Below, piece after piece: positions 1 through 64,000 of a DNA stretch of 64,000 nt. Numbering within the stretch: position 1 is the first letter of the stretch; every line of letters starts with the position of its first letter. This stretch comes from Naegleria gruberi (taxonomy: Eukaryota): NCBI GenBank assembly GCA_000004985.1, contig GG738849.1. One strand, written 5' to 3'. The notes beneath the pieces were generated by a model that saw only the letters and a program-made list of their open reading frames with translations, ran no database searches and was not told the DNA's origin. Made by a program: the position numbers and the translations under genes.

Positions 1-1578
1 TTGAGTTCTGAGGAGAAGACTTGGAGATACAAATGTTTGAGATGAATTTACAGTGGTGGAGGATTGAGAAGTGCCAGAATTTTCATTTTGTCTTCTCATT
101 CTAGAAATTTTGATATTTTCCTTATAAATTTCTTCCTTAGATATTACACTTTCGAGGGCATCTTTTCTAGAGCTTTGCAAGTTACAATAGAGACCTTCAA
201 TTGCACGTTGCATAGAGTTTAAAACTTGAATTGGATCAGAAGCTACTTCCTTCATCCATCCATCTCTCATTACTTCTGTGGCATTTACATCACTGGAGAC
301 CTTTTCAAACTTTTTCAAAGTGTCAAAAATCTCACACTCTGGGAAAATGCCAATCCACTCACTAAATCTTACAACATTGGAATTAACGAGATTGGTTGTG
401 CTTTGGGAGCTGGCTCCACCAGGTATCGCTGTATTTAGTTGAGTAGGAAGAGAGGTGTGATGATCTAGCACAGAGCCACTAATATTTGATTCCCAAGAAG
501 ATTTCCACTTGTTGGAAATTGTTGTCTTGAGCTTGAGTATTACTTCAGAATCATCTGTTGAAAATTTATCTGTATTGGCTTGATAAATATCAATAATATC
601 CTCAATGCAGTCAAAATCATCTTGAAGTCTCTTTAAAATTGTTTCCAATATTGTAGGTGTAATAACATAACGAGTAGCCTTATTCGCAATTATCAATCTC
701 TTTACACAAGCAATTGATTGATTCTTCTTCAAAGTAAAGTATTGATCCAACACATTCTCTCCATCATCCAATTTAACATAATCCGAGTCCCAAATACCTG
801 GTTCAACTTCTTTAGCTGCATCAAGAACAGAATTAAAGTTAAGCATAATTAGGGTATCAACAATGGCCATTAAAATATCTCTGAAATTTGGATCCATACA
901 CAAGGAACTATTTCTAAAATACCATATTGTATAGTCAAATGCTTTCTTTAAGTTTTTCAATTCAGAGACGTAATAAAATAATGTCCCATATTCAAATACT
1001 CTGAATCCATGAACAATTTCAGATCTGAGCTTCAAAAATCTGTTTGCTGAATTACTATCTTCCATTCTTAATTCGTTTAATTTTTGATTCTGGAGATAGA
1101 TCAAGAGCTTTTTTGATTTTTCGCTATTGTAATCTCTTAAATTTTCAATAAAGGCAAAAACATCCCCCTCACAAAATTTGGCAATAAATTCATCCTCATC
1201 ATATGGCCTCTGTTGACAATTACTTTCATTTGCACTCTCCACGGAATATAAAAATTCAAAAAAGCCTATGCAAAGTACTTTCATCAGTGATGTTGTTAAA
1301 TCATTCAACTCTATCGGATCACTTGGATTAATGTCCGTTTTCATCCACATTAATAATAATTGTACTAGTGATTGAATATATTGTTTTGGGTTTTGACTAT
1401 CACTCAAGAGCATATAGAGTGAGTGATCACATTTGCCATCTGTACTTCTACTAAATAATCCCTTCTCTCTGTTTTTAAATTGGCTATTGTCACCAGATCC
1501 ACCCAAGTGGTCCAAAGTATTATTATTTGTTTCGCCATCGTCTGTTTTTTCAGAGGCACCACCAGGTGATGATGGCAT
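1..1578 (-). CDS. Hypothetical protein, 3' end outside the window (start ATG at 1578..1576)
   Basis: Continuous minus-strand reading frame from the ATG at 1578 to the window edge, more than 520 codons with no stop. It is absent from the ORF track only because no stop lies inside the window. The composition is protein-like and I recognise no family. Confidence 0.5.
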   Translation of the reverse strand, partial: MPSSPGGASEKTDDGETNNNTLDHLGGSGDNSQFKNREKGLFSRSTDGKCDHSLYMLLSDSQNPKQYIQSLVQLLLMWMKTDINPSDPIELNDLTTSLMKVLCIGFFEFLYSVESANESNCQQRPYDEDEFIAKFCEGDVFAFIENLRDYNSEKSKKLLIYLQNQKLNELRMEDSNSANRFLKLRSEIVHGFRVFEYGTLFYYVSELKNLKKAFDYTIWYFRNSSLCMDPNFRDILMAIVDTLIMLNFNSVLDAAKEVEPGIWDSDYVKLDDGENVLDQYFTLKKNQSIACVKRLIIANKATRYVITPTILETILKRLQDDFDCIEDIIDIYQANTDKFSTDDSEVILKLKTTISNKWKSSWESNISGSVLDHHTSLPTQLNTAIPGGASSQSTTNLVNSNVVRFSEWIGIFPECEIFDTLKKFEKVSSDVNATEVMRDGWMKEVASDPIQVLNSMQRAIEGLYCNLQSSRKDALESVISKEEIYKENIKISRMRRQNENSGTSQSSTTVNSSQTFVSPSLLLRTQ

Positions 1579-1789
1579 TATTTTTAATTATTAATATTTT
1601 TTTAACTTTGATGCAACCGTTAATAATTGTGTTTGAGCAAAGATTTGTGCTTCAACAAATTTATTTTTGTTCAAATTTACAAATATTAATGTGTTTTTTC
1701 AAATATTAAAAAGTCTGGTTTGGTTTCACGAAGCTCCAATAAACAATTTTCCTACAATATAAGATATATATGTTCATTATGAACATGAT

Positions 1790-1861
1790 TCCCGTGTAGT
1801 CCAATGGCTAGGATACCTGGCTTTCACCCAGGAGGTCCGGGTTCAATTCCCGGCATGGGAG
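1790..1861 (+). tRNA. tRNA-Glu (anticodon UUC)
   Basis: A 72-nt cloverleaf is visible in the sequence. It has a 7-bp acceptor stem (TCCCGTG/CATGGGA with one G-T pair), a D-arm GTCCAATGGCTAGGAT, an anticodon stem CCTGG/CCAGG with loop CTTTCAC (anticodon TTC) and a T-arm GGTTCAATTCC. It lies in the divergent intergenic region between the gene at 1..1578 and PGM. Confidence 0.85.
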
Positions 1862-2049
1862 AATCATTTTGTCAAATTTGTTTTTCAATATGAAAACCAC
1901 TCGATTTTTCAGCAGTTAAATAAATTCTTAATTTGAGAATATTGTATTTACAGTCTGATGATCTTAAAACCTTTTATGGCTCCATCCAAAAGAGTTCTCA
2001 ATCAGTAAGCTATTCTTTAAAAAAAATATAAAAACCTTTTTCTGTACAG

Positions 2050-3801
2050 ATGGCACCTCTCACTATTCGCAAACAAGCCACACAACCAATCCCAGGACAA
2101 AAGATGGGTACAAGTGGTCTTCGTGTCAAAGTTAAGCTTGTTGAAAATACACCATCTTTCCTTGAAAATTTCTCCCAAAGTGTATTCAATATTATTCTCT
2201 CATCGGAACAAGGATTGATCGGAAAGGTAAATGATCAAGGATGTTTACAAATGGTTATTGGTGGAGATGGTCGTTATTATAACAAGAAGGCCATTCAAAC
2301 CATCTTGAAGATTCTCTATGCTAATGCTGTTGCTCGTAATTTGAAAATTCATGTTAGAGTTGGGCAGGATGGTGTTGTTTCTACACCTGCAGTTTCGTGT
2401 ATGATTAGAAAATATAAGGCCGAATTGGGTGGTTTGATTTTGACAGCATCTCACAATCCTGGTGGTCCAAATAATGATTGGGGAATTAAATACAATGCAC
2501 CAAATGGAGGACCTGCTCCTGAAAAGATTACTGACATTATTTATCAACAGTCAACTCAAATTACTGAATATCATACTTGTGATGAATTCCCAGAGATTGA
2601 TTTTTCTCACATTTCTGATGTCTTTTCTGATGAACATTTGAAAGTTTCAGTTATTGATCCTGTAGATGACTATTATGAATTGCTCAGTACAATTTTCGAT
2701 ATGGAAAAGATTAAGAAATTAATTCAAAGGGATGATTTCAATTTATTGTTCGATGCCATGCATGGTGTCACAGGTCCCTATGCCAAGAGAATTTTACATG
2801 AGAAATTAGGAGCTGATCCTCAAAAGAATTTGATTAATTATGTTCCAAGTGAAGATTTTGGAAAGGGTCATCCAGATCCAAATCTTACCTATGCTGAAGA
2901 ATTGGTCAAGAAGGTATTGAATGATGAAAATAGTATTATTGATTTGGGAGCTGCATCTGATGGTGATGGTGATAGAAACATGATTCTTGGTAAACACTTT
3001 TTTGTCACTCCTTCTGATTCTGTTGCAATTATTGCTGATTATGCACAAAGGTGCATTCCATATTTCCAAAAGAGTGGAATTTCTGGATTGGCTAGATCCA
3101 TGCCAACTAGTACAGCCCTCGACAGAGTTGCTAAAGCTCTGGGTGTAAATATTTATGAAGTACCTACTGGATGGAAGTATTTTGGTAATTTATTTGATGC
3201 TGGTAAACTCTCTATTTGTGGTGAAGAGTCATTTGGTACTGGAAGTGATCATATCAGAGAAAAGGATGGTATGTGGGCTGTTTTGAGTTGGCTCTCAATA
3301 ATGGCATTTGAAAATGAAAATACCAAAACCTCAGTTGCAGACATTGTAAAGAATCACTGGAAGAAATATGGTAGAAGCTATTATACCAGATATGACTATG
3401 AAGAAGTTAGCTCTGAAGGTGCCAACAATATGATGTCTCACATTAGAGATACCTATGTTACTCCATTCCAAACTAATTCTCTCTCTGAAGAATCTAAAAA
3501 GTTATTCGAATCTTTGAGTGTTGCTTCATGTGAAGAATTCTCCTACACTGATCCTATTGATAACAGCTTTACTGGAAAGCAGGGAATGATCTTCAAATTG
3601 GTTGACCAAAGTAGAATTGTATTCAGATTATCTGGTACAGGAAGTTCTGGAGCAACTGTTAGAGTTTATATGGAAAAGTATAATCCAGATCGTTTGGATG
3701 GAAACCCACTCGAAGAAGTCAAACCACTTGCCCATGTCGCTCTCACTGTTAGCAAACTAGCTGAATTCACTGGTAGAAATGAACCAACAGTTATTACTTA
3801 A
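2050..3801 (+). CDS. PGM: Phosphoglucomutase (583 aa, single exon)
   Basis: The ORF carries the phosphoserine loop TASHNPGG, the metal-binding motif DGDGDR and the sugar-binding motif GEESFG. The start is an ATG. Confidence 0.95.
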   Translation: MAPLTIRKQATQPIPGQKMGTSGLRVKVKLVENTPSFLENFSQSVFNIILSSEQGLIGKVNDQGCLQMVIGGDGRYYNKKAIQTILKILYANAVARNLKIHVRVGQDGVVSTPAVSCMIRKYKAELGGLILTASHNPGGPNNDWGIKYNAPNGGPAPEKITDIIYQQSTQITEYHTCDEFPEIDFSHISDVFSDEHLKVSVIDPVDDYYELLSTIFDMEKIKKLIQRDDFNLLFDAMHGVTGPYAKRILHEKLGADPQKNLINYVPSEDFGKGHPDPNLTYAEELVKKVLNDENSIIDLGAASDGDGDRNMILGKHFFVTPSDSVAIIADYAQRCIPYFQKSGISGLARSMPTSTALDRVAKALGVNIYEVPTGWKYFGNLFDAGKLSICGEESFGTGSDHIREKDGMWAVLSWLSIMAFENENTKTSVADIVKNHWKKYGRSYYTRYDYEEVSSEGANNMMSHIRDTYVTPFQTNSLSEESKKLFESLSVASCEEFSYTDPIDNSFTGKQGMIFKLVDQSRIVFRLSGTGSSGATVRVYMEKYNPDRLDGNPLEEVKPLAHVALTVSKLAEFTGRNEPTVIT

Positions 3802-3838
3802 AACTCGATTTATTGTATTATTATTAACATTAAAGAAA

Positions 3839-5457
3839 TTATTGATTTTCATCAATTTTTTGTAGTAATTCCTTATCATAGCCAGGTGTGTAATATTTGA
3901 CAAGTTCTTCAGGATAAAGGTTGTTGATAAATTTGATACTTTCTTGCAGAGATTCTTCTTCTGTTTTGATTAATTGCAACTTTTGAAGACCCTTAGATTG
4001 AACAAATCTCTTCTTTGCTTCAACATCATCTGGTAAAAGAGCTTCAAATTGCTTGACAACATATTTCAAAATACTTTCTGGGGCCTTTTCAGAAAGTAAT
4101 GGATTAAGGGCATCAAGATATGTACATTTTTGTATAATTGCTTTGAGGGCTCTCTTTGACTTACTCTTCAAGTCTTCAGAAGCCTTGTCATCAAGGAAAG
4201 ATTCATTCAAAAGTGTCAAAATATTAGCTTCAGCAACGGCCTTTGCGTGTTCTGAACTGTGTCTACCAATTTGTCCCAAACTCCATGCAGCAGCTGCACG
4301 AAGGTGATCGGAATATGATGGTGACAAACAATTTCCTAGTGGTTGAACTGCCTTGGCCTTAATGACAGCAGTGGCCATTGTTTCTTGGAAGGCAGCAATA
4401 AATCCTAGAATCATAATACCTGGTAATTTGTTATCACCCTCTGCATTACTGATATAATCAACAATAGCTGGTAAACCACCAGCATTGACAATTAGTGAAG
4501 CCAATTCAGGATTGTGCTTTGATACTTGCATAATACAAGAGGCAGCATTCTTTCTGACAATTTCATCATCTGGGTCTTGTAATAAAGCAAAAATCTTTGG
4601 GAAAATTTCTCCTTCAACAACCAATTCTGCCAATTCAACAGAATGTTTAGCAATGAAGGCAAGACATTGACATGCTTGTCTCTTTACCATTGGATTGAGA
4701 ATGAGTGGTGTTATAACTGGAATACCTTCAGCATCAACTACAGATTGAGCTAGCTCAGGAGTGTGACTGCAAATATTGGCAAGAGATGAAATTGCGACCT
4801 TTTTCAGAGTTTGTTCTGGTTGTTGGGCACAAGTCAAAAGTAACCCCACACAACCATGATCTACACAAATCTGAGCCAACTCTGGTGTATGTATTGAGAT
4901 ATTTCCGATTGCATATGCTGCAGATTCCTTTACCAAAGGATCAAATTCATCCAAACATTTTACCAAAGCTTCTACAGATCCAGAATCAACAACAGCTTGT
5001 GCTAATCTTGGTCCGTGCTTGGCGATAGCTCGCAGAACGAAAGCTGCATGTCTTTGATAGTATTTCTAAACAATATTAAGACGACAATTATTTTAAATAA
5101 TTCGTGAAGAAACATACATTATTCTTGAGGATGGAAGCAACCAATTGAGGGACAATATCACTTGCAACGATCTTCTCGGCAAGTTGAGGGTTATAATTGG
5201 CCAATCTTCCCAATGCAAGAGCAGCATTTTGTTGAACACTTGGATCGCTATCGAGCAAAAGTGGACGGAGCAAATCCAGAACACCAGTTTCTTGTTGAAT
5301 CATAGCTAAAATCGTTCATCATTAATTTTGTCCTCCAATCATTTTACATACCTTCGATATGTCTTGGTTGTTTTACGAGTTCGGCAACACTATTGGCAAA
5401 CGTAATTCTTGCCTTCTTGTATGAAGCGAATACTTGTTGAATTTCCTTTGAGGCCAT
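3839..5457 (-). CDS. SPAG6: Sperm-associated antigen 6 / PF16 (armadillo-repeat flagellar central-pair protein), 3 exons
   Basis: Exons are 5457..5352, 5305..5118 and 5065..3839, with introns of 46 and 52 nt (GTATGT...TTTAG). The N-terminus MASKEIQQVFASYKKARITFANSVAELVKQPRHIE, and the ARM repeats through to the C-terminal YYTPGY, align with PF16/SPAG6. Confidence 0.85.
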
Positions 5458-5865
5458 TTTTTTTATGTGTTTGATTGTACATTAGGCATGGCGGGAAACA
5501 GTTGTAAATAATTTGCTTGTTTTTCAAACCACCATTTTTGGCGGCATTTTGTTTGACATTTTGAAACAACCTCTCAAACTGTTATTGTTAAGAATTTAGG
5601 ATTCTTGAATCATCAACCCAACTCTCTACAATTTTGAACAATCTAAGGAGCCACTTTCATTGAAGGGAATTAACGATCATACTATTTCGAATCCATTTCC
5701 AACTCCCTTTTAGAAGCAGAAAGATTAATTGTCATCACTAATAAAATTTTATTTTATTTTTAATTAAAAAAACGTGTTATTGTTGTGTAGATTTTTTCCA
5801 GGCATCACACTACAAATTTTCGGCATCATCTTGTATCATTAATTATAATATTCACAAAAGGAAGA

Positions 5866-8119
5866 ATGGAGCAATTGTTACCAATTATTAACAAAATCCA
5901 GGATGTTTTTGCAACTGTTGGATTGAATGACTCGATCGATCTACCACAAATTGCCGTCGTTGGTAGTCAAAGTTCAGGAAAATCCTCTGTATTGGAAAAT
6001 GTTGTCGGAAGAGATTTTTTACCAAGAGGTTCAGGAATTGTTACTAGAAGGTAATGTTTGTTTTACTATTATTTCTAATTTAGTTTAGACCTCTGATTTT
6101 GCAATTAATAACAATAGCATCAAAATATAAGGGTATGTGTATATTTTGGAAAATTCAACAACAACAATTTTAATAGCCGTTGAGGAAGTAACCGAACAAC
6201 AAAAACAACAAGAAGAATACGGTGAATTTTTGCACTTGCCAAACAAGAAGTTTTATAACTTTTCTGAAATCAGAGAGGAAATTGTGAGAGAAACCGATAG
6301 AATTACTGGATCAAATAAGAATATTAGTTCTGCTCCTATCAATTTGAAAATCTATTCACCATAGTATGTTTTGTTTAATTTCATCATTTCAATAACACAA
6401 ACGTGATCGGAAATAGTGTTCTCAATTTGACATTGATTGACTTGCCAGGTATCACAAAGGTTCCTGTTGGTGACCAACCAAAGGACATTGAACAACAAAT
6501 CAGAAAGATGATTCTTCAATTTATTTCTAAACCAACATGTATTATTTTGGCTGTTACTGCAGCAAATACCGATCTTGCTAACTCTGATGCTTTAAAGTTG
6601 GCAAAAGAAGTAGATAGAACTGGAGATCGTACTTTGGGTGTATTGACAAAAGTGGATATTATGGATAAAGGTGTCGATTGTATGGATATTATTAGAGGAG
6701 AAGTTTTACCACTCAAAATGGGATACATTGGTGTTATCAACAGATCTCAAAATGATATTAATACTAACAAATCAATCAGAGATGCATTGAAAGATGAAGA
6801 TGCATTCTTTAGAAACCATCCATCATATAGAAGTTATGCCAACAATATGGGAACAAAGTATTTGGCAAAAACACTCAATAAGATTTTGCTCAATCACATC
6901 AATAATGTTCTCCCAGAGCTTAGAAACAAAATTGGAAATCTCTTGACTCAATGCCAACAAAGAATGAAAGAATATGGAAGTGGTCCAATCAGCGATGATT
7001 CTCCAGGTGCTCTCTTATTGCAACTTTTAACTGACTATACAACTGAATATATTGATTCTATTGATGGAAGAAATACTGAAATTATCAAGATGAATGAACT
7101 TTTCGGAGGTGCTCTTATCAATAATATTTTTGTTTCCAAATATTATCCACAATTATCAGAACTTGAAGCTTGTGAAAATTTGACAGATTTTGATATCAAG
7201 ACAGCTATTAAGAATGCTAAGGGTTCAAAGACTTCTCTTTTCGTTCCTGAAGCAGCTTTTGAAATTCTTGTAAGAAGACAAGTTAAGCTTCTTGAAGATC
7301 CTAGCATTCAATGTGTAGATAGAGTTTTTGAGGAATTGATGAATATTGAAGATTTTTGTGAAAAGAAACTTATTCGTTTTCCAAATCTTAAGGAACGTGT
7401 CAAGGAATTTATCATTCAATTATGGAAAGGTTATACCATTGAACTTAAGGAATTTATTAGAAATATGATTCGTATTGAATTGGCTTATATTAATACTAAT
7501 CACCCAGACTTTATGGGAAGTAGTAAGAATGTATTCAGCCTCATGATGCCAAATAAGAATCGTGTAAACCGTGTTCAAAGTGGTGACCATTTACAACAAC
7601 AGCAACAACAACAACATCAAATGAGACCAAACATGCACCAAATTCGTAGTCAAAATCCAATGCCATCTGAAGATGATATGTACGATTACAATCCAAACCA
7701 AGGTAACACAAGGTCTGGATTACAACCTCCTGTCAATTCTATGGGACTTATGGGTGGCTCATTAGGAGAAAGAGAAAATCAAGAAGTTGAAGTCATTCGT
7801 GCTCTTCTCACAGCCTATTTTGATAATGTTGTCAGAAAGTAAGTTTTTCAATTTATTTCAAAATCTCACCAATGGTTTTTTCAAATTTAGGAAACTTGCT
7901 GATCAAGTTCCAAAGTCTATTATGGCTTTCCTTGTTATCAAGACCAAGAGCAATTTACAAAGTGAACTCATCAAAGAGCTTTACAAACCAGAACTTTTTG
8001 AAACACTCTTAAAGGAAAATGATGCTATTGCTCAAAAGAGAAAGCAAACTCAAAAAATGCTCAAAGCCCTCACGAAAGCTCAAAATGCCATCAATGAAAT
8101 TAAGGGTATTAGACTTTAA
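5866..8119 (+). CDS. Dynamin-related GTPase (DymA/Drp1-like, no PH domain or proline-rich domain), 5 exons
   Basis: Exons are 5866..6050, 6089..6132, 6177..6363, 6417..7838 and 7891..8119, with introns of 38, 44, 53 and 52 nt. The protein has a [10 protein letters not shown]-loop, [13 protein letters not shown], the dynamin signature LTLIDLPG, a middle domain and a C-terminal GED. A Q/N-rich insert (about 7585..7790) sits between the middle domain and the GED. Confidence 0.85.
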
Positions 8120-8316
8120 AAAAATTGTAAAAATAAAATATAATTATTATATTTTAATAATAATTATTTGATGATAAGTTGATAAACTTTATGATTGTTT
8201 TATTAGAAATGGTGAAGATCTTATTTTCTGTTTATTAATAAAGGAAGAACAAGGTTTTCAATTTTATTGAAGAAAATTAAAAAATAATTGAATTTTAAAA
8301 AAAAGGAATTTGAACC

Positions 8317-9414
8317 ATGAAACGCTTTGTGAAGGAGAACGTTAAAGAGTATGAAAGGAATTTCACTATTGATGATAGTAATAATAGAACATCATCATCA
8401 TCCGACAATGAAGACCAACTTGTTGCTGAAAAATTATTTACCGACCAAGAAGTTATTATTATGAATGAAAGATTGAAGGATTTAAACTTGTCATTCCAAA
8501 AATCTTTGAGCAAGTGTTTTAATTTAAATTTACCATACAAGATCACAACAGAGGACTCTAAATGTTTGATCAAATGTAAATCTTTATTACCTTCCGAAGA
8601 GGAAGCAAAAACAATTTCATCATGTTCCATATTTACTAAAGGATTTTTCAAATTTGATGAAGATTCGGGAGCATTTACTCTTGACAAGGCTCTCATTGGT
8701 GAAAAATCATTGGATGAAGTCAAATCAACAGCCTATGGATTTATTTCTAGAGGAGAAATTTCTACTTCAGTCAACACCCAAAATAATAAGAATCAAGCTC
8801 TATCTCACAAACAATTATTACACAAGGATGTTAACGCATATTTAGAAAAGGAATCTGTTTTGAATGGTATTGAAGATAAATTAATGGCACCAGTTCTGAG
8901 GAGCTCGTCATTCTCTAAATCAGAAAAGAAGGAACATGAAAAGTTGACTACTTTATTAGATCCAAATTATACACCTGCATCTATTGTGGATAAGAATGTT
9001 AATGCAGGAAAGGGATGGGCAAATATGGCTGCTCCAAGAATGACTCCTGAATTGAAACAAGAACTCGTTGCAATGCAATTAAAGAGAGCTAGTGAAGGTG
9101 AAGGAAAGAGAATTAAATCATCAAGTGTTGCACAATTTGATGAAGATAACATGCCAAAATACTTCCAAATTGGTACCATTGTAGATAATGCTAAAGAATT
9201 TTATTCGAACAGAGTTGTCAAAAAGAAGAGACAACAAAGTTTTTTAGATGAGCTCATACAAGATGATAAAGAACATGGATATGTTTCACAACGTTATGCA
9301 CAACTCCAAGACCAAATGGATCAAGTTCAAAAACGTAAGAAACGAAAGCTTATGAAAAAGATTGCTCAAAATAGTAAGGGAGGATCAAGCAGTGGTGGAA
9401 GCAGTAAGAAATAA
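8317..9414 (+). CDS. Fcf2 / DNTTIP2-domain pre-rRNA processing protein (365 aa)
   Basis: The C-terminal region GKGWANMAAPRMTPELKQEL...PKYFQIGTIVDNAKEFYSNRVVKKKRQQSFLDELI matches the conserved Fcf2 pre-rRNA processing domain. The tail is basic. Confidence 0.6.
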   Translation: MKRFVKENVKEYERNFTIDDSNNRTSSSSDNEDQLVAEKLFTDQEVIIMNERLKDLNLSFQKSLSKCFNLNLPYKITTEDSKCLIKCKSLLPSEEEAKTISSCSIFTKGFFKFDEDSGAFTLDKALIGEKSLDEVKSTAYGFISRGEISTSVNTQNNKNQALSHKQLLHKDVNAYLEKESVLNGIEDKLMAPVLRSSSFSKSEKKEHEKLTTLLDPNYTPASIVDKNVNAGKGWANMAAPRMTPELKQELVAMQLKRASEGEGKRIKSSSVAQFDEDNMPKYFQIGTIVDNAKEFYSNRVVKKKRQQSFLDELIQDDKEHGYVSQRYAQLQDQMDQVQKRKKRKLMKKIAQNSKGGSSSGGSSKK

Positions 9415-9733
9415 ACTTTCCCTCTGAAATATTCAAACCAGTTGACAATACAAATATTTATTATCCAGCATAGTTTCTCTAATCATGTTCTTTTTGTACA
9501 CTTGGAGTGATTTTGTATTTGTAAGATTAAGGTTGTAGTACATGGTACTGATGAATTGGTTTGACAAGTCAAGCTTCTCGTTGTATGCAACTCACGGAAG
9601 GCATTTCCGTCTTAAAAATGAAAAATATTTAAAAAAAAAATAGACTTTCGATAGTAGTGAATACCATCACACTTCGTTTCTTCCATCATCCAATCTTCCT
9701 TTGATACAAAACTTTAAATCATCCCTATACAAA

Positions 9734-11552
9734 ATGATGGCTCCAAGTATAAATCCTCTCTACATTGATGGAGAGAGAACCACTGGTAATGAAGTTAGAC
9801 TTGAAAATGGTATGTGTTTAGAAATTCGGATGTAAATTTATAATAGTAACATTTTGGAATACATCAACTTGTATTGTACATTTGATATCTTCTTGGGACC
9901 CTTTGAAATCTTTTTGGAATATACAACTTGTCTTTAATACAACAACAACAATATTGTGGATTTGTATTTTAACAACAATAGTTCAAGCTTGTCAAACAGT
10001 GCAAAACATTATGAAGACTTCATTCGGTCCACAAGGTCTTGACAAGATGCTTGTCGATGAAGTTGGTGATGTTACCGTAACTAACGATGGTGCTACCATT
10101 CTTAACCTCATTGAAGTCAATCATCCAGCCGCTAAGACTCTTGTAGATCTTGCTCGTACACAAGATGAAGCTGTTGGTGATGGTACAACATCTGTTGTTT
10201 TGTTGGCTGCCGAATTATTAAAACAAGGACAAGAATTAATCACAGAAAAGATTCACCCAACTAATATCATTTCCGGATATAAATTGGCTGCAAAGAAGGC
10301 CACTGAATTTATTAAGAATGAATTGCAAATCTCCACACATACTCTTGATAATGCTGCATTAATTAACGTTGCCAAGACTTCAATGGCTTCAAAGGTTTTA
10401 GGACCAGAATCAGATTTATTTGCCAAATTGTGTGTTGATGCTTTGTTGGCTGTTAAAGTTGTTACTGGATCTGGTAAGGAAAGATATCCAATCAAGGCTA
10501 TCAATATTTTGAAACAACACGGAAAATCAATGAAGGAAAGTACATTAGTTAATGGATTTGCTTTGAACAATACTCGTTCATCCCAACAAATGCCAAAGAT
10601 TATCAAGGGTGCCAAGATTGCTCTCCTCGATATTGCTTTGAATAGACAAAGAATGAAGTTGGGTATTAAATTCCAAATTACTGATCCAAAGGAATTGGAA
10701 GGAGTTCAAGAACGTGAACAAACTTTGATTCGTGACCGTATCCAAATGTTGTTAAATGCTGGTGCTAACGTTATTTTGACAACAAAGGGTATTGATGATA
10801 TGTGTTTGAAATACTTTGTTGAAGCTAATGCTATTGCTGTCAGAAGATGTGATAAGGAAGATTTGAAGCGTATTGCTAAATTGACTGGTGGTTCTTTGGT
10901 TACATCATTCGCTGATTTGGATGGTGAAGAGTCATTCTCTGCTGAATCTTTGGGTACTGCTGAAGAAGTTGTTGAAGAAGAACTTGCTGGTGATTCATTG
11001 ATTTATATTCGTGGTACTAAGCTCACCACTTCACAATCAATTGTTTTGCGTGGTGCTAACAGTTTCTTGTTGGATGAAATGAGTCGTACTATTCACGATG
11101 CTATGTGTGCTTTGAAACGAGTTTTGGAATCAAAGAATGTTGTTCCTGGTGGTGGTAGTGTTGAAACTGCTCTCTCTGTCTATTTGGATCGTTTTGCTAT
11201 GACTATTGAAACACGAGAACAATTAGCTATTGCTGCTTTTGCTAATGCTCTCTTGGTTATTCCAAAGACTTTATCTGTCAATGCTGCTTTGGATGCTACT
11301 GAATTGGTTGCCAAATTGCGAGCATACCACAATGATGTTCATGAATTGAACAAGAAGGAATATTTGAGATATGGTTTGGACCTTATGGCTGATGATGTTA
11401 GAGATAACGTTGAAGCTGGTGTTTTGGAGCCTGCCATGTTGAAGATTAAGTATATCCAATTTGCTACTGAAGCTGCTGTTACTATCCTCCGTATTGATGA
11501 CATGATCCGAATTAATGATAATGAAAAGGAAGATCCAAGAAGAAGAAGGTAA
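9734..11552 (+). CDS. CCT1: T-complex protein 1 subunit alpha (CCT-alpha), 2 exons
   Basis: Exon 1 is 9734..9809 ([25 protein letters not shown]). A 172-nt intron (GTATGT...AACAATAG) follows, then exon 2 is 9982..11552. The protein has [33 protein letters not shown] and the GGGSVE motif of group II chaperonins. Confidence 0.9.
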
Positions 11553-11651
11553 TTAACTAGGAACACACCTAAAAACAATAAAATTTAAATTATATCAAAA
11601 TGAAATGTTACCGTTCGACCTATTCGTCCCATCAATCAACCTTCAAAAAAA

Positions 11652-13280
11652 ATGATACCCAACATTAATCATCATCAGCAGCAACACCAATTTAACAATA
11701 TCAAACAAAACATTTTAAAATGGGTAAATATAATGAAACCCTATATTATCAAATTTTGCGCGGCCATTGTAGTATTATTCTTTCTTTTAAAAGAATACTT
11801 TTTCAAACTCTTGTCAACATTTAACAAATCCAAATCATTGATATTTCTTCTCCTTTCACAAATTTTATTCTTACTATCATTTGTAATAATATTGAAAATA
11901 TTTCTATTTAAACCTCAATTTTCACCAATAACACACATTCCAACAGATGAATATTTTATTCATTTACGTAATGTTCCGATAGAAAAATGTCATGTGACAT
12001 TTCTATTGAGTGCAAAACCAAGATTAGGATTAATTGGAACTGAATTTGTTCATTTAGATTTTCTAATTGAAAATATTATGAAATTTAAACAACAAGTATT
12101 TAATCCTTGTATTCTAATTTATAATTCTAAAGGTAAAATTTATAAGGATCAAATTGAAAAGATTGTAAACAGATATCCAAGGCAATACATTTCAATAATT
12201 CATAATTCTTATAGTTTTAACATGTTTATGAATGCTAAAATTACACCAAAACAAAAATCTCAATCCAACTCTTTCTATGACATGGTTAAGAATGTGAATA
12301 ATCAAATATCTCTCATTTCTAAGGGTGGTAGCAGTAGCAGTGGTAGTGTTGGTTTGAATAGTGGTATTAATACAAAGAGTGGTATTCTAGATGCTAACAT
12401 ACCTGTAGTTCTCATGCAGGATGATTATGTTTTATGTGATTCATCCATTTCACATTTATCCTTGATATTTGAGAAGGCAACTCATTTGGAAGAACAGGGA
12501 AAGGATTGGGCTGGTTTTCGTTTTTCTTATGGAATGAGTGGAATAATGATGCAACAGAAGGATTTACCAAATTTAATTGAATATTTGGGAAGGAGAAGTG
12601 ATACCCGACATACCATTCAACACTTGTTGGATAATTTCTTTGATAATACTAAAAAGGCACACCAAGACTATTTCAAAGGACGTTATTTTTACACATACAG
12701 ATTCCAATTATTGAGACCAAATTATCATTTCAACTTGGAAAAGTCTCACTTCCCTCAATGTTTTGAACCTCAAACTCATTTGGTAATTGAATCATGTTCA
12801 CATTCTCTGTTTTTTCCTTGTGAGGGAAAGGAACAGCAAGCTATTGATTATTCAGCATCAACTTTATCTGGTAATTCCAATAGTGGTGGTTCAAGTGGTG
12901 GCAATTCATTCTCTCATGATGTTTTGCAATTGGCGGCATTTCCAGCTTCACATAAGCATTCTATTAGTGATTTTAAAAATGTTGAGAGTATTCCATGCGA
13001 AAAGGGAGAAAGTTGTAATGCATGCTGTAGAAAAGTGAATGCATTGTGTGATGCCAACTTTTTCAGTTATATCAATAGATGTGATGAAATGCAAAGATTT
13101 GCACCTAAATGTAATTGCAAATATCAGAGAGGATTAATTGTGGAAAGTGTAGCTCCATATTTTAATGACAATACCTGTGTATTAGGTTCAAGAGTTTCCA
13201 AATTTAATTGTCATAATTCTGATTCTACTGTAAAACGTTTATGCCCATGTACTGAGAAAATTATTGATAGAACTGATTAA
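11652..13280 (+). CDS. Hypothetical type-II membrane protein with Cys-rich C-terminus (542 aa)
   Basis: The ORF starts at an ATG. It has an N-terminal hydrophobic anchor, a DDYVLCD (DxD-like) segment and a Cys-rich C-terminal domain. I recognise no family; a glycosyltransferase-like fold is only a guess. Confidence 0.45.
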   Translation: MIPNINHHQQQHQFNNIKQNILKWVNIMKPYIIKFCAAIVVLFFLLKEYFFKLLSTFNKSKSLIFLLLSQILFLLSFVIILKIFLFKPQFSPITHIPTDEYFIHLRNVPIEKCHVTFLLSAKPRLGLIGTEFVHLDFLIENIMKFKQQVFNPCILIYNSKGKIYKDQIEKIVNRYPRQYISIIHNSYSFNMFMNAKITPKQKSQSNSFYDMVKNVNNQISLISKGGSSSSGSVGLNSGINTKSGILDANIPVVLMQDDYVLCDSSISHLSLIFEKATHLEEQGKDWAGFRFSYGMSGIMMQQKDLPNLIEYLGRRSDTRHTIQHLLDNFFDNTKKAHQDYFKGRYFYTYRFQLLRPNYHFNLEKSHFPQCFEPQTHLVIESCSHSLFFPCEGKEQQAIDYSASTLSGNSNSGGSSGGNSFSHDVLQLAAFPASHKHSISDFKNVESIPCEKGESCNACCRKVNALCDANFFSYINRCDEMQRFAPKCNCKYQRGLIVESVAPYFNDNTCVLGSRVSKFNCHNSDSTVKRLCPCTEKIIDRTD

Positions 13281-13437
13281 ATTCTGTTAAATCTTACCAT
13301 GTTATTTTTACATTTTCAATTCATATAGAATTGCAAAGGGAATATCAAAATTTGAACAAGATATCCACCAGATTCAGATGATGTGAACTTGATCGTATAT
13401 TAGGCATCAGTAGACAATAATCCTCAAATATAAAAAA

Positions 13438-15349
13438 ATGAAAAAGTCACCAGCTATTGCCGAAGCGAAAGCACCAAGTCCCTATCTAACAACACCGTAT
13501 AAGGCACCTGCAACAACTAAAAAGACTGCAACCTCTTCATCATCACCTATTCCAACAACAACTAATGGTAGCAAACAATCTAAATCACCAGTTAAAACTA
13601 AGCAGAATCAACAACCAGAAAATAATGGCGTTAGTGCTCAGTTAAGCGAAAAGAAAGCTTCACCCTTAATTTCCAAAACGGCAAGCAATTCTACCCCAAA
13701 GAAGACAGCCACCACCACCACAACAGATAATCCCAATACTCCTACAAAGCAAAATAGCTCTCCAAATCACACTTCTCCTTCATCTATTGAAAAATCCAAA
13801 GGAAAGGAATCATCAACTCCAACTAAGACTACATCAACAAAAACTGCCACCTCTAAAACGACACCAACCTCTACAGGGAAATCTACTACTACCGTAACTA
13901 AATCTTCAGCAATTATCAAGTCTTCCTCCACCAAGTCCTCATCGAATAAGAATGCAGTTTTTAAGAAAATACCCTCAGATGTTGTTCTCATTATCTTGGA
14001 TTATTATGGAGGAATTTTCAAAAAGTCTACTATTACCGAAAAGGATGGCAAGATTGAGTATTCTTCTTTCATCAAAAAGTTTTATGGGCGATTTAGTGTT
14101 GATAAATCGGTGAAGTTCATGTTTAGATTCATTGAGGGGGATCATCAAGCTATCAACAATATGAAGGAAAGTATTGAACTAGTTAGATTGGCATTTGTAG
14201 GCTCCTCAAAAGTAAGAATTGCTGGCTCTGTGGCTGATTATCTTCTTAATTGTCCCAACAAGGCAGATCCCAGTTTAGCAATGCGAAAACTTGAACTATT
14301 TGCTTCATCACTTGGTGATGATTGTAAAAAAGTTAGTGAAGTGGATTTTGTTGGAAGAGAAACATTTTCAGAGTTGTGTTCTCTATTTTTCAAAACATTT
14401 ACAAATTTGGAAATCATAAAAGGTGGAAGACATATGAGAAAGAGAAGGGATAACGACTATGATACCAGATTTCATGCATTTGATACCTCCATGGCTAGTG
14501 CTCTGGAGGTTACAGGTCCAAATGTAAAGGAAATTAAATGGTTAGGCTCTACACTGCCAAAAAACCTGGCCTCCTTCACACCTAACTTGGAAACGATTCA
14601 CATTGGTAAGTTATTTTAACTTGGAATTATTCTCATTCTAAATATCAATATCAGCATGCCCTCAATCAATAATCGCTCACGCAGACCTATTGTGTGAATG
14701 GAAGAATCTCAAATCAATTTCCCACATCAAGCATGAAGTTTATGTTGACTATAATCCACCTCCAGTAAATGTAACTGAATATAATAGAGTTTTTACAACG
14801 TTTAGCAATATGGGGAGTTTACAAGAGTTGGTAATTGGGGAAGACAATAGAATTCCTCTCGATTGTTTCAGACTTTTAGAGAATAATCAGACGTTAACCA
14901 AGTTGAACCTAGATTTTTGTTTTCTGGGTAATGACTTTATGAAGATTATAGGAACCATGACAAATCTCAAACATTTCAGTGCAAGTGGTGGATCAATGAC
15001 ATCGTCATCTCTACAAAATCTACTGTCCATTAAACAATTGCAAGAATTAAAATTGGATCAGTGTGATAAAATAACAGAAGTTGGGTGTGAGACATTATGC
15101 AAGTTAACAACTCTGAGGTTATTGGAATTCCCTAATACTAATCTAAGAGATAAGGGTGCATGCATGTTGGTGTCCCTGAAAAATCTGAGGCACTTGGATC
15201 TTTCATGTTCTCTAATAACTAATACTGCAGTGGAAACCATTGTAAAGGGTTGCAGGAGGCTCACTTATCTAAATGTAACCAGTTGTAAATATGTATTCAT
15301 GGATAAATTCAAAGAGGATGTAAAGAAAAAGATTAAAAAATTCCACTGA
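13438..15349 (+). CDS. F-box / leucine-rich-repeat protein with S/T/K-rich N-terminal region, 2 exons
   Basis: Exon 1 is 13438..14605 with donor G|GTAAGT. Exon 2 is 14655..15349; an alternative in-frame acceptor at 14685 is also possible. The F-box-like segment is IPSDVVLIILDYYGG. The C-terminal LRR-cap repeats are LRHLDLSCSLITNTAVETIVKGCRRLTYLNVTSC. Confidence 0.6.
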
Positions 15350-15365
15350 ACTATTCTACAATCTT

Positions 15366-16922
15366 TCATTCCTCATCATCAGAGCTACTGTCCGACATTT
15401 CAATTTCTACAAATTTTCTCTTCTTTACATCTTTGTTAGTGGCATTTTCGATAGTGTTCATAACAGCCTTTTGAGCTAGAGCATTAATGTGACGATCTGT
15501 GAAGTCTTTAACCTTATTATTTGCCAATAAATCTTCCTTGATTTGCTTTGAACGAGCTGCCACAAACATTTGAGCACTTCTAGAGTTTCCAGAAAGGTAG
15601 TTTGCCATCTTTGGGGTGATACCACTGAAATTTTGGGCCTCTTGTTTCTTTTTCTTTTTTGTGGCCAATTCTTTTGGTTTTTCATCGGAGCTGGTCTTTC
15701 TAATCTTCTTAACATTAGCACCAGGATCTATAAAAAGGGTAACACCTGTGTAATTGTATACAGTAGGCTTGTCAAATGAGATGGATGACCTTTCAACAAG
15801 ATTGGCCCCATTGCATTCCACTCTACTATCTTGCACTTCTCTACTCTTCTTGTTAAAGTGGTAGTTACAATATCTGCTTACTGCCTTGTTGATAGGACAA
15901 GTACAAAATGTTAGTGGCTTATCCTTGTTTTGTGAGCTAGTTGTTGTGGTAGTTTGATTTTCGTCTTGCAGTTTTTGTTTCTTCTTCTCATTGAGCATAT
16001 TGAAAAGTTTAAGATTGTTTCCGGTATATTTGTTAAAGTCAACTGGTACATAGGTGCATGTCCCAAAATGTACAGCCTTACCAATAACTTTGAGAGAAAT
16101 ATTTCTATTTTCTCCAATCATGGATAACGAGCTGAATTGTTGTTTAGTACTATTCTCGGTGTCAGTTTCCTTCTTGTTAATTTGTAGAATGGTAGGATTG
16201 GCACTAATGACAATATCACCTGGAACAAGTTCTTGATTTGATTCCAACTTTTCCATTTCCTTCTTTCCAATACCTTTTATACTCAAGAGTGGCAATAGTA
16301 ATACCACAAACATTTCATTCAAAGTATCGGATACTCTCCAAACTTCAAACTCAATACCCTTTGCATTGCAAGTGAGATTGGGTAATTGTTCCATTAGTGT
16401 GAAAATTGTGCACCAGTTAGTGTACAAGTTATAGGTTTCATATTTTGACTGACGAACACAATCCTTGTATAATGTTTCAAGTTTTACAAATTGATAGGGG
16501 TTTGAACATTCTTTCACCTGTTGATTAGAAATCTTTCTTTGAGATATTTCCAATTTGGTAAAGTCCTCAATATTTTCCTTGCCAGTTGCTTCCAATCTTT
16601 TGGCTTCACATTTGAGTGAGAAAATCTTTGTGACCTTCTTTTGATGATCAGTTTTATCTTGTGAAAAGGTAGAAATAGTGGTTGGCTTGTTAGGAACGCT
16701 ATGTATCGGATTGTCACTATTACTTGTCGAACTAGTTATTTGCTCAGCCAATTGTCTGCTCTTTTTTAATTCTTTTGCTTGAACTTTTTTTTGCCTTTCT
16801 GCGATGGCTTCCTTCGGATCTTTGAAAGCTTGTCCAATCTCTACATTCGGAGTGAGAGCAAGACTTGGTTTGATAGAATTTGATCCTTTCTTTGTGAAGG
16901 GATGTTGATGATGGAACATTTT
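15366..16922 (-). CDS. MCM10-like replication factor (OB-fold plus CCCH zinc finger)
   Basis: The segments EFEVWRVSDTLNEMFVVLL...GDIVISANPTIL...AVHFGTCTYV...CTCPINKAVSRYCNYHFNK resemble the Mcm10 internal domain and its C-x9-C-x2-H finger. The track start at 16961 is TTG, so I moved the start to the first ATG at 16922. Confidence 0.5.
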   Translation of the reverse strand, partial: KMFHHQHPFTKKGSNSIKPSLALTPNVEIGQAFKDPKEAIAERQKKVQAKELKKSRQLAEQITSSTSNSDNPIHSVPNKPTTISTFSQDKTDHQKKVTKIFSLKCEAKRLEATGKENIEDFTKLEISQRKISNQQVKECSNPYQFVKLETLYKDCVRQSKYETYNLYTNWCTIFTLMEQLPNLTCNAKGIEFEVWRVSDTLNEMFVVLLLPLLSIKGIGKKEMEKLESNQELVPGDIVISANPTILQINKKETDTENSTKQQFSSLSMIGENRNISLKVIGKAVHFGTCTYVPVDFNKYTGNNLKLFNMLNEKKKQKLQDENQTTTTTSSQNKDKPLTFCTCPINKAVSRYCNYHFNKKSREVQDSRVECNGANLVERSSISFDKPTVYNYTGVTLFIDPGANVKKIRKTSSDEKPKELATKKKKKQEAQNFSGITPKMANYLSGNSRSAQMFVAARSKQIKEDLLANNKVKDFTDRHINALAQKAVMNTIENATNKDVKKRKFVEIEMSDSSSDDEE

Positions 16923-17089
16923 TTTGAATAATTTTTTTGAAGATTCTATTGGCGCCAACAATGCATAACGGTTTTAGTAGACTTGAAATTGTTATTACAG
17001 ACTGCAGCAACAGAAATTTTGCAAATACTAAATAAATTGCACAGTGCAATTTTGAATTTCATTTCAATAATAATTATTATTATTAAAAA

Positions 17090-18457
17090 ATGCCAAGATA
17101 CCTTGTTCGTTTCTTTAATGACTATGCTGCTTTCCGATTGCCAGACTTGGAGTGTTCTGCACACTCCTTTTCGATACCATTGAGTCATTGTGGAAAATTG
17201 GAAGATGATGAAGTTTTTTATTTTGTTGATTATCCTTCGGAAGAGGATGCCAAGAAGGCAGTTTCAAGATCTGTGCTGATACAAGGTATTTATGAAGTGT
17301 GGGGAAGTGGTAGTTCTGCTGAGGAATGTATTGATCAAACAGGAAAATATTGTACTGAGAATGCCCAACATGTGTCTTCTATTTTACATGATTCATCGTC
17401 ATATTGTATCACTGTTGAAAATTATGGTTGTAGATGGACTAAAAAACAAAAAATTGATTTGATGAAAAGTTTTAATACGATACCTTGGAAAGGAAGGGTT
17501 AATTTGGAAACGCCTGACACAGACTTTTTCATTTTCCAAGATTTTAGAAACTCTAGTATTCCTGGATTTAAAAAGGAGGGCAATGAGCAAGAAACTCTAG
17601 TTTTAAAGCAAGTTTACTTTACTAGAAAGCTAGGTGAAGGTTCTAGACATTTAATTACAGATTATGACTTGAAGAAGAGAAAGTATATTGGTACAACAAG
17701 TATGTGTGCCACACTGTCATTCCTCAGTGCTAATTGTGCACTTGCCAATAGAAAATCTCTTATTTATGATCCTTTTGTTGGAACAGGTTCTCTGATTGTT
17801 TCAATTGCACACTATGGAGCTCATGTCATTGGTTCTGATTTGGACATTCGTGTGGTTAGAGGAAAGAATTTCCGTCAAAAGGGTAATATTGAAAGTGAAA
17901 CAAATATTCAATCCAATTTTGATGATTATGGATTAACTAACAAGGCTGGTCTTGAATTGTTGAGAGTTGACTTATCACAAAGCCATGTTTGGAAACCTCA
18001 AAACAAATCTCATGCCCCAAAGCCAATATTCGATGCTATTGTTTGTGATCCTCCTTATGGAAATAGAGAAGGGCCAAGAAAGATTGGTAGAAATAAGCCA
18101 TTGGCTGAGGATAGTTTGGCAAGAGTTAAAGAAAATTATATTGCTGGAACAGTTCCATATGATGTCAAGGAAATGTATGATGACTTGTTAGAATTTGCTG
18201 CTAGATCCATTGTTACTAAGGGAAGAATTGTCATGTGGTTCTTTGTCAATAATGATGAATATTGCGAGGAAATTCTGCCATCTCACAGATGCTTTAAACT
18301 TCTCTACAATAGTATTGATCCTCTCACAAAGAAGTATCACAGAAGATTATTAACATTTGAAAAGTTTTGTGACTATTTTGAACCTCCAACCGCGAGCAAT
18401 AAGCATGATTTAAGTGATGTTGCTGAATCAGAAAATAAGAGAATCAAACAAGAATAA
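17090..18457 (+). CDS. TRM11: tRNA (guanine10-N2)-methyltransferase Trm11 (455 aa)
   Basis: The protein has an N-terminal THUMP-like region and a class-I methyltransferase core with FVGTGS and the IVCDPPYGNREG motif. Confidence 0.85.
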   Translation: MPRYLVRFFNDYAAFRLPDLECSAHSFSIPLSHCGKLEDDEVFYFVDYPSEEDAKKAVSRSVLIQGIYEVWGSGSSAEECIDQTGKYCTENAQHVSSILHDSSSYCITVENYGCRWTKKQKIDLMKSFNTIPWKGRVNLETPDTDFFIFQDFRNSSIPGFKKEGNEQETLVLKQVYFTRKLGEGSRHLITDYDLKKRKYIGTTSMCATLSFLSANCALANRKSLIYDPFVGTGSLIVSIAHYGAHVIGSDLDIRVVRGKNFRQKGNIESETNIQSNFDDYGLTNKAGLELLRVDLSQSHVWKPQNKSHAPKPIFDAIVCDPPYGNREGPRKIGRNKPLAEDSLARVKENYIAGTVPYDVKEMYDDLLEFAARSIVTKGRIVMWFFVNNDEYCEEILPSHRCFKLLYNSIDPLTKKYHRRLLTFEKFCDYFEPPTASNKHDLSDVAESENKRIKQE

Positions 18458-18560
18458 ATTACACTATTTCACTTCTACAAATTAGACCAATATTGTATTT
18501 CGTAATTATGAGGTGTGCTGATTAGAATTGAAAATTCAAAACATTTTAAAGAAGAAAAAA

Positions 18561-20735
18561 ATGTCTGCACTTGATAGGTTCACCTCTCCAAGTACTGCAA
18601 CGAGATTCGAATTTGATGCCTATTATCATGCTAAAAGTTTTCTCTCCTCACCATTTACTCTGTTCCTTAAAAATAGATCTTGCTCGTATTATCATCCCGA
18701 AATTAATTGCACAGAGCTGAATAAGATCTTATCCTTTGGCAGTAATCATGCCAAGTTTGGCCAATGGATAACATGGAAAGATTTAAAGCTTAAAACTAGT
18801 CATTGTGAGGAGGAGATTTTACTTGTTGATTATTTTGCAAATAATTTAACATTACCAACTGCTGTTGTGGATAGTAATGTAACAGAGATCATGGTTCAAC
18901 ACTTGAAGGAGTTGGATGGTGCAGTTCTTGTTTGTGAATTTAGCGTTGAGAAGACTGATGCAGAGTTTGATGTATGCTTGTCATTCTTTCAAGTAGATGC
19001 CACAATATTGAAACGTATCAGCTCTTCATTCCAAATAGTTCAAGATCTGTTCAAATATGAAGAGTACGGTAGATGTGGACTTATTTTTGAGCTATTGGAT
19101 GAGTATTTTGTAGATGTACTTTTTTCTATTGATGGAATTGAGTGGAATATCATTAACAGAGGAAGTGACTGGAAATTAATTCAAAAAGATCCAAGCCAAT
19201 ACATTTTTGTGACTCCAAAGTTAGAAAGTGAAAGGGAGTACTTTTTCAAACTTGTGGTCATTTCAAAGAGAAATACGTGGATATATCATGACTTGGGTCA
19301 ATTATATCCAGAATCAGTACTTTCTTCAGGTCTGTTGCCCTCATTGGTCAATGAAAATGTAAAACATATTGTTGATGGTTGTGTCCTTGCTTCAACTCAT
19401 CCAAACATGTTCCACCTTAAATTTGATAATTATCCACTCTTTCACCTAGGTTGCTCAATTGTAAAATCCCCAGCGTTCCATAATGAATTGAATTCAGCGT
19501 TGCAAGTTGTAGTAGAAGCAAGTGCTATTAAGAAATATGAAGAACCATTGTGGAAAGAAATAACTCCAGTTGGGCATGAACTAAACTCTGAACAATTGAA
19601 ATCATCAGCTATAGATACAAAAGCAAGTTACAAAGCACGATTGTTTATTGCTTGTAAGTTTGATCGTTTCAGAATTGGAAATATTACACCAAAAAGCAAC
19701 CCAGTGACCATTCCGAGTTCATTAATGATGTGGAATGAGATACCACATGTAGGCGAACTCTCTATGGTTCATGATACATTCCTTAAATTAACTTCAAAGA
19801 CACCAATATTTTTCGTCTTCCTTCCACAAGATGCCTATTCCAAGTTATACAATTTTACAATTCAAGCAAGGTTAAAAAGGTCAAATAATGAATCAGATTG
19901 GGTCACTTTAGATACTGAACCTGCAGTTACTGGATTCCATTTAAAAATGCAAGGCAATGTTGTAAAATGCTCAGCTAAATCCCATCAATTATTAGAGTAT
20001 GGAAAAATATACTCTGTTAGAATAATGGCAAGCTATAACAATTGCAGACCTATTATTGTAAAGGAATTTTCAAAGACCATTCCCAAGTTTAATTATATTC
20101 CTAATCTCACAACTGATATTTTGGAAAGAAACGGAGGAATGTTGATTTTCAATACTGAAAGTTATTATATTTATTTAATGTTGGATGGCACTATTATAAT
20201 AGTTGATCCAACTGTAAAATATCAGTGGAATGATACTAGAATGTTTGTTGGAACCTTTAGATTTTGTGATTTGTTGGATGAAAATGTAATGAGACCATTC
20301 TTCCTCCAATCATTTGCTACTATTAATGATGAAATGGTGGATGAAGTAATTGACACATCAAAATGGCAATTGATTACTCGTGTGGAAGCAACAATTGACC
20401 ATCATCCAACCCACAATCTTAGACTTCCAAAAGAAACTTTTAATTATTACTTTGATATTATTTTCGATCACGAATTGAAGAAATACCAACTCGTAGATAA
20501 ATCCGAGCTCTTTGGTGATGTACATCGAGTAGTTAGTGTCAAATGGAGAAATGAAGAGCTTTCCAATGCCATTATAATGGATTATTACTCTCATTCTAGT
20601 CAATTAGATCAACGGAGAATATGTGGGGTCAATCACGAGAATGAATATCCTCAAAGAGCAATTCAATGGTATTCTGATTTTTATATACAAAATAGAATAC
20701 AATTTAGTGATATGACTTTTGATTTTACAAATTAG
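18561..20735 (+). CDS. Hypothetical protein (about 724 aa from the first ATG)
   Basis: This is a long ORF with protein-like composition. The track start at 18528 is TTG and the first ATG is at 18561. I recognise no family. Its stop at 20733..20735 overlaps the last exon of the convergent gene by 11 nt. Confidence 0.5.
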   Translation: MSALDRFTSPSTATRFEFDAYYHAKSFLSSPFTLFLKNRSCSYYHPEINCTELNKILSFGSNHAKFGQWITWKDLKLKTSHCEEEILLVDYFANNLTLPTAVVDSNVTEIMVQHLKELDGAVLVCEFSVEKTDAEFDVCLSFFQVDATILKRISSSFQIVQDLFKYEEYGRCGLIFELLDEYFVDVLFSIDGIEWNIINRGSDWKLIQKDPSQYIFVTPKLESEREYFFKLVVISKRNTWIYHDLGQLYPESVLSSGLLPSLVNENVKHIVDGCVLASTHPNMFHLKFDNYPLFHLGCSIVKSPAFHNELNSALQVVVEASAIKKYEEPLWKEITPVGHELNSEQLKSSAIDTKASYKARLFIACKFDRFRIGNITPKSNPVTIPSSLMMWNEIPHVGELSMVHDTFLKLTSKTPIFFVFLPQDAYSKLYNFTIQARLKRSNNESDWVTLDTEPAVTGFHLKMQGNVVKCSAKSHQLLEYGKIYSVRIMASYNNCRPIIVKEFSKTIPKFNYIPNLTTDILERNGGMLIFNTESYYIYLMLDGTIIIVDPTVKYQWNDTRMFVGTFRFCDLLDENVMRPFFLQSFATINDEMVDEVIDTSKWQLITRVEATIDHHPTHNLRLPKETFNYYFDIIFDHELKKYQLVDKSELFGDVHRVVSVKWRNEELSNAIIMDYYSHSSQLDQRRICGVNHENEYPQRAIQWYSDFYIQNRIQFSDMTFDFTN

Positions 20736-23393
20736 ATGGTTTGGTATCTTTAGAGATGCGATCTTGGCACTTTTCAATCATATGAGCACATGGCTTATCT
20801 TCAACACCTTCTGTTTTCTCAATATGAATGGATTGATATTGTTCAAAATATTCAAGGGCCTCATTAAAGTGACCTTGTTTAAAGCTTTCAATTCCCTTAT
20901 TGTAAATTCTCCACTTGTCCACTTGCTCTTTTTGCTGCAATTCATACATCCCTAAGTAATTATGATATTCACAAATGAAAAAACAATATCAACTTACATT
21001 CATCCATGTTAACTTGTTTTGAATCTCCAACCTCATAAATTGGTGTCTTTTCACCACTCTTTGATTTTCTATTGGACATAATTGGTTCAAATGTATTTTC
21101 ATTCACTAATTTCTTCCATGATACCAATCTAGTCGAGTGAACATCAGCAATTTCCTGGTAAACATGATCTGTGATTAAAAAGTTAACATTAAGCTTGGAA
21201 GTTAAACTGATTAAAAATTCAAGATTTTCTTGATAACTGCCTAAAATTGAGAAGGTTTTAACATCTCTAGTACCAACGTTACCAACTTTGTTTTGCTGTG
21301 AAACCATGGCACAAAGGAAAGATATGGATGAAGAACATTTCAATTTTTGTAATTGACCTTGAAGTTGTGTCATGCAGAATAAACCTTTTTCTTCTGCTTT
21401 GGCGCTTTCTGATGTAGCATTAAAACTAAGAATGATGGTACTCTTCTCAAAATTGCCAACCAATGCATTGTTTAAACTTGCATGTCTTTGAATTACTGTG
21501 AAAATTTCAGTAAGCACGACAGTAATATCATGTTCTTTCAATTCATTAAGTAGTTCGTTGAGCCCTTCGAAATATATCATTGCACTCACCACCCTTCTCT
21601 TTTCCAGACCTAATTTAAAAATGGAATTATGAAAACCAGAAGAATGAGCTCCAATCTTGCTATGATGAGATGACTTTGAGAAGGAAAGAGATGTAAACTT
21701 GTTACTCGAATGATGTTTAGATTCTTCGTGTGAACGTGTGTCATTACTATCCAATTTGCTCAACAAGTGAGGTGGAAGGAAACTTCTAAATAATTTCATC
21801 TTTTTCACCATGAACAATACATGTTCTTGGATTTCAGAAACTTCCTTCAATGGTGATGCAACCTTCAAGCCCTCAATTTCGTCCAATTGCATTTCTGAAA
21901 TGAATTCAAATTGGGTCATTAACTTTTTGAAAGGTGTAACAATTCTTGTACTGAACCAAATACCTATCAAAATTGCAGAGATTGTAATAATGACACTCAC
22001 AATAACGGCAACTATCACTGCAATTACAATGGAAGATATGTAGTTCCACTGTGGCACTGCAAAGATTATCATCCAATTCAACAATGTTGGAGTGCACAAT
22101 CTATAGAGTCCAACATAATAAGAACTAACTGTTGTGAATTTGAAAGTTGAACATTTCATAGATTTGAGATCATTCCCTAAAGATTCATAAACAGCAGATC
22201 CAATATCTCTCACTTGTGGAATATCAAAGTTCTTAACAGTCTTTCTTGTTTCCTTTCCACTTTTATCCCATTCAGAAACTGGAATATCAGGGTAGTTGGC
22301 TAATTATTATTGAAACAGTTTAAAACAGGAATATTAAAAAAACATACTTGCAATAATAGCGTCAGTTTTGATCTCAATAACAACTGCCAGTGAGTTCATA
22401 ATATCACTTGTAAATTCAAGCAAGTATTGGGATAGAGAGTGAACTGTCAGATCAATAGCAAAATACCAATCAAAAGTGGATGAGCCAGGAACTGAGTGAA
22501 CACTTACACATGAGAACCAAACCCACAGTGGATATCCTGAATCTGTGTAAGAGTCAGAAAATCCGGTTGAGTTGAGTAAGTTTTGGGCTTGTTCCACTTC
22601 AGTTGAAAGATCAAATGTTGGTTTAATCTTATCCCATGTTGGACCTTTTCTAACACAGCTAGTGTGAGAGGAGTCAAAATCACAAGTTTTGTAATAAGCT
22701 CCTGTTGAATTAATCACAAATAATGATAGATACATTTCAGGTGATTTAGCAGCTCTAGATTGACTGCTAGTTATACCCTTATTACCTCCCAATACATCTC
22801 CAAAATATGAATTGATGAAAAGACCATTTATGTAAGCTTCCTGTGATTTATAGGTCATGAAGGTCTTGTCAATTAACCACTCGTCACGATTATAATAATC
22901 CATATCATTCCACACAGAGTTCCTTACAGTTTCAGTGGCCATTGCTACCTGTTGTTAGGAATTTCCACATGTTTGTCAATTTTACACTAAATTCAAACCG
23001 TCAACAACAAACCTTATTCATGGTAGAGTCTATAAATTCAGTCATACTAGAGAATTGAGACTCCATTAAACTATTACTCACAGATGTAACACTCCCAGCA
23101 AAACTAGATACCCAAACTATGGTTAATAAGATTACAGAAACCACCAAAACAAACAATAATAAGAGTATTAAGCTTGATTTGATGGTTATTTTCTGAGAGG
23201 AACGCTTATTTTGTTGTTTGATTTGAGCACCATCATCTGACGAATTATCATCAATTATTGGTTCCAAAGGAGAAACAGCACTAATAGTAAATCCATCATT
23301 TGATTCGGTAAGGTGATTTTTGGATGTTGGTGTCCTATTTGTTGTATATACAGATACATGTGGGGGCAATGGTGTAACCTTAGAAGCGACCAT
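20725..23393 (-). CDS. Receptor-type membrane protein with divergent class-III nucleotidyl-cyclase homology domain, 4 exons (836 aa)
   Basis: Exons are 23393..23013, 22948..22348, 22299..20998 and 20951..20725, with introns of 64, 48 and 46 nt. Exon 1 has donor AAG|GTTTGT. All frames were verified across the junctions. Layout: an N-terminal region, TM1, an extracellular domain, TM2, then a cyclase-like domain (RRVVSAMIYFEGLNEL...GNVGTRDVKTFSILGSYQENLEF). The canonical metal-binding Asp residues and the GDxY motif are replaced. Confidence 0.6.
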
Positions 23394-23880
23394 ACTAATG
23401 AACGCACACTGTTGTAGAGAGTTTTTTTATACTATTGCTCTGTGATAAGTTGCTGTAACAGTTAAAGAACAGTTCAGCAAGCCTTGTGCGTTTATCTCTG
23501 TCACCACCCGAATCCGAATACCTTAATTTATTATCTTCATTATCAGTCCAATGCTGAAAATAGACTATTGTGCTGTTGCATACAGGCGGGAAAGCCTTAC
23601 AAACTGTACAATCACCCTTATAGGAAGTTTCCTTTATCACTCAAAGCATGGTAGTCACCTGCTAAACAACATCTAAAGTTTTCCCGACCGGGTAGCTGGA
23701 TTTTCACTAGTTCCTCAATCAGCGGGGAAACACCAGTTACAAACCATAAATTCCATATCTCACCCTCTGTCCACATCCTTTAGAGTATTAATACTCTTTA
23801 GAAAAGATACTTATCGAACAAATTATAGAATTTCAACCAAACAAGTATAACTCTAGAAATGATCGTATTGAATCATGTTA

Positions 23881-24933
23881 TTATTGCATGGAACAAGTCT
23901 TCTTTTCACTATTCTTTACAACTTGCTTAAATGAAGGATCATTCCACACACAGATGGACTTGACCATCACTTCGTTCAGCTCCCTGATTCCAGTACCTTT
24001 CAGAGCGCTTGTTTCGGCAAGTAATTTTCCCTGTTCAAAACTTTGAATCTTTTTATGTTTTTTGATAAGTAATTCTCTGGTAAAGATTGGATCATCTCTA
24101 AAATCAATTTTGGTGCAAACAAGTGCAATTGGAGTTGTTGAACAATGATGCCTTAGTTCATTATCCATAGATGATTCTGAACAACAACTGAAACTCAAAA
24201 AGAATAAATCAGTTTGGGGATAAGAAAGTGGACGTAATCTGTGTATGATAGATAAATTCATTAAGTTCCAAAATTTAACAATATTATTGCTTTTTGATAA
24301 ATAAATAACTTCCCTAGGGAAGAAGGATAAATTACAGCACGCAGGGGGAGAAGTTCTTTTGCTTCCTTCCACATCATAGCCAACATTCAACCCAAAACAA
24401 CATCTGTCATTTACTTGAAGTTGTTGGTACATTGAAGAACAAGTGGTAATTGATACTTTGAACACCCTGTTTTTCTCTTGGTCTAATAAAGACTTGTATT
24501 GTTAATAAACTTCTATCTATAATAAATCATGAAAAAAAATCATACAACACCCTCAGTTGGTAGGAGGGGGTTTAAGACGGCCAAAAAGTGTAATTTATCC
24601 TTCTTCCCTTACCTATCAAAATCTTTTGAAAGGTCAATCAAAAATGTTTTGAATATTTTTTAAAATTACTAACCTTCTTGTCCTATGGTATCCCACAATC
24701 CAATACTTAAAGTTTTTCCATCATAGAAAAAATTGTATTGCTATCAAAAATTGTTGGTATATATTCGTGTGGAAAGGAATCGGTAGTTAGAGATATCCAA
24801 AGACATGTTTTACCCACAGCTCCATCACCTTATTTAAAATAATTAATTGGCATTCAATATTGAATAATAAATGATGACACTCACCAACTTGAACAATTTT
24901 AAAAGAATTTGCTGAACTGTTTTTCAAATTGTA
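23881..24933 (-). CDS. Rho-family small GTPase with CAAX box (CSMQ), 4 exons including a 10-nt micro-exon
   Basis: Exons are 24933..24885 (SFKIVQVG), 24828..24674 (GDGAVGKTC...EYIPTIFD...GLWDTIGQE), a micro-exon 24622..24613 (ATTTTGATAG, encoding DFD) and 24238..23881 ([11 protein letters not shown]...TKIDFRDD...CSMQ). Exon 2 has an apparent 1-nt frameshift in a homopolymer (A6 at + 24727..24732). There is no in-frame ATG upstream of exon 1; see the fusion finding. Confidence 0.7.
24317..24608. mobile_element. MITE-like element inside the Rho intron: 20-bp perfect terminal inverted repeats flanking about 252 bp
   Basis: + 24317..24336 (gggaagaaggataaattaca) is the exact reverse complement of + 24589..24608 (tgtaatttatccttcttccc). 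The element lies wholly within the 374-nt intron (24612..24239), which is by far the longest intron in this gene; the others are 51-56 nt. Confidence 0.4.
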
Positions 24934-26027
24934 CTTGAGAATTTCTTCTTTAGGAACGTAGATATCACTTCCACATTGTGACAAACCCTCAATATAACTG
25001 GTTCTATTATGGTGATCTCTGTTGGCTCATTAACTTGCTTCTTTTTGTCAATCTTGTGATAAGTACCACCAAATACAAAGTAATTCATAGCAATACTATC
25101 ATCTTCATTGGTCGCTTGGAATGGAACAGTTGTATGAAAGACGGGTCCAACATCTTGGCTTGTAAAAGTTTGAGAAAGTGAGTGAGTGTGGCTTACATCC
25201 CAACCATTCTTGATATTAATTAAATCAATATAGATACAATCCAAATGGTCAATTCTATCATTACAACCTCCAATGGAGTAAAGTCTTTTACCATTTTCTG
25301 ATTTTTCCAACACCAATGAATGACCAAATCTTGGAGCAAAGCCATCAAGTTCAGAAATTAATACCTCCGATTGACAAGTACCCTCTTTCACATCCAGAGT
25401 AGACAATTTAATCTTTACAAAATCTTTAACAAGATCAGTAGCCGATTTACCACCCAAAATATACCAATCACCAGTTTCTTCATCCAAAACACTAGCATGA
25501 TAATATCTTCCCATAAGTTCAATGCTCAATTCCATCAATTTCCATTCTCTACTCTTCAAATTGAAAATAAACAATTCATTCGATGGGAAACTGTTGTTAT
25601 CATCATACCCACCAAACACAACCAAATAATCACCATAAATAGTTGCTGATTGACCATAACGTGGAGTGATAATCTCATCACCACTAGGCTCCAGTAATCC
25701 CCACTCAAAAGTATCAAATCGATACGACCAAACATCATTATGAAAACCATTTGATTTCCCGCCAAAAATTACCATCTCATCACTACAATCATTCGATTTT
25801 CTTTTCACTAGACACGAGGAGTGGAAGTTACGAGCACTTGGTCCCCTATTATGTATTGTCTTGTTTTCCCACTTTTGTGAGGAAACATCCACTTGAATGA
25901 GATCGTTTACAAGTAGTTCGGAATTGACAAAGCCTCCGAAAAGATAAACTTTATCGTTATGAAAGATACCACTGTGACCAACACGAGAGGTTAATTGACC
26001 GAGGGGCAACGAAGATGTTAATAACAT
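24924..26027 (-). CDS. Kelch-repeat beta-propeller protein (367-aa ORF; possibly the N-terminal part of a Kelch-Rho fusion)
   Basis: ATG at 26027. There are five to six kelch blades (GHSGIFHNDKVYLFGG, VIFGGKSNG..DVWSY, VVFGGYDD..ELFIFN, YILGGKS, YSIGGCND). The last 63 nt (24986..24924) overlap Rho exon 1 on the same strand in another frame. Confidence 0.75.
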   Translation of the reverse strand: MLLTSSLPLGQLTSRVGHSGIFHNDKVYLFGGFVNSELLVNDLIQVDVSSQKWENKTIHNRGPSARNFHSSCLVKRKSNDCSDEMVIFGGKSNGFHNDVWSYRFDTFEWGLLEPSGDEIITPRYGQSATIYGDYLVVFGGYDDNNSFPSNELFIFNLKSREWKLMELSIELMGRYYHASVLDEETGDWYILGGKSATDLVKDFVKIKLSTLDVKEGTCQSEVLISELDGFAPRFGHSLVLEKSENGKRLYSIGGCNDRIDHLDCIYIDLINIKNGWDVSHTHSLSQTFTSQDVGPVFHTTVPFQATNEDDSIAMNYFVFGGTYHKIDKKKQVNEPTEITIIEPVILRVCHNVEVISTFLKKKFSSTI

Positions 26028-26105
26028 TTTTTTGACAAAGTATTGGAAACTCGTGTAACAATCAAGATCAAATAATAAATTAAAAATATAATATTATTTA
26101 AAAAT

Positions 26106-26760
26106 ATGACAACAACTCTTGTACAAGACCCTATTGTTTGGGTTGACATGGAGGTAAGATAATAGCCACTGACCACAATTCACACAATTAATTCTAAATA
26201 GATGACAGGATTAGATATTGATTCCGATCACATTTTGGAAATTGCAGTCATTATTACTGATGGTAATTTAAATATTATTGCACAATTGGATTCATTGATT
26301 GTTCATCAGAGTGACTCTGTTTTAGATAATATGAATGATTGGTGTAAACAGCATCATGGTGATAGTGGTTTGACTGCTGCCGTTCGAAAGAGCTCATTCT
26401 CCATTCAGCAAGTTGAGGATACAGTCTTGGATTTTGTTAAACACTATGTTGCATCGGAGAGATTGGCTCCATTGGCTGGTAACAGTGTTTATTGTGATAG
26501 ATTATTTATGAAGTATGTTAATTTCTTTATTATTTTGTTAATAATATTTTAATTATTTTAGAAAGGAAATGAAAAGATTAGATGAATATTTGCATTATAG
26601 AATTATTGATGTTTCTTCAATTAAAGAGCTTGCAAGAAGATGGTCACCTGAAACTCTTACCAAGGTTGTAAAGACTGGAGCCCATAGAGCACTTGATGAT
26701 ATCAAAGAATCTATTGAAGAATTGAAAGTTTACAAAAAGCATCTATTTAAATTGGAATAA
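26106..26760 (+). CDS. ORN: Oligoribonuclease (REXO2/Orn family 3'-5' exonuclease), 3 exons (185 aa)
   Basis: Exons are 26106..26153, 26202..26512 and 26562..26760, with introns of 48 and 49 nt. The protein shows the DEDDh motifs: WVDMEMTGLD, HQSD...[20 protein letters not shown] and [16 protein letters not shown]...HRALDDI. Confidence 0.85.
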
Positions 26761-27124
26761 TTATTGATTCTAAATTATTAATTATATTACACAATATTTG
26801 ATCTTCTTTAACTAGTATATTCAGGTAAAGAATAGCAGGTTCATCTTGGCCATATTAAGGCCTGTTAATTTTGGTCGCTTTGTCTTAGTAAATCAGGGTT
26901 GTGTGAAAATCGCCAAAAAGCGGATTAATTCTTCCTAAAAGATACAAAGTATACTTTTTAGGCTGGCTATGAATCTCGAGCAAGACCACAACATTCCGAG
27001 ACTTATTTGTTATTAAAGCCTCAAAAAAAACAACTTCAATACCTCCTCAAATTTAGTACAAGCTTAATACTGGCCATAGAGAGGTTTTGTTATTTTGGTA
27101 CTTATTCGTTTGGTCGTATCCAAC

Positions 27125-28248
27125 ATGTTACCTTCCTTAAACGAATTGATTAAAAAGTTTGACGAATTTAAAGACAAACAAAGGTTGAATACTGATATTC
27201 ATCAGAATTTGAAACCAATAGATGTTAAACCAATAGTAGATGTTGCTTCTCCTGCATGTTACCCTTCATCATCCCATACTCAAAGAGAACCACCCATCAT
27301 TCATTCTAAATATTACTCTTCAACAACATGTAATTCTCTAAGATCTTCATCTAATATTTACCAACCATCACCACACAATCACCCTCATCAGCTCCATCAT
27401 TACCCTAGTCATCTTCAGCAAACCTCATTCACCAAAGTAATGCATGTGGATCATGATCCAAGCTATTTTGAATCTCTTCATTATCATACTGGAGGTCATG
27501 AAACGATAATTAGCAATAATAGTCTTGCACAAATTGTTGAGCCACCGCCACATGCTCTTAGTGACATGCCACATGCCCTTCCTCCAACTTTGGAAATGTG
27601 TCCAACAACTTCTAGTAATAATGCATCTTCGTCGATATGTAATAAGCAAACTTGTTTCCTTCCTTCTTCATCTCAAAGTACATTCACGACGGATGCAGCA
27701 AATAATAGATCAAATAGCAATAGTCCAAAAAATAGTTCTTCACAGAATAGTTCCACAAACTCTTTCCAGTCCTCGTTTAATGTAAATAAGAAAATTCCAA
27801 AAAGCAAAATTTCCAAAAAATCAAAAGAACCCATTCAATTCAAAGCATTTTCCATCTCATTAGATACATCTAAAATCAAATTTATCAATGAGCAACATCA
27901 GAAAATTGGGATTAATGATGGATCATGGACTGAGCAGGAACATGCCAATTTCATTCGAGGTTTAAATGAATGTGGAAAAGGAAAATGGAGAGAAATTGCA
28001 GAGGGTTATGTTAAGACAAGGTAAGTTGTCCAAGTTACCTGCTCGTGTTAATCGAATCGTAAATCCCTAATTATAACTATATTTCATGTTAATTGAATCT
28101 TATTTCTTTCCCCTTAGAACAAGGTAAGTGATTTCATTTTAATCGAATCCTAATTCTATCCTAATTCTTCCTTAGAACTCAAGTTGCTTCGCATGCTCGT
28201 AAATATTTGAAAATGCTTGCAAGGAAAACTAAATCTTCAATTAGATAA
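27125..28248 (+). CDS. SHAQKYF-class MYB-related protein with long low-complexity N-terminus, 3 exons including a 6-nt micro-exon
   Basis: Exon 1 is 27125..28020; the track start at 27095 is TTG. A 97-nt intron follows, then the micro-exon 28118..28123 (AACAAG), a 52-nt intron and exon 3 at 28176..28248. The Myb helix reads GKGKWREIAEGYVKTRTRTQVASHARKYL, which matches the plant/amoebozoan SHAQKYF consensus in length only when the micro-exon is included. Confidence 0.65.
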
Positions 28249-28409
28249 CCATATTGATTATACTTCTTATAATATTCAATAATCCCCGTTCATTCAAGAA
28301 GAATAGAGGAGCCAACCTTCTTTTATAAATCTTAATTCGCACAATATTTGGCAACTTCGCCATCAAAGAATCGGATTATACGTATATTTTGTTGGAAGTG
28401 GATAAAACC

Positions 28410-29258
28410 TTATTTGTTTTTCTCCACTTCAAATATAGATCTCTCTCTCTTTTTACAGCCCACCTTAATCCACTCTAAATCACTCAAAAACCATTCTCTG
28501 TGCTGCTTGACTTCATCTAATGAAATGTTTTTTGTATTCCTATAAAGTGAGTGTATCATCATAGGATTTCCAATATTATTGTCCTTGGTATGGCTTTGTT
28601 GTGTGTTGGAATCTGCAGCACTCTGAGGAGAAGGAACAAATGAAGATGTTTTTAGAATCTTGTTAAGCCAATCCAAATTTGGAGTGGGCAACGCGTCGTT
28701 CATTGGTTCGTTAGTGGTATTAACACCCTCTACAATTGAAGATTTACAAAACTTGTTTGGGTTTACATAAATCAATTGTTTGCAATATTTTTCCTTAATT
28801 TGTTCATAGTCAAAATTTTGCTTTGGTCCATAATGTGAAATTTTCATTACTCTTTCTTCAATATCATGAATGGATTGTTCTCCAAAAATTGTAGACCAAG
28901 TTTTTAATAATTTCAAGTATTTAATTTGAATATTCAAATCTATTTGTACTTTGAATGAGTAAAAGAACAAGTCCGAAATTCCAGCACTAAATTCATCAAT
29001 ATATTCTCCTCCAATATTTTTAATAATTGAATCTAATAAATAGAGACTCGGAAGTTTCTCCTCTGCACTTGCTGTTTTAATTCTTGTAGAAATAACTTTT
29101 GCAATAGATTTACAATATTTAATTTCCTCCCTAGCAATACTAGTCAATTTTTTAATATCCATTAACGAATTGGTTTTTAAATCCTTCTGTAAGGAGAGAG
29201 AATATTTTTGTACAATACTACCTTCCGATGATGATTGGGGCTTGTTGAATTGTTTCAT
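28410..29258 (-). CDS. CID (CTD-interacting domain) protein, Pcf11-like N-terminal domain (282 aa)
   Basis: The segment AEEKLPSLYLLDSIIKNIGGEYIDEFSAGISDLF...LKLLKTWSTIFG matches the Pcf11 CID core (KLPVMYLMDSIVKNVGREY...). The protein is shorter than canonical Pcf11. Confidence 0.6.
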   Translation of the reverse strand: MKQFNKPQSSSEGSIVQKYSLSLQKDLKTNSLMDIKKLTSIAREEIKYCKSIAKVISTRIKTASAEEKLPSLYLLDSIIKNIGGEYIDEFSAGISDLFFYSFKVQIDLNIQIKYLKLLKTWSTIFGEQSIHDIEERVMKISHYGPKQNFDYEQIKEKYCKQLIYVNPNKFCKSSIVEGVNTTNEPMNDALPTPNLDWLNKILKTSSFVPSPQSAADSNTQQSHTKDNNIGNPMMIHSLYRNTKNISLDEVKQHREWFLSDLEWIKVGCKKRERSIFEVEKNK

Positions 29259-29419
29259 TTTTTTGATAAGTGTTTACAAAAACTTGAATTGAAAATGTCA
29301 ATCTTTATCGAGACCTAATGAAAAACTTCAAAAAGGATCTACTGTTACTGAATCTTAGGTAAGAATACAGTAATCTATCTTACACCAATGCTTCATTATC
29401 ATATCATTCACCACAAAAA

Positions 29420-29800
29420 ATGAGTAACAAACAAGCCCTCCTCTCAGATCAACTTTATGATTCAAGCAGCTCGGACGATGATCTTGATTTCAAGCAGGGT
29501 TCCTACACTCCCCATAACATACTCTCATCGAATCCATATAGTAATAATAGTACATCAACAGCTGCCGCAGTAACATCCTCATCATCGAGTGGATATGTGA
29601 GCAAAGATCAGAGGCCACTTTTAGGACTTTCGAGCGAATCTGTACAGCAGCCTTCCGAATCAATCTATCAACGAGTTTCAAACCTAATTCCTCTTTTATG
29701 TGTTTTGAATGCATTTGCTTCGTTATTCAAGACAATTTTAGGTCGATTCTCCTCTCCTCAACAATCACAAGAAGAAAGTGATGGTTATTTAAATGTTTAA
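29420..29800 (+). CDS. Small hypothetical protein (126 aa), Ser-rich with C-terminal hydrophobic segment
   Basis: The ORF starts at an ATG and sits in a gap between well-supported genes. I see no homology. It is overlapped by an antisense ORF of similar size. Confidence 0.3.
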   Translation: MSNKQALLSDQLYDSSSSDDDLDFKQGSYTPHNILSSNPYSNNSTSTAAAVTSSSSSGYVSKDQRPLLGLSSESVQQPSESIYQRVSNLIPLLCVLNAFASLFKTILGRFSSPQQSQEESDGYLNV

Positions 29801-29832
29801 TGTATTTTTGTATTTGTTTTTTTGTAAAGTCT

Positions 29833-30474
29833 TTAAAGTTGAATTGTTGGTATGTGCTTCTTGATAGTAAGCTTTAAACTAGCATAGGATTCATCCAAAT
29901 CGTTATTTTCAACTGAGTCATCAAAGAGATTGGTATTGTCTTGTTCAAATTCTTCCAATTCTTTTCTGGCATTCTTAAGTCGAAGTTGAATGCTTTCCTC
30001 AGTTTCAGTAGCTCTTCCTCTCAATCTTTGTTCCAAAATATCCATGCTTGGTGGCTTGACAAACAAAACAAGAGGATTTAATTCCTTATTGTTTCTTACT
30101 TGTCTGGCTCCTTGAATATCAATGTCGAGGACACAACATTTTCCTTTGGTTTGAACTTCCTTTACAGCTTGAAAGCTTGTTCCGTACAAGTTTCCGTGCA
30201 CGTTTGCATGTTCAATAAATTTACCTTCATCAATTTCCTTTTGCATTATTTCCTTTGTACTAAAGTAATAGTGCACTCCATTTTCTTCTCCTGGTCTTGG
30301 TCCACGAGTTGTATGAGAGACTGAAAAACCGAAAATGTTTGGATATTCCTTGAACAATTTTTGAATAAGTGTTCCTTTACCGACACCACTTGGGCCACAA
30401 ATAACAATAGGTCTAAAAAGTTGCAAAGTTGAAGCAGTACTGGTGGACATGGTTGATGAGCAAATACCTCCCAT
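29833..30474 (-). CDS. GUK1: Guanylate kinase
   Basis: The P-loop is ICGPSGVGKGTL. The protein also has SVSHTTR, GVHYYF and YGTS, and an LDIDIQG lid. The track start at 30498 is TTG, so I moved the start to the ATG at 30474. Confidence 0.85.
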   Translation of the reverse strand: MGGICSSTMSTSTASTLQLFRPIVICGPSGVGKGTLIQKLFKEYPNIFGFSVSHTTRGPRPGEENGVHYYFSTKEIMQKEIDEGKFIEHANVHGNLYGTSFQAVKEVQTKGKCCVLDIDIQGARQVRNNKELNPLVLFVKPPSMDILEQRLRGRATETEESIQLRLKNARKELEEFEQDNTNLFDDSVENNDLDESYASLKLTIKKHIPTIQL

Positions 30475-30933
30475 ATAGAAATCTATACATTTAACCAAAT
30501 AGCAATTTTAAATGAGATGACGGCACATATTATCCGTTGTTATAATCACGGGTTGGGCTAAAAACAAAACGAACCTTTGAGATGATGAAGGAAAGAAAGG
30601 TGGGTTAAAAAACTCGAGTTGTTGAATTTTTTTTTTGCCAAACTTTCTAACGGTGGCAAATAGGTTACTTTTGAAAGTGAGTAGCATTGTTGCCATTTCA
30701 TTGAATGCTTGTTAGGAATTGAGGTTCATTAACTGTTTTACGTTGACAGACAAAGAAATTTAATGTGTTGAGAATTGTATATTATTAGAGATAATTGGTG
30801 TTGATTCAAACAGTTGAACAAACCAATAACGTAGGTGGGCCATGCATTCATTAATAATATGATGATGAAAAACCTGTAAGAACCCAATTATTATTAGAAG
30901 AAAATTAAACAATTAAAAACAAATTTAAAAAAA

Positions 30934-31569
30934 ATGAGTAACGTGACTGAAACAATGTTCAACCCTGTTTTTGCAAGAAATATTGTCAGCTTTTTAAAAA
31001 TTGTTAGTAAATTAAAACATACACTCCGAACAGGATGGGTAGATTGTAAAGTGAAACAACCAGAAACTATTGCTGGTCACATGTATAGAATGGCTATTAT
31101 CAGTATGCTCACAAAGAATCAACCAAATATTTGTACAGAGAGATGTATCAAAATGAGTATAATTCACGATCTTTCTGAAGCTATTGCAGGAGATATCACA
31201 CCTCATGCTGGTGTTTCAAAGGAAGAAAAATTCAAACTTGAAAATGATGCCATTGAAAATATGAGGAAAACCTTGTTGAATGGAGTTAGTGACACTACTG
31301 AGGAAGGTAAACAATTTACTCAAACTGTAAATGAAATGTTGGATTTGTGGCATGAATATGAGGAAGGAACATCACCAGAAGCAGTCATGATCAAGGATAT
31401 TGATAAATTTGATATGGTTCTTCAAGCTTTGGAATATGAAACAGACCAAAATTTGGAGCTACCAACTTTTTATGAATCAACAAAAGGCGGATTCAAGACT
31501 GATATGGTTAAGGCCTTGATGAATGAAGTTTATGAACAAAAAGATAAATTAACAGAAGAAAGAAAGTAA
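30934..31569 (+). CDS. HDDC2: HD-domain protein HDDC2 / YfbR-like 5'-deoxynucleotidase (211 aa)
   Basis: The protein has LRTGW, IAGHMYRMA, IIHDLSEAIAGDITP and DKFDMVLQALEYE. Confidence 0.8.
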   Translation: MSNVTETMFNPVFARNIVSFLKIVSKLKHTLRTGWVDCKVKQPETIAGHMYRMAIISMLTKNQPNICTERCIKMSIIHDLSEAIAGDITPHAGVSKEEKFKLENDAIENMRKTLLNGVSDTTEEGKQFTQTVNEMLDLWHEYEEGTSPEAVMIKDIDKFDMVLQALEYETDQNLELPTFYESTKGGFKTDMVKALMNEVYEQKDKLTEERK

Positions 31570-31578
31570 CATTAAAAA

Positions 31579-33133
31579 TTACAATTTTCTATTGGTATAC
31601 AACAATTTGTTACCACTTGTCAATCCTCCAAATATTGACAAGTTGCATCTTTTAGTGAGCATTTGACAAAAGTCTACCGCTCTTACTGAGTGACCTTTCT
31701 TATCAACAAGAGGAGAAAATATTGCCATGCCACAAACACCTGGTACCACAATCATTAGACATCCTGAAACACCACTCTTTGCTGGTAAACCAACAGTAAA
31801 TGCCCATGTACCACTGTAATCATACATTCCACAACTGTAGAGTAAACTCAAACAATCTCTCACAACATGAATATCCTTAATACATCTATCACCTGTCAAG
31901 GGACAAACACCACTATTTGCCAAAGTACTAGCAATTACACTCAATTCTCTTGTTGTACAACTGATGCTGTTACATTGAACATAAAAATCGAGTACATCAT
32001 TAATATCGTAGCCCTCCTCTTGTGAAATTCCCTTAACACCATTTGATCTCATAAAGTAAAAGAGAGCTCTATTTCTATCATTGTGTTCCTTTTCGCTTAG
32101 ATATGTACATTGAGAGTATGAAATTTGTGAATTATCATCATTGCTGTCAAGTGTTGTTGGACAGCCGGCCATTCTTTGGACGAATTGGTAAATGTTAGTA
32201 AATCTTTTACTACTACAATCCCTTGGTGAAATTTGACTGGCACAAACCAATCCGCCAGTACTCTATTTCAATAATTAATATTTGTATCAGATAAATTCAC
32301 TTACAACAAAAGGATTGTGTGGTTTCTTTTCTTCATTCAAGGAGAAGGCATTAAACTTCAATCCGGATGGTTCTCTACCAATAAATTGATGTAGGTCAGT
32401 ACCCTGCTCTCTTCCTAAACAATATAACATTGGAAGAATACTACATTTTGTAAAAAACCCTATTGAATTAATTAGAGTTAGAACATACCAGTGTTGTAAG
32501 GTAAATACCTTCTTGGTACCATTTCCAAAATGTGCAACTTGTCCATCCACTGTACAAAGGGAAATTCCAAATAGATTAGGATCAGCATTTGCTAACTCTG
32601 GTATATAATCAGGAAGTATTCCACTTGAATTTTTTTGAATAATTTCAAATATTTCCGAAATATTATTACAAAATCCTATTCCATTTAATTTCAATATTTT
32701 AAAAATATGGTTTCCATAAATATTATTGTAATTAAATAATTTTACCTTGAAAATTTGGAATTGATAATTTTCCGTTCAAAGCCTTTTGTAAAATATTTGG
32801 TTTATCGCTTGTCATCCATTGTGTAAATTCGACAAAGCTAATTTTTCCACCTGTACAATTCACTGGACATTTGTAGAATCCATACTTTTTCAAATAATTT
32901 TTAACTTCCTCCTGTGTAATGTATCCATCTCCATCTACATCAATTTCTGAAAATTTAGATTGTAATTCCATTCTCTTTCTATTGACAATTGCATCCATAC
33001 TTTCAAATCTTGGGGAGTTTAAATTAGAGAGAGAATTAATGCGAGGGATACCCATAGTGTTATCTTCTGTAGGAATAGAGGTACCATGATTTGATTGTTC
33101 GGAACATTCCTCCTCTGGCGATGAAGTTAGCAT
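31579..33133 (-). CDS. GLS: Glutaminase (serine-dependent beta-lactamase-fold, no ankyrin tail) with N-terminal EF-hand exon, 4 exons (about 464 aa)
   Basis: Exons are 33133..32746 (EF-hand: SEIDVDGDGYITQEEV), 32675..32489, 32440..32305 and 32262..31579, with introns of 70, 48 and 42 nt. The core reads DYIPELA...CTVDGQ...FTLQHCILPMLY...GREPSGLKFN...KPHNPFV | STGGLVCASQ...GLPAKSGVSG...SPLVDKKGHSVR. Confidence 0.8.
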
Positions 33134-33191
33134 TTTTTTATTATTTTGATTTTAAAAAATATTTAATAAATTTCAATAAGGGTGGTACTCT

Positions 33192-35099
33192 TTAAAACAC
33201 AACATAATTCTCTTTATTCGGAGTTTGCTTCAATGTGAAATAATCTAAAAGGAATGCACCCTTCACTGCTGGAATTTTCAATTCGGAAATTGTTCTTGTC
33301 TCAGAGTCATGTGTTGCCTTAACGTCGTCGTCCAGTATTGCAAGAGTGACATTTGAATCCAGAGTTTCACTAACAATACCATCACCAGCTGTGATAACAT
33401 CCTGAAATAATTCTCTTGGAGGTCCTGATAACTCTAACAGGTGGATATACACAATCCATCCTTTGAATGGACCGTGTCCATGTTCTTCCCTGAATTGTCT
33501 CCACTTACGTCCAACTCCCATCCATATTCCCTTTGTTGTGAATTCATCTGAAAACCACTCGTAATTTTTTTCATCCAAAAACTCATTGTTCCCAACAGAG
33601 TCCTTAATATAGCTTGGTTTGAGAACCCAACTTCCTTTAGCACATGATGTCATGAATTTGTGAGTTCTCTTAATTTCACTAATGATGAGGTGAGTGTCAA
33701 CGGCAGTACTGCAGACTTTAGCACCTAAATTTTCTATTTTTTCTATGATTTCCTCTTCCTCTGATGGATGAAGTGATAATTTAAAGACTCTCTCCTTCTT
33801 TACCTTCTTTTTCTGCTGAGGAGGTTTTTCAGGAACCTTATCCTCTTGTGGTAATTTTCTCTTCTTATCTAATGATGTTGTTGCAGTTTCGAGTGTGTAT
33901 AAACCTGTATTCATCATTCTCCAATGACTAATAGAATCAAAAATGAAATCAGGAGAAAGAATGGTTAATTCCCATGTTTTAGCCTTTTCAATCTTTTTAG
34001 AAACCAAATCAAATGATTTCACAATGAGAAAATCATTTTGCTTATTTAAATCTCCTGTATAGATAGCTCCTGTTTGTTTTATGAGATAAATCATGTCTGA
34101 TCTCTCAGCTCCTTCAAATCCTGTAATGGAAATTTTCTTATTTTCAAATCCCTTGATAAAATTATTTGATTTCAAAGGTCTATAAATTATCTTTTCACTT
34201 ATTGGAATCAATCTAGATTCCCTCAATGAGTCGTCAATCCACTGAGCTGTTGTTATATTTTCTACATTTTTTAATGTATATGGTTCATTACATGCATATC
34301 TGGTAATTAAATAATCAATCTTGACATTATCTTTTAACAACCTGCTCTGTAAGACCTTTCCTCCGTTTGAGCAAATTTCCCTCTGTAAAATACTTATAAA
34401 TTCTGGAGGATAATTTACAATGTAGAATGTTAAACTTTGGAAGAGAGTTTTTGCTTGATGAATACTAATGTATTTTCCTTGATTTTTGCCCACCAAATAA
34501 TTCTTTTCATCCAAATATATTCTCTTTGAAAAGCATAATTTCAACCACTCAAAAGATACAATAATGACATGATCTGATGATGATGATGGAGCAACTGTTT
34601 CAGTATCATCCGATGTTGTGATAATGTGAGTAATTTTTTCTTCCTCTTGTTGTTCTAAAAACTTTCCTCCAAGGAAAGTAACCATGAAAGCTACACTTGC
34701 AATATTGGAAATCTTTCTCGTACAAGTAAAAACAAGATTATAAAATACAAAGGGATAGCAGAGTAGAAAATTTTCCTCATCACACAACTTATTCTCCTTG
34801 ATTGAAGTGTAGACAAATTGAGGACTTATGATGAATCGGTCTGGATTTTTAACTTGAGAACTATTCAATGTATCAATATTTTCATTTTCGGAATTGGTTT
34901 CCATCTCCACAGATATAATATGAGTAATTCCATTAGTATCTAAATCATTCGAAATTGTTCCATCATGTTTTTCTATTGATTTAATTAATTTTTCTTTTTC
35001 ATTCTTTGGTATCGAAGAGGAGAGAAAGAAACAGAGGCTAGTGAACAGTTTTGCTGTTGTTGATTTGTTTGGAGGCATTTTTTTTAAATGTTCCATCAT
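33192..35099 (-). CDS. BRCT-repeat protein (Dpb11/TopBP1-like architecture, 635 aa)
   Basis: There are several BRCT-like units, for example KKISITGFEGAERSDMIYLIKQTGAIYTGDLNKQNDFLIVKS and GWIVYIHLLELSGPPRELFQDVITAGDGIV. The exact orthology is uncertain. Confidence 0.55.
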   Translation of the reverse strand: MMEHLKKMPPNKSTTAKLFTSLCFFLSSSIPKNEKEKLIKSIEKHDGTISNDLDTNGITHIISVEMETNSENENIDTLNSSQVKNPDRFIISPQFVYTSIKENKLCDEENFLLCYPFVFYNLVFTCTRKISNIASVAFMVTFLGGKFLEQQEEEKITHIITTSDDTETVAPSSSSDHVIIVSFEWLKLCFSKRIYLDEKNYLVGKNQGKYISIHQAKTLFQSLTFYIVNYPPEFISILQREICSNGGKVLQSRLLKDNVKIDYLITRYACNEPYTLKNVENITTAQWIDDSLRESRLIPISEKIIYRPLKSNNFIKGFENKKISITGFEGAERSDMIYLIKQTGAIYTGDLNKQNDFLIVKSFDLVSKKIEKAKTWELTILSPDFIFDSISHWRMMNTGLYTLETATTSLDKKRKLPQEDKVPEKPPQQKKKVKKERVFKLSLHPSEEEEIIEKIENLGAKVCSTAVDTHLIISEIKRTHKFMTSCAKGSWVLKPSYIKDSVGNNEFLDEKNYEWFSDEFTTKGIWMGVGRKWRQFREEHGHGPFKGWIVYIHLLELSGPPRELFQDVITAGDGIVSETLDSNVTLAILDDDVKATHDSETRTISELKIPAVKGAFLLDYFTLKQTPNKENYVVF

Positions 35100-35287
35100 T
35101 GTTTAGATTTCTTAAATTTAGTTTTCCACCAATTTTCTGAAGAGGAGAACAACAAGAAATTGTGTATGCAAAAAGACAAATTCATAATTGCGCCAAATTA
35201 AAAAATAAGTAACCGTTTAAAAATTAAATAAATATATTTTGGTCTAATTGATTTTTACATTTACAATTAACTTAGGGTGTTGATTAT

Positions 35288-35947
35288 TTACTCATCATCG
35301 CTTTCTTCTTCGCTACTTTCTTCTTCTTCTGATTCCGATTCCTTCTTGGTCTTCTTCTTTGCTGGTGCCTTAGTTTCGTGAGTGGCATCATATTCTTCCT
35401 TTTGAACTTTGTAGGCAGCCTTCAATTTTTCAGCCTGAGCAATGTATGGCTTCTTTTGTTCGTCAGACATTTTCTTCCACAAAGCACCAACCTTCTTGGC
35501 AACTTCTGTTACTTTAAGGGTACTATCCTCTTCCAAGAGCTTCTTTCTCATTTCTTGAGAGAAGATCATGTATGAAGTGAGTGGTCGCTTTGGAGCATCC
35601 TTATCCTTTTTGGCCTTTTTGCTTCCTCTCTTTCTCTTCTTCTTTTCACCATCAGAGTCGGATTCTTCTTCATCTTCTGAAGATGGCTTATTCTTCTTAT
35701 ATTCTTCCATTTGAGCATTGTATCCATCCAAAGACTTCTTGTACTTGTCATTGTATGGCTTCTTTTGTTCATCACTTAATGAATTCCACATTTCTCCCAA
35801 GACTTTGCTTACTTCACTGGCACTCTTCTTTTCACCAGTCTTAGCCTTGGCAGCTTCTCTGTGTTCATCACAGAACAAGAAATAACCAGTCTTTGGTTTC
35901 TTTGGTGCGTTTGGGTCCTTCTTCTTGGTAGACTTCTTTCCTGCCAT
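35288..35947 (-). CDS. HMGB-type protein with two HMG boxes and an acidic tail
   Basis: The two HMG boxes are PKKPKTGYFLFCDEHREAAK... and PKRPLTSYMIFSQEMRKKL.... The C-terminal tail is acidic (SESEEEESSEEESDDE). I moved the start to the ATG at 35947 (MAGKKSTKKK). Confidence 0.75.
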   Translation of the reverse strand: MAGKKSTKKKDPNAPKKPKTGYFLFCDEHREAAKAKTGEKKSASEVSKVLGEMWNSLSDEQKKPYNDKYKKSLDGYNAQMEEYKKNKPSSEDEEESDSDGEKKKRKRGSKKAKKDKDAPKRPLTSYMIFSQEMRKKLLEEDSTLKVTEVAKKVGALWKKMSDEQKKPYIAQAEKLKAAYKVQKEEYDATHETKAPAKKKTKKESESEEEESSEEESDDE

Positions 35948-36728
35948 TGTGTTGTTGTTGTGTGTTGAGTGTTTTGTTTCTCCTTTGAAAAGATGCAGCG
36001 TTGAAAAGGCTGCCACCGTTGTCTTGAAGCCGCACGTTACACAAAGCAAAAATATTCTCTCTCCAACAACGGCACATCAACATTATTGAAGAGCCTCGAG
36101 CAATTGCTGCTGTTTGATTGGCGCATAAATATTTTTAGGCCTGAGTGATGTCGTAACTTGCCCTCTTTGATTGAGTTGAGCATCAGCAGCTTGCTGGTAA
36201 TTGGTTCTTTTCAGCATACACCACAAGACGGATTGGTTGCGCAGTCAAGTCGTTCCCCTTTACAACATCCTTTGCAAACAAAGGCACTTTTCGGTAACGG
36301 ATCGAATATTGTTAGCTGCTTCAACGAGAACGCTCATGACCAGCAATAGGATCCATCAGCAGGCGCCTCTTTGTACTACAACAATTCAACCAACACCAGT
36401 CTAATGATACATCAATACTACACCTACTTGTCGAAGAAATTGATCATTATTTAGACCAATATCAAGGAAGAGTGTATGAAGGTAACATGTCCAACACCTG
36501 GCCCAATTGATCGCCTCTATATTGAATAATTAAAATAATTAAATGTTAATCTTCAATATTTTTGTTTTGACAACTAATAATTCTAACCTTAATGGATTTA
36601 AAGATGTTTAATAACACATGATAATGTTAATGTAAGATAACAACACCTATTGGAGTTTGTTATTGTTATTTTTCTTAATAAGTTAGACTATAAATCATCT
36701 TTTTTGTTAGAATTATTTTCTGGTTTGG

Positions 36729-36760
36729 TTCTCGAAACACTGACCTCTGTGTTTCGAGAA
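36729..36760. other. Perfect 12-bp stem / 8-nt loop hairpin in a 1.2-kb gene-free divergent region
   Basis: ttctcgaaacac (36729..36740), loop tgacctct, then gtgtttcgagaa (36749..36760). It lies inside the only long interval (36050..37290) without a credible ORF. Confidence 0.4.
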
Positions 36761-37289
36761 TATTTTCCTACCTGGAAGGCCATTTGGAGAATAATTGTTT
36801 GAACATGGTAATAATTGAAATTTCTTTCGAATTAGGGAGCTTGTAGCTTCCCACAAGTCAATTGAACCTGCTCCAAGTACACAGCCTTTGTTACTGTTTT
36901 ATCTAAAATTTGGAAATTGTTGTTTTGTTGGTGATTTTCAAATGGCTAATAAATCATGAACTTCTTCCTTATTGAAACGAAAACACCAACATCATACTAT
37001 CACAACACCTACCACCATTCTCACCTTAACACATTGATAGCCACTAAACACTTATCAAGAATTAAAAAATGGATTGACATAAATTTTCCCATTCTGTCTG
37101 TTTTCACAGGCTAACAATACTGAAAGATTCGGAACATGATTTATATTTAATTATTATGGAAAGAACTGTTTTGATCTTCATACAACAAGTATACAACGTA
37201 GTTTACATCAAATCTCCTCTTATGACCAACAGAAACGACACATCTACACATCTAGGATGAATTAAACCACATCAACAACAACTTTTTCC

Positions 37290-40172
37290 ATGGGGATTTT
37301 TAAACCTCATTCTTCATCAGGCAACACGATAATACTGATAGGAGATGAAAGTTATTGGATTCCAACAATAAGATTGTGGTTGATGCCACTTCAATTACCA
37401 CCAGCACCACTTGAAAAAATGAACAGAAAACCAACCCTAAGAAAACGGGCCAAAAACGTCTCGTACTATGAAGGAAATAATCAAGTTATTTTAGAAGAAG
37501 ACGAAGAAGAAAATGAAGACGAAGTTGAAGAGGAAGAGGAGGAAGATGAAGCTGTTGTGGAGTTTGATGAAGAGGATGATGATGAAGAGATGGAGGCCTA
37601 TGTAGATTCTACAAAAGAGGAACAGATCAACAATACTAGTAGCAATAGTAGTAATAGTAGTGAATCTGATGAGGAACAAGTTCCGAAAAGAAAACAACCA
37701 TCACGGTCAAGAAATCAACCTAAAAGCCAATCCAAAAATCAATCAAAAGTTTCCAGTACTAGAAGAGGTTCATCTTCAAAGAAGATGGAAATATCAACCA
37801 CAACAAGTGAAAGTGACAATAACTATGAACCAACTAAAAAAACTAGGCAAACTCCAAAGAAGAAAATTACAAAATCCACCACCTCTGCCTCTAGAGGTTC
37901 GTCATCTTCTAATCGTTCCAAATCACCTTCTACTCAGACATCCTCAAGAAAGAGGAGAAAGGAGTCCGAAAGTGAGGAGCTCTCTGATAATGACGAAGAA
38001 ACCTATGATAGTGATAGTTTCATTGTAGACGATGAAAATGAATCAAGTGAGGAAAATAATGATGAGGAAGATAGTGAAGGTACTACAAAGAAGAGGAAAA
38101 CAAAAAAGACTTCAAAAACTTCTAGGAAATCGAGTAGCAATACTACTTCTAATGGCTCCTCGAATAGATCTCAATCAACAAGCCGATCTAAAACTGTCAA
38201 CTCCAAGAAGAAGAAAAAGTCACCCAACACTGTTCAGAATTTATTTGAAATATTTGCGATTGAGAAGGATACGATCGCAGAACAGAATAGGCAACGATCC
38301 AAGCTCATTAATGAATCCGAAAGTGAAGAAGAGGAAGAAGCCTACTCAACCAGTGATAATGAGGCACAAAAACAACAGAATAAGAAAACCTTTGCCGACT
38401 TGGAATTGGCACCTATTGTAGAACATGATGGACTCATTAATCCATATAACAAAAATAGGTGCGAACAAATTCCTCTTCCTCAACACAAACATTTGGATGA
38501 TGAACAATACGATAATTACATGAATGAGAATAATAACGAGTAAGTAGTTCTTTTCAATATGGAAAGATATTCTAACTTGAAATTTAGTCATTCTCTCGCA
38601 GTAGGAGTGAAGCTAACTGGAATGGACGAGTATGAAAGCTTAATACAAAGAAGAGTCAGACAAAGAAAGGAAGATGAAGGAATAGAGGAAGAGGAGGATG
38701 AAGTGCCAGCCAATTTACAGGATGAAAGTTACATATCCGAGCTCATAAAAATGTCTGTCGGAAAGCAAGCAAGTTACAAAATCAAACCATTCAAAGGAGG
38801 CCACTATATTAATTGTGACTTGAGATATTTTACCTTGTCCTCACTGGGTAAATTTGATGTAATATTAATTGATCCACCTTGGAGAGTTATTCAGAGTAGA
38901 CCACAGGAGGCCATGATGTTCAGTAATACCAACTTTAAACTAAATTATAACACTCTCTCATACGAGGAAATTATGGATATTAATGTGGGATCATTGTGTG
39001 ATCAGGGGTTCTGTTTCATGTGGGTTCTCAATTCATCTCTTCAATTTGGACTCAATTTACTGAATCATTGGGGATTTTCCTATATTGACAAGATTACCTG
39101 GATCAAAAAGACAAAGAATGATCAAATATTTGCAGGTACAGGTTATTATTTCCTTCACTCAACTGAATTACTGCTAGTTGGCGTAAAGCATGGCTCAACA
39201 AAGAAAAATGGGCAAAAGTTGCAATATATTTCCAAAATTACCAACGATATTCTCTTCTCAAAAGTTGGTATCCAATCCCAAAAACCAAACGAAGTATACG
39301 AGATTATCGAAAGCATGGTACCAGGAGCTAGAAAGATTGAAATATTTGCAAGAAATCACAACATTAGAAAAGGGTGGCTGAGTATTGGTAATAGATTGGG
39401 TGAAGCATTTGATAAGGAAATGACAAGCTATTCATGTCACAAGTGTGATAAGAATTTATTCTCACCTGACTTTATGGGAACTGATAAGAATATTAAGAGG
39501 TTTAAGAGCTGTAAAAATCCAAAGGTTAATCTCTGTGAAAAATGTTCATCTAAATTTTCAGAAGATTATGGGCCATATTTTATATTTGAGAATACTTGCA
39601 CAGAACCAATTTTCCACGATTGGTATTCTTGTGATGTTTGTGAGATGTATCCTATTTGTGGAGCTAGGTTTTCATGTAAAGATTGTTCAGGAGATTTTGA
39701 TGTTTGTGAGGATTGTTTTGATAAGGTCATGACAAAAGATTCACATGAACATAGATCAGATTCATTTACTGCAATTGAATATCCAGATCCTGGCTGTGGT
39801 TATGCAGTTCATGTTGATAAGAAATGTAGCTCTTGTCTGGCTTGTCCTATAATTGGTGAAAGATTTATGTGTACGGAGTGTAAGGATGTTAACTTATGTA
39901 GAAAGTGTTTCTTCCTTCAAAAAGAGCCCAAGACACACAAATGCACTCACGAAATTTCAATGATACCCGAGCCAAGACATGCCCACCAAAAACTCAAATG
40001 TGCTGGTTGTGGAACAGTGGGACTCCAAGCACCAATCCACAAATGCAAAACATGCATGTCTTTCATCCTTTGTAATAAGTGCTATGATGTCCATGAAACA
40101 TGTTATGACTCACTCAAGTTGGACAAGTTTACAACACACAAACAATTCCACTCATTTATGAGAATGAAATAA
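37290..40172 (+). CDS. MT-A70-family N6-adenine methyltransferase with acidic/Ser-rich N-terminal region and C-terminal array of ZZ-type zinc fingers, 2 exons (about 945 aa)
   Basis: Exon 1 is 37290..38539 with donor GA|GTAAGT. A 48-nt intron with a TTCTAAC branch motif follows. Exon 2 is 38588..40172. The catalytic core reads VILIDPPWRV...CFMWV...LLLVGVKHG...EIFARNHNIRKGW. At least five Cys-rich ZZ/ZnF units follow (CDVCEMYPICGARFSCKDCSGDFDVCEDCF and others). Confidence 0.75.
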
Positions 40173-40177
40173 ATTAT

Positions 40178-42193
40178 TTAATGAAATGGATCGATATCAT
40201 AACCAACTAGACCTTTTTCTCTTAGCTTTCTCTCGTGCTCTCTTTCAACCTCTGAGTTTTGGTGTTGTTGAATTGATTGAGCGTTATCTGATTGAATATG
40301 ATCTAGCTTTTTTCTTTGCTTGGATTTCTCCTTACTATAGAATGCTTTATCCTTCTTGATTATTTGTTGTTTTCTTCTTTCTTGTTGTGTAGAGCTTAAA
40401 TGTGACGGAAGTTTAGTGAAAGGTTGGTTGCTTTGTTTCCATTCGTTATTGAGAGGAACTTCTTGTTGAGCTAGTTCATTCAATGTTTTTTGCATACTAT
40501 CATTGAATTCTTTTTTCAGATCTGTGGCAGTGTGCATAGAATCGATCTTTAGTAGTGTGCAAACCATTTCAACAGCTTGGTGAAGGCATTGAATCTTTAC
40601 TCGCATTGAATCCCAAACGCCTTTGACTTCTGGATGAATGAATCTAGCTGGAAATGAGCTAGTTTCTAGTGTTAGAATCTTTTCCTTCTTGATTTGATGC
40701 ATCCACGTTCGGAGAGTGGTACTCGTATTGAGCCCACTACTTTCACAAATCAGAAATGGTACTGAGGATTCCAATGCAAGTGAAAATTTTTCATAAATCA
40801 ATTGTTCAATAGGTGATAATTTGTTTGCTGTTTTTTTAAGGTGAGAGGAAAGCATCATTTCTAATGATCCTCCTCCAGGAGCAATTAGACAATCCTCGTA
40901 TGAATTTCTAATAATTTTCAAGGCACCCCTAATTAATCTAGAATATTGTTGATTGAGAACTCTGTTGGATGCTGAAACTATTATCGATCCGACAGTGTAT
41001 TTGTTTCCCTTAATGTGTATTATAGATTCTGGCTGTGCATGTCTTTGATCTTCCTTGATGGAAACAAACTCTGCATGTCCAATATAGTCTTCCTTGATGT
41101 AGTCGCAATCATAAATTTTTGTTGCACTCGTCATTTCACAAATTCTATCGAAAATATCTTGTCTCACGTGTCTGAGGGCAATAGTATTGTGCCTTGAGAA
41201 TTGGTTCAAGCTGGAATCATCTATGGCATTATTGGAAATTACAAAAGAGGGAGAGAATTTCAGTATCTTTTTTAACTTGTAATCTATTATTTCTCTCTCC
41301 TTTCTGAGAAGCTCTAGTCTCTCTTGTGCAGATTTGAATTCATTCTTCTTCTTTTCTTTCAACATTTCTAGTGGAATGTCACTTATTGCAATTACCTTAC
41401 AATCTTTCAGATATCGAGGCATGAACTGATTCTGCAATCCATGTTCAAATACAAGACCATCAATATATTCTACTCTAGAGCTTAGGGATACTTGTGAAAT
41501 GATATTGACATTGTGGAAATTCGGCAGTAATTGGATATTTTTCATTTGTTTAATAGAAAGACCATCGTATAAATCAAAGGACGCCTTCAGACAAATATTT
41601 ACAAGTTGAGAAATGATTTTTTCATCATTCAGTTTGGTTCTAAAGAAGGTTCTTACCAAATCATCTGATTTACGCTTGTCAATATGAATCTTTACATTCA
41701 AAATATCCTTATTACTCTTGATCGATGATAGGTCAAGGCTATTCCCATTCTCATCGACAAGAATATTGAGGGCAAACTTTTTCATTTCATCCACACATTT
41801 CTTACATATTTGAGTAAATGTTTCACAAACCAAATTGGTTTCAATAGTGTCATTATTAATCAAATCTTGTGCAACCTTCAATAATTCATTAAGAAGGCAC
41901 ACAACATTTATCGTTCCATCACCACATCCCATTTGAATTTGTTTAACCAATTTTACAATCATCAACCCGACTGGATGTTTAACATTTAAATTTTGAATAA
42001 TAAATCCACCCTCATTGCTTAAATATTGTTGAGTATTATTATCCCTTCCAATAATTGTTATTATTTTACCACTTGATTTAGGACCAAAACAATCAATCAC
42101 ATGATCATTAATTTGTCTAACAATATTCTCAACAATTCTACCAAATGATTGTTCCTTACCATGAGGAAGGCTTGCTATCTGTTGATGATTCAT
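40178..42193 (-). CDS. Divergent group-II chaperonin-like protein (BBS10/BBS12/MKKS-like), about 672 aa
   Basis: The protein has CCT-like equatorial motifs (GPKSSGKII, MGCGDGTINVVCLLNELLKVAQDL and a GGG-type segment, APGGGSLE) in a diverged sequence of BBS10 size. I set the start at the ATG at 42193 (MNHQQIASL). The ciliary context is supported by SPAG6 in the same window. Confidence 0.45.
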   Translation of the reverse strand: MNHQQIASLPHGKEQSFGRIVENIVRQINDHVIDCFGPKSSGKIITIIGRDNNTQQYLSNEGGFIIQNLNVKHPVGLMIVKLVKQIQMGCGDGTINVVCLLNELLKVAQDLINNDTIETNLVCETFTQICKKCVDEMKKFALNILVDENGNSLDLSSIKSNKDILNVKIHIDKRKSDDLVRTFFRTKLNDEKIISQLVNICLKASFDLYDGLSIKQMKNIQLLPNFHNVNIISQVSLSSRVEYIDGLVFEHGLQNQFMPRYLKDCKVIAISDIPLEMLKEKKKNEFKSAQERLELLRKEREIIDYKLKKILKFSPSFVISNNAIDDSSLNQFSRHNTIALRHVRQDIFDRICEMTSATKIYDCDYIKEDYIGHAEFVSIKEDQRHAQPESIIHIKGNKYTVGSIIVSASNRVLNQQYSRLIRGALKIIRNSYEDCLIAPGGGSLEMMLSSHLKKTANKLSPIEQLIYEKFSLALESSVPFLICESSGLNTSTTLRTWMHQIKKEKILTLETSSFPARFIHPEVKGVWDSMRVKIQCLHQAVEMVCTLLKIDSMHTATDLKKEFNDSMQKTLNELAQQEVPLNNEWKQSNQPFTKLPSHLSSTQQERRKQQIIKKDKAFYSKEKSKQRKKLDHIQSDNAQSIQQHQNSEVEREHERKLREKGLVGYDIDPFH

Positions 42194-42473
42194 GATGATG
42201 ATGATTTCATTCTCGCCTCCGATGTATATTCGTAAAATTTGTAATTGCTGTTGATGAGCAAAATTGAGGTTACGGATTGTTGAAGGTGTAGAGTTTCGGT
42301 TTTTTATTAATAATTTAAAAATCAAAAAAAATTCATTATTTAATAACATCATTTGTTATTCTAGAGAGGTTGATCACCACACCATACACTACGGAAGAGA
42401 TTTTCGATTAATACTTAAAATATATTCGGAGAGTCTACTTGTATTACTTGATCATTGTGTATGAAAAATAATT

Positions 42474-45400
42474 ATGGATCGTTTATTGGAACTTCAGTTG
42501 GTTTCTAAAGTTTGTAAAGAACTTGAAACCCACATTGGATCAGGCGAGAAGGCTCTTGCTGAATTTGTTATTCATCTTGCTCGGGAGGAATCAAAGACTG
42601 CAGAGGATTTTTATAATAAATTAATTGATAATGAAGCTGAATTACCGAGGGATTTTGTGGAGACTTTATTTGCCATGATACACAGAATGTCATCCAAGAC
42701 ATCTGGAAAGTTTACAAGTGCAGGAAAATACTCTACAACGTCATTGACAAAATCGGAGGAAAAAATTGAGAATGATAAGGAGGTCGTAACATCATCTTCG
42801 ACACAGATTAATGATCGATTGCATTCATTGGATAAAAGTATAAAGGAAGAAATGGAAGAAAAGATTAGGAAAAAGATAGATTCAAAGAAGAAATTTCCAG
42901 GATTATGCCTTCCTGATAAATTACCTGATCAATTAGAATCATCTAAGAGCCAACCATCGTTGTCATCATCAAAAAGCGATTCAAGATCTATTCCATCTCA
43001 AGACGATAGAAATAGAAAAAGAAGAGAATATACAGACAAAATCGAGGCTAATCAAATTTATAGAGCCAGAGTTTCAGGGTTGAAAAATTATGGATTCTTT
43101 GCGAGATTAGAGGAAACCATAGATGGTGTAATTGTAAAGGGAAATAAGGATGGCATGTGTCACATTAGCGAAATTAGTAATGAAAAGAAAGTATCAAAGG
43201 TAGATGACTTTGTTGCAAAGAATGATATGGTTTGGGTTAAGGTTATCGTAGCAACTGATTCAAGAGTTTCTCTCTCAATGAAGGAAGTTGACCAAAATAC
43301 AGGAAAAGATCTCTTTCCTCGTAGAGCACTTGCAAGAGCTGGTTCCTCTGAGGATGATGAATTTTACAAATCAACCAACCACTCTGGAATATCTTCCTCC
43401 ATTTTAGATTCTAGAAGTGATTCCAGAAGGCCAACCAAAAAGATGAATCCGTATGAAATGTGGGAACAAAAACAAATTGCAGCATCTGGATTTGGATATT
43501 CTGGTCCAATGATAGATCCTGATGATGGACCTCAAAGTTATGAAGAAGTTGAAGAGGATGTTGAAATTGAGAGAAGTGAAAAGGAACCTAAATTCTTGGA
43601 GAATCAAACTTCAAAAGGTGGAATGACCTATTCACCTGTTCGTTTGACTCAAGTTAGAGATGGTACCCTCACCAGAATAGCAGAAAAACAACTCGAATAT
43701 TCGCAAGACAGAAGAGACTTGAAGGAAGAGCAGAGAGCAAAACTCCAAGGAGAAATTCAAGATTTTGAAGCTGATGATCCTCTCTTTGAATATTATAGAC
43801 GTGTTAATGAATCAACAGATTTCAGTAATAAGGGAATGGGATCAGGTGCTCCAGATTGGAAAAAATCAACCATTACTGGTGTAGCTCAAAAAAGTTCTGC
43901 AGCCACCATTAAACAACAGAGAGAATCCTTGCCAGTCTATTCTCTCAGATCAGAGCTTGCTGCTTCAATTAGTAATAATCAAATTCTTATCGTCATTGGT
44001 GAAACAGGAAGTGGTAAAACAACACAAATTACTCAATATATTGCAGAGGAGGGAATCAATGGAGGTAAAATTATTGCATGTACTCAACCTCGTAGAGTGG
44101 CTGCCATTTCAGTTGCTAGACGTGTTGCTGAGGAATTTGGATGTCGAGTTGGACAAGAAGTTGGTTACACTATTCGTTTTGAAGATTGTACATCACCTGA
44201 TACTGCCATCAAATACATGACTGATGGTATGCTTTTGAGAGAAGCACTGTTGGATCCACTATTGGAAAAATATTCTGTTATCATGTTGGACGAAGCTCAC
44301 GAGCGTAACCTTCACACAGATGTCTTGTTTGGCCTATTGAAAAAGTTAACACAAAAGAGAAAGGATTTGAAACTAATTGTAACATCTGCCACTTTGGATG
44401 CAGAAAAATTCTCCACTTACTTCTTCACATGTCCAATCTTTACAATTCCTGGTAGAACTTTCCCTGTCGAAATTTTATATACAAAGGAGCCAGAGGAGGA
44501 TTATCTTGATGCAACCCTTATTACTGTCATGCAAATTCACTTGACTGAACCAGCTGGTGATATTCTGGTCTTTTTAACCGGTCAGGAAGAAATTGATACT
44601 GCTTGTCAAATTCTCTATGAACGTATGAAAGCATTGGGAAGTGATGTTCCAGAACTTGTCATTTTACCAATTTATGCTGCCCTACCATCAGAAATGCAAT
44701 CCAAAATCTTTGACCCTGCACCACCTGGTGGCAGAAAGGTTGTTATTGCTACAAATATTGCTGAAACTTCCATTACCATTGATGGTATTTTGTATGTGGT
44801 AGATCCTGGTTTTGTAAAACAAAATATTTACAATTCCAAAACTGGTATGGATCAATTGACAGTTGTCCCAATCTCTCAGGCAGCCGCTCGTCAAAGAGCT
44901 GGTAGAGCTGGTCGTACTGGACCAGGTAAATGCTATCGTTTATATACTGAAGAAGCATACAAAAATGAAATGTTGCCAAATACTGTTCCTGAAATTCAAA
45001 GAACCAACTTGGCAAATACTGTATTGACTTTGAAGGCTATGGGTATTAATGACTTGTTGAACTTTGATTTTATGGATCCACCACCACCTCAAGCACTTAT
45101 TGCTGCTATGGAGCAATTGTACAGTCTAGGAGCTCTTGACGATGATGGTCTATTAACTAAAATGGGAAGAAAGATGGCAGAATTTCCTCTCGAACCACAA
45201 ATGGCAAAAACCCTTATTGCCTCTGTAGATTTGAAATGTTCTGATGAGGTTTTAACAATTGTTTCCATGATTTCAGTACAAGGAATTTTCTATAGACCAA
45301 AAGAGAAGCAACAACAAGCTGATCAGAAAAAGTCAAGATTTTTCCAACCTGAAGGAGATCACTTGACACTTCTTGCAGTTTATCAATCATGGGAAAGAAG

Positions 45401-45893
45401 TAATTTTTCTGTTCCTTGGTGTTTTGAAAACTTTATCCAATCCAGATCAATGAAAAGAGCTCAGGATATTCGAAAACAATTATTAACAATTATGGACAGA
45501 TATAAATTGCCAGTCATTACATGTGGAAAGAACTTTACCAAGATTAGAAAGGCTATTGCCAGTGGATTTTTTGCCCATGCAGCCAAGAAAGATCCACAAG
45601 AAGGATACAAGACACTTGTTGAAAACCAACCTGTATATGTGCATCCAGGAAGTGCTCTATTCCACAAGAATCCTGAATGGGTTGTTTACCATACCTTACT
45701 ATTGACAACTAAGGAGTATATGCGTGATATTATTACCATTGAACCAAAGTGGTTGGTTGAATTGGCTCCAAACTTTTACCGAGTTCACGATGATGCTTAC
45801 CTTTCTAAGAGAAAGAGACAAGAAAAAATTGAACCACTTTATAACAAGTACGGCGATGATCCTCTCCAATTACTAAAGCGAACAAAGAGATAA
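42474..45893 (+). CDS. DHX8: Pre-mRNA-splicing factor ATP-dependent RNA helicase DHX8/Prp22 (1139 aa, single exon)
   Basis: The protein has an S1 domain (GFFARLEE...VWVKV) and a DEAH-box core: [34 protein letters not shown] and [10 protein letters not shown]2 and OB-fold domains follow. Confidence 0.95.
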
Positions 45894-46002
45894 TAAAAAC
45901 AATCTTTGGATTTATTTAACTTACATTATTGAGCTCAATGCTTTTTTTTGAGTTTAGGTTTCACTGTGATAATCCCTTTGCCAAAATTGAGAGTGAAACA
46001 CA

Positions 46003-48327
46003 TTAGAGAATGTTGCAAGAAGATGCCTTTTCAGATTCAGTTGGTGGGACTCCACTACTCCTGCGTACTCTCTTTGGATTGTTATTTTGGGAAGGTGAGG
46101 TGTTTGCTGCATTTCGTGATGGTGTGGTTTGTTCTTCAACTTCTTCATTCTTACGCTTTTTAGAGTTTTCATCTTCCATTGCCAAAGGCACTAGAGAAGC
46201 AAGTTGTGAAATAGTTGGAAGTATTTTTCCTTGTTGTGCTTGGGCATAGGTCATAATGGTCACACCCTTTTCGAAAGCTAAAGTTTTCATTCCTTCATTA
46301 TGGCATTCCATTTGATTCATGACATCTCTGTTACATGATAAAACTGATGCCTTGTTTGAAAGCTTGACCCAACAATACTTGGCATTTATCCAAAAAATCT
46401 TAATCATACCGTACCTTGAGAACGCATCCTTAATATGTTCATTAGTAATTTCCTGTGTGAGATTAGTTAAGAGGAAGACATCAGATCTATCTTCAGATGG
46501 GTTAGTCTTTAAAAGTTTCAAATTCAAATCACAATTATGGATATTAATAATGTTTGTCATTTCCTTGATGTGAGTCAAATCGGCAATTCCTTTAAAATTC
46601 TTATTATTTCTGTTTGTTGCAATCATGTGGCTAATTCTGTAAAATACATAACCAGTCATGAAAGCATCAAATGCAGCAACGTGATCGAAATCCTTGATGG
46701 AAGAATAAAACTCTGTGAAGTTTTCAAAAACTGGACCATCTGTGTTGTTATTATTGAGTGTATATTCAAAAGCGGTTCTCAGAGAGGTGTCTCTGCCAAG
46801 AGCTGAAGAAATTTGAGGATAAGTCTCACAGATATATTTGGTATCTATTACACTGTTAAAATGGTTTGAATAATTGTATTATTGGGTATTTTGTAAATTT
46901 TGTTATAAAAACTTACTGTTCAAAATTCTCTCTAACAATAGTCTTGAATTGTTCTGAAGACTCTGGAAGTGGTTGTATAAATTTGTGAACAATGTGCATC
47001 ATATCCAGCATGGCATTATGGCCAATAAAGAATAAGTGTTTGTGTTTTTTCAATTCTCTGATAATTCTTGAAAATCCAATATCTCTATTTACAGCCTCTC
47101 TGATTTCTCTTTGCATCTTTTCTTCTTCACTTTCTCCACTAGCTCTCTGTACTCGAATAAATGCTGTTCTATTGTTGGCGTAAATAGTTGTAAGGGTAAT
47201 CCTATTTTCATAACTATATAAATTATTGTCACCGAGTTAAAAATTGCAATTAACATACATTTCTCCAAATTCTTGGAAGAGCAACTTTCTTTCAAAAGTA
47301 TTGCAAGGATCCAAGTTAATATCATCATCTTCTGAATTATCAAACCATTCAGCAACTCTACTTTTACAATTTTCCAAAAATTCACGTTGTTCTGGTTTTA
47401 AATTTTCAACTTGAATCTTATCTCCACGATCAGACTTTCTTCTATTGGTAGCAGAAGCAGCCTTTTGCTTGGTAATTCTTGTGACATTTTCTCTGATGGC
47501 TTCTTCTTCATCCTCATTCATATAACTGATACCTTGACCGATTACCTTATTGATATCCATCTTGTTATTGACTAAAAATTGAAGACAAGTGTTTTGACAT
47601 GAAAATACATTTGCTGAACGAGTTGGTGATTTGAAAACGTAGAAATTATATGGCTTAGCTGTGACTGTAGTAGTGGTCTTTTTGTTCATTGATGATTTTA
47701 TAAGTCTTCTTAATCTCTCTGCTTGGTCAATAATTTCGTCATCTTGCATAGAGTCGGTAGCTGGTTGTTCTTCTACAACATCCTTAACAAACCACAAACA
47801 GAGACCAACTTGAATAACTTCAAATGCTTTAACACTATCTTTCAATTTAAGATATCTATCCTCAATAGTATCAATGTACATTAATTTATGTTCCTCACTG
47901 AAAAAGATCAATATTAAAGATTATAATAAACATACTCTACTTCTAATCCGGTCATTTCAAGATCAAAACTGATAAATGCAGTGGTAGGAAGAAGTTCTTG
48001 AATTTCTTGAAACTTTTCATCGAAATTTAATCTAGTAACATCAATGATTGATGATGATGGTTTTTTAACAGGTTGCTCCTTTCTCAAGTTTGTTGCCCTT
48101 TCCAAGGCAATTTTGTTAGCAATATCTTCAACTTCCTTTTTAATTTGTTCCGAAGTTTTACTTGATGAATTATTTTGTATTGTTTCCGTTTCATTATTTG
48201 TAGTAGTAGTGGTTGTATTAGCAATTGTTGTTGTGCCATTCATTGGTTCAGAAACCATTGTTGCTGATGTTTCCAAATTTATTGCTGTTGTTGCACTCTG
48301 ATCAGGGAGATGTGCTGTATTCTCCAT
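46003..48327 (-). CDS. PARN: Poly(A)-specific ribonuclease PARN with N-terminal extension, 4 exons (about 725 aa)
   Basis: Exons are 48327..47936, 47897..47259, 47213..46917 and 46852..46003, with introns of 38, 45 and 64 nt. The CAF1/DEDD nuclease motifs are FISFDLEMTGL...GFSRIIREL...FIGHNAMLDMMH...FDHVAAFDAFMTGYVF. A C-terminal RRM-like domain follows (DAFSRYGMIKIFWINAKYCWVKL). Confidence 0.8.
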
Positions 48328-48761
48328 GAATGGTTGCTTCCTCTGTTGCTACCACTGTTTGTTCTAATTCTGAAGGGAGTGCTTCCTGCTTTTCAGTAGG
48401 GGTGTTGGCAACAACTTGAATAAAATCAACGTTGAGAGGGAGAGGTTCACCTCCATTATTATTATCACTCATTTTTTCAAAATAAATTTATTATCAAAGC
48501 CAATAGTTACTTGTTATATGATTCTTCATCAAATAATTGCACCATCGGATTAGATTGATAAATTGTTTGATCAATTAGCTATGAACTATTTGATGAAAAG
48601 AACAATCTTGCAATAAAAGAAATGATGAAAATAATTTTATTGTTGTGCTTCAACTTGTTTTTTGATAAGAGAATAAAAAATAATTTGCATTTTCGTTCAA
48701 CAAAAAAAAACCTTTGTGCATCAACAACATTCTTTTGTGTCTTCATTATTAAAACAAGAAA

Positions 48762-50698
48762 ATGAATCACAAGAGACTTTTGAAGGAAATTGAAACTAAA
48801 AAGAAGATTACCGATGTTAAATTCTTCAAGGATGATGATAAAAACGAGAAGGAGAAGAAAGTCTTTTCAAGTAGTAACATGAACATTGCCTCCAAGAATT
48901 ATGGTGTGCTTGTTTATGATTTGGAAGGTAAAAAATCACTTTCGGAAATTATTCAAAACTCCAAGTTGAAGGCAAAATATAACATGGATGCCAAGAATTA
49001 CTTTAACTTGATTGATGACTTGGAATTCCCAACTGCTTGTAATAATATTTGTTTAGCAGCTGATGAAAACCATTTGTGGACATCAGGTATCTACAAGCCA
49101 CAACTCCGTTGTTTTACTCTTGATGATTTGTCAATGAAATTCAAGAGACACGTAGATCTTGAAATTATTAAAATTTGTCCACTCACTTCAGATTTTAGAA
49201 AATTGGCAACTCTTTGTCAAGATAGATATATTGAAATTCATGCTCAATGGGGTAGTTACTATAGATTCAGAATTCCAAAATATGGTAGAGATTTAGTTTA
49301 TCATGACCATAGTGCAGAATTGGTTATGGTTGGCTCATCTAATGAAATTTATAGATTCAATCTTGAACAAGGCATGTTTAGAAAACCAACATTAAGTTAT
49401 ACAAATACAGAAGCTATCAATACTGTAAGAATTAACCCAGTTCACCAACTTTTTGGACTTGGGTGTGATAATGGATTTGTGGAATGTATGGATCCAAGAT
49501 CAAAGAGAATTATTGGATGTATTGATGCTTGTGGATCAATTAACACTATGCTACCATCAGAAGTATCTTCATCTTCAATAACAGCTTTCGAATTTGATAA
49601 TGATGGTATTGGATTTGCAGTTGGTACAAATGCTGGTAAAGTTGGATTATTCGATTTGAGAAAACAAGGTGCTGTCTATATTAAGGACCATAACACTGAT
49701 TTACCACTTGTTAAAATTGCTTATCATGATTCATCAAAGAATATCTTCTCTGCAGATACTCAACTTGTCAAGATTTGGGATAAATCAAATGGCAATAACT
49801 ATACAAACTTGGAATTATCGGCAAAGATTAATGATTTCTGTATAATTCCAAACAGTGGTATGATTCTTGTTGGTGGTGAAAGATCAAAGATAAAACCATA
49901 CTATATTCCAAGTTTGGGACCTGCTCCAAAGTGGTGCTCATTTGTGGATCAAATCACAGAAGAACTCGAAGATTTCAAGAAGAATACTGTTTACCAAGAC
50001 TTTAAATTCCTTACAATGGAAGAAATTCAAGAGTATGTATTTTATGAATTTTTCAATTACTTAATAATTATAGTCTTGGATTGGAAGATTTATTCGGAAC
50101 AGATCTTTTACGACCATACATGCACGGTTTCTTCATCAAGATGTCCCTCTATAGAAAGGCTCTCGAATTTAACAATCAAAAGCCAACTGAACCACAAATT
50201 GATCTTGAAAAGATTGAAAAGGAATCTGAAGACAGACTCAAGGAAGAACGTATTAAGAATCTTGTTGATTTCATTACATCTGAAGAAGGTGGTGAGGAAG
50301 TTCCAAAGAAAAAGAAGAAGGGTGCTATTTCTTCTGTCAATGACGAAAGATTTACAGAAATGCTCAATGATCCAGACTTTAAAGTGGATACTAAAGAAAA
50401 ACAAAAGAAGTTGGATGAAAGAAAGTTAAAGAGAAAGGAAAAGGTTGAAAACACTAGGCATAAGGATGATGAGTATGATGATATTGGAATTTATGGTATT
50501 GAGTCAACTCAATCACTCAATTATGACAATAGCAATATTTTAGATTTTGGTGCAAAGAGTAAGGAAGAAAGAGGAATGACATTTGAAAAGCGATTAGGAC
50601 GAAAGAATGATAAACACAACAGTGAAGATCCAGCCTCAAAGAAAAGAAAGAGAGTTAGAGGTGAAAACAAGAAAGCCAAACATGTAAAAAAGTATTAA
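48762..50698 (+). CDS. NOL10: Nucleolar protein 10 (NOL10/Enp2) with NUC153 domain, 2 exons (about 631 aa)
   Basis: Exon 1 is 48762..50032 with donor GA|GTATGT, then a 41-nt intron, then exon 2 at 50074..50698. WD-repeat N-terminal region. The NUC153 segment reads LGLEDLFGTDLLRPYMHGFFI. The tail is basic (K/E-rich). Confidence 0.8.
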
Positions 50699-51329
50699 AA
50701 ATTTTGTTTACTATTGAGGATTTCTTCTAAATGTGGTTATTTACACCACGATTATCAATTTGTAAATATTTGAGATTTAGAGATCATTTTGTTGAGTTGA
50801 TAAAATTTATGATATATGGGAAACAAGACATTCATCAAGGATTCAATATTGGGCTGTGCAACTTGTTGAAGAGCTGCATATTTGATCTTCTACATTGCTG
50901 AGATTAACTAATTGAAGTGAGATTAAAAAGCACATAATAATCCAATCAATCACAAGTTCAAAGAGCAACCCTTTCTCACTGAATCAATCATCATTCTTTC
51001 ACAATCATACCCAACAAAATAATAATCGAGAATCAAGTCATTTTGGCAGCAAAGACACATTTACTTCTACTCTTGCTAATTTTGGATCGGTTTTCATTTA
51101 AAAAAAATTGCCTTCAACTCCTCTCATCAAAACATCTAAGAAAACTACGAATCCATCAGCAAATAGCACACGAGGCATCATTCATGATACTGTAGCACAG
51201 AAAAGCACGTAGTAGTACTAACACACAACAAAAGAATTGATTGACTATTTTAAAATCCAATACTCACACACCCTCATCAATTCTTCTCTTTAAAACAACA
51301 ACACTCTTTGATTCCGAAGCAGACATAAA

Positions 51330-53315
51330 ATGATGAATCGCACTACCAGTAGTGGAACTATTAATATTCCAATGATGATGATGAACAATAATACCGCTAA
51401 TAGTAGTATGAATAGTTTGGTGGAGAACACCTTCCACTCACCTCCAACAATGATGATGATGGGTGGTCTACCAACAACAGCAAATACCACAACTCCTTCT
51501 TCGCTGAGTAGTAATAATAGTGGTGGTAGTCTGAACAATTCAGTTCCAATACCCATTCCTTCTTCTTCTTCAACTCTTACCTTTAAACGAAAAACCTCTA
51601 ACGCCAAGTACAAGCCTGCCAATCTGAGTATTTCCTCTGTTCGAGATAGTAAGGCTTCAAAGCCTACAAAACAATTCGAAATACCACAAGAATTCTACAT
51701 GTACAATCATGCCTCCTCCGTTCCAAATCAAGGCTACATTTCGTCAGTTGATGAAAGTAATACTATGGCATCCCCTTCTCCTCACTCCTCTTCTCTCATC
51801 ACAAGCGCCCACTATCATAATAGAAGTAGTAGCCTTCAACCACAACAACCATCAAGTAGTATCAATAACTTGTTCCAAAAATCCACTCACCATCACCACC
51901 ATGGAATGGGTCAACGTCAACATACTCCATTTTCCCCGCCTTCAACTTCATCTGCCATGATGATTAATAGAAGTAGCGTATCATCAGTATCTTCTTCCTT
52001 TTCCAATTCCTCATATAATCCAATTGCCCATTCTCACTCATCAGCTGCCCATCATCACAGTAGCTCATTTGTACAAAATTCCCTTGGCCATCAATATAGT
52101 TCTGGCTATTTTAATCCTCACAGTTATGACAATAATTCCATGTGTTATTCTCTGAGCAGTAGTGTGGAGTCTAATTGTTCCTATGCTAGTCATTGTATCA
52201 GTCCTAATACCGGTTCTTTATTGTTATACGATAAATTGAATAGAAAATTCCGTAAAATTAGAGCACTTGGAGAAGGATCATCAAGTACTGTTTCTCTAGT
52301 TCAACAAGAATCCACTGGTCTCTATTTTGCAGAGAAAGTAATTGAACATTATGAAGAAAGAGAGGCCATTGTTAAGAACGAGGTCAAGTATCTTTCAATA
52401 TGCAAACCTTGTTCAAATGTAGTGACATTATTCGATTGTTTCCAAAAAGGAGATTCTATTCATCTCATTCTTGAATATATGGAAGGCAACTCTTTGGATA
52501 TTATTGCTAAACAATATAGCAAACTTTCCAAGACACAGAGGAAATCCTTAGAAGAGGAAACAGAAACTAATTCATCCCATCTTTCACCAATGGCCTTTGA
52601 TGAAGATTCAGAATTAATGACTTATGATGATGACTTGGATGATTTGAATACAGATGAGGAAATGTTCCCAATGGATACGAAATCATCAGCAAAGCCAGAA
52701 AAAAAGAAGAGTACCAGAAGAAAGCTGTTCGACGATGACGAAGAATCAGATAGTGCCAAAAATCAAAGAGATAATAAGGGTCTACCTGAGGAAATGCTTG
52801 CCTTGATGGTTGTGCAAATCACCAGAGCGTTATGCTTTTTAATGGATCACAATATTATTCACTCTGATATCAAACCAAGCAATATTCTTCTTAACAGAAG
52901 AGGAGAAGTCAAATTGACTGACTTTGGTTTGTCTACTTGTACAGAGGTTTCTCAAAATAGACTTGGCTCATTTGCTTATATGAGTCCAGAAAAGTTGCAA
53001 CACGGTAAACATAGCCACAAATCAGACATTTATTCATTGGGAGTCTCAATTTTGGAATTATCCAAATTCAAATTCCCCTTCTCTGAGAGTGGATTCCACA
53101 TGAATGAAATTCAGCATCTAGATGTAGAAAAATTTGTTGGAAATACTCACTCTCATGAATTTAAAGATTTCATTAGACAATGCATACAAATAGAACCAAA
53201 TGTAAGATTATGTGCTCATGAATTATTACAACATGACTGGTTGAGAAATTATGCAAACATGGACAATGACTTGATATGTTCAAAAATATCTAAATGGTAT
53301 AATAAATTGTCTTAG
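51330..53315 (+). CDS. Ser/Thr protein kinase, MAP2K/STE7-like, with low-complexity N-terminus and kinase insert (661 aa)
   Basis: The glycine loop is LGEGSSSTV and the catalytic loop is HSDIKPSNILLN. The protein also has VKLTDFGLS and an SPE motif. An acidic insert of about 100 aa sits between subdomains V and VI. Confidence 0.75.
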   Translation: MMNRTTSSGTINIPMMMMNNNTANSSMNSLVENTFHSPPTMMMMGGLPTTANTTTPSSLSSNNSGGSLNNSVPIPIPSSSSTLTFKRKTSNAKYKPANLSISSVRDSKASKPTKQFEIPQEFYMYNHASSVPNQGYISSVDESNTMASPSPHSSSLITSAHYHNRSSSLQPQQPSSSINNLFQKSTHHHHHGMGQRQHTPFSPPSTSSAMMINRSSVSSVSSSFSNSSYNPIAHSHSSAAHHHSSSFVQNSLGHQYSSGYFNPHSYDNNSMCYSLSSSVESNCSYASHCISPNTGSLLLYDKLNRKFRKIRALGEGSSSTVSLVQQESTGLYFAEKVIEHYEEREAIVKNEVKYLSICKPCSNVVTLFDCFQKGDSIHLILEYMEGNSLDIIAKQYSKLSKTQRKSLEEETETNSSHLSPMAFDEDSELMTYDDDLDDLNTDEEMFPMDTKSSAKPEKKKSTRRKLFDDDEESDSAKNQRDNKGLPEEMLALMVVQITRALCFLMDHNIIHSDIKPSNILLNRRGEVKLTDFGLSTCTEVSQNRLGSFAYMSPEKLQHGKHSHKSDIYSLGVSILELSKFKFPFSESGFHMNEIQHLDVEKFVGNTHSHEFKDFIRQCIQIEPNVRLCAHELLQHDWLRNYANMDNDLICSKISKWYNKLS

Positions 53316-53406
53316 TAAATTTACTTCTGAGCACATTACCAAAGCAAATAATACCAATTTTGATTGGCTTGGAGATTTTCCAAAAATATTTATTCAAATG
53401 TTTGGA

Positions 53407-55026
53407 TTACTCATCACTTGACCTTATCCATTTGACTAGCTTTTTCTCTTGAGCTGAATAGTACTTGATAAGTTTGATTCGTTTGCAGTGTTTGATAATT
53501 TGATTCTCTAATTGTACTGTATTTAATGGAACTCGAATATCAAAAACATCCAATTCTTCCAGTGTATTGTTTTTAACAGTCATGTTTCCATCAAAACAAC
53601 CATTGGAAAGATTCAATCTTTTCAAATATTTGAAATTCTCAATATCCTTCGCTAATAATTTACAAAGAGATGGTTCTATTAGGGAACGATTACCACTCAA
53701 ATCTAAAATTCTAAGGTTAGGGAAAATGAAATTCCATGAGCAGTGCAACAGTTCATTATCAGCTAAACTCAACTCTCGCAGTGAGGCATAGCATGGTGAT
53801 GAAGATTGACCAGATTTGTGCATTTGAATGAACATTGCTCTCAATTGAAAGTACAATTCTCTCACACTCTCTTGAGATAATTGGCAATCAATTAGCTTAA
53901 ATGACTTTAGGTGATTATTAAACCTAAAAAAAGGAATTACAACAAAATTAATATAATAGTTAGCTTGGTTAGAACAATTTGAAAATGTTACAGATTCCAA
54001 GTATGGAATGTAGAAAAAGTTTCTGACATTGTAAAATTGAATGGAAAATCTCTTTCTTGATGATTCATCAACCAGCTCGTCCTGCTCTTCATTTTCCAAT
54101 ATTTTCTTTCGGACTTGAATGGCAATTTGTGATGAACCTAAGGATTTTGACCTTCTTCTTATCGATTGTTCTGATGATATATTATTGAGCGATGAAGATC
54201 GACTCAAACTCGAATTAATGGTATGTACACAATTTCGCAAGTGTCTCGGTAAATTGGAGTGAATTGAAATGAGATTAGTTCTCTTCTCGAAGGATTCTAA
54301 CATTATTTCACTATCATTCTTATTTGCAAGAAATTTTTCAAATGAATGTGGACTAGAGGTTAGTAAATTGAGAAAGTCGTCGTCATTTGACATTTTCGAT
54401 CTTCTCATAGATGACCTTGGTGATTGTAAGGTCATTTCAGAATCATTTTTAGCAAATGAATCAAATCTATAAAAGGAATTATATAAATTTAACATTTGGT
54501 CAAATCCAATAAATTTTAAATGAGAATAAAAATCGAATAAAAATACACGTTGGTTTCTTTCCTTTTCGAATACTCCAAATAATTTAGATATTAAATTATT
54601 AATATTAAAGGGTATAGTCTTCGTAAGGGAATTTGAATTTGTTCGTTTGTGAATTGATTTTCTCATATTCCTGTCGAGTTGTCCATTTTCAATATCTCCA
54701 TTAAAATTATCAACTCGAAAATCATGTTGCTGCTGTGAATTATCCTTAGCCATAACATCATATAACAACATTTTTTCATACAAGTCACTATAATGAGCCG
54801 TTTCTATCAACTTTTTCGAATAGAATATAATTTCTGGAAATTTAATAAATGAAAGAATGGTCAATATTATATCAAATGGAAGCTTTCTAAAATCATCAAA
54901 ATCAATATCATATTCACTATATAATTTGTTATATATTGTTATCATATGATGAGTCGGAGCAATAAATTGACCATGTTCAAAGTAATAGATGTGCTGCATT
55001 TTTTTTAGAGTTGGATTTTGGCGCAT
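53407..55026 (-). CDS. F-box / LRR protein (539 aa)
   Basis: The start is an ATG. The N-terminal F-box-like segment is LPFDIILTILSFIKF. C-terminal leucine-rich repeats include LRELSLADNELL and LRILDLSGN. Confidence 0.5.
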   Translation of the reverse strand: MRQNPTLKKMQHIYYFEHGQFIAPTHHMITIYNKLYSEYDIDFDDFRKLPFDIILTILSFIKFPEIIFYSKKLIETAHYSDLYEKMLLYDVMAKDNSQQQHDFRVDNFNGDIENGQLDRNMRKSIHKRTNSNSLTKTIPFNINNLISKLFGVFEKERNQRVFLFDFYSHLKFIGFDQMLNLYNSFYRFDSFAKNDSEMTLQSPRSSMRRSKMSNDDDFLNLLTSSPHSFEKFLANKNDSEIMLESFEKRTNLISIHSNLPRHLRNCVHTINSSLSRSSSLNNISSEQSIRRRSKSLGSSQIAIQVRKKILENEEQDELVDESSRKRFSIQFYNVRNFFYIPYLESVTFSNCSNQANYYINFVVIPFFRFNNHLKSFKLIDCQLSQESVRELYFQLRAMFIQMHKSGQSSSPCYASLRELSLADNELLHCSWNFIFPNLRILDLSGNRSLIEPSLCKLLAKDIENFKYLKRLNLSNGCFDGNMTVKNNTLEELDVFDIRVPLNTVQLENQIIKHCKRIKLIKYYSAQEKKLVKWIRSSDE

Positions 55027-55452
55027 TCTTTCCTAGTCGCCAATGTTTCTTTATTCATCTTGCTATTTCCAATTGTAAGGTATGATAGATGAGTATTGAT
55101 TCGTTGCTGGATTGATTGTTTAAATGATGAACAGTTCTCTTTTGGAAGGTTACAAGAACTTGCACTATTGTATTTTTATTAATAAGAGAGATTATCAATC
55201 TTCAATTGAATGAAATTGTAGATTCAGGAAAGCAATTTACTATTCCTTTTTTTTCACGTTTCCTTATGTACCTCATGTTTAACAGTTTCTAAATATAATT
55301 CACAAGATATTGATTCTAATTCCTCTCCAATCACACATTAAAAAAAATTAATAACACGTGTGTTGATCATCTATTTATCGGAGGACACACATTCATCATC
55401 ATCACGTTTTTTAATATATTGGAGTAGTAGTAATATTAAACAAAATATTTAG

Positions 55453-58400
55453 ATGGAAGGTGTGAGAGAGATTGAAGATGATATTTCATCATCATCGTCA
55501 TCTGTTGCAGAATTAGTTACGGATTTTCAATCAATTGGTAAAAATTTAATTCAAGATCATCAACAGTATGATGGGACATCAGATAATTTTCTGATGAGTT
55601 ATTCACTCTCATTTAGGAATGACAACACAACACAGGATTTGGAGGCTAATCTAAATCCGAAACGAGATGAAAATGAAAATAATAATAACACAAAGTGGAC
55701 ACCAACGGATAGGCCAATAGGAGCACAAATAGGATATAATCTTGAAGATGATGAATATTTATTGGTTGATGTTGGAGATAAAGGTGATTTATATACGAGT
55801 CAAACATTTATCAACTCTTCAGTAGTGACAACACCTAGACATGTGGCTTATCCATCCGTAATTCCAGAAAGTTCTGAAGTATTTTTTGATATTCCACATT
55901 ACAGTACGGATACAGTCAAGTTGGATCTCGATATTTTGGGAAGTGGCTCGGATATTCAAATAAGCTCTGTAATTGATAATTCAAAGGAGTATAAAAGTAT
56001 TGGAAGTTATTTGTATCCTACCAATAGTACTACCCCAACAGTAGATTTAGTTCCCCTTCTTCAGTCTCAAATAGGATTGGGATATGTAAATAATTTATTA
56101 CTGACAGAAGCTGATGTGTTGGATTATTTGGGGAAGCATACCTTTAGTATGGATCATGAATTTTACATAATGTGCTATGAATATTATCAATCCTTTTCAG
56201 AGTTGACCAGACTGAGATCTGAAATGGACCACCTACTCACTGAACAAGAAAATATCGAAAGAAATTTATTTATTTTAAATGAACAACAGATAAAATCTCC
56301 CATGTGTGATTGTGGGGATGGATACCAAGTACATGGTTATGTAAAGGCACTCACTGCCACTTTGGATCACAAGCAAAAGAGTAACCTGATCAAAAATCAA
56401 GAAAATCTGAGGAATCTCTATCACGACAAGATTGTAGAGGTAAACATGTTGAACAGATATTTCCATCTTAAAGTTTCCCGATATATTGGAGATATTATTC
56501 AAAACGAACCTCTATTTAACAATTATCTGAGGTACGAGCTTTACACCTTGTCGGTAGAAGATATGATGCACAAGCAGAATTTAAGAGTAGAACAAGACAT
56601 TGCTGCGGTTGATAGACTTAAAGTTGTCATTCAAATACTACTCTATTTCGAGCAAGTATCATGTGAAATTACAACTCTTCATGTTCCTAAAGGATTCTCT
56701 CCTGTTTCTGTAACCATCAGTGGGGAAAATATAGAAAATTTTAGGAAGGAAATTAGGGATTGGGCTTATCTATCAATTGCCTCGCTATTGAGGGTCTCAA
56801 CAGTGGAAGATAATAGGTTTTTAATCTTTGAAATTCTTAAATGCAAACATATTGGAAGTTGGGGGCAAACTTTCCTTCAATTTCCAGGAGTAGATTCTGA
56901 TCAAGCAATTGATACATTTTTGGCATTCCTTTCCCTCTTCTTAACACCAACATTTATAACTGAGAATGAACTAGTTTTGTCAGAAGAAGATTACTTGTCA
57001 TTGTGGACACAAGTTCCTCTTTTTGAAAGTATGGAATACATACTTTCCAAGTGTACTGAGCAATTTGGACTCAACCAAAGCAACTCTACCTTCTCCTCAT
57101 TTTCACAAGCCTTCTCCTTAATTGATACAGTGTTGTACATTTTCTATCAGGCTTTGAGCAATTTCAACAAATCTTCTAATCACAAATCATTTACTAGAAT
57201 GCTCTCTCAGAATATGGCAAGGCTCGTTCAAATGGCTTCCAACTCGCTTGCACAAATAGAAGGGACAAGTCAAGAAGATGTTGAATATCTGTTCAATTCC
57301 TTCTATGTAAAGTGTTTCAAAGGTTTACTTTCATCCTCATCGAGCTTGTGGTCCTTCCTTTCTGAGCTACCATATGAAATTATTTCAGAGCCTTGTGCAT
57401 GCTCGATATTTTGGATTATGTTTCGTGATGAACCTGTGATTGATCTCAAAATAACTTATGATATTTTGAGAGATTTTGATTCATGGCTCAAATTGGTCAC
57501 TGAAGATAAGAGTTTGAGAAATAATTTTATCACACTCTTCCAAAAACCAGAGTGTAGTTATTTATTTCCTGTAATGTCAAGATTGGGCTGTTCTCATTCA
57601 TACGGTCTCGCTGCCATTATAGTTCACGAGCTATTCTTGATTGGTTTCATTAATGAAACTTCTAGAGATACCTATTTTAGAGATGCTACAAAGAATATTG
57701 TTTCAATATGTGAGATACATCCCCGATTGATATCATTACTGCTTGCACTTGTTGTTAAATACTTAAAGTTTGTAGGAAGGTATTCCCTTACCATGTTTAA
57801 ACAACTTGATTTAAAGACGTGGAAATTATCCAAAACAAAAGACTTACCGCTATTGGAAGAGTTAATTCTCAAACCACTCAACTCTACGGAACATGAGCTT
57901 GCCAGATTCATCATAGATCATTTGGCTTGGAATGATTCTACAAAAAACAAGAACTTGACATTGGATGTGCAGAAGGATATACTTTTATTGATGGCAAGAA
58001 CAGTCTCAACACACAAGAAGGATTCACAATATTCCTTCGTTAAAAAGGATCCATGGATTGGTCTCGAGGAATGGTGTTGGTCTGTTGCTCAGAGGGTTAA
58101 AATCTATGACTCTGTCCAAACACCACTCATTCCTATTGAGTCGATTGAACATCCCTCTCTCAATGGACTTTTACATACGATTGAACTATCTGTGAAAAGT
58201 GGCTCAATAGATGGAGTTAGTATATATGCTGTTTTGGCCTTGAGTGATGTAGGCAACAATTTGGAAAAGTATAATGAATATTCATCTGGTTGGTTTGAAG
58301 CTATTGTTAACAACAAGACACAAGAAAGAGCAATCAGACTAATGTATGAAATCAGCATGAGGTTTTGTGAACAAGTCAAGTCTCAAAGCTCAGGAGTTCG

Positions 58401-61400
58401 TACGCCAACAAACCTCACATTCTATCCTCACATGGATAGTATTTTGTATTTGGATACCAAATCTTCATTCATTTCTAGATTGGTCAGCTCGAACAGATAT
58501 ATTGGTGATAATACTCAAAGTCTTTCTACATGCATTTGCAAAGGTATTCAGAGTTTACATGCCTCTGAGAAATTGAACAAGTTGAGAAGTTTTACTCTAT
58601 TTTGGGTAAATGAAATTACGAAAATTTCTAATTGGACCAATAATCCATGCTGCCTCTTCCTTATGAATCAAATTTCCAAAGTAATAATCCACTTGAATAT
58701 GATTAATGTTACAGGTATTTCAAATATCATTTCAACTCTACCTGAAATGGATATGTTTGCTCTCCAATCTTCTGGAATATTTACCTCTTCATCCACTGTA
58801 ATTACCACTTCTGCATTCAATAAGGACATTAATCCTCAGATTCAATATCCATATTTTTCTTTTATTTATTTGATTGGATTGTCGTTATCAGAGTTTCACA
58901 AACGTCAACAAGTTGCCAATTCTCTTTTCGAAATGAGAAATACTTTCCCAACTGCTGTAAAATCCTTTGAGGCAGTTAAATTCTGTATTTATAGAGTATT
59001 GGCATATTGTGTCAAGTTGACAGAGCAGCTATTGGATACCAGTCAATCACCAACAGATGTCACTAATATTCATTCCATTCTTCCAATGTACTGGCAATTA
59101 TTTTTCCACTTGTACTTTGAAAAGCAATTCACTCCAATGAATACTGTAAGATTTTTCGGCTATCAATTTCTTGAAATACCAACAAAGGAAAAGATTTTCA
59201 CATCAGTTCTCGACAGGTTAGAATCTCTAAAGAAATTCTACACAGAGACACAAAACACTAGTTTTACAACACGAGGAGAGTTGATTGACTTGTACTATGC
59301 AATGATATTATGGCTTAAAGGCACCAAAGATAACTTTTTATACTTTATTGATCAAATATCATCAATTAGCAAGTTTCATCAACCTGCCAGAATTGTTAGT
59401 TCAATTAATGATGACATTGCAAGAGATACTACCAAGTTATGGCATGATTTGATTGATAATATTAACATACAGGAACTTATTAGTAGTGAAGAAAAGAATT
59501 ATATTTCCTCTATTTATCCAACTTTTACTAGCCAATCAAGCACTCTGTCAATCAAAAGCCGATCTTTAGTATTTAATAACCAAAAGATTGATATAATCTT
59601 TTTAAAGCAGAAGGAAAAGGAAATAATGAAGTATTTACCATCTGTTACCATAACTCAGGAACCATTCCCACGAGGATTTATTCTCAATTTGAGTGATTTG
59701 AATGCTATGAAAATTACACAATCCATTGATATTTACCTCAAAGAAAAAGAAATGCAAAGAAGAGCAGACGAGGAATATATTTCCCTCATACCTTATCTCT
59801 ATTTTGAGGTAAAGAAGCAAGCCTCTCTTTCAGTTCCATGCTATAAGGAATTTTTCTGTAAAAGACCAGCCAATATTTACTTCTCCTATTCAGAATCAGT
59901 TAAAAATAATAATAATGAAACTAGAATGAAGGAAAATAGATCATTGGTTATGCGAATTATGGATTCTAAATATGTTGATCATTCACTTTGCAATTTATTG
60001 TATGAATTGGATGTAACTCTAAGAAATGTCAACTCTCAAGGGTTGGGTAGCAAACTTTTCTATGGTCTTTTGCAAATTCACTTTGTTATGTGTGATAGGT
60101 TTGTTCCTTTCAGAAAGATTATGAATCACATCGTATCACAATTTGCTTCCACATTTATAATGAATCAACCAACTGAGATGGAGAGTCTATTGATGAGTAT
60201 GGTTCAAAGTAATGCCTTGATATCTTTACTTTCTCCATTTTTTAATCCTTTACTTTGTCCAGAGTCTTGGGAACGATTCCTTGAAATCATTTTGAACAAG
60301 AAGAAGGAAAACCCTTCAAGTATGTCCCTTCAGATTTACAAAAACTTTGACATCCAAAAGTGGTTGGCATCGTTTTATAATATTGAAAATATTAAATCAC
60401 TGATGGCTCACTCAGTGAGAAATCTCAGAAATTGCAAGATGAATGAGGTAATTGCATTCTATCTTACACTTATACCTGCTTGCATCAATAGTTACCCTTC
60501 TAACTTGTTGGCATTTACATTCTCTCACATGTATTCGTGCATGTTAGAGCTTCCATACCAATTATTAGAATCCTGCAATGACACTATGAGTTTTGAGAAT
60601 TTTGATGATTCATTACTCTGTGATTTTATAGAAATTACCAGAGAATTCTTATGGAACGTCAGAAAAAAGCACAACAACACTCTTTACAATGCTTTGCCAA
60701 AGGAATATTTGAAGGAGATTGTAAGGTTGTTGGAGAAATTTGTTTGTTTTTCTCATCTCAGCAATAGTTTCCTCCAAGAAGGCCAAGTTTTTGAAAAAGT
60801 TTGCAGAGGATATGAAGCATTCATATTGCCAGTTCCAGCCAAAACTAATCTCTCAACATCTGGAGATGTGACAATTCTTCCCTTCCTTGATAATCAAGCT
60901 TCTATGGCATCTTCAGTTCTGGCAAGTTTCGTCAGATGCAATAAGCGTCTCTTGGAATCTAACAAGGGTATTCTCAATCAAGTTTGGAACATTTATTCAC
61001 AACTTATTTTCAATAACATTCTTGATCCAGACTGTCTAAACATGTATCATCAGGAATTGATGTATCTGGATTGGTCAAATTGGACAACAATTAATTTTGA
61101 ACAAATTTCACAAATGTGTGCCATTTTAGAAGTCTCTCCACAGAGAACAACCAAGACAATTTTGTCTGGTCACAGAATATTCGTCAAGAATATTATCAAG
61201 GTCATGTCTTGGAAGATTATTACAGATAATATCGTATTGTGTCATTTGAGTAGTGAAGATATTAGTAAGGTCTATTCGGATATTATTTCCTTGATGGTCT
61301 CCTCTATTCTCAAGTCTACAACACCACAAGTGGATGAAAGTTTGGCTGAATGTGTTGAAAAACTTTTCAATTTTAATATTGAATGGAATAGAATTACTGT

Positions 61401-62820
61401 GGAACATTTTTCAAATATTTTGAAACTCTATAGCAAGCTTTTTATTGAGGTTAAGAACTTTTCATACAATATTCCAAAAAGAAACCTCGATCTCTGCTTT
61501 TCAATTCTTCAAAATGTTTGTCAACCAAGAGAGTCAACAGCCAGCAATAGCTACCCTTCAGCTAACCAATACGATGATTATCCAAATGTAAATCCAAACT
61601 ATCAATCCAATAAGCCACTCACTCTCTACTATATTGATTTTATTATTAGTACTCTGGTTTATAGTTTTTCCTCCAAGCAAACTAGTCCTTCAGTAGTGGA
61701 TAATTATCTAGCAGAGCAAATTACACAACCTTTCGATTGGATTATTGATACAATGGCTCATTATTATGATTACAACTCGTGCACAGAACATTTTGTTCAA
61801 TTGCTAACTTTTACAGATCGTAACTATGCAGAATTTGATACTATTTTCCAATTTATTATTGAAAAGGCATTCCAACACCCAAGCAAATTGTCTATTTGTT
61901 TGTTCTCAGCTGCTCAATCGGTTAAAAATTATTTGAAATCTACGATATTAATGGAATTTGCTCTTAGATCTCATATTAGTCAACCTAATGTTTCTTTCAA
62001 TTATTTAACATCTATTCTATGGTTGCCACCACATGAAGCTCAAAGAAGACAGTTTGCATCTGCATGTATTGAGAAAGGTTGCTCATTGTTGTACTTTGTT
62101 CAAACTCTCAAAAGAATACAAGAAGAGCATGACACTCCACTGGTAATATTTGAAAAGATAATTGAGGAATTTATATTTAATTCCAATGTATTCTGTCCAG
62201 ATCAAGTGAATATTGTCTCACAAATCAAATCCTCCAACATGCTTCGACCAGAGCAATATCTCATTCCAATATGGTCACTCTATGTGAATGTTTTAATAGA
62301 AACGAGACCTGCATCATTCTCCAGTGTCATACCAATAACACAGGGCTATTATTTGAATTTATTACTAGATAAGAACCATAACAAGCTCCCTCCTCAACAG
62401 TACTATCCTGGAGTGGATGGAATATTGTCCCTCTCTAATCTCTTACTCACCATCAGTGAGGACAGAACAGTGGAGAGTACATTCGGCAAGTTAGTTTCCT
62501 TTTTCTCTAAAAAGAGTGACTTTGAGGTTTATAGAAATGATTTCAAATTCTTTTCCAGAGTTTTGGGAGTGTACTTGTTGAAATTCACTGCTAAATATCA
62601 TGTGAACGATCAAAAAGCCATTCAGGAATATCAAAAGTTGAAATCTACACTTGACAAGTACTTTACCAAAACTAGTGACACAAAGGAAAGAAATGCATTG
62701 GAAGTTTTGAACAATTACCTTAATTTATATGGAGAAACCAATTACTTGTTCGGATTTGTTTCCTTGATGGTTGAGCTGATAGGTATTCTTTTTGAATCTT
62801 CTACCTTTCCTAAGTTTTAA
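55453..62820 (+). CDS. Very large uncharacterised protein (2455 aa, single uninterrupted ORF, predominantly alpha-helical Leu/Ile-rich)
   Basis: A 7.4-kb ORF with no stop cannot be chance at about 35% GC. I see no nucleotide-binding or other diagnostic motif. It is in the size class of large helical-solenoid trafficking, autophagy or ciliary scaffold proteins. Confidence 0.7.
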   Translation: MEGVREIEDDISSSSSSVAELVTDFQSIGKNLIQDHQQYDGTSDNFLMSYSLSFRNDNTTQDLEANLNPKRDENENNNNTKWTPTDRPIGAQIGYNLEDDEYLLVDVGDKGDLYTSQTFINSSVVTTPRHVAYPSVIPESSEVFFDIPHYSTDTVKLDLDILGSGSDIQISSVIDNSKEYKSIGSYLYPTNSTTPTVDLVPLLQSQIGLGYVNNLLLTEADVLDYLGKHTFSMDHEFYIMCYEYYQSFSELTRLRSEMDHLLTEQENIERNLFILNEQQIKSPMCDCGDGYQVHGYVKALTATLDHKQKSNLIKNQENLRNLYHDKIVEVNMLNRYFHLKVSRYIGDIIQNEPLFNNYLRYELYTLSVEDMMHKQNLRVEQDIAAVDRLKVVIQILLYFEQVSCEITTLHVPKGFSPVSVTISGENIENFRKEIRDWAYLSIASLLRVSTVEDNRFLIFEILKCKHIGSWGQTFLQFPGVDSDQAIDTFLAFLSLFLTPTFITENELVLSEEDYLSLWTQVPLFESMEYILSKCTEQFGLNQSNSTFSSFSQAFSLIDTVLYIFYQALSNFNKSSNHKSFTRMLSQNMARLVQMASNSLAQIEGTSQEDVEYLFNSFYVKCFKGLLSSSSSLWSFLSELPYEIISEPCACSIFWIMFRDEPVIDLKITYDILRDFDSWLKLVTEDKSLRNNFITLFQKPECSYLFPVMSRLGCSHSYGLAAIIVHELFLIGFINETSRDTYFRDATKNIVSICEIHPRLISLLLALVVKYLKFVGRYSLTMFKQLDLKTWKLSKTKDLPLLEELILKPLNSTEHELARFIIDHLAWNDSTKNKNLTLDVQKDILLLMARTVSTHKKDSQYSFVKKDPWIGLEEWCWSVAQRVKIYDSVQTPLIPIESIEHPSLNGLLHTIELSVKSGSIDGVSIYAVLALSDVGNNLEKYNEYSSGWFEAIVNNKTQERAIRLMYEISMRFCEQVKSQSSGVRTPTNLTFYPHMDSILYLDTKSSFISRLVSSNRYIGDNTQSLSTCICKGIQSLHASEKLNKLRSFTLFWVNEITKISNWTNNPCCLFLMNQISKVIIHLNMINVTGISNIISTLPEMDMFALQSSGIFTSSSTVITTSAFNKDINPQIQYPYFSFIYLIGLSLSEFHKRQQVANSLFEMRNTFPTAVKSFEAVKFCIYRVLAYCVKLTEQLLDTSQSPTDVTNIHSILPMYWQLFFHLYFEKQFTPMNTVRFFGYQFLEIPTKEKIFTSVLDRLESLKKFYTETQNTSFTTRGELIDLYYAMILWLKGTKDNFLYFIDQISSISKFHQPARIVSSINDDIARDTTKLWHDLIDNINIQELISSEEKNYISSIYPTFTSQSSTLSIKSRSLVFNNQKIDIIFLKQKEKEIMKYLPSVTITQEPFPRGFILNLSDLNAMKITQSIDIYLKEKEMQRRADEEYISLIPYLYFEVKKQASLSVPCYKEFFCKRPANIYFSYSESVKNNNNETRMKENRSLVMRIMDSKYVDHSLCNLLYELDVTLRNVNSQGLGSKLFYGLLQIHFVMCDRFVPFRKIMNHIVSQFASTFIMNQPTEMESLLMSMVQSNALISLLSPFFNPLLCPESWERFLEIILNKKKENPSSMSLQIYKNFDIQKWLASFYNIENIKSLMAHSVRNLRNCKMNEVIAFYLTLIPACINSYPSNLLAFTFSHMYSCMLELPYQLLESCNDTMSFENFDDSLLCDFIEITREFLWNVRKKHNNTLYNALPKEYLKEIVRLLEKFVCFSHLSNSFLQEGQVFEKVCRGYEAFILPVPAKTNLSTSGDVTILPFLDNQASMASSVLASFVRCNKRLLESNKGILNQVWNIYSQLIFNNILDPDCLNMYHQELMYLDWSNWTTINFEQISQMCAILEVSPQRTTKTILSGHRIFVKNIIKVMSWKIITDNIVLCHLSSEDISKVYSDIISLMVSSILKSTTPQVDESLAECVEKLFNFNIEWNRITVEHFSNILKLYSKLFIEVKNFSYNIPKRNLDLCFSILQNVCQPRESTASNSYPSANQYDDYPNVNPNYQSNKPLTLYYIDFIISTLVYSFSSKQTSPSVVDNYLAEQITQPFDWIIDTMAHYYDYNSCTEHFVQLLTFTDRNYAEFDTIFQFIIEKAFQHPSKLSICLFSAAQSVKNYLKSTILMEFALRSHISQPNVSFNYLTSILWLPPHEAQRRQFASACIEKGCSLLYFVQTLKRIQEEHDTPLVIFEKIIEEFIFNSNVFCPDQVNIVSQIKSSNMLRPEQYLIPIWSLYVNVLIETRPASFSSVIPITQGYYLNLLLDKNHNKLPPQQYYPGVDGILSLSNLLLTISEDRTVESTFGKLVSFFSKKSDFEVYRNDFKFFSRVLGVYLLKFTAKYHVNDQKAIQEYQKLKSTLDKYFTKTSDTKERNALEVLNNYLNLYGETNYLFGFVSLMVELIGILFESSTFPKF

Positions 62821-62853
62821 ATGGTTTACAAATATTCTGTGAAGATAAATGGT

Positions 62854-63990
62854 TTACAGAGCCAAATGAATAGTTTGAATAATGCCAGAGTTGATATCTG
62901 AGGTTACTTTTCTTGAGGCCATTTGCAAAATGTGAGCATTACCTGTACTTGTTAGGTTGTTTCTTTCAAGAGTAATAAAGTGAATAGCATCATAGTTTTC
63001 TGTTGAAATACCTTCTCCCAAGTATTCTGCTCCTTTATCAGTAATCATATTAGATTCCAAATCAATAAATCCCAATACTGCATTATCTTTCATCTTTTTC
63101 ATATACTCTGACAAAAATAATACACCAGCATCTGTAATGTCATTATTTCTAATGGAGAGTGAAGTCAGAGTATGGTTATTCTCATAGAGTGAATCTACTA
63201 CTTCCTTCAAACCTAAATCACCCACCTTGTTATAATTCAAAACTAGGCATGTAATGGATGTATTATACTCTAATAATTTGCGTAAATAAACACCAGATCT
63301 TGGAGTAAAGTGATTTCCTGATAAGTTCAAATGATAAATATTCGAAGGTTTTCTATTTCCTATCTTGTCCAATAGAATTGAATTGTCACTGAATAATAAT
63401 GATAAATCATCATCACCCAATGAACAATTTCTCAAATCTACACAAATTAAACTCTGTAATAAATTTTCAAACACACAATTCAATGAAACTAGGGAAGTGT
63501 TGGCATTGAATAAGTTAGAATGTGGATAAAAAGTGGAAATAACGCTTCTCATCTCTTCACAGTAATCAAAATCTCCAAGAACATTACCGCTAATAAGGAA
63601 ATGCGATATTGGTTTCTTTGTGAACTTTTCAAATGTCTCCATTGCCTTATCTTTCAATGAGCAATCACTAATTTCAAGCCACCACGATCCACAATTTAAA
63701 TCTTGATATTCACTTGTGTCTCTTGCATACAACTTAGTTGTCAAATCAACAATTGAATCGGAGAGCATATCAGGATTATTGCTCATATTCAATCTGGATA
63801 AGCTTGTATTTCTCTCAATGGATTTCATCAAGTGGCGAGCACTGAGATAGGTTATTCTATTGTTTGTCAAGTCCAAATTTATGAGAGTGTCATTGAATTC
63901 ACCAACATTTCTTTCCAATGTTGGTTCATTAGTATTCTTAAATATTTGATCAGTTGGTGAGAAGGCGTTTGCAAATGCCAAAGCTCCCAA
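62854..63990 (-). CDS. Ribonuclease-inhibitor-type leucine-rich-repeat protein (378-aa ORF; the true N-terminus may lie beyond the window edge)
   Basis: The protein has repeated RNI-like LRR units of 28-29 residues, for example LTSLSIRNNDITDAGVLFLSEYM and GFIDLESNMITDKGAEYLGEGI. The ORF start is only 10 nt from the window end. Confidence 0.55.
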   Translation of the reverse strand: MGALAFANAFSPTDQIFKNTNEPTLERNVGEFNDTLINLDLTNNRITYLSARHLMKSIERNTSLSRLNMSNNPDMLSDSIVDLTTKLYARDTSEYQDLNCGSWWLEISDCSLKDKAMETFEKFTKKPISHFLISGNVLGDFDYCEEMRSVISTFYPHSNLFNANTSLVSLNCVFENLLQSLICVDLRNCSLGDDDLSLLFSDNSILLDKIGNRKPSNIYHLNLSGNHFTPRSGVYLRKLLEYNTSITCLVLNYNKVGDLGLKEVVDSLYENNHTLTSLSIRNNDITDAGVLFLSEYMKKMKDNAVLGFIDLESNMITDKGAEYLGEGISTENYDAIHFITLERNNLTSTGNAHILQMASRKVTSDINSGIIQTIHLAL

Positions 63991-64000
63991 ATCACCAATG

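What the first reader, a model, noticed from the sequence alone, without database searches (positions are those of the whole stretch)
37290..40172. MT-A70 (DPPW) methyltransferase fused to an array of ZZ-type zinc fingers and a long acidic/Ser-rich N-terminal region
The catalytic core carries DPPW, as in METTL3/METTL4/ciliate-type 6mA enzymes, rather than the EPPL of the non-catalytic METTL14. It is followed in the same exon by at least five ZZ/Cys-rich fingers. I am not aware of an established MT-A70 family member with this C-terminal ZZ array. The N-terminal 400 aa are poly-acidic and Ser-rich, like a histone or chromatin binder. This could be a chromatin-targeted N6-adenine (DNA 6mA or RNA m6A) methyltransferase of unusual architecture.
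Basis: partly seen in the sequence, partly recalled or inferred. Interest (0 to 1): 0.55.

Follow-up and report, generated by a model that had tools for sequence, protein, structure and literature searches.

The report
Naegleria AMT2-type adenine methyltransferase with ZZ fingers
This is the Naegleria gruberi copy of an already described family of adenine methyltransferases (the AMT2/5 group) whose hallmark is a tail of ZZ zinc fingers, so the gene is real but its design is not new.

Summary
The window is Naegleria gruberi NEG-M. The region holds one two-exon gene of 901 aa: 37419-38539 and 38588-40172, split by a 48-nt in-frame intron.

It encodes three parts:
- a disordered N-terminal region rich in acidic residues, Ser and Lys;
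- an MT-A70 methyltransferase core with an intact DPPW motif and SAM-binding motifs (Pfam 2.8e-36);
- a conserved Cys/His tail.

The tail is not five or more ZZ fingers. It is one C4 mini-finger plus three ZZ domains. Two ZZ domains pass Pfam's threshold. The third scores below it but keeps all its zinc ligands.

This architecture is already published. Iyer et al. 2016 describe an MT-A70 subclade with multiple C-terminal ZZ domains. Wang et al. 2019 and Romero Charria et al. 2025 name it AMT2/5. Cheng et al. 2025 show that Tetrahymena AMT2/AMT5 are needed for de novo DNA 6mA, and they mention an N. gruberi AMT2 homologue.

My tree puts the gene in the ZZ-bearing clade (86% bootstrap), apart from AMT1 and METTL3.

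The one modest addition is that the first ZZ domain keeps the acidic pocket HERC2 uses to bind the histone H3 N-terminus. That suggests histone-tail-guided targeting, which is inferred and untested.

Verdict: already known, low interest.

The parts
37419..38539 (+). Exon 1: N-terminal low-complexity region, aa 1-373 plus two bases of codon 374. It has acidic blocks, Ser/Thr-rich and Lys/Arg-rich stretches, and NLS-like runs RKRRK, KKRK and KKKKK.
   Evidence: ORF and translation. No Pfam match. Composition and basic runs. The start at 37419 is supported by the shared N-terminal motif with the N. lovaniensis and N. fowleri orthologues. A GAA-rich tandem repeat at 37493-37546 encodes the poly-Glu/Asp stretch.
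37437..37472 (+). Conserved N-terminal island LRKRAKNVSYYE. It is one of three short islands kept in Naegleria and partly in Willaertia. The others are VQNLFEIFAIE at 38232-38264 and PYNKNRCEQIPLPQ at 38442-38483.
   Evidence: Four-species alignment; coordinates. Function unknown.
38540..38587 (+). 48-nt intron (GTAAGT...TAG). It contains the in-frame TAA at 38541-38543.
   Evidence: Sequence. The length is a multiple of 3, and the spliced product aligns across the junction with orthologues. The N. lovaniensis orthologue's gene span (3223 nt for 1037 aa) also requires intron sequence. No transcript evidence is available here.
38588..40172 (+). Exon 2: linker, MT-A70 core, C4 finger, three ZZ domains and the stop codon.
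38802..39401 (+). MT-A70 methyltransferase core, aa 446-645. Motifs present: NCDLRY (38811-38828), DPPW (38871-38882), EIFARNHN (39339-39362) and GNRLG (39387-39401). A clade-specific loop of about 14-16 extra residues follows DPPW (...QSRPQEAMMFSNTNFKLNY).
   Evidence: Pfam PF05063 at 2.8e-36. PDB matches to Tetrahymena MTA1 (4e-39) and METTL3 (2e-36). Foldseek top hits are MTA1 and METTL3, with TM about 0.7-0.79 on the target. Motif alignment. The loop is low-confidence in the AF2 model (residues 100-121).
39435..39545 (+). Degenerate C4 zinc finger, CHKC...(x27)...CEKC, aa 657-693. The four Cys plus an R-[YF]-K motif are invariant in the family. It is not a ZZ domain.
   Evidence: No ZZ hit; only weak partial matches. 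Invariant C283, C286, R304, K306, C316 and C319 in alignment A1.
39630..39752 (+). ZZ domain 1, aa 722-762. It has the acidic pocket pattern C-D-x-C ... D-F-D-x-C.
   Evidence: Pfam ZZ at 31.2 bits. The best PDB matches are the HERC2 ZZ-H3 fusion 6ww4 (1.8e-10), PRT1 ZZ with N-degrons, and ZZZ3 ZZ. The pocket residues are conserved in about 29-31 of 31 family members. Their role in HERC2 is described in PMC9001736.
39825..39950 (+). ZZ domain 2, aa 787-828. It carries the family signature PIIG.RF.C..C....LC.KCFF and has no acidic triad.
   Evidence: Pfam ZZ at 34.3 bits; ligand pattern and family conservation.
39999..40151 (+). ZZ domain 3, aa 845-895. It is divergent: all zinc ligands are kept, but the acidic pocket is lost in Naegleria and Willaertia.
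   Evidence: Pfam ZZ at 13.8 bits, below the threshold. Full C/H ligand pattern by regex; many other members have D...N-[FY]-D here.

Best explanation
This is the Naegleria gruberi member of the AMT2/5 subclade of eukaryotic MT-A70 methyltransferases. It is very probably the annotated protein XP_002681700.

Most likely mechanism, by homology with Tetrahymena AMT2: it is a nuclear, SAM-dependent DNA N6-adenine methyltransferase that methylates previously unmethylated ApT sites (de novo 6mA). The AMT1 maintenance enzyme, also encoded by N. gruberi, then completes and copies those sites.

Proposed roles of the parts:
- The MT-A70 core, with DPPW and the SAM motifs intact, does the chemistry.
- The conserved tail (C4 finger plus three ZZ domains) most likely targets the enzyme to chromatin by protein binding. 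I infer that ZZ1 reads a free protein N-terminus such as the histone H3 tail.
- The N-terminal disordered region probably supplies nuclear localisation signals and non-specific chromatin contacts.

Shown here: gene structure, domain content, motif integrity, clade placement and conservation of the ZZ1 pocket.

Inferred: DNA as the substrate, de novo activity, H3-tail reading, and the need for a partner or a homodimer.
For: Organism: four neighbouring ORFs are exact matches to N. gruberi proteins XP_002681693, XP_002681694, XP_002681703 and XP_002681858 on an 850-kb scaffold.

Domains: MT-A70 at 2.8e-36 and ZZ at 5.5e-12.

Catalytic motifs: D of NCDLRY, DPPW and E/R/H/N of EIFARNHN are conserved against METTL3-type and MTA1 sequences.

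Clade placement, from an NJ tree of the MT-A70 core:
- The gene falls inside a 35-sequence ZZ-bearing clade with 86% bootstrap.
- That clade includes the ciliate Climacostomum, Galdieria, several Amoebozoa and Diphylleia.
- It is separate from AMT1 (100%) and METTL3 (100%).

Tail: it is rigidly conserved across the family, with 11 CxxC motifs.

Literature:
- The ZZ tail is the stated hallmark of AMT2/5.
- N. gruberi is scored AMT1=1 and AMT2/5=1, with the tree taxa XP_002672452 and XP_002681700. The accession order on this scaffold fits the latter.
- An AMT2 homologue in N. gruberi is mentioned.
- In Tetrahymena, AMT2/AMT5 knockout abolishes de novo 6mA, and a DPPW-to-APPA mutant does not rescue it.
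- N. gruberi has real 6mA at ApT on about 644 genes.
- All 10 AMT2/5-positive species in the published table also have AMT1.

ZZ1 pocket: it aligns with HERC2 D2709/D2728/D2730, which bind the H3 N-terminus.
Against: - No biochemical activity has been shown for any AMT2/5 protein. Tetrahymena AMT2, alone or with AMT5, was inactive in vitro and in vivo assays, so cofactors are needed.
- Naegleria has no AMT5-like inactive paralogue, so its dimer partner is unknown.
- I could not obtain the Tetrahymena AMT2 sequence. Co-clustering with AMT2 itself rests on the published table and text, plus a ciliate (Climacostomum) member in my tree.
- NJ support for AMT2/5 being closer to METTL3 than to AMT1 is weak (57%). 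The clade is about equally distant from a DNA enzyme and an RNA enzyme.
- The position equivalent to METTL3 Q550 is Arg in the Naegleria/Willaertia group (GNRLG versus GNQLG).
- ZZ1 binding to H3 is inferred from three pocket residues only.
- The AF2 model is mediocre (pLDDT 68, pTM 0.50) and says nothing reliable about domain packing.
Confidence: 0.8

Rival explanations
1. It is an RNA m6A writer. In lineages that lack METTL3/METTL14, such as Naegleria, the ZZ-bearing MT-A70 enzyme would methylate mRNA or another RNA rather than DNA.
For: - The published subset tree places AMT2/5 as sister to the METTL3 clade (file 9), and so does my NJ tree (only 57% support).
- N. gruberi is scored METTL3=0 and METTL14=0.
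- 8 of the 10 AMT2/5-positive species in the table lack METTL3/14.
- Source databases label relatives 'N6-adenosine-specific RNA methylase IME4' or 'METTL3'. These are automatic names.
- No in vitro DNA activity has been shown for AMT2.
Against: - There is no CCCH or other RNA-binding domain.
- ZZ domains are protein-binding modules.
- Loss of Tetrahymena AMT2/5 removes de novo DNA 6mA, and rescue needs the DPPW motif.
- AMT2/5 co-occurs with AMT1 in 10 of 10 species.
- Many AMT1-only species also lack METTL3, so the absence of METTL3 is not informative.
Confidence: 0.1
2. It is a non-enzymatic or accessory subunit. It would act as a chromatin-tethering partner of the AMT1 complex, as AMT5, AMT7 or METTL14 do, rather than as a catalyst.
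For: - MT-A70 enzymes work as dimers of a catalytic and a non-catalytic subunit.
- N. gruberi is scored AMT6/7=0 in the NCBI proteome, so AMT1 might need another partner.
- Wang et al. suggested the ZZ fingers might interact with AMT1.
Against: - DPPW and the SAM-contacting residues are intact and invariant across the family. Known dead partners have eroded motifs: EPPL in METTL14 and APPF in AMT5.
- No AMT1-AMT2/5 interaction was detected in Tetrahymena.
- The re-annotated N. gruberi proteome contributes three MT-A70 entries to the published tree, so an AMT6/7-type partner may exist.
Confidence: 0.07
3. It is a gene-model artefact. The N-terminal ORF (37290-38543) and the MT-A70/ZZ ORF (38559-40172) would be two separate genes rather than one fused protein.
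For: - An in-frame stop separates the two ORFs.
- Metagenome gene callers report only the 537-aa ORF (cluster 1).
- The spliced 901-aa sequence is not in the protein collection.
Against: - A canonical 48-nt in-frame intron spans the stop.
- The N. lovaniensis (1037 aa), N. fowleri (1030 aa) and Willaertia (681 aa) proteins carry the same N-terminal start motif and conserved islands, continuous with the MT-A70 core.
- The conserved segment VKL.G.DEY.SLI..K starts right after the acceptor site, upstream of the first ATG of the second ORF.
Confidence: 0.03

Closest known systems
Tetrahymena thermophila AMT2 (also called TAMT-1) and AMT5; the AMT2/5 subclade of MT-A70 (Wang 2019; Cheng 2025; Romero Charria 2025)
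   Same: An MT-A70 core followed by several C-terminal ZZ fingers. DPPW and the F-x-R SAM motif are intact, as in AMT2. It is found in a species that also has AMT1 and genomic 6mApT. N. gruberi is already listed as having one AMT2/5 gene and an 'AMT2 homologue'.
   Different: Naegleria has a single DPPW copy and no AMT5-like paralogue with an eroded motif (APPF). It has no germline-to-soma nuclear differentiation, which is where de novo 6mA is needed in ciliates. It carries a long N-terminal region rich in acidic residues, Ser and Lys that is specific to Naegleria. ZZ3 has lost its acidic pocket.
Tetrahymena MTA1/AMT1 (PDB 7f4r, 7yi8, 9u9e), the maintenance DNA 6mA methyltransferase
   Same: It is the best sequence match among solved structures (137.7 bits), has the same fold and has the DPPW catalytic motif.
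   Different: It belongs to a separate clade (100% bootstrap). AMT1 has no ZZ tail, has a shorter loop after DPPW, and works with MTA9/AMT7 and the p1/p2 DNA-binding subunits.
METTL3 (human; yeast Ime4), the mRNA m6A writer
   Same: MT-A70 fold with DPPW. It scores about the same as MTA1 (128.6 bits). It is the sister or near-sister clade.
   Different: METTL3 has N-terminal CCCH RNA-binding fingers and pairs with METTL14. It has no ZZ domains and has the shortest gate loop 1. Naegleria is reported to lack METTL3/14.
ZZ domains that read a protein N-terminus: HERC2, p62/SQSTM1, p300, ZZZ3, PRT1
   Same: ZZ1 is most similar to the HERC2 ZZ (1.8e-10). It keeps the three acidic pocket positions, equivalent to D2709, D2728 and D2730, which bind the alpha-amino group of H3 Ala1 or of N-terminal Arg.
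   Different: The protein context differs: a methyltransferase rather than an E3 ligase, acetyltransferase or autophagy receptor. The ligand is unknown. Naegleria has one extra residue between the second Cys pair and the D-F-D motif.

Membership tests
MT-A70 superfamily (Pfam PF05063) | A profile match above the curated threshold and the MT-A70 Rossmann-like fold | tested here: met
   125.5 bits against a 23.9-bit cut-off, E 2.8e-36. Foldseek top hits are MTA1 and METTL3, E about 1e-19, target TM 0.7-0.79.
Catalytically competent MT-A70 (METTL3/AMT1/AMT2 type, not METTL14/AMT5/AMT7 type) | An intact [DNSH]PP[YFW] motif and SAM-binding residues (D of CD[LI]R, E/R/H/N of ELF.R.HN, the F-x-R motif) | tested here: met
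   DPPW at aa 469-472. NCDLRY, EIFARNHN and GNRLG are present and invariant or nearly invariant in the family. METTL14 scores only about 65 bits, against 128-138 for METTL3 and MTA1. Enzymatic activity itself cannot be tested here.
AMT2/5 subclade | Several C-terminal ZZ-type zinc fingers after the MT-A70 domain | tested here: met
   Three ZZ units with full ligand sets, two above Pfam's threshold, plus a C4 finger. The same tail is found in 30 or more relatives. Hallmark as stated in PMC4738411, PMC7145601 and PMC12695648.
AMT2/5 subclade | Phylogenetic grouping with Tetrahymena AMT2/AMT5, apart from AMT1, AMT6/7, METTL3, METTL14 and METTL4 | tested here: inconclusive
   The NJ tree separates it from AMT1 and METTL3 and puts it in a ZZ-bearing clade (86%) that contains a ciliate (Climacostomum) sequence. 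I could not retrieve the Tetrahymena AMT2 and AMT5 sequences. The published tree file is truncated in the held copy. The published table scores N. gruberi AMT2/5=1, and Cheng et al. cite an N. gruberi AMT2 homologue.
AMT2/5 subclade | Co-occurrence with AMT1 and with genomic 6mA at ApT | not tested
   Nothing in this window bears on it. From the literature, N. gruberi has AMT1=1 and 6mApT on about 644 genes.
AMT2/5 subclade | Required for de novo DNA 6mA | not testable with these tools
   Shown only for Tetrahymena AMT2/AMT5, by knockout and rescue.
METTL3 (mRNA m6A writer) | N-terminal CCCH zinc fingers and a METTL14 partner | tested here: not met
   No CCCH domain in either exon. METTL3-type sequences form their own clade at 100%. 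N. gruberi is reported as METTL14=0.
N-terminus-reading ZZ domains (HERC2/p62/p300/ZZZ3 type) | An acidic pocket formed by [D/N] after the first Cys and D-x-D before the third Cys pair | tested here: met
   ZZ1 reads CDVC...DFDVC and aligns residue for residue with HERC2 CDGC...DFDFC. The pattern is conserved in the family. Actual peptide binding cannot be tested here.

The most novel reading that the evidence does not exclude
In Naegleria the single DPPW-bearing AMT2-type enzyme works without an AMT5-like inactive partner, for example as a homodimer. Its first ZZ domain guides it to chromatin by reading the free N-terminus of histone H3. This would explain why only about 3% of genes carry 6mA, and it would give the 'ZZ domains of unknown function' of the AMT2/5 clade a concrete role as histone-tail readers coupling nucleosomes to de novo adenine methylation.
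Probability: 0.25. Interest if true: 0.5.

Novelty: already known. Interest (0 to 1): 0.15.

Why it matters
It matters little as a discovery. The MT-A70 plus ZZ architecture has been in the literature since at least 2015-2016, it was named AMT2/5 in 2019, and N. gruberi is explicitly listed as carrying one such gene.

Three things remain useful:
1. A corrected gene model: start at 37419, a 48-nt intron, 901 aa.
2. An exact description of the tail as a C4 finger plus three ZZ domains with a fixed ligand count across distant eukaryotes.
3. The observation that ZZ1 keeps the HERC2-type pocket for a free protein N-terminus throughout the family.

The third point gives a simple testable hypothesis for domains that recent papers still call 'of unknown function'. 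Because Naegleria has a single catalytic copy and sparse 6mA, it could be a simpler system than ciliates for asking how de novo adenine methylation is targeted.

Tried and rejected
- I tried to obtain Tetrahymena AMT2/AMT5 for a direct phylogeny.
  - Two word-indexed homology searches, one with the protein and one with a 20-sequence profile, returned no ciliate NCBI entries.
  - The exhaustive HMMER search gives no names.
  - Naming ten of its top hits added only Cyanidiococcus and Platysulcus.
  - The published Nexus tree is truncated in the held copy.
  - Cheng et al. have no supplementary text held.
- I looked up the exact 901-aa spliced model in the protein collection and it is absent. The identification with XP_002681700 therefore rests on accession order and the published taxon list. 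A text search for that accession found nothing.
- I considered a 62-nt intron ending at the CAG at 38601 and rejected it, because it breaks the frame.
- I considered that the N-terminal region might be a defined histone-binding domain. It has no Pfam match and only three short conserved islands within Heterolobosea.
- The AF2 model (pLDDT 68, pTM 0.50) is too uncertain to say how the ZZ array packs on the catalytic core.
- I left the third homology search and the second structure job unused, because no outstanding question justified the cost.
Full report
**What is in the sequence.** The window is AT-rich (about 34% GC) and eukaryotic. Four neighbouring ORFs are exact matches to Naegleria gruberi NEG-M proteins: XP_002681693, XP_002681694, XP_002681703 and XP_002681858. 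All four lie on one 850,158-bp scaffold.

In the flagged span, two long + strand ORFs share a frame: 37290-38543 and 38559-40172. A single TAA separates them. The sequence shows a canonical short intron, GTAAGT at 38540 and TAG ending at 38587. It is 48 nt long, so the frame is kept. An alternative acceptor at 38601 would give 62 nt and break the frame.

The spliced protein aligns without a break across the junction with the N. lovaniensis (P0057, 1037 aa), N. fowleri (P0058, 1030 aa) and Willaertia magna (P0002, 681 aa) proteins. Those orthologues begin M-x-K-x-[ST]-LRKR-x-K-x-[IV]-SY-x-E. This matches the second in-frame ATG at 37419 rather than 37290.

The gene model I adopt is therefore 37419-38539 plus 38588-40172, giving 901 aa. 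The N. lovaniensis gene spans 3223 nt for 1037 aa, so it also contains intron sequence. Its downstream neighbours are the same as here, a CCT-type chaperonin and a DEAH helicase, so the loci are orthologous.

**Domain content.** Exon 1 has no Pfam match. It is a low-complexity region with 22% Asp+Glu, 24% Ser+Thr and 16% Lys+Arg, and it has three NLS-like basic runs. Only three short islands are conserved within Heterolobosea.

Exon 2 carries an MT-A70 domain (PF05063, 125.5 bits, E 2.8e-36) and ZZ domains (PF00569, E 5.5e-12). Among solved structures the scores are:

| Structure | Bits |
|---|---|
| Tetrahymena MTA1/AMT1 | 137.7 |
| Human METTL3 | 128.6 |
| METTL14 | about 65 |
| MTA9 | about 26 |
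| METTL4 | about 25 |

An AlphaFold2 model built on a 20-sequence alignment has mean pLDDT 68. Its Foldseek top hits are MTA1 and METTL3 catalytic domains. DPPW and the SAM-contacting positions (D of NCDLRY; E, R, H and N of EIFARNHN) are intact and invariant or nearly so in the family. The protein is therefore of the catalytic type, not the METTL14/AMT5/AMT7 type.

**The zinc-finger tail.** I scanned the four Cys-rich units one at a time:

| Unit | Result |
|---|---|
| First Cys unit | No ZZ match; a C4 finger. Its four Cys and an R-[YF]-K motif are invariant in the family. |
| ZZ1 | 31.2 bits; passes Pfam's gathering score of 21.4 |
| ZZ2 | 34.3 bits; passes |
| ZZ3 | 13.8 bits; below threshold, but keeps the complete C-x2-C / C-x2-C / C-x2-C / H-x-H ligand set |

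Full-length relatives from very distant eukaryotes have a tail of about 250-300 residues with a fixed 11 CxxC motifs, which equals one C4 finger plus three ZZ domains.

**Relatives.** Homology searches found the same MT-A70 plus ZZ architecture in these groups:
- Naegleria and Willaertia (Heterolobosea)
- Galdieria and Cyanidiococcus (red algae)
- Protostelium, Soliformovum and Stenamoeba (Amoebozoa)
- Diphylleia (CRuMs)
- Platysulcus (stramenopile)
- the ciliate Climacostomum
- many unnamed metagenomic sequences

An exhaustive HMMER search of 1.84 billion representatives found 18,257 MT-A70 proteins. Only about 45-50 of the listed top hits align through the ZZ tail. The family is small and patchy but spans eukaryotic supergroups.

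I built a neighbour-joining tree on 199 trimmed columns of the catalytic core. Results:
- The window protein falls inside a ZZ-bearing clade of 35 sequences (86% bootstrap).
- The Heterolobosea group has 100% support.
- AMT1-type sequences, including the MTA1 PDB sequence, form a separate clade (100%), as do METTL3-type sequences (100%).
- Whether the ZZ clade is closer to METTL3 (57%) or to AMT1 (25%) is unresolved.

A clade signature is a loop about 14-16 residues longer than METTL3's directly after DPPW, containing MFSN.

**What is already published.**
- Wang et al. [quoted passage not shown]
- Romero Charria et al. [quoted passage not shown] They score N. gruberi as AMT1=1, AMT6/7=0, AMT2/5=1 and METTL3/14/4=0. 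Their tree includes Ngru_XP_002672452 and Ngru_XP_002681700. They also show 6mA at ApT on about 644 N. gruberi genes (PMC12695648).
- Cheng et al. [quoted passage not shown] They note 'homologs of AMT2 in ... Naegleria gruberi' (PMC12077518).

The accession XP_002681700 (EFC48956) fits the order of + strand genes on this scaffold. EFC48950 is at 17090 and EFC48959 at 51330. Counting back through the + strand genes at 48762 and 42474 lands on this gene. That mapping is my inference: the exact 901-aa model is not in the protein collection.

**Mechanism.** By homology, the most likely function is a nuclear SAM-dependent DNA N6-adenine methyltransferase that establishes 6mA at ApT sites, which the AMT1 complex then completes and maintains. 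In the published table, all ten AMT2/5-positive species also have AMT1. Substrate and de novo activity are inferred from Tetrahymena, not shown for Naegleria.

Naegleria has only one DPPW copy and no AMT5-like inactive paralogue. Its dimerisation partner is therefore unknown; it could be itself or another protein.

**A small addition on the ZZ tail.** ZZ1 is most similar to ZZ domains solved with bound protein N-termini: the HERC2-H3 fusion 6ww4 (E 1.8e-10), PRT1 with N-degrons, and ZZZ3. The alignment places the window's CDVC...DFDVC on HERC2's CDGC...DFDFC, that is on D2709, D2728 and D2730. Those residues form the acidic pocket that binds the H3 N-terminus and N-terminal Arg. D2709A or D2730A abolishes binding, and so does acetylating the alpha-amine (PMC9001736).

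Across 31 family members with three recognisable ZZ units:
- The position after the first Cys of ZZ1 is D or N in 31 of 31.
- The [D/E]-x-D pattern is present in about 29 of 31.
- ZZ2 has no such pattern.
- ZZ3 has it in many members but has lost it in Naegleria and Willaertia.

This supports ZZ1 as a reader of a free protein N-terminus, with the histone H3 tail as the obvious candidate. It is a hypothesis only.

**Rivals.**
- An RNA m6A role is conceivable. The clade is near METTL3 and Naegleria lacks METTL3/14. Against it are the absence of any RNA-binding domain, the Tetrahymena genetics, and the strict co-occurrence with AMT1.
- A purely structural role is unlikely, given the intact and invariant catalytic motifs.
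- A two-gene artefact is unlikely, given the in-frame canonical intron and the orthologue alignments.

**Verdict.** The interpretation as a chromatin-directed adenine methyltransferase is reasonable and matches the literature. The claimed novelty of the architecture is not supported, because this is the known AMT2/5 subclade and the N. gruberi member has already been counted in published surveys. Interest is low.

Noticed in passing
window 35291-36049 (-): A 253-aa protein with two HMG boxes and an acidic Ser/Glu-rich tail (HMGB-like; Pfam HMG_box 7e-38). It is transcribed divergently from the methyltransferase gene across a gap of about 1.37 kb. In N. lovaniensis the upstream neighbours differ, so the pairing is probably coincidental.
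   Followed up: partly
window 33195-35099 (-): A 635-aa protein made of multiple BRCT domains (BRCT_2 7e-50, BRCT 6e-40, PTCB-BRCT). It resembles a TopBP1/Rad4/Dpb11-type DNA-damage scaffold.
   Followed up: no
window 40181-42352 (-) and 42474-45890 (+): A TCP-1/cpn60-family chaperonin-like protein (724 aa, 5e-77) and a DEAH-box helicase with an S1 domain (1139 aa, DHX8/Prp22-like architecture). Both are syntenic with the N. lovaniensis locus.
   Followed up: partly
window 55453-62820 (+): A very long uninterrupted ORF of 2455 aa with no Pfam match at E<=1e-4. The ORFs at 18528-20735 (735 aa) and 53407-55026 (539 aa, - strand) also have no Pfam match.
   Followed up: no
window 17090-18457 (+), 51330-53315 (+), 48762-50429 (+): Annotated N. 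gruberi genes: tRNA (guanine(10)-N2)-methyltransferase (XP_002681694) and a MAP kinase kinase (XP_002681703), both exact matches. A NOL10-like beta-propeller protein is also present.
   Followed up: partly
window 1789-1862 (+): A single tRNA-Glu (TTC) gene, the only tRNA in the 64-kb window.
   Followed up: no
P0079 (1719 aa) and P0086 (1283 aa), from the representative search: Two long proteins match the ZZ part of the profile in seven separate stretches and carry 53 and 30 CxxC motifs. They have no DPPW motif. They appear to be large ZZ-repeat arrays without a methyltransferase, from unknown organisms.
   Followed up: no
P0064 cluster (601 aa, 64 members, metagenome contigs): A very Asn/Lys/Ile-rich MT-A70 plus ZZ protein, abundant in ENA, JGI and Logan metagenome assemblies. 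It comes from an unidentified AT-rich eukaryote that seems common in sequenced environments.
   Followed up: no
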